Assembly: GCA_037447605.1 (NCBI GenBank) | Contig: CM074814.1 | Span: 806,001 to 870,000 of the forward strand | From: Zygnema circumcarinatum SAG 698-1b | Lineage: Eukaryota > Plantae > Zygnematophyceae | Reading direction: 5' to 3' | Length of the DNA stretch: 64,000 bases | Shown here: positions 1 to 64,000 of the stretch, one piece after another | Numbering within the stretch: the first letter of the stretch is position 1 | How the letters are laid out: every line of letters starts with the position of its first letter | Program-made: the position numbers and the translations under genes | The notes under the pieces: generated by a model | What the model was told of the DNA's origin: nothing | The model's database searches: none | Seen by the model: the letters and a program-made list of their open reading frames with translations, nothing else

Positions 1-151
1 TTTGGATGCTTTTGTAGGGTCCATGGGGGGTGATTTGAATCTCTATGCTTTCTTTCTGTCCTGTGTTCTTTCCTCTGTTTTATACATTGACTGCATTTTT
101 CTGGAGGGTTGAGCTGACCTTTGCTATGTGCAATGTTTGTTTGCTGTGCAG

Positions 152-736
152 TTGACCCACTTGAACGAGAAGCTCTTAGCCATGGAGGACGGCACTTCTC
201 CTGCACGGGCCATGTCTGCAGAAGAAGAAGCCCCAGAGCTTGCCATGGAGGGAGAGAGAGCGGGAGAGCCCACTACCACCATAGGTGGGAGGTGTCAGGC
301 GTCTCAGGGCAATGACACGTGTCAGGCTACGGAGAAGCCTGAGGAGGCGAGCTGCCAGCTCCCTGAGCAGACATTTGCACACGGGGAGGGAGGGGACCTC
401 GGAATGAGAGAGGACAGGGAGGGAGGCAGCCCCACATCCTCTGGGAGTGGTGTGACTGACGGGAACAGCTCCCAAAAGAGGGACGGAGGGGCCACAAGCA
501 GGCCCGCATTGAGAGGGAGTGTGAGTATGGAGATTGACAGTCAGGCGGAGGCTCTCCCTCCCCTCCCTCCTCTAATGGAGCTGCCAGAGACTCCCGGTAC
601 TGAGGACTCGGGTCTTTGGGGCTCTCTCTCGTCTTCTTCACTCTCCATGTTCGCGGACGAGATGTGTGACAATATGGAGCTTTTGGGGGACCTTGGGTGT
701 GCGCCGTGGTGGGAGAGGGAGTCGAGGGAGGCGTGA
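152..736 (+). CDS. Last coding exon of a gene starting before the window; acidic/disordered C-terminus, possibly an HD-Zip I-like transcription factor tail
   Basis: Acceptor tttgctgtgcag at 140-151 followed by an open frame LTHLNEKLLAMED...LGCAPWWERESREA* (TGA at 734-736). A zipper-end-like start and a terminal aromatic PWW motif recall HD-Zip I C-termini, but the family call is weak inference. Confidence 0.55.
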   Translation: MTHLNEKLLAMEDGTSPARAMSAEEEAPELAMEGERAGEPTTTIGGRCQASQGNDTCQATEKPEEASCQLPEQTFAHGEGGDLGMREDREGGSPTSSGSGVTDGNSSQKRDGGATSRPALRGSVSMEIDSQAEALPPLPPLMELPETPGTEDSGLWGSLSSSSLSMFADEMCDNMELLGDLGCAPWWERESREA

Positions 737-1556
737 GTGACTGAGGAGAGAAACCACGAAGTGGGGCCAACAAGGTTGCTTTACACGACTTCTAGGGCCA
801 TTCGATGTTGAGTAGAAAGGTGTGTGACACAACTGTTGTACATTCTAGTAGGGTCTGAATGATGGCGCTCAGAGGTCTTCCCTTTGAGACAGAAAGTAGT
901 TTGGAGTCAATTAGAGGCGCACTGTCTGCCTGTGGAGGGAACGCTCCGACACAGTCAAGCAGAATGCATGCAGGTATCATTAGTAGTTTGAGAGAGAGAT
1001 AGCGAAGGAGCGTGGGAGAGGGAGGGAGGGAGAGGGAGAGGGATAGGGAGGGAAGCAAGGTTTCTATAAAGACCTCTTTTTTGAGTTAGGCAGTGACTTG
1101 ACATTTGGGTCGGGGGGGAGTAAAGGCGTAAGGATAAAAGAGGCTACGATATGTGTGTGCGCATATGCACAGAGATAGGTCAGAGCAGCCTAAGGGCACA
1201 TTGCAGACCATTTTCGTGTAAAGTAGCGAGCAGGCTCTAGGAGTGTTTTCTCTTAAGTTCGAGTGTGCTTTTAGTCACTTGGCAGGTACACCTACCTATT
1301 TAAGGAATAATATACGCCGGATATTGTCACTTTCTATTGCTTCTACATGTATGTGTGCTGGGCATGGGCAATGTATGGAGGGATTTGAGAACCTTTAAAA
1401 GGTTCTAAATGAGTGGAATGCTTCCCTATCCACGAATGCAAAGGGGTGACAACTGCTCTTCAACTCCATGGCTGCATGGATGTGTGCTTGCTTGGAAGTT
1501 TGGAAGTATGGGGACTGCCAATTTGAAGTCCTTATGAATGGAGAAAGATCAGGCAT

Positions 1557-1601
<45 letters not shown>

Positions 1602-2958
1602 TATGAAGCCTTCCTTATAAGCCCTTTCAGAGAGAACGGTTCCGACTTTCATCGGCGGAAGAGCTCCAGCGGACCAAGGAGGAGGGCACAAGAGGCGAAG
1701 CGAAATTCGGAAGTTCAAGTACAAAACGGCTGGAAAAAGGCCGAGGGCGCGGTCTCCATACCCAACGCTTTGCGCGCTGTTGAACTGTAGTTCCACTCAC
1801 GTTCAACAAGACTGTAACGGAAGCAGCGAGCAAGCAGTGAAATATCCCAACGTTTGGCCACGTGGGCGCTGGCAAGGGGGATGTCTCAAAAGATATGCAG
1901 ATTTGGTCGAGATCGAAATGAGTAACATTTTATACGTCAAGGGGACCGAGAACGTACTGGTTTCGAAAGAAATTCACTAGCGAGACCCCTACGATTAGCT
2001 CTACCGTACATGTAAAAAAAAGTGTCAGCCGCGGTTCAATGATGACGACGAGTTCTCATGTTGACCGTCCGATCAACTCACTTTTGAACATTTAGCCGTC
2101 GGATTTAGCGGCGCCTCTCGCCTAATCCAATGAGGAGGCGACACGAGGTTACTATAAGCCACCGACTACTCCGCCAGTCTGTCTCCACTTTGTCCTCTGG
2201 CGGCCTTCCTGTCTTTTTCTCGGCCAGTGGACTAGCCGTACAGATATGACATTTTTGATGCCGACAAAATCTTGTTCGTATGTACTGTACCAGTCGCTGT
2301 GTCGATATTCGATTGATAACTACAATCTTGTCGTTTCTGTGTCGGTGAATTGTCGGTTTGGAATCCGCGCCGCAGACAGACTGACCGGCTGGTCAAAAGC
2401 CAAAACCATACTGATTTTTTGTCGGTTTTTTGACAGTAAGTCTTTGATTTGTTTGGCTGACGTGCTCGTTCTGATTGCCAATATGGTACTTTTTTGTCGT
2501 GTAAGTTTGCCGGTCCTTATAGTTTGTCGGGCGGCGGCCGATAAACCACCGATTCCTGTCACATACGACAAACGTATCCGCCCGGCTCCGCCGCATTACG
2601 CAAGACGTCCGTACGGTATGCTAATGACACAATGTGCCAGCTGGTGATATAGGCTAGTTTCAGATTTGGGACGTGCCGTTAGACTCAATTGTGCCATTTA
2701 GAGCGACCTTTCGGGCAGTAGTCCCAGGTCCTATTCGTATGATGCGCACGAGACGTTCCGTACGGTTAAGTTCGTACCATCCTTCTGGCGGGCGGCGGCT
2801 CCTGATTGGTAGCTGCAATTTTGGTCCAATCCGCGACTGCTCTGGTCCTGCAAGCGCCGGCGACAAGCCACGTGACATATGTCACGCGCGGTACTCCACG
2901 AAGACTTGGACGTTTGTCAATTTTCAAAAAGTTCCAGAAAAGCAGAGAGTTAATATTA

Positions 2959-3893
2959 GGGTAGTGATATTTCCACCCCTTTTTTGGATCCAAACACCCC
3001 TTCCCGGCCGGGCAGATTTCAAAAAGGATTAAAAACGGCAAATGCTTTTTTCACACCTTTTTGGAATCGATACCCACCCTCCATCGGCAGATTTTTTTTT
3101 TGCGAAACAAGGAAATAACCCGTCACCCCATTTTGAATATCCCGCCTACCTGAATTTTTTTTCACGCGTGCGGTCAATCGTAGCCGTCGATTCCCTCGCA
3201 GATCGTAACACGGCAGATCACTATTTGCTCTGCAGGCGGGCTCGGTCACAGAGAATGGCAAGTGCCCACGTATCCCGTCAAACTTGTCTCAAAAGTTTGT
3301 CCGTACAAATGTCGTACGGACGCAACTTTGAGGAACCCAATATTTCGTATATTGAGAGCTTGGACCAATCAAAGTTTTCCACGTCAAAAGTTTAACACGT
3401 GGCAGATGTTGATTGGCTGAGAGCTGACAATGACACGAGATCTCGGGCCTAGGGACGCGCCTACTCGCACGTGCGATCCACTCGTGGGCGCTTTCCATTC
3501 GCTAAGATCGAGCCCGGCTGCAGATCGAACGGTGATCTGCAGTGGTGCGATCTGCGAGGGAAATCGACAGATGCGATTGACACACACGTGTGAAGGACGG
3601 ACACCCGCGTACGATCTCGTGGGGGACGGATCTTCCGCTCCGAGCGGATTCGGGCAGGCAGATATTTCTTTCCCTCAAAAAAAAATTTCAGGGAGGCGGG
3701 ATACAGTATTCCAAAATGCGGTGACGGGGTATCATTTTCCTTGGTTAGCAAATAAAATCAGCCGACGGAAGAAGGTGGGTATCGATTCCAAAAAGGTGTG
3801 AAAAGAGCATTTTCTGTTTTTAATCCCTTTTGAAATCTGCCCGGCCGGGAAGGGGTGTTTGGATCCAAAAAAGGGGTGGAAATATCACTACCC
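2959..3893. mobile_element. Non-autonomous foldback/MITE-like DNA element with long terminal inverted repeats, flanked by TA
   Basis: Left end GGGTAGTGATATTTCCACCCC... (2959) is the reverse complement of the right end ...GGGGTGGAAATATCACTACCC (3893). About the first 70 bp match exactly, and similarity continues for ~200 bp (2959-3160 vs 3680-3893) with further inner IR blocks. TA at 2957-2958 and 3894-3895. No coding capacity. Confidence 0.88.
3365..3416. promoter_or_regulatory. Palindromic double CCAAT-N9-CCACG module inside the foldback element
   Basis: CCAAT caaagtttt CCACG (3365-3383), 14-nt spacer, CGTGG cagatgttg ATTGG (3398-3416). Confidence 0.7.
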
Positions 3894-4316
3894 TAATTTT
3901 AAACTAGTTCTCGTTGTTTCCAGAAGAAGGAGCGTCGTCACAAAGTGCTGCTTTCGAATGAACTACCGAAGTGAATCCCTCTACAATAATTTGAAGATTG
4001 AGAAGAAGCCTGAATTGGGGGGAAAGGTCAGACATACAAAGCCTTTCATACATATGATTTTCAAAAACCAGAAACGATTTTGCTCAAGATTTATTAGAAA
4101 AAGCGAACCAACATTCCTGCTTTCATAAGCAAATTTCTCACAGTAGCAGGCCAAGTCTGACTCTTCCTAATGCCCCAGACTTCAAATGTTACCCAAGTCA
4201 ATTCGGTGACAAACATTGTTCGAACCATGCATGTCCACACGTTTGCACATTGTAAACCCTAAAAACCCGAAAAACCCTAAAAACCCTAAAGACAGCCCAC
4301 AATGAGCTGGCTCTAA

Positions 4317-5037
4317 TCACAGAGAGTGAATGCTCCGAATGCGGTCCACTGCGTCCCGAACGAGCACAGACGGCTCATCGTACAAGAGCGCGGGGTTGTC
4401 CACTTTGTTCGAAATGCTCGGCTCTCCCAACAAGGCTCGAAAGGTGTCCGCAACACTATTGGAGAGGGACCTCAAGTCGTAGCCACCTTCCAAGAAGAAG
4501 ACGATTCTTCCCCCGCACAGCTGCTTAGCAAGCCCATGCAGTGCGCATGTAAGCCGATGGTACGTTCCAGTAGTGAATTGGAGGCCAGCAAGAGGATCTT
4601 GGAAGTGCGCATCATATCTGAAACATAGAGAAGCACAGTTTCAAGATACAGCACACACTTCGGTAATATAGAACATCTAAGACTTTACAATTGCTGTCGT
4701 GGGATAGTTTTCCCAAAGAAGCAGTTATACGCAAGAGTATGAAGTCCTGAAGGCTACATATAAAGAAGAACTATCTACCAAGTGCTAAGCATGACATAAA
4801 GCTTCTTCCCTCACACAGCTACTCACCCGGCTGAGACCAAAATAATGTCCGGATTGAACCTCTGCGCTGCCGGGGCAATCACTTCATCCATCACTACCGC
4901 CATAGCCTCATCTCCCGCTCCTCCCGGTAAAGGCAGATTCAAAGTACAACCCTCTCCAGCTCCATCTCCAACCTCCTCCATCTTCCCTGTCCCAGGATAG
5001 CTCCCAACCTGCCCACCAACAAAGGGCTCGCCATATT

Positions 5038-5068
<31 letters not shown>

Positions 5069-7237
5069 TCCCTCTCCCTCTCCNNNNNNNNNNTCTCCCT
5101 CTCCCTCTCCCTCTCCCTCCCCCTCTCCCTCTCCCTCAGCGAGATAGTGGCTACCTCAGTCTCTGCCCAAACAGAACAGAGAAGCGCAGTTTGCCGGTTT
5201 CAGTGAACCTCACTTGATGTGTCGAGAGAAAGAATATGTCTGGGTCTTCAAAGAACATGTCATGCGTGCCATTGCCATGGTGCACATCGAAGTCGACAAT
5301 GAGCACCCTCTTCAAGCCATGGCGGATCTGCGCATGGCGAGCTGCCACCGCTATGTGGTCGATGAGACAAAACCCCATGGGGCCCCTCGGAATGGCATGG
5401 TGGCCAGGGGGCCGTACAAGGGCAAACCCGGCTGCTGATTGGCTTGAGCTTCCCCTTGAAGCTGCCACCTGGCAATGCAATGATGAAGGTCCAAATCAAC
5501 ATTGGGATCATGAATAAGGTCTCAGTTCGTGAGTTTCTGACATTCGCATTCTATAAAGGTATGGGGAGTGATAGTCGGAGGATAGATTGTAATCATCATC
5601 ATGATTTGGAGAAGTGCCTCTGTCGGTTTACTTACCACTGAATCAACGACTGCCATCCCTGCTCCTGCTGCAAGCATGCACTCGCTGTACGACTGCTCCC
5701 ACCAAAACAATGTTGACAACAAAACAACGACAACAAAACAATGATTAACAATGTAGTTAAGCGTGAAAGATAGCTCCTTCCCCCCTCCGCTATCCCTTTC
5801 GCTCTATTCTTTCCTCACCCAATGCTATTTTTTCACTCCTCTTTCTGACTCTCTCTCCCCGTCGCTCCCATTCTGTGTATCCCTCTCGAACCTCTCCTGG
5901 TCTTCCTGCTTCCCTCATTCGAAACCCGGCTGGCTACATAATGCAGCAGATGAACACGATTGATATACATCATAGAAGGGGAAGAAGAGTTCTCCGCTTG
6001 ATGCACAATAGTGGGGGTCAGGCAATTCTGCTGCTTATGCCTCTTATTTAACTTTCAACTTTCCCTCTTTGGCAACATCTCCCATGCAAAAGTGGCGGCT
6101 TACAGACACTGTGGCATATGTGGGCCCGCTTTGCTCGATGAGGATGAGGCCTTCCTCAGCAGCCGTCTCCATGGCCTGCAAACAAACAATCTAGCAAGAA
6201 CTCAGAACAGGAAATTCTTCAGGACTACGGAATTGCTGAATATAAAGTCCTGTTACAAGATAAAAAACGGCATAAAAAAGGAAAGATCAAATCAGAGGGA
6301 TGTTCTCCAGAGATGAACCCGAATGCAGAAAGTCACAGAAGTGGCACAATTAAACAAAAAAAAAAAAAAGGTGCACAGTATAACCAAAACGGAAGTAGAG
6401 ACTAGAAAGGGACGTCATGCCTTTTCCAGGCCTTTAATATAACCTGCAGTATGAACGGCTGCCACGTCGTCAGGACTGGCTGCTGCAAACGCCTTGAGCT
6501 GTACTACTTCTCGCCCACGAAACTGCCCAACTCCAACAAGCCAAAAGTTACCAAAAACTACCATCACCACTGTAATCAGTAAGCTCCCGAAAGAGGGTAA
6601 AAGCATATTAGAGGCAAAAGACTACGTAAGACCTTTCTTCATGGCTTTTCGTTTTCTTTCTTTCCATTCTATTTTCTTTACTTTCATCTCTGTATACTCA
6701 CCTGCTCTGTCAGCTTTGAATCTTCCAAGGCTTTCAAAATTGCAGGGACTCTCTGGTTGCTCTCTGGATGGCCCTCCTGCCATTTTCCAATCCTCGAATA
6801 TCACCATTCGTCAAGGAGTTGTAAAGAAAAGTATAGCCTCTTGCGGCTCTAAAATTGCACTTTAAAGCCTTATTTCAGCAAAGCTTAGCCCCATTAAAAA
6901 GCCAAAATGGTTCTACCTGATTATGGCCCATTGAAGGAGCTGCCGCATATATGACCCGTGAATCATTCAAGTCGCTTAAAGGAATCTCCAGCTGCCCCTC
7001 CTCTCCCTCCCCTTGTGCTCTCCCTTCTATGGCCACTCGTGAGCAAACCCTAAAAGCTCGCTTTTGGGAGCCGCCAGTAACCCTAGAGGAAAACTGCGTC
7101 CGTGGACTGACATAAAAGGCCAAATTAGGTTTTGATGGCCGCCCTGCAGCAGATTTAGGGGCGCTTAAATTCGAAATTTTCGGACAGCATTTAAGTAGAG
7201 AATGCAGCCTTATGCAGGGGGAGCAGTAGCAGGCCAT
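4317..7237 (-). CDS. HDA14: Class II histone deacetylase, HDA14-like (plastid-type), 8 exons
   Basis: Exons 7237-6917, 6776-6702, 6522-6421, 6175-6104, 5692-5636, 5468-5214, 5008-4827, 4617-4317 splice in frame. Motifs [36 protein letters not shown], and C-terminus [10 protein letters not shown]...RSIHSL* as in plant HDA14. Transit-peptide-like N-terminus; intron 3 has a GC donor. Confidence 0.93.
5041..5137. repeat. (CCCTCT)n hexamer microsatellite with a 10-N assembly gap, in an HDA14 intron
   Basis: Direct reading; N at 5084-5093. Confidence 0.85.
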
Positions 7238-7660
7238 GTTCTTCCGCAAGAATCTGCCACATCGCAGCAAAATTCAATGCATAAGCCAAGAAAAAGGGGT
7301 TTGATCAATCGGCAAGAGGGCGTTCAGAGAGGGCATAAACGCAGCAGTCAGAGGTGACTGCAACAACCTTCTTGGCAATTGCATTTATCTTCTTATTCTT
7401 TACCTTAATTTATCTTTTACTTACCGTTTTTTTAATGATGAACCATGCGAGTGATGCAACCCTAATGAGGAGACACAGCGCAAATTTGGCAACAATGATG
7501 GGAAGCTGACCGTTGTTGCACCTGCTGCACTAAGCCGTTAAGAGCACCACCAAGGCTGAGAATACTCGAAAAGAGTAACAGCTTTACTGATTCTGTGCCG
7601 CTATGCGCACACCGTTGAGGGCCACGCACGCATCACGTTTTATAATCACTCACGCATATG

Positions 7661-7714
7661 CCAATGGAGGCATGCCACGTGTAAATTTGCATACACGTGG
7701 TGCCTTTTCATTGG
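7661..7714. promoter_or_regulatory. Palindromic double CCAAT-N9-CCACG module in the divergent HDA14/PUR4 promoter
   Basis: CCAAT ggaggcatg CCACG (7661-7679), 16-nt spacer, CGTGG tgccttttc ATTGG (7696-7714). Lies between ATGs at 7237 (-) and 7991 (+). Confidence 0.75.
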
Positions 7715-7990
7715 TCAACTTTCTTTTCTAGCTCGCTTTGGCGACCGGCGTCGTGCGTCTGTACACGACCGTACGGTGCGGCAATAGCCTGCCACGTGGA
7801 TCCGAAAATCTATTGCGACTCGATATAATCGACAAGTTTACAGTTGTCCCTACATCGATATACGACATAATATCGATCCGAGATAGTGCGGAAACTATCG
7901 CGATACGAACCTGCATACAACGGTAACTTTGAAGGCGTCGTCGCCCTCCCTCCGTCTCTCTCGCTTGCGCTCTCCCACCTCTTAGCAGCC

Positions 7991-23897
<15,907 letters not shown>

Positions 23898-24008
23898 AGA
23901 GAGGGCTGGGTGGGAGGAAGGGGGAGGGGGTGGCAGGGAGTGGTCAGAGGGGGTGATGGGAGGGGGTGGAAGGGGGAGGGGCATAAGAGGAAGTGAAGGG
24001 GGATGTAG

Positions 24009-24588
24009 CGTAAAACCGAACAGGTTGAGAAATTGTTAAACGAGTTTACTTAATCTCTCAATTCTCAATCTTATTGAATAGGGTTGGACTTTGAACACTC
24101 GAGGTCGAAACTTTTTCGATTTAAGAAAGGGAAAAGTGTTAAGAAAAAAGTTCAAAGACTCGAAGTGTTCGGTCGCACGTGTAGATTCCACTTTTCGCCA
24201 CGTTGGTTCCGTGCGATTAAGGGATCCGGTTACTGTAACCCGACCGCCATTTTTGCCGTAGGACTTTTCATTCGAGACGATCAATCAATCAATTGTACGG
24301 ACATCCGGGTTCACTTGCTTTGCGATCAGCTAAAATCTCATTGTTGATCGGTGGACCCAAGGAAAACTCAAATTGAACACAAACGATGATTACTTGTTCA
24401 ATGCTCAATTGGTTCTCCATAAAAATTGTAATGAGAAAAAGAATTAGGAATTCATTTCTCATTTCCCAAAACGTATCGTGTTCACAAATACAGAGTTTTT
24501 TTTTCTGAGGAACTTCTTTTGAAAGATTTTTTTTTTCGAGATGCCAAAATCTGTAGTTTTCTTTTTTCTCAACCTGTTCGGTTTTACG
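24009..24588. mobile_element. Putative MITE with 24-bp terminal inverted repeats between the convergent PUR4 and MON1 3' ends
   Basis: CGTAAAACCGAACAGGTTGAGAAA at 24009-24032 and its exact reverse complement at 24565-24588; AT-rich non-coding interior; no clear target-site duplication. Confidence 0.6.
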
Positions 24589-25171
24589 GCAGTGGAGAGG
24601 CTATGTATGGTCATTTGGGAATTTAGTGAGAGTACGGGAGAGGGAGAGAGGGGAGAGAGAGAGGGAGGGAGGAAGGGAGAGCGAGGGAGAGAGAAAGAGG
24701 GAGAGAGGAAGAGGGGGGGAGGGAAGGAGGGCGAGTGAGAGAGAGATAGAAAGAGAGAGAGGGAGGGGGAGGGAGTGGGAGGGGGGGAAAGCCATGGCGA
24801 CATACATGGCGCATGAGGTTTCAAATGTAGTGTTGGCCTGCAGTGGCAAGGAGGCTGCCTGCAGACACTTGGAATTATGGGTTCCCGGAATTCACGGGTT
24901 TTTTGTTCTCATGCAAAAACCATTCACATGCATCGTACAGATATTGCTACGAGGAAAAAATGACTTCACCGATAAGGGGGAAATCGTTTTGATTTTTTGC
25001 CCTCCATTTGACGTGGGCAGCAGACTCATCTCGTTCTAGATTCACTGTTTCCACCCCTCCCTCTACTCAACAGCCTGTGGAGAGGACAGGTGGACGAGAG
25101 AGGGAGATAGAGAGACTGCCGAGGTAGAGATCTCTGCCTTAATTGAGGGCCAAGCCTTCGCCATTTTACAA

Positions 25172-28100
25172 CTATGAAGAGAAGGTAAAGGGCATCCGTG
25201 AGAACACTTCCTCCTCAAAGCCGCGCAGCCATTCGGTCACACGGTTGCAGATAGCGATCGAAGATCTCTGCACCATGCCTTGCCATCGGCATCAGTTTCC
25301 TATTAGGGCTGCACAAAAATCAGTCAGAAAACCCTAAATAGCCCTGACAAGCACTCGTCAAACGAGAACGATTCAATGTCCCCACCTGTTTCTGGTGGGT
25401 TCTCTTTGCCATCTTGAAAAAAACAAGAAGACACGTGCATGAGTACATTCTGCCAGTTGAGTCGAACTGCATAATGATGTGTGAATGCTGGACAGAATGA
25501 AGAGGGGGCTTTCAGACCTGAAAAAATCGACATAGGATTTATTTTCAAGAAGGACGCACTTCGAATTTCGGTCTTACTACCTATTTCTCGGGAAAGTGCG
25601 AATTCTGAAAGGTGGAACTTCCCTAAGTTTCAAAACCCCCATATTGATCAGAATGAATGTTCGAAAGAATGATAATCGGAAGGAGTGAGTGTCCCTCACC
25701 TTATCTGCCAACGGATCGAAGGCGGCGAAAATTTCGAAGTCATGTGTTCTCCATGCCAAGAGCACTGCCATCCATCCACTCCTCAAATGGGGCCTATTCT
25801 TAGACGAGCTTTGTTCACAGGTCTTTCTCTGAGACTCGCCGAACATTTAGCCCAATCCTGCATTTCATTGCTGTTCATTTTTGTTTTTTAAGAATGAATG
25901 AACAAATAACAGGCCATGCATAGAGGCGGTACCAAAATGGTCGTCCCTCCGATATTGCATTTTCTGCCCTCCCGAGGGACCTCCCTCTCCTAACATGGAA
26001 GCACGGAGCCGTTGATAGGCACGTAATAACCTGCAGCACATAGAAGCAAAAAGGACCAAAGTTCAGAACAAAGCTTTCATGAGCTTACAAGATAACTTTG
26101 AACAGCAATGCTTCAGGGTATAGTTCAACAAAAAATCGAGCTGCTTCCTCTGGAGGATTAGATGATAGCTCCATTCACTCTTTCTTTAACAATAGTTGCC
26201 AGTTAACCAACAAATTTCATGGAATAGTTACAGACCAGTTCCCAAAAATGGTTCAGTTAGTTACGGACATCCACCCACCTTTTTTGTGACTTTTTTGTCG
26301 TCAACGGTGGAGAATATTTGGAAACCACGTATTGCTCAAGTGCGGATTTTCGATACATGAAATGGAGAAGCCCCCCAGGGCTTCCAAACCTTCCAACCAC
26401 TCCATTTCTGTATGCTGCTTCCCCACTTGCTGATCTTGCCTCATCCTCCATTTCTATCGATAGTCGGAGCCCTACATCTGTTACTTGCTCAAAGAGTCCC
26501 TCCTCCTCTCCCTCTCCCCTCTCTCCTTCCTTTGCTTCATCTTCAGACCCCACTTCTGCTCCTGATGACAGCTGCTCCCTTACAGATAGTGATGCTGAAG
26601 GAGAAGTGCTGCTTGGGAGATCTTCCACTCGCAGGCCACCACTTAATGATGAGAGCTCCTCTGCTGAACGAATGATTTCTCTCAGAGCACCCGAATTACA
26701 AAGTGAACTTTCCACAGATGCTCTGCTTGCCCAAAGAAATGATATGGTCAGTTCAACTCCTCAATTCTGCACAGGAGAGGCCTTCAGCTTATTCACGCCG
26801 GTTTCCTTAATATAGCAACTTGATGCTCCTCTACCCTCGTTCTAAATAAGAATGGAATAACATTTACAAATCTTTTTGACTATTTCACATGTCAATAAAG
26901 CGGATGTGGTATAAACACGGAATGAGGTGCTATGCCCTGCCATTCCCTGAAACAATCTGAACTAGGACAGGAATGCGCAGAAACAAAAATTCGATGAGTT
27001 TCTGGATGACAAGTTCGTCGTCTAGTCGCAGGCTTAATCCCTCCAATGCTCACAAAACACTTAGGACACATGAACCGGGTACATCATCTTTCCTGTCTTG
27101 TCCTTTGAATCTCGTTCCTTTTGAACTTAACATGCGACGAAATTAGATTACTAATAGATAGACTTGAGTAAGAATTCCAGACCTGCACTCCTTCAGAGCA
27201 TAGAAGCCGCTGGGGTCGGAAGTCAAAAGAACGAGACATGCTTGCGGCACAAGATACTTCACATACGCGTAGAGAAAGGCAGCTGAGTTGTATCTTGGCA
27301 GGCATACGGGAGAATATGTTTCGGACATTCTGCCACATAAAAACATGGGGGAATATCACGAGCCCGGTAACATCGCAATGCAAATTCACTCAGCATTGAG
27401 CTTGGCTTGCTTGCTGATTGGCCACAGCCATCTGAGGATAACGTACAAAGACAAGATTATCGAGAGGGCATTTCGACCTGAATATGAGGACCTGTAAAAG
27501 AATCGTTGTTTCTCTTTCGTCGGGACTTACCTGAATGACTCGGAGGAGGTGATGAAGTTGGAGAGCAGAAATAAGTCGTCAACATGAAAAAACTGTTTTC
27601 TGGGAGCAGCAAATGCAATCACCTGCAAATAAAAAAAGAGAGAAAAGCGTCAACCGGCGTGACAGAAAGCCTTCCCTATCACCTGCATTAAGTGAGTCAA
27701 AGGGAGGAGAAATTACCTTAGTTCCACATAACAATAGAGCGTAAAACAAGGGTGCTGAAGTAGCAGCTTCTATCAGGGCCTGCCCCGCCGCATGTCGGGC
27801 CCAAACCGGAAGGCGTAGACATGCATAGGCTTTGAGAACTGTTGCATAATCCCTGCCCATATTAACAACTCATTGTAAGAAAGCAGCAGCAGGAATACCA
27901 CCCTTAGTCGCCACGAGTGAACTTGAGTCCATTCGGGTCTTAGTATCCATCATGATTTTGACTGAAGATTAGTCGCTTGAGCTCAATGGCTGAAATTATG
28001 CGGAAATGGACTAGGACATACATTTGATGTAGTGTAGAGCAAGGATACACGAGTCATAGCAGAAACACAAAGAAAACTTTCCATATGAGCTGAATTTACA

Positions 28101-30949
28101 TCACTTAATGATTATGTTCGAGGCAAGCTGAAAGGAAGGAATGAAATTTATCATTTCAACAGAGGGCAAACAGCAACTATGAGTCACACTACATGCTTCC
28201 TATCTCCTCTGCTTGTGTGCCATCATCATACAATACCCTACTACTCAGGGGATGCCGCTGAAGGACTGCCCAATGGAGATACATCAAAGGGCAAACCAAA
28301 GCAACTCACCAAGAGAGAGCTGAGGCAGCGAGGAGTGACGAGTCTCACCGAGAGAAGGAGCGTGTGAGCGTCACAAAAACACCTGCGGTGCCCCCCAGCA
28401 GCGGCCGCATGTCAAACTTGGGGCTGCGAGCGAGCGACCGCTCCACTGCCGATGTCAAAATCATCATCATCTGCATGACCCGCATCACCTTTGCTCCCCA
28501 TGTGACCCATGTACTGGGCTACCCCCCGGGCTCCTAAGTTTTACTCTAACACTCCTCGTCAGCTAGTAGCTCTGGGATGTATTTCAGAATCTACTAATGC
28601 AGTTAAGAAGAAGAGTTTCAAACGAAGCTAACGATGATGGGGAATGGGAGGTCAGCAAGACTGGCAAGGATCTGCACACTTCCTCGGTAGACTGAACTCT
28701 AGAAATGCCATTGAAGAGGAATAAACTCGCTAATGTTTTGCCGGCCACTTTATTTGAGAATAAAGTTATACACTGCTTGTCCCTGCGGACTGTCAGAAAC
28801 ATATTCTTAAACCAGTCCCCATCCATATTGCTAGATTAAGTTATATGGGGCACGCAGTTGACCAAACCCGTGCATTGCTTTCTATCTTGCAATATATTGT
28901 TTTCCCAATTTACCTGACCGTGGAGAAGGTCAAGTTGATCTCTTAACATGGAAGTTGGCTCTCCTGTAGCAGATATTGAAACAAGATAAAGTGGGCCCCT
29001 CACAAGGAAGAGAATCTGCATGCCCATAGCTGTAGAAATCCCATCAAAATGCATTCAAACATCACCTTTTGGGGTCACTACAAACCTAACTCATCCATAC
29101 ATTACCCTTTGTGGCTATAACCCTGGGAACAGGGAGGATGGTAACAACCGCTAATCAACATAGAGATACTCAAGTCACATTTGAAAAGGATCACTATGTC
29201 GTTTTGCTCCATTCATGAGAAAACAAACGACAATGATTTGATTTCCTTCAATGAGCCTTAACGCAGATGGACCACAAACGAGCACCACGTATGTCTTTAA
29301 TGAAAACCTCAGCTCATAAAGCATCTTGACTATGTATCACAAGAATTGAAACTTTTCTGAAACGGTACGCACCTGATGCTGGCCAGCTCGAATAAAGCGG
29401 ATCTTATCTCCTTCGTTCTCCACAAATGAGAGGATGGCTTGCAGTATTCCAGAAAATCCAGCAAGCTTCTGCTCGTCTCCATACCGAGAATAGATTGGCT
29501 TCCCTGCATTGCTCAATATGAAGAAGTGCTTTTTGTGCTTTCTCCATGATGGCATTGTGTCGTCCTTTATTGATCGTAGCACCAAAACAACCATCAACTG
29601 CAAGTAGTCAGCTTAATGAACACTAAGAAATATTTAACTCGCAAGACTTCGCCAAACCTCCGTAACTTTTTGTAAATGCTTGCCGCAATGCTATACAGTG
29701 CATACTCGGCGATATGAGAAAATTGTCACTATACAGAAACAATCTCCCTCCAAAATTTTAGTTCTGGAAATGCTGACACATTTGACTGGAAAAGGCATGA
29801 ATCACATTTCAGTGGTAAAGCGTACATGCTAAACGGGGAGTTAATTCAATGAGAACTAAGCGCCTCAATTGTCTTTTCGTCTTCCTCCCTCAACATTGCG
29901 ACTCAAACAATTCAGTCTCTTCTCATTAAACATAAGGCCACACCATACCCAATAGTGGGTCAGCAATCTAACGGATGCTGCTACAAAATCTCCTTCTCAA
30001 AAGTTCAACTAATGTTTAAACGACTTGAAGTAATCGTGATGTTTTCTTTAAAGGAATAAAACTCAATTTCAGGCTTTGGAGACCGGCTGTCTCATCCGAC
30101 TGATTTCGTGCTAAAATCAGCGGCTCCTATTCAACCACATGGAGTGTCTGTTTCCTTGAGTCTTGAACCTTACATCAAAGGAAGGGAGAGGTTTCAACTG
30201 TCCTCCAAATACAACAAGAGTTTCAAGAAGCGTATTGCTATCCCTTCAACAAGTTCAGCATCAAAAGTTGGAGACGGACTTCCGTTGTCACTTACAATTC
30301 ACTACATTTGTTCATTTTTGCGCTCGCTTGCACCTTGGAGATACATCATCACCGTATCTCTTACCTCATGCTTATACTTATTTTTGCTCGCTCGCGCTTC
30401 ATCCTCCATCTGAAGCTCCATTGAACCTGTTGAACTCTCCTCTTTATCCTTTCCTTTCCTCCTCCCATTCTCGTTCATTCCATCGTTTCTTTCGCTGCTC
30501 CCAGATTCTTCCTCTCCCTCCTCCCTCTCTTCTCCTCTCTGTCCTCCTGATGTTCCTTCACTCGTGTCGTCCCTCCCAATGCTGCCTCCCTCACTTATCT
30601 GATCAGAAAAACCTTCCTTCCTTCTTCCTTCATTCACTTCACTCACACCCTCCCTCTCCCTTGTCACAGGCTCTTCACCTTCTCCTGTTGCAATGCTGCT
30701 GTTACTACCGCTCCTCCTTTCTCCTGAAGCTTGCTCTGGTTTCTCGCTTGCACCATCTTTTTCAGGGAAATAACAGGGCTTTCCGACATGGCCATCCTCC
30801 TCAAAATCCAGATCGTCTGCAAGCGCCACAACAGGATCGAGCATGCCTGCTCTGTCGCCATAGCTGCTGTGCTCGCCGTTTTCTCGAGCTCCACGTGAGC
30901 CTCCCGTTCCTTTTTTCTCGCCCCTTCCTCCTGCTGGAGGTCCAGCCAT
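25172..30949 (-). CDS. MON1: Vacuolar fusion protein MON1/SAND (RAB7 GEF subunit), multi-exon
   Basis: Exons encode [65 protein letters not shown] and C-terminal [11 protein letters not shown]...PFTFSS* (TAG 25172-25174). Acidic N-terminal exon starts MAGPPAGG at 30949. Confidence 0.92.
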
Positions 30950-32094
30950 AGTTCTCTCTCTCCTCCTCTCACCCCCTCTCTCCCTCTCTCCCTCTCTCCC
31001 TCCCCCTCTCCCTCCCTCACAATCGAGCGCAAGCAACGCTGCAGGAGAGGGCGACACGTGGCAAATGCACAAGCGCCAGCTTTCTTGGAGAGCTCACTTT
31101 GAAATTAGTTTTCTAGCGGTTAAATGTTTTTCTTTTTAAAGAAAGGAAATTCCGAAAAGCGAGTTGAAACCGTTTCCTCGCACATGAGAATCATTCAGCG
31201 GCCGAAATATCTCGATACGGTACAAGTATTTATCGATAGACTGATTTGGAGATCCCCGGAACATGCTATATATCGAATGTAACAGTAAACTGAACTGTGA
31301 GATGACATGGAACCGTACGATGGCTGGGTACGACAAATAGTTCCTGTGTGATTTTTGGTTTTAGGTTTTTGCCATGTGCCATGCCATGCCATGGGCATGC
31401 ACCACTCCACCATGTGCTGGGCACAAGGAGCATGATGCGCTTGTACTTATGAAAACGGAGAGGGAGAGGGAGAGGGAGAGGGAGAGGGAGAGGGAGAGGG
31501 AGAGGGAGAGGAGAAGGAGAAGGAGAGAGGCATACGCTCATATGCATTATGCGAGTCGTGGACCTTGCTTTTGCTAGCACATGATGGCTCCATATGGCCA
31601 CTGAAGCCCTAAGCAGGATAGTTCGTTCTTCTGCTTTTCCTTTTTTTTTTTTCTACTCTTGTTCATCAAATGCGACTGGATATGTTCCAGTTCTGCAATT
31701 AGGGTCACAATTGGAACTTGAAAAGGGAAAGCTTATATGCTCGCAAAGATTTGCATGGTCATAGAAAGAATGGAAACCGTGAACTGGGATACAGAGATGA
31801 ACTCGTGTCGGAACAGAACTAGTACAAGCTGGACAGCAAGACTCAGAAGAAGAAGACGATTGGAAAAAATAAATGATCGAATTCCATTGCTCACTGAAAC
31901 AGCTCTGCCAAGGGGGGCCTGTAGCCGTACCACCAACTCTTCAACCTGGATCTCACATATCCCGGGCCAAAATATGCCTGAGAAAGCTGTGAAAGATGTC
32001 AAAATTCTTCGAGTTTTGTTGGAATGAACTCCTGTACTGTCCTTAGTCTGAGCATAAATGACTTATTGCAACAAAACCACTCGTATGCAAGCGA

Positions 32095-32979
32095 TCAATT
32101 TTTGCTCTTGACCATGGCATTGATGCTTGCATGCATTTTGTCCACCCGCGCCGCTGCTGCTCTTGCCCGCTCTAACAAGGCATGGACTGAGGCCTTGTCG
32201 CTATCGGCAGAGATAGAATTCCTCCGTCCTCCATGTTCACTAGTGACCGCGGATACACAGCTATCATCCGATTCCTCCCGTGGAGCACCTACAGGAGGTG
32301 TGCTGTCATTGTTAGCACCGAGGAAGTCTACATCCCTTCCCCTTGTTGCGTATGGAGATGAAAAGCCATTCAAGTCTTCGAACTCTAATTCTCCTGCCGC
32401 ATCGTGGAAGGGAGACTCCGGAAACAAGGAGGGAGAGCTTGGTGCTGTATTGAATGGAGAAGCTGAGATTTCTAGACGCCTCAATTCTGAGGTTGTCGAT
32501 CCAGGAGTAGACACACTGCTAGTGACTGGGCCGATGGTGGCTTTCTCAAATTCTACTGTACCACCGTCAGAATAAGTTGAACCATTCTGTTGGCTCTTAA
32601 GAAATATTTCAGCTTCTTTTTTGAGAAATAGCTCTACTTCTTCTTCAAGTGGATAGCTTTCTTGACCGTCTCCATTCTGCAGTACACCCTCAATATCCGA
32701 AGAACCCCTCTCTATCGCTTTGATGTCTACTCCGCCATTCAAAAGCTTCATACCAAGGTATACAGAAGCGCCTGCCACAACTAAAGCGGAAATGGGGAGT
32801 GGAACGGCTCCAAGAAGGCCGACTATTGCTGCTCCCGCTGCACCCTGAGATTTGGAGCTCTGACCGCCCTTCTTCGGGTTCCTCTTCTTCTTCTCATTCT
32901 CAACTTTCTTTCTTCTTGCATTTCCGGCAAGAGAAATGCTGCCTCCCACCACAGCAGCTGCAGCCACAGCCTTGTCCAT
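32095..32979 (-). CDS. Hypothetical 294-aa protein with an N-terminal hydrophobic/basic region, a probable transmembrane segment and an acidic Ser-rich tail
   Basis: Single long ORF with an in-frame stop just upstream of the ATG. Hydrophobic stretch AIVGLLGAVPLPISALVVAGASVYLGMKLL; helical C-terminus. No family recognised. Confidence 0.7.
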   Translation of the reverse strand: MDKAVAAAAVVGGSISLAGNARRKKVENEKKKRNPKKGGQSSKSQGAAGAAIVGLLGAVPLPISALVVAGASVYLGMKLLNGGVDIKAIERGSSDIEGVLQNGDGQESYPLEEEVELFLKKEAEIFLKSQQNGSTYSDGGTVEFEKATIGPVTSSVSTPGSTTSELRRLEISASPFNTAPSSPSLFPESPFHDAAGELEFEDLNGFSSPYATRGRDVDFLGANNDSTPPVGAPREESDDSCVSAVTSEHGGRRNSISADSDKASVHALLERARAAAARVDKMHASINAMVKSKN

Positions 32980-34102
32980 TGTGAAGCTGCTTTATACAAT
33001 AGTAAGTACTAAGCCAACTGCAGCAAAAATGTTGCAGATTAGGAATGATAAAGCAGTATGTCGGCGGCCTGGGGAACCACTGCCAATTCAGGTAGGCTTC
33101 ACTGTTCCATGTAGCAAGAAATCAAGGCTGCAGGACAAAACAGAAAAATAAAGACAGTGAGAAACGACGATGGGAGAAATATCAACAGCTTCCCTCAATC
33201 AGCAGAGTTGTATCGAGATGCAATCCTTCTATATCACAGATGGCATGCGCTCGTCAGAGCTTGACATTTCATAATATATCCGCCGCATGACATAATCTCG
33301 GGCTCCAAAGAAATCAAGCAACAAGGAAAATCGAAGTGCGCCTGTGCGTTCACGCGGCACATTACTCAAGCAGGTGGATTCAACTACAGAAAAAAAAAAA
33401 AAAAACCATAAAATCGATGGCCAGCAAAAAAAAAAGGCTCGGGTACTCGATTATCAGCTTAAACAAGCCTCCCATTCCACGGAAAACCTGAACCTTTCTA
33501 TCTCCATCAAAGACCTGCACAATACCTCACAACACGCAAAAAGAAGGCGTAAGCAGACACCTGGAGCTTTCTCTCACCTCCTGCAAGCAGACACAGCTCC
33601 GGTATATTCCACAAGCAAGATCCTCCCGATTCACATCCAATCAGTCTCAACCATCCAGTAATGTGATCTTAAGAAAGCCGCTCTTCCCTGCTCTCCTCTC
33701 CTCTCCTTCTCCCTCCCTCTCTCCCTCCCTCTCTCCCTCCCTCCACCCCCCCTCCTTGGAGCATGCTCACATCAAAAAGCAGCTTGTTTCTCAAAATGCA
33801 CCTGACTGCCAGTACCTCAACCGGGGACGTGGGAACTCTATTAGAGGACATTAGTAAAGCGAACTTGGACAAAGGTACTCGCATCACGGACGCCATTTGG
33901 CCTTTCTCAACTTTTGCAACAGTGTCAAACTTGAGAGGATTTCACTACGGGAAAAAAACGTGGAAATCAAAAATAATAATCAGTACACATTTGTGTTGCG
34001 GATCATGTTTATAAAGTACTGATTCTATTTTCGAGGCGTACCGGTAATTTGAAAACCCTCTACGCCGACGGTTTTGTACTTTATGCGCGGCTGGGACCAG
34101 AG

Positions 34103-34155
34103 CCAATGAGGGTTTGCCATGTCAACACTACTACCACGTGGCAGTTACCGATTGG
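34103..34155. promoter_or_regulatory. Palindromic double CCAAT-N9-CCA(C/T)G module upstream of the orphan gene
   Basis: CCAAT gagggtttg CCATG (34103-34121), 15-nt spacer, CGTGG cagttaccg ATTGG (34137-34155). Confidence 0.7.
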
Positions 34156-34272
34156 TCGAGAATACAGGTCGCCGAGGCGAAAGGAACGGTTTAAGAATTT
34201 TTTGGGCGTTGGCGGACGCCAGTTTCCGTGAAACGGACGCGTGGGCGGACGTTCGTACATTACCGATACCTC

Positions 34273-34375
34273 CAGTTTGCCAGGAAAAACCGACTTTGCC
34301 AGGAAAAACCGAGTTTGCCAGGAAAATCCGAGTTTGCCAGGGAAAACCAAGTTTTCCAGGAAAAACCGAGTTTGT
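34273..34375. repeat. 19-bp minisatellite, ~5.5 tandem copies (consensus GAGTTTGCCAGGAAAAACC)
   Basis: Units start at 34273, 34292, 34311, 34330, 34349 and 34368 (partial); no spacers between them. Confidence 0.9.
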
Positions 34376-34886
34376 CTTGTAACCTTCTTTCAGGCGCGCG
34401 GCGGCTCTCGTCAGCGGTTTGCAGCTTTTTCAAGTGGGTTCACCGGCCGATATTCTGCGATGTATCGAAGATATCGCCAGTTCAGTGTGCGGTAGACGGC
34501 TGACGAAGGGGACACTTTGGAGTTCACAAAACTGAGCATATTCGGCTTTGACGTTTGTGCCAGACAGACTACAAAGGGACTATTGTTCGCAACTGCTTCC
34601 AAATGCCCACAAATTGCAGCATTTTAAGGAAGCAAATTTCACATTTGGGGAATAACTGCCTTGCTCCGCGCTGCCAGCTACAAAATACAAAAGCAAACAA
34701 AAGAGATAGTCTAATCTATTGAGCCCTCGTAACGTTTTGTGAGATGACCCCGTTTTTTAGTCAACATGCCAAAAGTAATTACAAAGAAAGCCAGTATTTG
34801 CAATTGAACATAATTACAAAAACAAAATGAGAGAGAGACCTTTCTCTCCTCTCCAGTGCTTCAAAACTTAAATCTCCGAAGCAACC

Positions 34887-36903
34887 TCAGCTGACCGACT
34901 GCCCCACTGCTGACTTGAGCTCTGTGGCTAACTCCGACGCAGGCTGCACTTTCCCATTCACCTTCACAGAGGTGACTTTCACCGCTTCCTTATCACTTCC
35001 CACAAGGAACAGCCCTTCGTCTGTAACTACCCCAGGCTCAGCCGCCCCTTCCACAGCCACCTCCACTCCCTTCAAGCCATTCTTATCATAAGTCTCAACA
35101 AGAACGGAGCCAAATAGCCCCACAACTTCCCCATTTATGATGGTCCAAGCACCGGGAAATCTGTCATTCCCTCTTATGAAGTTATGGATCTGCTCCGCCG
35201 TCTTCGTGAAGTCGACCTTTGCCAGCTTTGGGTCTTTCCACAAGGGGTCATATGAGGCTCCTTCCTCGGGCTGAGGGATGCGCGGCGCTTTACCGCTCGC
35301 GATAAGGTCTACAGCCTCCCCCATGGCCTTCACTCCCTCCGGGAAGAGGAACCTCTTGTCTGAACATAAGAAGCATAGGATCTTTAGTCGTAAGGTCGAC
35401 CAAACAAACTGAAACGTTCTCATTCCCTCGTTTCTAAAACTCTAAATTTCATTAAGCCTCTCTACTGAGTCTGAATTGAGGTACACAGCCACTTCAGCAA
35501 AGGGAAAGCACTTTCATACTCACAGATTGAGTTAACAGTATCATTTGGTTCCACGTCACACTCCTTTTGCAGCAGAATGGAGCCTGTGTCCAATCCGTCG
35601 TCGGCCCAAAAGACTGTCAACCCGCTCTTCTTGTCACCCTCCATGAGCGTCCAGTTGATGGCAGAAGCTCCCCTGTGGCGAGGCAGAAGAGAGGGATGGT
35701 AGATGATGGAGCCGTGCTTGCAGGCATCAGAGACCTGGCAGGAGAGGGAAGGAGGAGGGAGACTAGTGCAGGATGGGGTGCGAGATCCAAGGACCGGATG
35801 GGGACGACCAGAAGTCAAACGCTAAATGAAAACATGTGAATAATGTGAAAAATCCTTTCTTATCATGTCATGTTCATCCATTCTGCGTTCACGAGTATGG
35901 TTCAAGCATTGGCTGGAATTTGAACCAAACGATAAAATGTACTGTGAATTAATAGAAAAAACCATTACATGGCCACGCCGTGGGACCTTATTTTCCTGTT
36001 ACATGCCCCGATGCTGAAAAAGTGCCAGATTATGTCTAAACATGTGAGGAATGAAGTCAGAGCAGAAGCCATGTACCTCCATGGGAATGAATTGGGTGAC
36101 AAAGGCCAGCACATTCAGTTCCGCACCCACACTTTTGTACTGCTCCAATACCTCCGGTAGCACGTGGCCACCATCCTTCTTTAAAGCCTTCCATCGCACT
36201 ATTTTAAATACCTGAGCATAACAGAAGAAATGCAAAAAGAATTCAAAATAGTTTAATGAGCGACCTGGTTTTGATTTATGAGAACAATCATGACACTGCG
36301 TATGATCGGCTTAGATTCTCTTTCATGGCGACTCATTTAAAATGGAAATGCAGGAACACCCAAAGGGAAAGAAAAAGCGGGGAAGGGGGGGGGGGGGCGG
36401 GGGCAGATGAAAGAATCCATTGACAGGAGCCGAGCGAAGCTGGAAAGTGTGGAGATGGCAAGCGAGAGGGAGAGAGAAAAAAAAATGACGAAAGAAATGG
36501 TAATAAAAAGCAACAGCAAGGGAATTACAACAAATCATTAAAATACAATCTTACAGTAATAATCAAACTATAACAATGACCCAGACGGGGATGCTAACAA
36601 AGAATACTTTCCAAAATGACCCAAGAAATGAGCGTACTCAAACATAAAAGAGAGGAAAATCTAGAAAGCGCAATCCTCCCTTCCTCCCTCAACTCTCTGC
36701 CTCCTGCGTCTTTAACGCAAATGCTCCCTATTGCCTCCTCCTCTCACCTTGTGCCCGTTCGCACGTGCGGCTGCCGCCAGGGGGTCCTCCTTCCCCGCGC
36801 TGTCCGGCACGCTGAACACGCCCACAACCTCGTGGCCTCGCTCCAAGAGGTGGCGGTACACCTCCGCTCCAAACGCGGACTGCCCGAACACCGCCACACG
36901 CAT
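34887..36903 (-). CDS. Stand-alone 10-formyltetrahydrofolate hydrolase-like protein (ALDH1L/FDH N-terminal formyltransferase-fold domain), 4 exons, ~324 aa
   Basis: Exons 36903-36748, 36211-36077, 35734-35524, 35359-34887, all GT-AG and in frame. They give [72 protein letters not shown] and [11 protein letters not shown], nearly identical to the animal ALDH1L motifs as recalled. Ends in TGA with no ACP or ALDH domain. Confidence 0.9.
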
Positions 36904-37116
36904 TGCTGCTGCGCTTCTTCCTGAAATTCAGTCCCTCTCTTTCACTCTCTCCTCTCTCCTCTCCTCACTCTCTTCTCTCTCCTCACTCTCTCTTTCTCCC
37001 TCTTTCTCTCTTTCTCCCTGGCGCTCGTTCTCTCGCAAGTCTCCAACACCTGCAAATGCCGCACCACAAACCTCCAGAGTGCGGGCTGCACCGAGGGTCC
37101 CTTTTGTAACTTTGCA

Positions 37117-37243
37117 CCAATCACAGAACGCCACGTCAGCATTTTCGCTTACATGGCAAACGGTAATTGGCCGTACGGGGACCCTCCGCCAATCATAAAA
37201 CGCCACGTCATCACTTTTTACATACGTGGCAGACGGTAATTGG
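37117..37243. promoter_or_regulatory. Two tandem palindromic double CCAAT-N9-CCACG modules upstream of the ALDH1L-like gene
   Basis: Module A 37117-37170 (CCAAT cacagaacg CCACG / CATGG caaacggta ATTGG); module B 37189-37243 (CCAAT cataaaacg CCACG / CGTGG cagacggta ATTGG). Confidence 0.75.
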
Positions 37244-37972
37244 TGTCATCGGAACTTCATAAAATTCCTCGCGGCCCTCGAGGGGAGGTTGGAGGGCGGG
37301 TCGCCCCGGGACAGAGGTTAATCAGAGTATGCCACGTGTGCACAAGTGATGACATAGCATGCTGTGATTAGTCCAGCGTGGATACATTTTCACTCTAAAC
37401 AGTGGAGCATGTAGATTCAGAAATCTCCCAAACAAATTTCCATAAATCTGCTCTCCAGAACGGCCCCCTCGGGACATTTCCATCCGGAATTGTCCGTTTG
37501 AAAGGTTTAGGTTTTCAGTATCAGGGTAAGGATTTTTTAGATGTCAGATATGAAGGTTGCGAAGTAATGCGTGCAGCTGTTAGATGTGGCTCAACGCAGA
37601 CGAAGCCTAGGGAGGTTAAGGGGTTTTTAGGGGTACAAAAGGGTGCAGAATGGTTTACTGATATACATGGACACCAGGAGCAACAATCTCTTTCCAAGCC
37701 CAGAGATTTCTGAAGATCTTTTACGTCACTTAAACAACCATGCTTGCTCGGTCAGATCAGGGACACTTTCTGGAGATCACAAACAACATAATGTGTTTTC
37801 CTAGCTGGCAAGAAAAAAGGATCTTTTATTATTGTCATGGGCCTCTCAACGACGACCCAAAAGAGAACCACCTTCCCTAAACCTGCCCTCCCCCTTCTCA
37901 TTCCCCCCCTCCCTTCCCCTGCTGCACACCTCCCAACCCTTGGAGTGCTACAGCCCGTCGTCAAAACAAACC

Positions 37973-40900
37973 CTAACTGTGCTTAGGGTTCACATAGAGC
38001 GCATCCACAAGCCCCAGCCCAAGCGTCTTCATGTCGTCCAAAACAGCGCCTACGTTCACAACGGCTCTCAGTTCACCTCCATCGGCATTGGCATCCGCCT
38101 CTTTCTGAAGACATACACATGTTCCAAGAATGCGTCTCAGATTCGCCATGAACTCTTAAGATCCCAACAACCGAGAAAACCTACAAACCCTACAATCCGA
38201 CGAAATTGACTCGATGTCTGAAAACATAACTACTTGCCAAGTACGTCAATAACCAGAGCATACTAATGCCTTCAATGACAGTAATGGCAACATAGTTCAA
38301 CAATTGCGTTAGGGTTTGACACCATGGAGAGACGAGAGACCTGCTTTTGGAGGGGGAGCTGCAAATTGGCGAGAGCAGGTGTTAGGGTCACCGGCTCGCC
38401 CACATGAGGCCGCCAAGAGAGGCCAATCGCAGCCCCACCAATGGGGTCATGCCAGAAATCCGCAACACTCGCAAAGCGGCTCTGCATCAGCAAGAGCACC
38501 AACTTATGAAATCGTTATTACTTTTGAGTGAGAGTGGAAAAGCGACAAATCAGGAGGCCTGTAGTAGAGATTTGATTAAGGGAAGGCTTTCCATCTGTCT
38601 GTGAAGAAACGTCAAGAAATCATCTGCAAAAATTACGATAATACCACTCTAATATGGCTCCCCTCTGAGACGTAGGTCCATACCAAACTGGAGGAATTTT
38701 CATCTTCCTAACTTCATTCCGTTTCACCGAAAACAGTAACGACCGTAAGAAATTTCTGTACGGAAGTTTGGACGATTCCCCACTAACTTGCTCCCCACTT
38801 ATGGCGTCAAGCTGATAATTGCCAGTATATCCCTGACGATATTGTACTACCATCTTAGAGGGGTGCTACTACTGTACTTGGAACCAGGGATTCGTGTTCG
38901 GCAAAGCCCACCTTCAACTGCCGGAGAAAGATGGCTGCGGGATCAAATCCGATAAGTACAGCCCGTTGAGCAGCGTGTGCTCCAGCACTCAGAATCGCCT
39001 TGGGTATATATGCGAGTTCGCCAGACTCTGACCTCTTCTTCTGCTCAGATGTAGACACTGTACACAAGGCGAAAACATAGATAAATAAACATACCAAATC
39101 AACAAAACCTCGTAAATTCTAAGGGAAGGCTTGTAGAATTGGACGAGAGGTTTACACCCTGAGGGTATGCTCTGAAGACCATTATCTTGACCTAAGCTGC
39201 CATTTCTGTTTTTACAGAAAATCTGTCTCTTGTCAAAACCTGCCAGTCGAGCAGTTCTAAAGCATAAAAGCCCCACATAAAAAAAATCTACTGTAGGTCA
39301 GCTGAAAACCAACTTAGGAACAGGCAAATGTGGAATTGTCAGTCAGATAGACTATATGGCGAATTTATGAAGGTCACAACTACTGATCACTGTGCAGACG
39401 TCCTGACAACAAAACGGAGAGAAAAAAACTCGGCTCGATTCAAAACATAAAGACTGTAACTAGCATTTCGTAAACGATATGTCCTTACTTTGCAAAAGAT
39501 CACGTGGATGAAACAAAACTCGTCCAGGATGAGGCAGGGCATCCATCCGCAGAAGAATGACAGCGTCGTTGATGTTGAGAGGGGTACAAAAGAGAGACTG
39601 GATCCCATCAATCAACCAACAGTTTTCTCAACAAAACATTCATACTCCCCCACTCATGAAAATCAAGTATTATCATTCTGCACAAGCAAATCAGTTCTTT
39701 CTAATGTACATCATAACAAAAACAGAATAGAAAAGAACTTCAGCCATAACAAACAAAGGACAGCAAGGTAAAGGCATTATGTTACCCACCTGCCATTTGT
39801 CGGACTCCTCGAAGTTGATTAACCGTGCTAATAGAGTAGCTGAGCTTGATGCAAAAGCTCTGATCCGTTTCAGGGACTGCCCACAAGACACAGAATCTAA
39901 ATTAACGAACACCTCCTACAAGCTGAACCCTGATCCTGCAGATGAACGCCACCAGTCTCCACTACAAGAAATCATATCTGGAAGGCTAACCAAAGAGGCA
40001 TATCTGTTCGACGAATGAAAAGAGATTCAAGTTTCATCAGGAAAACAACGAATGAGAGGAAGGGCCGGCTCTCTCGGAGAACCACCCTCCTCAAGTGACC
40101 CTAAAAACGAATGAATGCACTAGAGATTCCAGAGTAGGCGATTGTTGATTGGAAGCGGTGAATCATCAGAAATGTATGTTTACTCTGACACATGTCCAGT
40201 TTGACAAATAAATTGAGTCCAGATTGCCAGCACTAATCTCACCTCAATTGATGGACCTTTTTGTGTCCACACACTGTGATCTTGATCATATGGAGTAGCA
40301 ATGAACATGGCTGGACCGCCATTGCTCAACCGTTCTGAAGTCCCCTTATTTTTCAACTGAGTTAGGACTTTTTGTCGCAATGCAACAAAGTGGTCCTGCA
40401 AAGGTGCAAGGAAGGGCACATCATAGAAAACGTGAGATGACGCTTACAATACCTAAACTTGCCATACCATACAAGTAATAAATCAGGAAGGATTGCTTGC
40501 TGCTCTAGCAAGGAAGATAGGTGACCATGTGGAAGGTCTTACATGAATCGATTGCCGCTGTGAAGCTGTTAGTGTATTATTTATGTCCACGATCAGGGGA
40601 AGAGCATCCCAATTATAGCCACTCAGAAGACGCAGAAACCTGCATTGCCGAATTGAGTATTCAAGATGTAAATGTGTCAGAATCAGTCTTGTGCACCTCA
40701 GCCTCCTCAACAGCATACAGTTATCAGTCAAATACTTGGGAAGCCATGGCAGGGACTACAGTTCATTCGATGACAAGCGATGGTGACAACCAAGCAGGAG
40801 TTGACGACGAGTGGTAAAAAAAAGAGGCTTCATGTTTACTACGCTGTAAGTGAAGCAACCTCATTATAAGTCTTGGATAGGGCAAGGATCATAAAGGTAA

Positions 40901-43900
40901 CACAGACGCAAACACGGAACAATTGCTGTTCAAGCACTTGAACACAAACATAAGCACACACAATCATTGCCTACTGATAAAGTGGTTAATCAGATTGCAG
41001 TGCTGGATTTAATCACTTCTACAGCATTGCTAACATACAAACAATGACGAATAAGGTAATGTCCAAGTGGGATGCAGGAAGTATCGATTTATGGAGGCAT
41101 ACAAGGGAGGATTTGAAGTACAAAAGGCAAGGCATGTAGAGCATTACCCCTTCGTCCATCTATCAGCAAGCAAATATTGGTAAATTTCAACGAAATCCAA
41201 TAACAAAAGTGTGATGAAGCCACTCAGTTAACCGCATCATAGGCTCTACATGGTGTCACTAGTACACTCAGCCATAACTTATATCATCCATGTGGCCTCC
41301 ACCTCACTTCTGTAGGCAATATCGTGTGGCTTGATACCTCACAGCCATCTGAAAAACCTTCATCCTTGCTGGGTAATAATATCTTTGATGGGCATTCCGC
41401 AAGAAGAAGAAGAAAGAAGAAGCAAGAAGCCAGCATTACTCAACAAACACTGGAAGAACCTCACCTGAGGAATCCAGAGATTCGAGAACGTGGTACACTG
41501 AAAGGAGCCGAGAACGAGAATAGAGAAGCAACAAGTAGCTCAACCGCCTCTTCTTGAAGGGCTCCTCCAAACATGTGACACGCGACCCACCTCTTCGCCA
41601 ATCTGCTCCACGCCAGCCAGTGCACCTTTCAGCACTCCGTGTACATACACAAGGAAGGAGGGAAGGAGTGGGAGGAGGAGGTGACATGCACAATTAAAGC
41701 TAAAACCTATATGGAAGGTAATGTGACAACTAGACACGATAAAAAAAGTATCGGCTAGAAAACGCCTCACATCAATGGACACACAGTGAATGCACGAATG
41801 TCAAAATAAATCTGAATCGCAGTTTGGACTTAACATACTGTTCAATCATTGGCAACAATAATTTACTTACCGTGTTATGGGTGCGTAGAGTGGATGAGCT
41901 CCTTGTAGTCCGGACAAAACACTGCCATGAAAAACTCGCAAAACATAGTCTGTTTCCGGGCCTCCCTTCGGTATTGCCCTGTTACTGGGTAGAGATGGAG
42001 CTGAAGTACCTGAAGCAGTTATTTGTATTTCACCCCCACAACCACCAGCGACTGAAACTTCAAGGTCCGAAAAAAAAGGGTTGGGTTGCTCCATCCTCGT
42101 GATTCTTGACTCACGAAATCTCTACAGCTGTCAAACCGCCTTAAAACTAACTCTCAACTTCAATATCACAAAACAACGTGTGGACATTCATATTGCAGGC
42201 TGTTATGCTAAGCAAGTTGCAATGCCAGCTTTCGTTACAGGACACCCATGCACTCCATGAATGCGCCAGTGAAAGAAAAAATACTTGCCTTCTGCCTCTA
42301 GTGCAGAACGGTGAAGAAAAGTGGGGTCACGGTCATATGCCACTCGGAGTCGAAATGCGAAGCCATGCAGAAAAAGGTCAACAGTCTCTTCAGATGCAAC
42401 CACATACGCTCCTTCACTCTGCTCCAAGCTGCACCAAAAATTCTTCGGTAAAGGGAGCGCCTAAACTTGCCAAACTCTAAACGCTGGTTCATGAGTTTCC
42501 ACAAATGCACAGCTTTTGCACTGTCAAAAGGGGAAAAGGAAAGTCATTATCAAGAGAGACCAGCCTGCTCGAAATGGCAGACTATTCAGCAGTTTGTACA
42601 AGAGCATAACTAACCTTCGGGCAACCTTAAGGCAAAAGGCAAGCTTCGTTTTCTCAATGGCGATGGGATCATCAGGCCATTTGCCTGAACCCTCCAGCTG
42701 CTCAAGGAAGTACAACGATAATCGTAAGCAGCATATCAGAATGATAGGAAAAGGCTCTCCGCCAACCAAAGGAGACAAAAAAATTAACAGCTGTGGCTAG
42801 TTCACATGCATTCCATGCATTGCAAATCAATAATGATCGCAACCTAACATACCTAGACTGCTATGATGTTCATTTACTAGCAATTATATGACAAAAAAAT
42901 CGAAACACCTTGAGCCTCCAACAAATGATTGTCTCATATATGCCCATCCGACCAAATCGAGGAGCAGCAAGCCTCTGACTGACCTGAATTGCGACCTCAA
43001 GTGGCTCAACGCAGGCAGAAATCGCTTTGTTCTTTTTCATTAACTGGGTGGCATCTCCCATGGCTAGTGGATGAAGTTTTGGAGGGAAAGCGGCAGACTG
43101 ACGAAAGGCTGCAAACCAAACAGAAAGAAGTTTAGTTCGCTTTCTACGATTACTATGGCATCTTCAAACTTGCTGCGAGACCTGTTCGCGCTAAGCTACA
43201 CCAAACTTGATTAGGCAACCACAGGCCCTAGGTCAAAACAGAGCATTTTCGAACAAAACGGGAGGCAAAACGAGCAAACAATATTCGGGCTGAAAGAAAC
43301 CAACAGAAAAAATCCGGTGAGAAAACTCTTTTCTTTACTAAATTAGAAGCAGAAGAGACAGAGCATTAATCACTAGCTGTAACGGACTAGAGGCCAAAAA
43401 AAAACTCGAACGAATTACCAGAATTAAGTGGCTGAACTCCAACAATAGCCAACGGTAAATTTTGCATAGTCCTTAAAGACTTGGAGAGTTTCTCGAATCC
43501 CTCCAGCAGTTTAGGACTACTTTCCATGGGATCTGTTAGCCACAAACAGAAAACACAAGGAAAAAAAGGTCTTGCTCAAGCATATCATGTGGCCAACTCA
43601 GCCTGGCCTGCAGTTCCATAACCATTGTTCCATAGAATTCTCAAGAAGCAAAAACATAAAAAAAAATCCAGGAACATGTAGACGTTACAAGCACGGAAAA
43701 GTTAAAAAAAAAAACTCGCCAGACATGAATCATGGTCTCAAACAAATGTATTGCACATTTTGCTCAGAGTACAAGCACAGGTCAAGGCCTACAAGTAAGG
43801 CCTGCATAAAGGTGTTAGTTCACCCTGTAGGGATGTGCAAAGAAATGACACAATGACGCATCAGATTTGAATTTGTTGCTATGGCGTGTTCAGTCCTTAA

Positions 43901-46900
43901 GATCTGCATGCAAACGTTGATTCGTAATCTCAACAATGGAAACGGAGATCATGCTTGATATCTAGAACCTCACAAATGAAAAAACATACCTGCTCCACTC
44001 TCCAACAAAGCGGAATCAAGCTGTCCAGAAGTGACGAGGACAGTGCCGGGGGGAGCTGCTAGATGACGTTGTAGAACATGCTCGACAATCGATTGTGGAA
44101 TAAGATGTCTTTTCTGGGGAGGGCATTCCCAAACTGCGGAACACAGCGAGAATATAAAATTTGGTGAGGAGCCAGAAAACGTCCAAAGTTAACCGCCTTC
44201 AACAAATCCATCGCACTCTTTTGGTCAATAAATTAGTTGGCATCAAAGGGATGAACACTCATCCTAAGTGCTTCACAGTTAGCAGACAGTGGGAGCTCTG
44301 ACGTGCTGCGGCACTAATGTTAAACAAGCGCATAGGCAGATTCATATCAGCCAAGGTGTCCACTAGGGGGTGGATGTTTACCAGCAGTTTCACAAACGGT
44401 ACTATCCTTAAAGCGCCTCAATTCTGCTTTCGAACCCCAAAAAGCCCTGAATTTCTTCGCCTGCAAAATCCCTCAGTCCAAACTCAAGAGTAGATTAAAA
44501 ACAGTGGTCTGCATAGCTTGACAACGATTGAATCAGAAAACGAACTGCCTACAAGGACTGCAATTACTGTCCAGCATATCACTGAAGGTGGAAATAAATT
44601 GCATAAAGCGAGTAAGAAAATCTCACGGATACGATCCAGCATACCTCAGCCTTGTTGTCTGCACTTGGTCCAACATCTGCCAATCGAAAAGCCACATCTG
44701 GCTCATTCAAAAGTACACCTGCTTTGATCGGACCTCCATGCACAGGCACATCCTGAAGACAGTTCCACAAATCATGATTCAGTGCCATCTCAACTGTCTT
44801 GTAATGACGACACAGTCACTGAAAATTTTAAGAATATAGAAGTTACTGCATCAATGCTGCTCTGATATTTCTCCTGCGCTTATCAACAGTTCAAGAGAAT
44901 GAAAAAATACCTTGTCCAGTGTCCAGTCGGTGCTTATTTGCCGTCGCATGACCACTACCAGACGGGCTCTCTCCCCAAAACCTCGAGTCAAAAGCTGCTC
45001 CACTCGGGCTTCCTCTCGCCTCCAGCTATCGTCATCCAAAAAGCGCTGGGCATCGACTGGTCCTTCTGGCGGAGCAGCAGTTGAAGCTGAGCTCACGGAA
45101 GAGGTACCCACATAGCTGTCCCATTCCCAGCGACGTCGCGCTCGGAGGGCTTAATATACCACCACCTGATACAAGCAAATGAATATACGCAGATGCCAGT
45201 ATAATCAAGAGAATTGCAAACGCCAGCTGCTGGCAAATAGACCTTAAAGAACTCCTGAATACCAAAGCAGAATGAACTTTAATTTTGTCAAGCCTTCCAT
45301 TGACGTTGTCCGTCATACTTGACTGTCTGCTTTAAACATTATGAGTAATCAAGATTACCAATGACCCATACCTCACAATGTTCTTTGTTTAAGGTAATGA
45401 CATAAGGTCAAGAAAATGCTTTGATACATAAAAATGCAAACAGTAGGTCTAAATTCAATAGTAGCCTAAAATGGACAAAAACACGAAACATTTCAAGTCA
45501 GCATGGTAGTAAATTGTGGTCGAAAGCATGACAATGTCAGAATGACGAATGTCGCTTATTGTCCCTTCCCTAGACCAAAGTACAGATCAAGCGAAGGAAA
45601 CCATTAGCAGTATGCTGTTGGCGACTTTCAGCGCTGCATGTGCTACGTGAAAAAGCACACCAGTGACTCTAGTCCGTCGCCGTATTCTGCTATCGCTAAG
45701 ATACTGGGACAAATTGATTTAAATTCGTCACAGAAACCATCCAAGGTTCTCAATCAGCAACCAAAACTCGTAGCGCCTCCTAAGCCAGGAATCAGGCAGT
45801 GAATCGAGTAAAGTTGACAGGGCTGCAGGTATTAGTCCCGCTAAAGACAGTAGAATCACCTGACGTGGTAATCATATTTTGCAGCATAATCAACTCGTGT
45901 CATAAAAATGGAGTCGAATCCATCCACCTTGTCGTCAGCCAGAGTCGCCAAGGTCATTGCTGATTCAAGCTTCAACTGAACGACAGCGCCAAAAACAAAC
46001 CCATATAGTCCTTTAGTTAACAACCAACGACGAGGCAAAACCCAAGAGAAAACACTCACGAACTTACATAAAATTCAAATCAATCATTTCAGGGTTGAGC
46101 AGAGGTAAAACAGGCTATCCCTTAGGATAACCAACTATCAGCGAAATCAATTTGTCTCAGTGACGAGTGGATATTCCCCTCAGACAAAGATTGTACAGAT
46201 AATATAGGAGCACACCCAGTATCTATCATTAGCAAAAACAATTTCATTCACGCAATGGCCAAGGTGCCATCAAGCAGATTAATGGGATTGCCTCACGAAA
46301 CCCTGGCGGCAACAAAGCAAAGCAACACCTTACCTCAGCAAGGGCCGAACGAGTAACTCGCGCTGCAAGGTTAAGGCGGCCCAGTGGATCACACAGAACT
46401 ACGGGGTAGGCCCGGGACATCGAGTTTCTCCCCTGTTAACAAGCGGTACATTCATGGCCAAGTCTTAGGTATCTATGTAGGCAACTACAGTAAATGGTCA
46501 GCAATCATAAGAGGAACAAGTCAAGCCTCAGTTGTATCTCAACACATAGCTAGTCAATAAGGCAAGGCATAAGGAGTTGAGAAACCATGGCATACACTGA
46601 CAAGGTTGAAAATCTGAGAGCAGATAAGATTAGAAACTGCAGGAATGAGTGCTGCACCTTTGCGATGAGAGCATTCGGCTTGCCATCTTCTTGCTGTAAG
46701 TAAATGCCCTTCTCAAGCTGACCTCCGTTTGCTGTGAAAAGCGTTCACAAAATCCAGGAACATCGAAGTGTCACTTCCTAAATGAATTACATGCTGCCAT
46801 ATCCTAACACGACGTATAATGAACGAGTACCAATTTCGAGTACACTTCAGGTAATCTTAAGCTTAACAATAACGTTGAAAATCACGTCTCCCAAACCTCC

Positions 46901-49758
46901 TTGCCGAAGTAAAACACAAAACTCACCAATAAAGTCCATAACAACTCGGAATATCTGATAAGGTGTCATCTGCGGGCTCACTCGACTGCCCCCTGATGGT
47001 GTGCGAAGATGAGCGACGAGTATGGACAACAGAAAGCCATTGAACGAGTCAGGTCGAGAGTGAAAATCCCTTTGTCTTGCCCAGACCTGTAGAATAGCCC
47101 AAATCCCCATAAGATGAGAAAGTCAATACCTTAACCAACTGGATCCGAAAGACCAAAGCCAAGCTCACTTCATCAACAAAAGTTAAAAAAACAAATCCGA
47201 ATGCTCATGAGAGGCCACGCTAATGTGCTTCAACTTACAATGGGTCACAAAGTGGCCTAGTCACCTTCAAGAGTAGAACTGCATCGAAGAGAGCAGGGCA
47301 GGAGGAAATGTGACAGTGAAGCCAGTGCAGATGATCTTTCTGGCCAATATCTTCCAGAATACTTGCATTATAGTTTGGAGTGGCTAAGGCCTGGCCATCT
47401 GCAATCAATTCTAACTCCAAAAATAAGACAAGGGAGAGACTGAATGAAGGCCTACTGCTACCCCCTTTCAGAACTTGGCAAGAACGCATTCGCAAGCAAC
47501 TAAGAAATTTAGAATGTTGAAGAGGAGAACAACAATTGTCGAAATGGTACAGCACATTCCAGTGTCCATAAAATAGGGGCAGCCCACCATAGCCTCGTTT
47601 TACATGACGAACCGAACGTATTTGAAGAAGCAGCAGGTACATTCCATGAAAATCACACCTTTAGACTTGGCAGTTCGAACATTGTTGCGAGTTGGAACAA
47701 GTTTTGAGAGGTCGAAGGTGTTCAGGCCAACAGTAGCATGCACCCGGATTACAAAACTTGCAGTTGCTCCTGTATTGGTGGATTCTGCAAGAATAGTGCA
47801 GGTATACTTCAGCTCCAAGAGTTGGCACCTGAGCAATTCAGGAGCCAAACTTCTTAAGAAATATGGCAATGCGCATTGACGCCTCCATCAAGGCATGACC
47901 AGGTTGCGTTGAAAAGCGGAATAACGGTTGATCTTGAGGTAAACTTCATTTACAAAAATCACAACAGAAATGATAATACCTTCAAGAACATCAAAAACCA
48001 AATTGACAAGATAAGGATTCAAAATGGCGCATTGCGTCTGCAATGGAGGCTCGGCATCTGACAAAGACTAGCCGAAAATAATAAAAAAAGTGGCCATTGA
48101 CAAAAAACTTACTTGGTCGAAGGAGAAGTAAAGGCTTTCTCACATCACCACGAAATGTGCCCCACTTGATGTCCTCAAAGAGGTTACTGGCCGCTAAACG
48201 TTGGGATAAAGTTTGCAGATACATTGCACGTTTCACATGGTATCGATGGTTCAGGTAATCCTTCTCATGAAAACAGGCCTGAACAAATGAAAAACCAGAG
48301 TAAACAGAAACTGCTTCAATGAAATTTCATGAAACGCGATGAATCTGATTGGAAGAGAGATTGCCAAGGCTACAGAAACATTTTTTCTACAAATTCATGA
48401 CTGAACAAAGGCCAAAGAAGAAAGCAAACAGAGATGGAGCATACAGGCCATCACCACTGTAGTGCAACGTCCAAACCATTGCAAGCCGCACTGTTCATAA
48501 CTTCACAATTGACCTCAATCAGCTTAAGTAGGAAGGCTCATCCTATGAAGCCTCGTCAAGCCAGTTCATCAAGATACGAGCAACAATAGAACCAGTCATC
48601 CTCCAGCTGTCTGTGGCTCCATCTCCCTATCTCAAAGTCATTCTGGAATAAGAAAAGAAGCCTCATCCATAGCAATTTCCACTGCATGGCAATCGTGTGT
48701 TGCATCAAAAGTGTAAAAGAAACATCCTTCCACACCTGCAACTCAATCAACGAGCAGACAAACAAAATGTAAAAAAAATCATGCAAACCTTACCTTTGGA
48801 ATCTCCACAACAAGGTCTACATTCGCCTCCGGCTTTGCCACAGTTTGTAACATGAAACTTCCCACCACACTCACTGACGACGGCTTCGAAAATCGAAAGC
48901 TCAACTTCGAAGCTGGAACACCAAGGGCATTTGCGTATGCGACAGGAACGGCTTGATCCACCTGCAGAGGCAATCACAGAACATCAGCAAATCTCCAAAG
49001 ACAAGGCCATATTCAAGCAGTCTAGAAACGAAAAATCTATTGATGGTGTCAATTGAGGGTCCTTTGTCCTTACTCCATCTTGAATCGACTCCATACACGC
49101 TTTCGCTGAATGTAGAGCCTCTTCAACCACACTCAGCCTCTTGTAATCAACTGCAACCTCCTTCAGAAGCTCGCCGACCTGCAGAGGTGCCGCTTAAAGA
49201 GACTTAGTTCCAGCTAAAATTCAAAAAACGTGGATGAGCCACATTCTGTATATACAATTTCACATCAAACAAACTGAATACCACCACATTCGCAGGCTTC
49301 AAAAATATTATGAGAAACAGGACAATAGCCTTCACAATCCCGCTTTATTTACTTTATCAGCATCCCGTCCTCCCCGCAATGCAGAACAATTAAGGAGTGC
49401 GGACCTGCCAGTTATCCAAGCTCACCTGCAGCTTGAAAAGTGCCGATTTAAAGGTAGTCTTAACAGAAGCAAGCTCCTCTGCTGACTGCCGACCGGACTG
49501 CTTCCCTGCTGAAGTCCTCACATTTCCATTGAGATTAACCCTTGGCAAATTCAGTAAACCCCCTCCGCTCCCTGGTCTCTGCTCCAAAACATGTTCCTCC
49601 TCCTTTCCCTCCCTCTCCCCTCCCACATCACTGCCCCTCTCAGCAGCAAGCCGCTTCCTCTCCTTCTCCACGCCCCCCTCCACACCCTCCGCCAGTCCTT
49701 TCCTCTTCTTCCCGCCTTTCCTTGCCTGCACCACTCCCGGCCCGGCTGCAGCCGCCAT
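37973..49758 (-). CDS. NOL6: Nucleolar protein 6 / UTP22 (Nrap family), multi-exon
   Basis: Exons encode VVGSFMLQTVAKPEANVDLVVEIPK, CFHEKDYLNHRYHVKRAMYL, TPNYNASILED, DSFNGFLLSILVAHL, DETVDLFLHGFAFRL, IATPYDQDHSVWT, GFDP, FWHDPIGGAAIGLSW, and a last exon ending ...LGLGLVDALYVNPKHS* (TAG 37973-37975). Confidence 0.92.
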
Positions 49759-49852
49759 GGCTGCGCCGCTTCCCTACCCTCTCCTCCCACTCTTCCCCCT
49801 GCCCTTCACCTCTCAGCATTTGTCTATTGCAAACTAAATACAGAAAGGTTAT

Positions 49853-49904
49853 CCAATGGAAATTGACCACGTGTATAAAATTACACGTGGCGCCTTGTGA
49901 TTGG
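49853..49904. promoter_or_regulatory. Palindromic double CCAAT-N9-CCACG module upstream of NOL6
   Basis: CCAAT ggaaattga CCACG (49853-49871), 14-nt spacer, CGTGG cgccttgtg ATTGG (49886-49904); ~95 bp upstream of the ATG. Confidence 0.75.
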
Positions 49905-50638
49905 AAATGGTCCAAAACCCATCCGAAGAGGTCCGCGCTGAGCCCCCGAAAGCCGACAGCGACGCACGGACGGACCGTACCGTACGGGTTTTGTATTCCG
50001 TACATTGGTACGTGTTTCGTACAGAGGGGGCCGGAGGGGACGAGGGAGGGGGGAGGCGGTCATTTAATGAGGGGACGAGGCTCGAGAGAGGATGCTCTGG
50101 CTGAAGGGGCTGGCCATGGCGGCTGCTGGAGGTGGGGCTGACCAGGAGAGGCCTACCGGGAGTTCAATGGGAATAAAAATATTTACCTGTAAACCTATTT
50201 ATTCTGTAAATTCTGAAAGCAGTTTATGTCAGAAGTAGAAGGGGGGATGGGGAGAAGATTAAAAAGGGTGTCGAGACTTTGCCGTTTCTCAGATCTCTTC
50301 ACCTTTGTTGCTTTGATGTTGCTGGTGCTATTTTACAGCAAATGTTTGGCGTAGTTGTTTTGATCCTGTCGGCAGTTTGTTACTTTGGCGCCGTTGGCTA
50401 CTTTCTTTTTTAATTAAGATTATGGGGAGACCCCACTCCCAAAAAGTCTTCCTTTCCCTACCCCCCTCCCTCCCCTTGTACTTTGGCGGCGGAACATTAG
50501 TGAGCAGATTGGCTCCTCAAGAAAGATTCAACCCAAAAGCCAAGCAACACACTCAAAGAACAATGAAATCCGCAGATTCGACCAAACCTTCAGCTGCTGA
50601 AATGTCAACTATTATCCGTACACTTAGCGCCCATATCT

Positions 50639-53600
50639 CTACAACGACTTCAAAGCTTCCTCCGCAGCTTTGAGAAGGTTGAGCCCTAAAACGGCGTCTT
50701 CACAGTTGACCTTCACTTGGACCACCGCCCGCCATACTTCTGTCCCTTCCTGCATTGGAGCCCCTTCATTGCTTACAGTCATAAGGCATGGGAGACCCCT
50801 CGTCAGCGTCTGTGCACTGAATCTTAGACGCCACTTCTGCCACGAGTGATCTGCCATGTCATCAGCTGTGGCAGAAACTAAGGCCGTGCACACCACATCG
50901 AGAATTTTTTTGGCTGCGGTTCGCACATATTGCAAGTCGTTGGGTACATCCCTCGGGTTTGATTGAGAGGTTCCGGTTTTTGGTACACGACCAGCAAGTA
51001 TACTCCTGCAAGAAAATCACTTTTCCACGATGACTCTAAGACACTTGTACCACATCACTGGCTATGGCAGACATGCATGCATGCATGCATGCCTGATTTG
51101 ACAACTTGGATCTCACCTTTTCTTTGCTTCGTGCATTCCGGTCAACTGCCCCTCCAACTGACCAAAGGTTTCGTCACCAATGGCTTTGGGTTGCAGGAGT
51201 GTTCCCACGTCAAGAGAAAGCTTCGCGGGAATTGTCTTTCCGTTGCAGGCAACGGCAAGTTTTACAGGTTTCAGTTGATAACTGCAATCTACATAGAGAT
51301 GAGCTTCTGCAGCCTGTCCGACCCCCAGCTCTTGTATCTCTTCTGAAGGGATGATACTCGGTCGTTTAGCAGCTGCTATAGAGGATATGCTGCCATGCTC
51401 CAATGAAGCAACAAAACTCAGTGAGCTGGAACACAAAGGATTCATATTTTGATATTGCAAAAGGAAGTGAAATGCTTCGATTACAGAACTCTGCACATAT
51501 CTACTTTGCGTCCACTTCTGTATATAAAAAGGATAGTGAAAAAACCATTTCAAAAAAAAGGCTGAATATCAACAAAACCACATGCTCAATCGATAAGTGT
51601 GGGAACCACTCTCCATAGCATAGAATCATGCTAAGACCATCAATGTGCTCTTTTTCAACTTATGAGCAGGAATGATTTGCTGATTCTCACTGCTATTCTC
51701 ACCTTTCTTTCGCATCGCCAGACGATGCTGCTACCTCCTCTGACTCTAAAACACTGATGTTCAGAAGAGTTTCTGTTGAACGGTTTTGGAGGTGAAGTCG
51801 AACTCCTATCAGATGTTCAGCTTTCTTGCCACCAATATCCCTGTCAAAAGTGTAGTCCACTTCTAACCCATCACCCTTCGTAAAATCTAATAGTCTTTGC
51901 CGTCTAGGACACCCCTTTAGTCCTTCCAAGTAGGTGGCCCAATTCCCAGTTACATTCGCACTATTTATGCTTGGAATGGCTCTGTTTGATGGTTCAGCTG
52001 TCAGCCATCCCTCCAAACTGCTTGAAGCCAACATCTCACCACCTGCCTCTCTCACACTATCTCCCTCCCTACCGTCCCAATCCATTAAGCTGTACTGTAC
52101 CCCTGTTACTCCTGAGGGAGCCATTGCCTCACCTCCTCCCTCTGACAGATCAATAAGCGGTCTGAAATCTGCCTCATCAAACCTTCTGTTTTCCTTTTGT
52201 ATCCCTCTTCTTGAGCTTTCCCTGTCCATTCCCACTTCCCTCGATAGTGGCGATAAAGCTCCTCCATCTGCAGCCACTCTCTGATCTCCTTCCAATCCTC
52301 CAACTCCACTTGCCTTTTTTCCAAAGTCACTATGCAATGAGAGGCTATCATTCTCACCTTCCCTGTCACTATCTGTGTAGTCACTACTGTAAAATGAAGC
52401 CGATTCTGACGTCCAGTCTTCCGCATCATACTTGTTATCTTCTTCACTTTTCCGCCACGTGTCTCTTTCTCTATTGATAACTTCGATTCTCTCAGATACA
52501 ACTTCCGTGGGAGTTTCTTCTATTGAGTTTGGCTCAGGCAGAGGCTCGTAACCAGGGGCTCGATGGTTCACAGTATGTGAAAGGGAACCAATAGTAAAGG
52601 AAGACCTGTCAGGGAGGAAAGGTAGCAATCCTGGAAGAGGCTTATGGCTAAGTAATATCTTCTCTACAGACTTAGCCAAGAACTGCTCTCTCACTTTTTC
52701 TTCCTGCTCATTTCTCCCTACCCTCTCACCAGATGCCAAGTCATCCGCTTTCCTGTCGGGTTCACCTAACACGGCACTCTCTCTCTCTCTCCCACTCTTT
52801 TCCTTTCCAGAAAGATCAGTGATCAGTTCTGCAGCCCAGTCCCTCTCCCCTCCTGTTTCTCCTGTTAACCCACCTGCCTCTTCACTGTTTTCAGCTCCAT
52901 TTTTGAAGCTGGTCTGGCCTGATTCTGCATTGCTATGCAATTTTAGGAGATTCCGCAACATTCTTCCACGATCTCTAATGTCATAATTTTGGTCATAATG
53001 TGCCATATCAAGGATGTACTGCATGAGAAGGTGCAGAGAGTTTTTCTCAGGGCTGCCAATTGGAGCCTTTGAGCGGAGTAGAACCTGCAATGATTTTTTA
53101 TTCATCAGATAAGGGGTGGAATAGATAGATGGGTGGCGTTGGCTCATGATACTACCTACCATCAGAACCATCAAAAGATCAAGATCAGATGACCTTCAAG
53201 CACACAACAGAAAGCCCAAGATCCACTCGGGAAAATTTAATATAAGAGGAAAAGAGCAAGACACAAGCATTCGGGTTTGAAAGCTCAATCCAAACAAACA
53301 TAAACTGCTTCTTAAGATGCCAGTTTATCCAGAAGCATTGAAGGCCCTTTCGCAACAGTATCAGTACAAAAGATACCTTAGACTTGGCAAAAGTAACACA
53401 TGTTAATACCTGCTCTTCTTTGGCAAGACCTAAGGATGCCTTTTCAGAAACATACCTTCCCGTTCAACTGCAATATCGACATCACAATGTCCAGACAGTA
53501 GCTTACCTTGGCAGTGCTGTTCATAGTCTGAAGCTTTGTTACATCATCTTCCTCTTTGAAATGCAGAGCCATATGACGCATCACTAGGGGAGCCATCTGT

Positions 53601-56600
53601 GATAAAACCTCTCCTTGTGAACAGTACTCCCCAGCAAGCCAAACTGCTACTGCTCGTGCTTCACTAACTTCCAAAGAATTGAAGTTACGAAGAAGCCTTG
53701 CAAGAGCCTGATGATGTCCAACAACCACAGAGCAAGGGTCAAACTCATCATCGAGAAACAAATCACGCAACGATCTCCTAGAGATTCCTTTGAAACAAGA
53801 ATGCATGAAGGGGTTCATCACAAGCTTAAGTGGATACATGGGACCTCGATTTCGAGAAAAAAACTAACCTCTTCATGCCGAGATGGCTGCAGCTGCACTA
53901 GACTTCGAATGGCTGCAACAGCTTCCTTTACCACAACTCCATCCCTTTCTTCTCCTCCCTGCCTTCTCTCCTCCGCCACTCCCCTCTCCGACTGCCCTCC
54001 CAGAAACCAAACCCCCTCACTGTCTGCAGCCCTTTCCTCTCTGACCATCACTTTGGAATCTTCCGTTTCTACAGTTCGTTTCACTTCCAATCCCTTCCCT
54101 CCTCCTTCACTGTTGGAGTTGGATGGGGCAGCTTCAAAACTACCTCTGACTAGTGATGTTTTCGACCGATAACGACTGCTACGGGTAGAGTTTTGCTCCC
54201 CTGATTGTGATTGAGCGAGCTGCAAAAGACCCTCCATGCAGATTGCAGCGATGCCGGGGAGACGGACGGAACAGCTGGCTATAGTTCGAACAGTTTCAGC
54301 CGCAAATTGTCGATCCGGATCATGCACATATGTCTGCACAAGAACAAACTCAACAAGGCATTCCTCAATTCAGATCAGAAAACAGATCAGATGATGTATG
54401 ACGCAACTTGAGTCTCTCGCAGCCCATCATTCACAAGTATCTCTGCAGCAATTGCTTATAGTTTCACACAAAGCAGTGCGTAGGGACTGCTTGAAGGATA
54501 GTGATGGTCGTATTTTTGGAAAACAGGACGGCATACATCCTCACCTGCAATTCACGGAGAATGCTTCTCATGGAGCCCTCTGTGGCTATGTCTGCCAGAA
54601 TTCCCAGTTTGAGGGAGCGAATGACCGGAGCATCAGTTGCGCGAATAAAGAAATCTTCATGGAGAGCATCGAACATAGATGGAAGAGCATTTGCCATTGT
54701 GGATATGGAGGCTAATACCTGAATCAGAGGGATCCCACAAAGATGAATATCATACGTGTGAATGTTTTGGCCGTTGGTTCGTCAACAATGAAAGGGTTAA
54801 CAACCTTTGGCCTTTTCATAAGTTTTGAATGACATAACAGCTACTTTAATGGGTACACGCACCACGTACTGCGAATCAGGTGAAGATCTCAGAAGACAAA
54901 CCAACGGTTTCGCAACTTGCTTAAGCTCATCCTTGTTTGCCAGCTGCCACTTCACTCCCGCTGCTGCCATCACTACTGCAGAATTCCGACTATGAAGCAA
55001 CGGTCCAACACACTTTAGCAGCAGCTTCACATCATTATGTACTTTAGTAGCTCCAACTCTCGTTTGGCCATTGACCCAACTACCACGTTGTCGATGCACA
55101 TCGCCGAACTCCCCTATACCTCCCTTCTCCCCCCAAGTCCCTCCTCTCCTTGCCTCTCCCAAAGACTGATTGCTGCCCTCTGCTTGTGTCCCGCTTGCAA
55201 AAAAATCTTCATAGCTATTCCCAGACTTCCGTGCTTGTTCATGAGCTCCTACTGCGCTTCCATCTCCTCGTTCTACCTCTCCACTCTCTCCTTCCAACTC
55301 CTTATTTGTAGCTTGGCCTACTGCTTCCGCCTTCAGTTCTTGATTCAAAGAGAATCCCATCCCAGATCCCTCCTTGCCAATAGCTTTTGCCGTCTGGTCA
55401 GCCCCCATTGAACCTTCTGGACATCCATGCCTTCCAAGCACATACCTGAGCAGCAAGTCAAGTACTATAACCTGTGTCCATTCATCCATGTCGCGGAGGT
55501 TTTGACAGAGGTTGAGAAACTTAGTTCGCAGGATATCCAAACGCTGTGGGCAGATAGTGAGGAAAGCAGCAGCTGCAGGTCCAAGAACAGTTGTAGAGGA
55601 GTCACCCAGAAGAACTTCCACCAGCTGCAACCATCAATCCACAGAAATCACAACACAAAACTACTATACATAAGATCGAGAGTAGTCACTTGAAGGCTTA
55701 GCTTAGCCTCTAGAAACCAGTCAGGGGCATCTTTCAATTCACTCTCCATTTCAATATCCCCTACCCAAAAAAAAATAACAAAACAAAAACGCACTTTCCA
55801 CCTGCAGGTTTGTCAGTGGAATGAAATTCACTTCCAACTCTTTAGGTCTCCCTGTCTAGAACAAAACTTACCTCTTCTAAAACCTCTTGGTGTTGGTCAC
55901 GATCAATGGCATGAATTTGAGAGATAGCATGTGCTGCACATCTTCTGACGTATGCAGATGGATCTCGAGCACATTTCCTCACAGCCATGGCCAGCAGAGG
56001 GGTCACTGCTTGCAACCGAATTCTTGACATTGCTCGAAGGGCTTGTGCTCGAACAAGGGGGTTGGGGTCGGAGAGCTCTCTCTGAAGGGAGTTGATGGCG
56101 AGGAGGGCTTCATCAGGACGGCTGCAAGCAACATTTTGGGGCTTAAGATCATTAAACAAGACTTTCTTAATTTCAAAATCTAAGATGTAAGAAAACCAAG
56201 AAACTATCTGTGTCAAATATATAAGCATTAATAGGTCGATAGTTTCACATCTGCGATGCAGCACAAAGTAGGCTTGATATACACCACTACGTCCGCCTGC
56301 ATGCATTGATCAGTACATAAGGCATACATGCTTTTTTGATATCTAGAAGTTATGAAACACAAACTAGCATGGAGAATTTCTAAGTTATCGTGCGTAGTTC
56401 AAATAAAACGTACTGCGAATCCTTACACTCGGCCTCTCTATGAACAATACCAGCCCATGTATTCCATGCAGCTTAAGTTTCAAACCGTATACTGTAGTAA
56501 GCCCGTAACATTTTCGAATCTATCGATGACGTTCCACAATGAACTATACCAAAGACACGACTTTCGGGACTGAACAATGCAAAACCGTACTTTGCCTAAG

Positions 56601-57572
56601 ACAAAAGCCGTCAGTCAAGCCATGCTTCAGAAAATCATGTGCGAACGGGTTTGCGAAGAACTGTCAAGATTGTGTTCACATAGGCCATGGCTGAAGCAGA
56701 ATACCAGCTTACCGCTGAGCGTAATGCGCCAAATACATGTACACCATTCTTTTCACGTGCAGGGACTGCACAACTATGTTCTTTACGACCTGAAATGCCA
56801 ATCATTCCACAATGCCAGTCAAACAATCTGATGGGTCTGCATTCTTCCTTGGAATTGGCGATTCAAGAGCCAAGTAATAACTTGAACGATACTACAAGAA
56901 AAGCAGCTTCTAATAACAAGGAGCCACCGACATAAATGAGGAATCAAGAAGTTCCTTACCTCAGGGAAAAACTCTGAAACGTCTGTGCCAAGAGACATGA
57001 GGGCTAGCAGCCGCTTCATGCCCTCTGCTTTCTCTGCTATGAACTTGCTATCCAATAAAACCTTCACGTCTGGCCCATCCTCTGGGTCATCATAAAACTG
57101 CCCATCACTGCACAAAAGGGTTTTTGGAATAGATTAGAAGAAAAAAAAATATGGAGGAGGGGAGGGAGAGGGGAGGGAGAGTGGGAAGGGGGGGGAGATG
57201 GGGAGACGCAGAGAGATAGAAAGGAGGATTAGAGAGGAAAGGGAAGAGGGAAGAAGCAGAGTGTCATCTCCTCTCTACATCCTTTAGGGAGTGTGGAAGA
57301 TACTCGTCTGAAAGGCATTTAAAAAGAAGTTGTGATTATCATCTAACAATAATACGTTTAATTTTTAAAACGCAAAGTTACAATGGAAGTGTAACATTTC
57401 TTACAGTTCCTCACCTTGTAATGCGGCCGAGTAGAGAAGGCAAGCGACCGAGGCCCTGCGCAGCCCGGGCCAGCGATGTGAAGGCGCTGCCGCTGCCAGC
57501 AGGCATCCTCAGAGAGAGAGGGATGCGAGATGTGAATTGAACGGCATCATCAAACGTGAATGAGGCAGCCAT
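50639..57572 (-). CDS. AP3B: AP-3 adaptor complex subunit beta, multi-exon
   Basis: Exons encode FYDDPED...LLDSKFIAEKAEGMKRLLALMSLG.DVSEFFPEVVKN, RPDEALLAINSLQRELSDPNPLVRAQALRAM, SAYVRRCAAHAI, DQNYDIRDRGR and ...VKVNCEDAVLGLNLL. Start is either 57572 or the in-frame ATG at 57506; stop TAG at 50639-50641. Confidence 0.92.
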
Positions 57573-57780
57573 GGCTCGTGCTGCAAAAAGCGCTCAGCAA
57601 TCTACCACCTAGTATCTGCCTCTACATTGCCGCGCCGTTAGATTGACACATACAACTAAAGGTGAATACTGATTTCAAGCGCATCATTTGGCGAACGACC
57701 TGCGAATCGTTGCATTTCCAGAGACAAAGCACAGCTCTGAATTACAAGAATGGAGCATTACAAAACTCACAGCCACTGCA

Positions 57781-57853
57781 GGGTTAGGGCTGAAATTAGG
57801 GTTAGGGCTGAAATAGGGTTAGGGCTGAAATTAGGGTTAGGGTTCGCGTTAGG
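57781..57853 (+). repeat. Degenerate telomere-like repeats (TTAGGGTTAGGGCTGAAA-type 18-mer, ~3 copies)
   Basis: Direct reading: gggttagggctgaaattagggttagggctgaaatagggttagggctgaaattagggttagggtt. Confidence 0.8.
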
Positions 57854-57862
57854 CATACAACA

Positions 57863-57958
57863 GCCAACGGTCATTTTCCCTCTCGCACGCGGCCATCCAA
57901 CGGCCGGAAGCCTCCACGTGTCCACGTGGCCCATCCAACGGTGGTTATCTAACGGTCT
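57863..57958 (+). promoter_or_regulatory. Cluster of four co-oriented MSA-like (YCYAACGGYY) motifs plus two adjacent G-boxes
   Basis: CCAACGGTC 57864, TCCAACGGCC 57896, TCCAACGG 57934, TCTAACGGTC 57948; CCACGTGTCCACGTGG at 57913-57928. Function is inferred from the plant 3R-MYB consensus. Confidence 0.5.
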
Positions 57959-58052
57959 GAATTTCTCTGCTCGTACGTTATTTTCTTTAAAGCGGTTTGT
58001 AGCGGTTGTAGCGGTTTGCAGTTTTACAGTTTGGCCTTGCCTTGGACTACGG

Positions 58053-58316
58053 TTTAGGATTAGGGTTAGGGTTAGGGTTTAAGGTTAGGGTTAGGGTTAG
58101 GGTTTAGCGTTAGGGTTAGGGTTAGGGTTAGGGTTAGGGTTAGGGTTAGGGTTAGGGTTAGGGTTAGGGTTAGGATTAGGGTTAGGGTTAGGGTTAGGGT
58201 TAGGGTTAGGGTTAGGGTTAGGGTTAGGGTTAGGGTTAGGGTTAGGGTTAGGGTTAGGGTTAGGGTTAGGGTTAGGGTTAGGGTTAGGGTTAGGGTTAGG
58301 GTTAGGGTTAGGGTTA
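58053..58316 (+). repeat. Internal (TTAGGG)n telomeric array, ~44 units
   Basis: Degenerate units on the left, near-perfect TTAGGG on the right; ends abruptly at ...GGGTTA|AGTACC. Confidence 0.95.
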
Positions 58317-58440
58317 AGTACCGTCAAAGTTTAGTTTTACTCCAGTAGCCTCCCCTAATATTTTCCACCCTGTACAGTGCGTCCCCAAGAAATTCGCCCC
58401 GATTTTGCCGAAACCACCTTTTTGTATGGTAACTTTGTGT

Positions 58441-58780
58441 TAGCCGTACTTTCCATACTATCCGTACTAGCCGTACTAGCCGTTACGGGCTTACGCAAAA
58501 GTCACCTACTGTAATCTCCCGGCACGAGCCGCCGTAAGAGGCGCTAGCTCGTCTCCCCTTCTTCTTGACTTCGATACGATACGGTATGATACGGTACGAT
58601 ACGGTACGATATGGTACGATACGCCCCGATAAGGTATTGTCCGTACGAGCCGTACGAGCTGAGACGAACAAAGCGGAAAATTACGTCTATGCGTCACGAT
58701 ATGTCACGATACGATACGATGCTAAACGATACAGTAGGATACGGTACGATGTCGTACGGTACGATACGTACGGTCCAACA
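58441..58780. repeat. GTAC/CGATAC-rich degenerate short tandem repeats (10-mer GGTACGATAC core)
   Basis: e.g. gatacgatacggtatgatacggtacgatacggtacgatatggtacgatacg at 58572-58623, recurring at 58700-58775. Confidence 0.75.
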
Positions 58781-59307
58781 TGAACTCTAACATAATACCG
58801 CCCGTCTATTGGTAACACGAACCTTATATTTGCAAAATCAATATTTTCGCCTCATATTGGCCAAAACCCATGGCGAAAATATGAGGACTGTTTACTGTAC
58901 ATGTTTGTCTTTTTGTGCGTACTTAACCTTCAATGGCTTAGGGAGGAAATCGTCATTGAACTCGCGATGGCAAGGCCATCAAATGTACATGGACAAAGGC
59001 AAAATGTGGAACAACGAAGGACTTTCACAAAGGACCGAAACACAATAAAACGAAGCTAGGGGCGGAAAACTACGCCTAGAACAACGCAGCCCTAAAAGGG
59101 GGCCGCGAAGGTCACCGATGTGAGGCACGTCGCGAGGAGGGCGGTTCAGAGTCCGCTACCTTAAAATACGGAGATCACTGCATTACAGCAGATTTTTCCG
59201 CCTTAGTATCTGCGTTTCCTACGAAATTTGCCTTAATACTGAAGGCCTTACAGTTTTTATCATTCCGATATTTAAGGCTTCCATTCGAAATGTTTCGCCC
59301 GGGAAGA

Positions 59308-59381
59308 TGATTTGTGCCGGGCTCGAACCGGCGACCTGCAGCGTGTAAGGCTGACGTGATAACCAACTACACCAACGAACC
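59308..59381 (-). tRNA. tRNA-Val-TAC: tRNA-Val (anticodon TAC), with two stem mismatches
   Basis: GGTTCGT TG GTGTAGTTGGTTATCAC G TCAGC CTTACAC GCTGC AGGTC GCCGG TTCGAGC CCGGC ACAAATC A. Intact A and B boxes and T arm; mismatches C5:A68 and T27:C43. Confidence 0.82.
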
Positions 59382-59410
59382 ATGGGAAAAACAGATGTAT
59401 TTATTGAACC

Positions 59411-59450
59411 TGATTCGTGCCGGGCTCGATCCGGCGACCTTCAGTGTGTT
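59411..59450 (-). pseudogene. 3' half of a second tRNA-Val, truncated at the anticodon loop by a MITE
   Basis: Minus strand AACAC ACTGA AGGTC GCCGG ATCGAGC CCGGC ACGAATC A; the 5' half is absent on the far side of the MITE. Confidence 0.75.
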
Positions 59451-59452
59451 TA

Positions 59453-59653
59453 GGGGGAGTCCGACCTTGACCATCGCTTAAGAAATTCCCGAATTCCTTA
59501 TACTAGAAGTCACTTCTTTCGTGTACGAATTCCGGGTTCAGGATCCGCGGCTCCGCCGTACACAGCCGTACCGAAATGCGTACCTAGCCAATGCTGAATT
59601 CGACCGACAGGCTTACGAAATTGATTTGGCGATGGTCAAGGTCTGACTCCCCC
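59453..59653. mobile_element. 201-bp MITE with 25-bp TIRs, flanked by TA
   Basis: GGGGGAGTCCGACCTTGACCATCGC (59453-59477) vs GCGATGGTCAAGGTCTGACTCCCCC (59629-59653), one mismatch; TA at 59451-59452 and 59654-59655. Confidence 0.85.
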
Positions 59654-60825
59654 TAATATATTTGCCGAAACCATGGCGAAAATATGACGGGGGTACTGTA
59701 ATACGGATGTACTGACGGATGTACGGACGTACTGTTTACGGATTCCTAAAAAATCGTACATATCAAACCGCTTCGTACAGCAATTGCGGTTTACGGGTAC
59801 TGTACTGTACTGTACTCACTTTGTCCTGGGCAGTACGAAACACTTGCCAACTGCCGTACCGGAAATTTGCCGGCCGGTAACTCACTCGCGGCTGGGCCAG
59901 AAACGACGCGGGAACTGACCGGTACGGCAGGACGGCGATCGACAAGAAGCGCAGTCGAAACTAGTACACAATTGCCTTTGGTTGGAAGGCACAAGTTCAG
60001 TTGGATAGTACGGTTTTTGAAACCGAGCCCTTGCAGGATTTCCAGTGCGCACCTTGTGTGTGGCTGTTTTTCTCTCAGCTCGCTCGCTCTCGGGCGAGGG
60101 GAGGGAGGGAGGGAGGAGGTGCGAGGGAGCCCAGGTGAGGGCCGGGGGCGCTGTCGCTTTCCCTCTCTCTCGCTCGGTCTCTATCTCTCTCTGCCTCTCT
60201 CTTCCTTCAGATATCTCTCTCTCTCCCCCTTTTATGTTGGCACTCTTCACTTTTATCATCAATGTGAAAATTATTTGCTTGGATCATCACCTTAACCACC
60301 TGCTCTTGTCATTTCCTCGAAACTGAAAACATGGTCAGAGTGACAGTCTGACGACTCACTCAAAACTTGAAACTTTCGAACCACAATTATCGCCAGCAAA
60401 AAAATCCTTGTACTCTCTTTGAGCCTGCATAATCATTCTGCATTTTCTTATATCATTGGAAACCAACAACTTCGAATAGTACCCTGTCATGCTCCAGAAA
60501 TGGAAACACGAGCAAAATGGCTTTGTCTAATAGTTTGGTCCTTGTGTTCAATGAATCAATTTCCTTATTGAAGGCCTTCAATTGGTCTTCTAAATGGGAG
60601 AGTTCCCATTGATGTAGTAGAAAAATGGTTCAAGAATGGACCCTTAACACCCTAAATGCAAAAAATGAAGACAAATGGCACGAGTATCTAAGGCAAATTG
60701 TTTCGTCTTCTTTCTCATGGAGCCCGAGCAGTAGAGGAGTGCCTTTTCTGCAAATTGTGGCGAGGCTTTTTCCCCCCCATTTGTGGGCTTGAAGGGGCGA
60801 GTGGAGACCCTGCAAACTGCGAGTC

Positions 60826-63870
<3,045 letters not shown>

Positions 63871-64000
63871 GTGAGAATTCCTCGCTCCTATTCTCAGTTT
63901 GCAGACAAATGCTGTTAGTGTCCCTCTCTCGAGATATCCACGTGCTGCATATGCTGATGCATCATCATCTCTTCTTTTCTCTTCTCTTCTCTTCTCTTCT

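What the first reader, a model, noticed from the sequence alone, without database searches (positions are those of the whole stretch)
7661..7714. Recurrent palindromic 'double-ERSE' promoter module (CCAAT-N9-CCACG-N14-17-CGTGG-N9-ATTGG) upstream of unrelated housekeeping genes
Seen: six copies at 3365-3416, 7661-7714, 34103-34155, 37117-37170, 37189-37243 and 49853-49904. All 12 half-sites keep exactly 9 nt between CCAAT and CCACG (10 exact, 2 CCATG), while the spacer sequences themselves differ. Halves are always head-to-head with CCAAT outward and a 14-17 nt centre. With equal base frequencies, about 0.12 exact half-sites are expected in 64 kb over both strands. Five copies lie upstream of genes (the divergent HDA14/PUR4 pair, the orphan gene, the ALDH1L-like gene, NOL6). 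Known: CCAAT-N9-CCACG is the ER-stress element bound by NF-Y plus ATF6 in animals and NF-Y plus bZIP28 in Arabidopsis; these genes are not UPR genes, and I know of no description of a fixed inverted dimer. Inference: a lineage-specific, symmetric NF-Y/bZIP general promoter architecture suited to bidirectional transcription.
Basis: partly seen in the sequence, partly recalled or inferred. Interest (0 to 1): 0.85.

Follow-up and report, generated by a model that had tools for sequence, protein, structure and literature searches.

The report
Mirror-image CCAAT/ACGT promoter module
A 52-55 base mirror-image pair of a known two-part DNA switch (a CCAAT box exactly nine bases from CCACGT) sits just upstream of several unrelated everyday genes in this land-plant-related alga, so here it looks like a general promoter building block rather than the ER-stress switch it is in animals and Arabidopsis.

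Summary
The window holds 12 CCAAT-N9-CCA[CT]G half-sites, where 0.26 are expected by chance. All 12 are paired head-to-head into six dyads at the stated coordinates. The N9 spacing is absolute, and every half-site continues into an ACGT or ATGT core. The exact dyad occurs once in 596 Gb of prokaryotic genomes.

Five dyads lie in CpG-rich islands, 95-424 bp upstream of start codons of minus-strand genes: HDA14-like, a candidate orphan gene, an FDH-like gene (two tandem copies plus a decayed third) and NOL6. The sixth dyad is the axis of a 950-bp foldback element.

The flanks of CCAAT fit the NF-Y preference. Four of 12 cores are CCACGTCA, which favours a bZIP over a bHLH.

Orthologous NOL6 loci of five other streptophytes and one metagenomic eukaryote (214 kb) have no dyad, so the grammar looks lineage-specific.

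My reading is a constitutive proximal-promoter module with ERSE-I geometry, probably bound by NF-Y plus an ACGT-binding bZIP. This is inferred, not shown.

The scan has already reported this same module on many other pieces of this genome. I found no description in the literature I could search.

The parts
7661..7714 (.). Dyad module (54 bp) named in the finding: CCAAT-N9-CCACGTG, 16-nt AT-rich centre, CACGTGG-N9-ATTGG. It lies between the HDA14-like gene (minus) and a plus-strand gene start.
   Evidence: CpG observed/expected is 1.29, the 96th percentile.
3365..3416 (.). Dyad module (52 bp) at the axis of a foldback element.
2950..3902 (.). Foldback or MITE-like element of about 950 bp. The outer arms are 86-90% complementary, and identity decays towards the centre. 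A TTAA lies at both ends (2950-2953 and 3899-3902). It is either a target-site duplication or part of the inverted repeat.
34103..34155 (.). Dyad module (53 bp; left half is CCATG), 207 bp upstream of a candidate minus-strand ATG at 33896.
   Evidence: CpG observed/expected is 1.40.
37117..37170 (.). Dyad module (54 bp; right half is CCATG), 214 bp upstream of the FDH-like ATG. It is the proximal member of a tandem pair.
37189..37243 (.). Dyad module (55 bp). It is a tandem duplicate of 37117-37170 (84% identical) and lies 286 bp upstream of the FDH-like ATG.
37318..37371 (.). Probable decayed third copy, with 5 of 22 specified positions mismatched.
   Evidence: Shuffles give 0-2 such hits per window, so this is weak on its own. 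Its adjacency to the tandem pair is the argument for it.
49853..49904 (.). Dyad module (52 bp; the centre contains TATAAAA), 95 bp upstream of the NOL6 ATG.
49426..49758 (-). NOL6 (Nrap/UTP22) first coding exon. The ATG is at 49758 and a GA-rich leader lies between it and the module.
   Evidence: Sequence read. Nrap domain. Exons mapped down to 37985 with Mesotaenium NOL6.
36745..36903 (-). FDH-like (stand-alone formyltransferase) first exon. The ATG is at 36903 and the leader is GA-rich.
   Evidence: tblastn with P0001; sequence.
6918..7237 (-). First coding exon of the HDA14-like histone deacetylase. The ATG is at 7237, 424 bp from the module.
   Evidence: Hist_deacetyl domain in downstream exons.
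7638..7644 (-). TATAAAA on the minus strand, 17 bp beyond the module edge on the HDAC side.
   Evidence: Sequence read.
7992..8250 (+). Plus-strand first exon with a transit-peptide-like N-terminus and a CT-rich leader, 278 bp from the module. Probably the start of PUR4.
   Evidence: PUR4 domains at 16537-18008 and 21447-21860. Skew switch at about 8 kb.
33816..33896 (-). Candidate first exon of the 'orphan' gene: an ATG followed by a GT donor. No homology support.
   Evidence: Sequence read. No Pfam hit for downstream ORFs.

Best explanation
The dyad is a proximal-promoter cis-regulatory module. Each half is a composite site with the geometry of the ER-stress element ERSE-I. It has a CCAAT box, most likely bound by the NF-Y trimer, exactly nine bases from GCCACGT[G/C]. 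That second part is an ACGT-core G-box or G/C-hybrid, most likely bound by a bZIP dimer that docks next to NF-Y.

Two such halves face each other across a 14-17-nt AT-rich centre. This puts two NF-Y complexes about 50 bp apart on the outside and two bZIP dimers 16-19 bp apart on the inside.

In this alga the module appears to act as a general, probably constitutive, activator and nucleosome-excluding platform placed just upstream of transcription starts of housekeeping genes. It does not look like a UPR-specific switch. New copies can arise by local tandem duplication and by foldback transposons that carry the module at their axis.

Shown: sequence anatomy, enrichment, exact spacing, position relative to start codons and CpG islands, absence at orthologous loci elsewhere, and one transposon-borne copy.

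Inferred: the identity of the binding proteins, activity, and constitutive rather than stress-induced use.
For: (1) Enrichment and geometry.
- 12 half-sites were found against 0.26 expected, with no shuffle reaching 12.
- The spacing is N9 only.
- All half-sites are paired head-to-head.
- The exact dyad occurs once in 596 Gb of prokaryotic DNA.

(2) Constraint pattern.
- The 22 specified positions are intact (0 or 1 mismatch) in six copies, while spacers average 3.4 of 9 identity and flanks share nothing.
- No intermediate-quality copies exist apart from one decayed neighbour.
- The tandem pair differs at 1 of 22 motif positions but at about 8 of 32 other positions.

(3) Promoter position.
- The proximal edge lies 95 bp (NOL6), 207 bp (orphan), 214 and 286 bp (FDH-like), 278 bp (plus-strand gene) and 424 bp (HDAC) from the start codons.
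- A relative's FDH-like mRNAs have 5' UTRs of about 200 nt. If that length holds here, the start site would sit just downstream of the module.
- The modules sit in CpG-rich islands, at the 87th-98th percentile, in a CpG-depleted genome.

(4) Factor inference.
- The CCAAT flanks match the published NF-Y preference (my knowledge of the NF-Y consensus RRCCAAT[C/G][A/G]). There is a purine at -1 in 10 of 12, C or G at +1 in 10 of 12, and A or G at +2 in 12 of 12.
- Four of 12 cores are CCACGTCA and two are ACGTA or ATGTA. These are not E-boxes, but they are classic bZIP G/C and G/A hybrids.
- ERSE spacing is known to mediate NF-Y/ATF6 cooperativity (stated in PMC3730095 and PMC5499772).

(5) Lineage specificity. 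There are no dyads and only 2 isolated half-sites in 214 kb of NOL6 loci from Klebsormidium, Closterium, Riccia, Sphagnum, Diphasiastrum and a metagenomic eukaryote.

(6) Notes from this scan report the same module near gene starts on many other pieces of this genome. These are leads, not independent proof.
Against: - There are no expression, start-site, accessibility or binding data, so function is inferred from sequence.
- Transcription start sites are not mapped in this species.
- At least one promoter in the window (AP3B; CpG island at 56.2-56.8 kb) lacks the module, so it is not universal.
- One copy is inside a foldback transposon with no verified gene start next to it.
- The centre spacing varies (14-17 nt), which argues against a rigid four-protein complex.
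- ER-stress inducibility has not been excluded.
- Cross-species absence rests on one orthologous locus per species. No close relative (over 75% protein identity) could be examined.
Confidence: 0.62

Rival explanations
1. The dyads are relics of foldback or MITE transposons whose palindromic centre happens to carry CCAAT-N9-CCACGT. The head-to-head pairing is simply the palindrome of the element. Their position near genes reflects an insertion preference for open promoters, not function.
For: The 3365 copy is exactly at the axis of a 950-bp foldback with 86-90% arms. A palindromic element would automatically turn one half-site into a head-to-head pair. Earlier scan notes say some copies elsewhere sit in small transposons that moved.
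Against: - The other five copies have no inverted-repeat arms within 600-700 bp on either side.
- They share no flank similarity with the foldback or with each other.
- Left and right spacers within a dyad are no more alike (2-5 of 9) than spacers of different dyads (3.4 of 9). Yet all 22 motif positions stay intact. That is the signature of selection on the motif, not of neutral decay.
- Even if the copies have a transposon origin, that is compatible with exaptation as a promoter.
Confidence: 0.12
2. The dyads are genuine stress-responsive ERSEs. A bZIP28/bZIP17/bZIP60-type factor with NF-Y induces these genes under ER or heat stress, and in this lineage the UPR regulon is simply much wider.
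For: The half-site is a perfect ERSE-I. Four halves extend to CCACGTCA, which is the reverse complement of TGACGTGG, the UPRE-type core. ERSE function is conserved between mammals and Arabidopsis (PMC5499772).
Against: - The neighbouring genes are a plastid-type histone deacetylase, a purine-synthesis gene, a folate enzyme and a ribosome-biogenesis factor. None is a chaperone, PDI or ERAD gene.
- The density is about one dyad per 10 kb here, and earlier notes describe it at most gene starts of other windows. That is far beyond any known UPR regulon.
Confidence: 0.1
3. The sites are read by other proteins. Possibilities are a bHLH on CACGTG, a CCT or HAP-like variant complex instead of canonical NF-Y, or one lineage-specific factor that recognises the whole dyad. 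The function could be something other than activation, for example an insulator, a nucleosome-positioning element or a methylation boundary.
For: Six of 12 cores are the palindromic CACGTG, which bHLH proteins also bind. The modules coincide with the edges of CpG islands. No binding data exist.
Against: - Six of 12 cores are not E-boxes.
- The CCAAT flanks fit NF-Y.
- The variable centre (14-17 nt) argues against a single rigid protein reading both halves.
- In human cells the NF-Y/E-box stereo-positioning puts the E-box on the other side of CCAAT, at -12/-11 (PMC3730095). The geometry here is therefore ERSE-type, not USF-type.
Confidence: 0.12

Closest known systems
ERSE-I (ER stress response element, CCAAT-N9-CCACG). 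Bound by NF-Y plus ATF6 in mammals and NF-Y plus bZIP28 in Arabidopsis.
   Same: The bipartite sequence is identical and the 9-nt spacer is strictly kept in all 12 half-sites. The GCCACGT extension fits plant ERSE and UPRE cores.
   Different: - Here the element always occurs as a head-to-head pair with an AT-rich centre.
- It lies at housekeeping, non-UPR genes.
- It is far denser than any UPR regulon.
- It is partly transposon-borne.
- Stress inducibility and the binding factors are untested.
Human NF-Y stereo-positioned composite modules: CCAAT plus E-box with USF or MAX; double CCAAT boxes with E-boxes between them; LTR12-borne copies (PMC3730095, PMC4889920).
   Same: - The principle is the same: NF-Y with a fixed-distance partner site.
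- Pairs of CCAAT boxes have CACGTG-type sites between them.
- Spread is by repetitive elements.
- The modules are used at many growth and housekeeping promoters.
   Different: - The human E-box lies at -12/-11, on the other side of CCAAT.
- Human double CCAAT boxes are 19, 26, 36 or 43 bp apart and are not described as a fixed inverted dyad.
- Here the partner site is 3' of CCAAT and the boxes are about 47-50 bp apart in inverted orientation.
Plant G-box/ABRE (ACGTGGC) elements and NF-Y-bZIP partnerships (bZIP28, ABFs, HY5, bZIP67; reviewed in PMC3602376).
   Same: The reverse complement of 9 of 12 half-site cores reads ACGTGGC, the strong G-box/ABRE core. NF-Y-bZIP cooperation is well documented in plants.
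   Different: Known land-plant cases are condition-specific (ABA, light, seed, UPR) and are not fixed palindromic dimers at housekeeping promoters.
Mouse CRELD2-ALG12 bidirectional promoter with an ERSE (PMC3091781).
   Same: An ERSE sits between two divergent genes, like the 7661 copy here.
   Different: That promoter is described as carrying an ERSE, not a mirror pair (I read only the title and abstract). It is ER-stress-inducible and is a single locus, not a genome-wide grammar.

Membership tests
ERSE-I | Sequence CCAAT-N9-CCACG with exactly 9 nt between the boxes | tested here: met
   Ten exact sites and two CCATG variants. The count is 12 at k=9 and 0 at k=8 or 10.
ERSE-I | Located in promoters of UPR genes (chaperones, PDI, ERAD) | tested here: not met
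   The neighbouring genes are HDA14-like, PUR4-like, FDH-like, NOL6 and an orphan.
ERSE-I | Transcription induced by ER stress through ATF6/bZIP28, dependent on NF-Y | not testable with these tools
   This needs tunicamycin or DTT RNA-seq and binding assays in this alga.
NF-Y CCAAT box | CCAAT pentamer with the NF-Y flank preference (purine at -1, C/G at +1, A/G at +2) | tested here: met
   The flanks fit in 10 of 12, 10 of 12 and 12 of 12 half-sites. The consensus is taken from my own knowledge of the NF-Y literature, so this is indirect evidence of binding.
bZIP ACGT element (G-box / G-C hybrid) | ACGT core with flanks compatible with bZIP binding but not restricted to the CANNTG E-box | tested here: met
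   There is an ACGT core in 10 of 12 and ATGT in 2. The base after the core gives ACGTG in 6, ACGTC or ATGTC in 4, and ACGTA or ATGTA in 2.
Foldback / MITE transposon | Long terminal inverted repeats around the module | tested here: inconclusive
   This is met for the 3365 copy only (arms 86-90%). It is not met for the other five.
Foldback / MITE transposon | Target-site duplication and multiple dispersed copies with shared flanks | tested here: inconclusive
   TTAA lies at both ends of the foldback, but TTAA is self-complementary and may belong to the repeat. There is no second copy of the foldback in the window, and the modules share no flanks.
Bidirectional-promoter element | Lies between two divergently transcribed gene starts | tested here: not met
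   This holds only at 7661 (HDAC minus strand, ATG 7992 plus strand). At 34103, 37117/37189 and 49853 the far side is the 3' end of another minus-strand gene.
Human NF-Y/USF CCAAT-E-box module | E-box 11-12 bp upstream of the first C of CCAAT | tested here: not met
   Here the ACGT core starts 16 nt downstream of the first C of CCAAT. PMC3730095 places the human E-box at -12/-11.

The most novel reading that the evidence does not exclude
In one streptophyte-algal lineage the ancient NF-Y/bZIP stress element (ERSE-I) has been repurposed as a symmetric 'double ERSE'. This serves as a default proximal-promoter platform for housekeeping genes. It is kept under strong selection at 22 positions with free spacers. 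New copies are seeded by foldback transposons whose palindromic axis generates the mirror pair. That would be a natural example of a transposon-distributed, orientation-independent synthetic-like promoter cassette.
Probability: 0.4. Interest if true: 0.75.

Novelty: new variant of a known kind. Interest (0 to 1): 0.6.

Why it matters
If the dyad is functional, three things follow.
- A cis-element regarded as a conserved stress switch from mammals to Arabidopsis can be rewired wholesale into a general promoter grammar in a close algal relative of land plants.
- It would give a compact 52-55-bp, orientation-symmetric promoter part for algal or plant synthetic biology.
- It would offer a clean system for studying how NF-Y-partner spacing rules, and possibly transposons, shape promoter evolution.

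It also matters for annotation. In this genome the dyad is a strong marker of gene starts.

Tried and rejected
- **Metagenome scan for the exact dyad.** It returned 24 contigs. About 22 belong to one repeat-like family in contigs of roughly 40% GC, with cores CCACGA or CCACGG rather than ACGT. No Pfam domain was found in 10 flanking ORFs. I judged this a different entity and dropped it.
- **Identifying the organism.**
  - The closest FDH-like proteins are a Logan transcriptome protein (SRR8128902-8) at 72% and a Spirogloea protein at 61%.
  - NOL6 is 44-54% identical to Mesotaenium, Spirogloea, Klebsormidium, the bryophytes and Closterium alike.
  - Cluster look-ups gave no species names.
  - The species therefore stays unidentified, and no close relative's genomic DNA was reachable.
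- **Aligning the relative's 5' UTR to the window upstream region.** Only the coding part aligns.
- **Looking for PUR4 N-terminal domains between 8.4 and 16.5 kb.** No Pfam hits were found in 10 ORFs.
- **Rfam scan of the window.** It found only one tRNA, so the modules are not promoters of known small-RNA genes.
- **bHLH/E-box reading.** Rejected as the main reading because half of the cores are not E-boxes.
- **USF-type geometry.** Rejected because the partner site is on the other side of CCAAT.

Full report
**1. Observation**

A search for CCAAT-N9-CCA[CT]G finds 12 sites in the 64-kb window, on both strands. Dinucleotide-preserving shuffles give a mean of 0.26 and a maximum of 2.
- Ten are CCACG and two are CCATG.
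- Each plus-strand site is followed 33-36 bp later by a minus-strand site. The 12 halves therefore form six head-to-head dyads of 52-55 bp, at 3365, 7661, 34103, 37117, 37189 and 49853, with CCAAT outward and no isolated half-site.
- The spacing is absolute. CCAAT-Nk-CCA[CT]GT occurs 12 times at k=9 and never at any other k from 0 to 13.
- The base after CCACG or CCATG is T in all 12, so the inner box is an ACGT core (ATGT in two).
- The base before it is G in 9 of 12, so the reverse complement reads ACGTGGC.
- The inner centre is AT-rich, about 69% against 53% for the window (counted).
- As an outside control, the exact dyad pattern occurs once in 596 Gb of bacterial and archaeal genomes.
- A relaxed scan allowing up to 5 of 22 mismatches adds only one decayed copy, at 37318-37371, next to the tandem pair. 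Copies are therefore either essentially perfect or absent.

**2. Not a simple repeat family**

I compared each module plus 500 bp on either side with the whole window by blastn.
- The only similarities are the motif itself (7674-7724 against 49842-49891), the tandem pair 37117/37189 (84% over 55 nt), and unrelated GA/CT microsatellite matches.
- N9 spacers match at 3.4 of 9 positions on average between half-sites.
- They match at 2-5 of 9 between the two halves of one dyad.
- Intact motif positions next to freely diverged spacers are what selection on the motif would produce.

**3. One copy is transposon-borne**

The 3365 copy sits on the axis of a foldback of about 950 bp (2950-3902).
- The outer arms are 86-90% complementary, and identity falls towards the centre.
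- Both ends carry TTAA. Because TTAA is self-complementary, I cannot tell a piggyBac-type target-site duplication from the end of the inverted repeat.
- I could not verify a gene start beside this copy.
- The other five copies have no inverted-repeat arms within 600-700 bp on either side.
- This agrees with the earlier scan note s1-400660, and with notes from other windows that some copies ride on small transposons.

**4. Genes and positions**

| Gene | Strand | Evidence | Start codon | Distance from the proximal module edge |
|---|---|---|---|---|
| Histone deacetylase, HDA14-like | minus | Hist_deacetyl domain at 4320-5495; first coding exon 6918-7237 | 7237 | 424 bp (module 7661) |
| Plus-strand gene, probably PUR4 | plus | Transit-peptide-like exon after a CT-rich leader | 7992 | 278 bp (module 7661) |
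| Candidate orphan gene | minus | ATG plus GT donor only, no homology support | 33896 | 207 bp (module 34103) |
| FDH-like (stand-alone formyltransferase) | minus | Four exons mapped with a 72%-identical protein | 36903 | 214 and 286 bp (tandem dyads) |
| NOL6 | minus | Nrap domain; 19 exon matches to Mesotaenium NOL6 from 49184 to 37985 | 49758 | 95 bp (module 49853) |

- A TATAAAA lies 17 bp beyond the 7661 module on the HDAC side.
- PUR4 domains are recognisable only from 16.5 kb on. The plus strand turns T-rich exactly at about 8 kb and stays so to about 22 kb. That skew fits one long plus-strand transcription unit, so the HDA14/PUR4 divergent pair is plausible but not proven.
- mRNA contigs of the relative species have 5' UTRs of about 200 nt for the FDH-like gene. 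If the length is similar here, the start site lies just downstream of the proximal dyad.
- The leaders between module and ATG are GA-rich in the mRNA sense at NOL6, FDH-like and the plus-strand gene.
- The genome is CpG-depleted (median observed/expected 0.60). All modules lie in CpG-rich patches at the 87th-98th percentile.
- The AP3B gene has a CpG island at its 5' end but no module, so the module is frequent but not universal.
- Only the 7661 copy lies between divergent starts. At the other three loci the far side is the 3' end of the next gene. Symmetry as an adaptation to bidirectional transcription is therefore not supported as a general rule.

**5. Which proteins?**

This section is inference.
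- The CCAAT flanks fit the NF-Y preference as I know it from the NF-Y literature. There is a purine at -1 in 10 of 12, C or G at +1 in 10 of 12, and A or G at +2 in 12 of 12.
- The inner cores are ACGTG in six halves, ACGTC or ATGTC in four, and ACGTA or ATGTA in two. Half of them are not E-boxes, but all are typical bZIP G-box, G/C-hybrid or G/A-hybrid sites. This favours a bZIP over a bHLH.
- The fixed N9 is the geometry that mediates NF-Y/ATF6 cooperation at ER-stress promoters. It is conserved in Arabidopsis (PMC3730095; PMC5499772).
- In human cells NF-Y is also stereo-positioned with USF or MAX E-boxes, and double CCAAT boxes carry E-boxes between them, partly on LTR elements (PMC4889920).
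- There, however, the E-box lies at -12/-11, on the other side of CCAAT. The algal half-site is therefore ERSE-type, not USF-type.

**6. Other species**

I fetched the NOL6 loci of Klebsormidium nitens, Closterium sp. NIES-67, Riccia fluitans, Sphagnum jensenii, Diphasiastrum complanatum and an unidentified metagenomic eukaryote.
- Together they make 214 kb, each locus with up to 10 kb of upstream sequence.
- They hold two isolated half-sites, both within the annotated NOL6 gene span, and no dyad. That is the chance level.
- The window's proteins are only 44-54% (NOL6) and 61-72% (FDH-like) identical to anything available.
- The FDH-like/NOL6 gene order is shared with Spirogloea muscicola: scaffold s35, 541699-543389 and 545349-553633, both on the minus strand.
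- The source is therefore a streptophyte alga whose close relatives I could not reach.
- The grammar looks lineage-specific.

**7. Literature**

Full-text searches found no description of a fixed inverted ERSE dimer or of ERSE as a general promoter element in streptophyte algae. The searches covered the motif with 'palindromic', with Zygnematophyceae, with bidirectional promoters, and with NF-Y/bZIP fixed spacing. The nearest precedent for an ERSE in a divergent promoter is the mouse CRELD2-ALG12 pair (PMC3091781; title and abstract only).

**8. Relation to earlier scan notes**

The same dyad has been reported by this scan on many other pieces of this genome; 61 notes matched 'CCAAT'. Several follow-ups reached the same reading. 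This window is one more instance of a genome-wide feature, not a new discovery within the scan. I scored it on what I tested here.

**9. Verdict**

- The best reading (0.62) is a selected proximal-promoter module with ERSE-I geometry, probably NF-Y plus an ACGT-binding bZIP. It is used at housekeeping genes, is lineage-specific, and is duplicated locally and occasionally carried by a foldback transposon.
- The rivals are neutral transposon relics, a genuinely expanded UPR regulon, and other binding factors or functions.
- Relative to the literature it is a new variant of a known kind.

Noticed in passing
L008-L031 (metagenome contigs; e.g. L012:5549-5601, L021:500-552): About 22 contigs of roughly 40% GC carry a related family of dyads. 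The form is CCAATCA..GCACCACGATCTGAGATCGCCGCCGTGGT....GATTGG, with similar spacers and different flanks. The cores are CCACGA or CCACGG, not ACGT. The Ga00561xx and Ga0209xxx contig names suggest to me gutless-worm samples, but that is from memory and was not checked. No Pfam domain was found in 10 neighbouring ORFs. This may be a dispersed repeat or a conserved animal promoter element.
   Followed up: partly
window 34887-49758, compared with Spirogloea s35:541699-553633: The stand-alone FDH-like formyltransferase gene lies directly downstream of NOL6, in the same orientation, both here and in Spirogloea muscicola (gene ids SM000035S13117 and SM000035S13121). This is conserved microsynteny.
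   Followed up: partly
window 19500-21150: This is a long pyrimidine-rich low-complexity tract (GC skew -0.49, AT skew -0.58) with ORFs of about 500 codons open in several frames. It lies inside the presumed PUR4 transcription unit. Similar GA/CT microsatellite stretches recur at about 12.7, 15.7, 16.7, 24.7, 31 and 33.7 kb, and in 5' leaders.
   Followed up: no
window 34270-34375: A tandem array of a unit of about 19 bp (CCTGGCAAACTCGGTTTTT-like) lies 120-220 bp from the 34103 module, on the side away from the candidate gene.
   Followed up: no
window 7755-7785, 34255-34265, 37170-37189, 49960-50020: GTAC and CCGTAC(G) motifs cluster next to the modules, with up to 5 GTAC in 400 bp against 1.1 expected. 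This matches the SBP-type GTAC clusters that other notes report in this genome's promoter islands.
   Followed up: partly
window 7985-7998 and 49751-49765: The plus-strand gene and NOL6 share the same start context, CAGCCATGGCGGC, after a homopurine or homopyrimidine leader.
   Followed up: no
window 56200-56800: The AP3-beta adaptin gene (exons 51699-56306, minus strand) has a CpG-rich 5' region but no CCAAT-N9-CCACG half-site, so not every promoter uses the module.
   Followed up: partly
window 59308-59381 (minus strand): A tRNA gene (Rfam, 56 bits) lies inside the strongest CpG island of the window (58.3-60.1 kb, observed/expected up to 1.9).
   Followed up: no

Follow-up and report, generated by a model that had tools for sequence, protein, structure and literature searches.

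Gene structure and surroundings

In Zygnema circumcarinatum, the minus strand of the analysed stretch of 64 kb (the window) carries a gene of four exons at positions 34887-36903. Its three introns all follow the GT...AG rule and its spliced coding sequence of 975 nt specifies a protein of 324 aa followed by a TGA codon. A gene of this structure, with a product matching residues 1 to about 310 of ALDH1L, had been proposed in a sequence-only reading, and has been borne out by the splice structure and by matches to the N-terminal 10-formyl-THF hydrolase domain of ALDH1L (Nt-FDH). The coordinates of the gene and its flanking elements are collected in Table 1. The TGTAA motifs past the stop codon may be a polyadenylation signal of the green-algal kind, and the 3' UTR of an orthologue (P0193) likewise holds two TGTAA motifs close to its end. 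The CCAAT-N9-CCACG module found upstream of the ATG occurs 10 times in the window, compared to 0.04 occurrences expected by chance, with a further copy 730-750 bp downstream of the stop codon. A MON1-like gene lies approximately 5 kb further along on the same strand. A search of sequencing runs returned seven with 65-80% of the gene's words, introns included, these runs being of uncertain kind (RNA or DNA).

Table 1. Positions in the window of the exons, introns, key residues and flanking motifs of the Zygnema gene.
Feature	Position	Strand	Remarks
Exon 1 (aa 1-52)	36748-36903	-	ATG 36903-36901; first part of Rossmann-type folate-binding half; matches ALDH1L residues 1-52 and orthologue mRNA L004 189-328; donor AAG/GTGAGA
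Intron 1	36212-36747	-	536 nt, GT-AG, phase 0; missing from orthologue mRNA contigs L004-L009
Exon 2 (aa 53-97)	36077-36211	-	KALKKDGG insertion, aa 60-67, at 36167-36190
Intron 2	35735-36076	-	342 nt, GT-AG, phase 0; checked against orthologue mRNA contigs
Exon 3 (aa 98-168), catalytic core	35524-35734	-	Formyl_trans_N, 91.5 bits (Pfam); Ile108 35702-35704; His110 35696-35698; Ser112 35690-35692; Asp146 35588-35590; SLLP turn
Intron 3	35360-35523	-	164 nt, GT-AG, phase 1; checked against orthologue mRNA contigs
Exon 4 (aa 169-324)	34887-35359	-	Inter-domain helix; Tyr204 35250-35252; Formyl_trans_C subdomain, 47.9 bits (Pfam); 14-aa tail; TGA 34887-34889
Two TGTAA motifs	34779-34818	-	71 and 106 nt past the stop; may be polyadenylation signal
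Three CCAAT-N9-CCACG promoter modules	37117-37135; 37189-37207; 37225-37243	+; +; -	214-340 bp upstream of the ATG

Domain content and family assignment

The three-domain ALDH1L enzymes are best known from animals, where they strip one-carbon units from folate. The Zygnema protein is co-linear with their N-terminal domain from residue 1 to about 310, with an identity of 55-58% to the vertebrate sequences. With exon 3, the hits to Nt-FDH of zebrafish, rat and human have an E value of 5e-37, 59 of 68 aligned residues (~87%) being identical in zebrafish, and exon 4 matches Nt-FDH residues 165-305 with an E value of 2e-35. Among PDB entries, Nt-FDH structures were matched at E values of 1e-35 to 1e-37, compared to 1e-8 to 1e-12 for Fmt, and for exons 3 and 4 the scores of Fmt, ArnA and PurN were all far weaker than those of Nt-FDH. 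The residues forming the catalytic and folate-binding set are retained, namely Ile108, His110, Ser112, Pro115 (of the SLLP turn), Asp146 and Tyr204; of these, Ile108, His110, Ser112, Asp146 and Tyr204 are equivalent to ALDH1L Ile104, His106, Ser108, Asp142 and Tyr200. The roles of the catalytic residues have been described for the ALDH1L N domain (PMC4388273). The motifs picked out earlier from the sequence, IIYHPSLLP with Ile108 and His110 and DDGLDTG with Asp146, are thus present.

When compared to ALDH1L1 and ALDH1L2 (PDB 1s3i, rat; 2bw0, human; 4qpd, zebrafish; 7rlu, full length), the two subdomains, the Ile-x-His-x-SLLP and LDTG motifs and the Tyr200 equivalent are common to both, whereas the Zygnema protein has a loop (KALKKDGG) that is 4 residues longer and ends 14 residues past the hydrolase domain, without the ACP-like carrier and ALDH domains. 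Since these domains are missing, the polypeptide alone cannot oxidise the formyl group to CO2. Pfam searches of the exons detected Formyl_trans_N and Formyl_trans_C and nothing else, with no match to a PP-binding domain before the reading frame ends 14 aa past the hydrolase domain, no ACT domain in any exon and no ECH domain. The earlier statement that the gene stops at the TGA, with no ACP-like or ALDH exons, was confirmed over the whole 64-kb window, where tblastn queries taken from the ACP and ALDH regions of fused relatives (L001, L010) gave nothing credible, be it at E <= 10 or at E <= 1e-3. The predicted lack of a transit peptide also holds, as the ATG aligns with ALDH1L residue 1 and leaves no N-terminal extension. 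No SKL-like signal is visible at the C-terminus, and the protein is probably cytosolic.

Land plants have been described as using Fmt, PurN and PurU as formyl-folate enzymes. The Zygnema protein has an HxSLLPxxxG motif and the fold of Formyl_trans_N in common with these enzymes and differs from all three in having Ile, not Asn, before the catalytic His. Equivalog models were scored with the orthologue P0193, the Zygnema protein having been examined by exon and not scanned at whole length. An Fmt identity was rejected on a score of 128.4 against a cutoff of 201.5 (TIGR00460), together with the Ile that stands in Zygnema where Fmt has Asn. A PurN (GAR transformylase) identity was rejected on a score of 55 against 150.1 (TIGR00639) and on the additional Formyl_trans_C subdomain in Zygnema, and a PurU identity on a score of 30.1 against 285.95 (TIGR00655) and the absent ACT domain. 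The Zygnema gene is intact and under selection, and its stand-alone product belongs to the clade of ALDH1L N-terminal domains (Nt-FDH).

Conservation of the short form

The orthologue P0193, which is 81% identical, is represented by six intron-free contigs (L004-L009) of approximately 1.4 kb each. In these, the ATG is preceded by a stop codon in the same frame, and the coding sequence has a stop of its own, followed by a 3' UTR of approximately 300 nt. No ALDH sequence occurs in these mRNA contigs, which end shortly past the homologous stop; splicing on to ALDH exons, which had been named as a finding that would speak against a stand-alone gene, was therefore not seen in transcripts of the orthologue. 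A further transcript-derived short form of 330 aa (P0201) carries the flag 'ORF type: complete', and the zygnematophyte Spirogloea muscicola, with two short gene models (P0325 and P0513), provides the closest named relatives. Short forms of the ALDH1L-N clade were also found in other protists. In the word search, a query built from a mixed alignment was dominated by a bacterial family of 309 aa, and P0193 was used as the query instead; with it, the gene appears to be absent from land plants. A search of the Atlas returned generic bacterial formyltransferase clusters only. Comparison of the Zygnema gene with its 81% identical orthologue gave a dN of 0.134 and a pN of 0.12, with synonymous sites saturated (pS 0.76). 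The Zygnema gene is under strong purifying selection, and its active site is intact. The short form is common to related algae, and the earlier description of a stand-alone, intron-bearing ALDH1L-type domain in a plant-lineage genome is supported.

Phylogenetic position and origin

Three-domain ALDH1L proteins also occur outside animals, as seen in P0394 (916 aa in a single ORF) and in contigs L001/L002 and L010. These non-animal forms have KALKK(D/N)GG as in Zygnema and, unlike it, have kept their PP-binding and Aldedh domains; their N domains are 51% (P0209/L010), 55% (P0394) and 65% (P0096/L001) identical to the Zygnema protein. In the tree, the Zygnema protein falls inside the eukaryotic ALDH1L-N clade (support 100/99) and outside Metazoa (100/95), where it joins the Spirogloea proteins and two sequences derived from transcripts (86/97); the non-animal three-domain sequences share one polytomy with it, also outside Metazoa. 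Stand-alone bacterial families are sister to the eukaryotic clade. Placement within the ALDH1L-N clade, and not with Fmt, ArnA or PurN, and the equivalog scores of the orthologue answer the comparison with Fmt, PurN and PurU that had been called for, the protein being no ordinary member of these families. The earlier label 'animal-type' stands as far as the ALDH1L type is concerned and fails as to a restriction to animals, the clade being pan-eukaryotic, with non-animal three-domain forms and bacterial sisters. The suggestion of a horizontal acquisition from animals is disfavoured, since placement outside Metazoa argues against both transfer from animals and contamination.

A sister relation of the short forms with the fused non-animal relatives was not rejected (AU p 0.11), and the tree may be read with either origin, a gene that was never fused or one that arose by fission or loss of the other domains. 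The KALKKDGG loop is common to the non-animal relatives, with a longer loop in an amoebozoan and one of intermediate length in a sponge; these two make it an unsafe marker of a green-lineage clade, and the insertion may be ancestral.

Bacterial relatives and their gene neighbourhoods

Among the bacterial sisters, the alphaproteobacterial P0299 family comprises stand-alone two-domain proteins of 309 aa, which are annotated as methionyl-tRNA formyltransferase, match the Zygnema protein in architecture and length and are approximately 40% identical to it. The family scores below the Fmt equivalog cutoff, and the best PDB matches of P0299 are Nt-FDH structures (216 bits) compared to 168 bits for Fmt; a limited literature search found no characterisation of it. 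Unlike the Zygnema protein, it is placed as sister to the eukaryotic clade and not within it, and it has Gln at the position of ALDH1L Ile104, a replacement by which its acceptor chemistry may differ from that of the alga. The gene is encoded in an oxc-frc-X-fhs operon, lying between formyl-CoA transferase (frc) and formate-THF ligase (fhs) in 59 of the 64 species loci with enough flank, with oxalyl-CoA decarboxylase (oxc) upstream and median gaps of 125 and 167 bp, whereas the Zygnema gene has no such neighbours, an operon context having no eukaryotic counterpart. As the proteins of these loci share 79% identity or more, the loci amount to approximately one evolutionary observation. A sister type from Chloroflexota adjoins a PNPOx-like gene, and its neighbours are uninformative, with no CoA signal.

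[quoted passage not shown] With no ECH domain and only a distant relation in sequence, the Zygnema protein is not a HypX. A split HypX was considered for the pair formed by P0388, from another bacterial sister clade, and the ECH protein encoded next to it, and was downgraded, as the ECH protein resembles ordinary crotonases and HypX was not among its best 60 PDB matches; this clade, too, gives no CoA signal.

Proposed function

The frc/oxc-fhs context of the bacterial relatives and the thiol requirement of isolated Nt-FDH together lead to the explanation that we favour, if tentatively: that the protein moves a formyl group between THF and a free pantetheine thiol, interconverting formyl-CoA and 10-formyl-THF. 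For hydrolysis of 10-formyl-THF in vitro, Nt-FDH on its own requires 2-mercaptoethanol at millimolar concentration (PMC4388273), the natural acceptor in ALDH1L being the 4'-phosphopantetheine thiol (PMC4388273; PMC12041015). The Zygnema protein would bind 10-formyl-THF or THF and would shuttle the formyl group between the folate N10 and a thiol, in the manner of the ALDH1L N domain with its 4'-phosphopantetheine arm. Since it has no carrier domain of its own, coenzyme A with its free pantetheine thiol would be the likeliest partner. A mechanistic precedent for free CoA as acceptor is provided by HypX, whose N-domain, with the same His/Asp pair, has been proposed to pass the formyl group of 10-formyl-THF to the free CoA thiol (PMC6802093). 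By a rough textbook estimate of free energies, the favoured direction would be from formyl-CoA and THF to 10-formyl-THF and CoA, by which formyl-CoA from oxalyl-CoA decarboxylase would be salvaged into the folate pool; should the thioester be hydrolysed instead, the net reaction would be that of a 'hydrolase'. CoA as the acceptor in Zygnema is inferred from relatives that are only approximately 40% identical. The formyl-CoA-consuming enzyme of plants is still unidentified (PMC9090294), and the protein would not be a general plant solution, as land plants make formyl-CoA yet appear to be without this gene.

A plain cytosolic 10-formyl-THF hydrolase, releasing formate and THF with water as final acceptor in a PurU-like role, comes next and is doubtful. 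The isolated ALDH1L N domain is known to hydrolyse its substrate in vitro, as does the full-length enzyme when its ALDH half is idle (PMC4388273; PMC12041015), and the entire catalytic set is retained in Zygnema, including the equivalent of Ile104, whose exchange for the transferase-type Asn lowers hydrolase activity to below 10% (PMC4388273). Against this, the reaction depends on millimolar 2-mercaptoethanol, a condition considered by the authors to be unlikely in cells (PMC4388273), which indicates that water alone is a poor acceptor, and the orthologue scores 30 bits against the 286-bit cutoff of the PurU model.

The formyl-CoA explanation can be extended to the proposal that formyl-CoA:tetrahydrofolate formyltransferase is the activity of both the streptophyte protein and its sisters in bacteria, that the algal enzyme catalyses the missing third step of CoA-dependent oxalate breakdown, bringing the carbon of formyl-CoA into the folate pool at no cost in ATP, and that it represents the never-fused ancestor of the three-domain ALDH1L of animals, a combination that we regard as rather unlikely in its entirety. 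A limited literature search found no description of a formyl-CoA:tetrahydrofolate formyltransferase as a free-standing enzyme.

It is quite improbable that the protein is one part of a split ALDH1L, in which the formyl group would pass to the 4'-phosphopantetheine arm of a separate carrier and then to a separate ALDH for NADP-dependent oxidation to CO2 in trans. The chemistry would be the same, contacts between the N-terminal domain and the carrier in ALDH1L are transient (PMC8748788), and fused non-animal relatives with KALKKDGG exist, whose sister relation to the short forms was not rejected; nonetheless, the 64-kb window holds neither an ACP nor an ALDH1L-type ALDH and, as a weak indication, no named green-lineage protein is among the best 120 matches to the algal-side ALDH domain in a search that covered the Spirogloea proteome. 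Transfer to an amine, or to another small thiol or nucleophile such as glutathione, with S-formylglutathione passed on to S-formylglutathione hydrolase, is less probable again. The acceptance of 2-mercaptoethanol, a non-native small thiol, by the domain in vitro (PMC4388273) and the many different acceptors of the wider formyltransferase family are in its favour, but the relatives that formylate amines carry Asn where Zygnema has Ile (PMC4388273), and gene context and phylogeny give no pointer to glutathione. Finally, that this is no working algal gene, being instead a contaminant, a recent transfer from animals or a decaying truncated ALDH1L, is hardly credible: the high identity to vertebrate ALDH1L and the protein's not being among the matches listed in the two word searches in whose scope it fell are outweighed by its position outside the metazoan clade with Spirogloea and two transcript-derived sequences, by the presence of three spliceosomal introns and of a promoter module that is this genome's own, by the MON1-like gene along the same strand and by strong purifying selection on a gene with an intact active site.

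Significance

These comparisons indicate that, in the algae most closely related to land plants, the first module of ALDH1L is encoded by a free-standing and conserved gene, that complete three-domain proteins are not confined to animals, and that the nearest bacterial relatives are encoded in oxalate/formyl-CoA operons. A role of the module before fusion is suggested, consisting of formyl transfer between folate and a pantetheine thiol. The protein is a candidate for a step, in the oxalate catabolism of plants and algae, that is still without an identified enzyme (PMC9090294). Even if the protein is only a thiol-dependent hydrolase, it would provide the green lineage with a second, non-PurU route to formate.

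Family assignment of the algal protein

The solved structures most similar to the algal protein are the hydrolase domains of 10-formyltetrahydrofolate (10-formyl-THF) dehydrogenase. Exon 3 matches the zebrafish, rat and human domains with E values of 5e-37 to 3e-33, identity being about 87% (59 of 68 aligned positions), and exon 4 with values of 2e-35 to 1e-31, whereas for Fmt, sugar formyltransferase, ArnA and PurN the best chains get no further than 1e-8 to 1e-13 with these exons. Formyl_trans_N and Formyl_trans_C were the only Pfam domains detected in the algal exons. The residues described as critical for the hydrolase, namely Ile104, His106, Ser108, the SLLP turn with cis-Pro111, Asp142 and Tyr200 (Lin et al., PMC4388273), are all kept in the alga as Ile108, His110, Ser112, Pro115, Asp146 and Tyr204, and the IIYHPSLLP and DDGLDTG motifs named in the sequence-only reading were both found. 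P0193, an orthologue, scores below the curated cutoffs for Fmt (128 against 201.5), PurN (55 against 150) and PurU (30 against 286). Taken together, these scores, structure matches and residues identify the gene, on sequence comparison, as an ALDH1L-type N domain and as neither an ordinary organellar Fmt nor a PurU-type deformylase, which bears out the initial assignment; assignment to Fmt, PurN, PurU or HypX was rejected. The protein descends with the N domain of ALDH1L and would work like it, but strictly speaking it stands outside the three-domain family, since the two other defining domains were looked for and not found.

Gene structure and surroundings

Joining of the four exons gives a 975-nt coding sequence for 324 amino acids ending in TGA, and each of the three introns has GT-AG borders. 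There is independent support for the junctions, as the protein is unbroken across them when aligned with solved ALDH1L structures and L004, an intron-free contig of a related organism, aligns co-linearly with exactly the same four exon blocks. The gene model of the sequence-only reading is therefore upheld, including its N-terminus, where the algal ATG aligns with ALDH1L residue 1. When the complete 64 kb window was searched by tblastn with the carrier and ALDH parts of two fused relatives (E <= 10; E <= 1e-3), N-domain exons alone were recovered, in agreement with the earlier statement that no ACP-like or ALDH exons follow before the next promoter.

A promoter-like cluster lies upstream of the gene, and a single module is located 730-750 bp beyond the stop. 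CCAAT-N9-CCACG modules occur 10 times in the window, compared with 0.04 expected by chance. The single module is adjoined by an intergenic 19-bp tandem repeat. The next same-strand coding candidate downstream is an Ala/Ser/Gly-rich ORF without a Pfam match and unrelated to the formyltransferase gene, followed by a MON1-like gene, of which two ORF pieces matching the first longin domain of the FUZ/MON1/HPS1 family (PF19036; 53 and 27 bits) are probably exons. Elsewhere, a nearly perfect (CT)n microsatellite explains why GC and AT skew are extreme in the bin at 20-22 kb.

Features of the window and of related bacterial loci
Feature	Position	Strand	Description
Formyltransferase gene	34887-36903	minus	sequence and ORF reading
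Exon 1	36748-36903	minus	joined ORFs
Exon 2	36077-36211	minus	joined ORFs
Exon 3	35524-35734	minus	joined ORFs
Exon 4	34887-35359	minus	joined ORFs
CCAAT-N9-CCACG modules	3365-3416; 7661-7714; 37117-37243; 49853-49904		mostly inverted pairs
Single CCAAT-N9-CCACG module	34137-34155		downstream of algal gene
19-bp tandem repeat	34274-34374		5.3 copies, 87% matches
294-aa ORF	32095-32979	minus	ATG start
MON1-like ORF pieces	28836-29603	minus	probable exons
(CT)n microsatellite	19588-21116		~765 copies, 1.5 kb, 98% matches
P0299-type bacterial loci	L013-L016, L019, L024-L103
Bacterial formyltransferase-crotonase gene pairs	L021:6001-7779; L022:2823-4601

Conservation of the stand-alone form

The short form is, as judged from related sequences, not confined to the algal locus. 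P0193 (317 aa, 81% identical) is encoded by six contigs, 1.1-1.45 kb in length, that come from six runs in one accession series. Its coding sequence has no introns, an in-frame stop precedes the ATG, the protein has its own stop codon at the homologous position, and the 3' UTR of about 300 nt shares its end point among several contigs. A transcriptome ORF flagged complete, P0201 (330 aa), is 70% identical, as are two Spirogloea muscicola gene models with the same short ending (SM000035S13117 and SM000304S11850). Further short forms are P0007, in an amoebozoan transcript, and P0204, on whose contig 150 nt of non-coding sequence come after a TGA. The best 120 matches to P0193 (down to 259 bits) include no named protein from land plants or chlorophytes. 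P0340 (contig L012, 444 aa), a member of the streptophyte-like clade on a long branch, has LCYH in place of IIYH and a 130-aa, Ala/Asp-rich C-terminal extension without a Pfam domain. Short-form entries such as the Spirogloea models and transcript ORFs are already in databases, unnamed, and a limited literature search brought up no publication about an ALDH1L-type N domain standing alone in algae. Between the algal gene and P0193, synonymous sites are saturated (pS 0.76) while pN is 0.12; purifying selection on the gene is therefore strong.

Phylogeny and origin

A tree of 63 rows (LG+C20) was built from an exhaustive profile-free search with exon 4 and two word searches. Eukaryotic sequences form one clade (100/99) neighboured by stand-alone bacterial families. 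Named animals, from rat to nematode, also form one clade (100/95), and the algal protein lies outside it, grouping with P0193, P0201, Spirogloea and one long-branched metagenomic sequence (86/97). This position speaks against contamination and against a recent transfer from an animal, and so against horizontal acquisition of that kind, one of the origins first proposed. Three-domain genes also occur outside animals, in contigs L001/L002 and L010 (N, PP-binding and Aldedh domains on one strand) and in P0394, a 916-aa single ORF with all four Pfam domains; they share a KALKK(D/N)GG loop with the algal short form and branch outside the animal clade. The original description as "animal-type" consequently holds for the ALDH1L N-domain identity and not for a restriction to animals. 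In the best tree all the fused sequences fall into one group, with weak support (66/70). A tree constrained to place the streptophyte clade as sister of the fused non-animal pair is worse by only 4.1 log-likelihood units (AU p 0.11). The short form may therefore belong to a lineage that was never fused, or may have lost its carrier and ALDH domains secondarily.

Bacterial relatives and the oxalate operon

Among bacteria, the closest proteins also stand alone; they are 302-321 aa long with about 40-46% identity, and usually carry the annotation methionyl-tRNA formyltransferase. One of these, compared with PDB chains, scored 216 bits with Nt-FDH against 168 bits with Fmt, and fails the Fmt cutoff. 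The alphaproteobacterial P0299 family (309 aa) is sister to the algal protein and has the same architecture, but carries Gln on the acceptor side where the alga has Ile. Upstream of its gene, which lies between frc and fhs, are oxalyl-CoA decarboxylase (oxc; 1035 bits, cutoff 557) and formyl-CoA transferase (frc; 713 bits, cutoff 442), and downstream is formate-THF ligase (fhs), often followed by formate dehydrogenase subunits. Across 80 species-representative genomes fetched by family alignment, the gene is accompanied by frc in 70, oxc in 65 and fhs in 74, and all three are present at 59 of the 64 loci with enough flank (median gaps 125 and 167 bp). As the family members are at least 79% identical to one another, this operon link counts as a single well-documented association and not as many separate ones. 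No paper on this protein was found in a limited literature search. Two sister clades add little on function: in Chloroflexota the gene adjoins a PNPOx-like gene, and in another clade a crotonase-family (ECH_1) gene comes immediately after it. The latter arrangement is the same domain pair as in HypX, but the ECH resembles ordinary enoyl-CoA hydratases and the likeness may be coincidental.

Proposed function

In ALDH1L, the N domain passes the formyl group of 10-formyl-THF to a 4'-phosphopantetheine thiol (PMC4388273; PMC8748788; PMC12041015), and the same transfer, onto free CoA, has been proposed for the HypX N domain (PMC6802093). By analogy, the algal enzyme, having no carrier domain, would use the free pantetheine thiol, CoA, and interconvert formyl-CoA and 10-formyl-THF; this is our leading reading, held tentatively. 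Plain hydrolysis of 10-formyl-THF is a lesser possibility and on balance unlikely, given that the isolated N domain hydrolyses it in vitro only with millimolar 2-mercaptoethanol, a substitute for the 4'-phosphopantetheine thiol (PMC4388273). Carrier and ALDH parts encoded elsewhere and acting in trans are improbable, neither having been detected in the window, and another thiol or nucleophile as formyl acceptor is slightly more doubtful still. A non-functional or foreign gene is hardly credible in view of the purifying selection and the grouping with Spirogloea outside the animal clade.

Interconversion through free CoA fits the bacterial operon in either direction, as the operon both makes and needs formyl-CoA and encodes an enzyme making 10-formyl-THF. 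In the alga, the downhill direction, estimated from textbook free energies, would be from formyl-CoA to 10-formyl-THF. The plant literature describes the enzyme that uses up formyl-CoA as still to be identified (PMC9090294), which fits this proposal as a lead and is not evidence for it.
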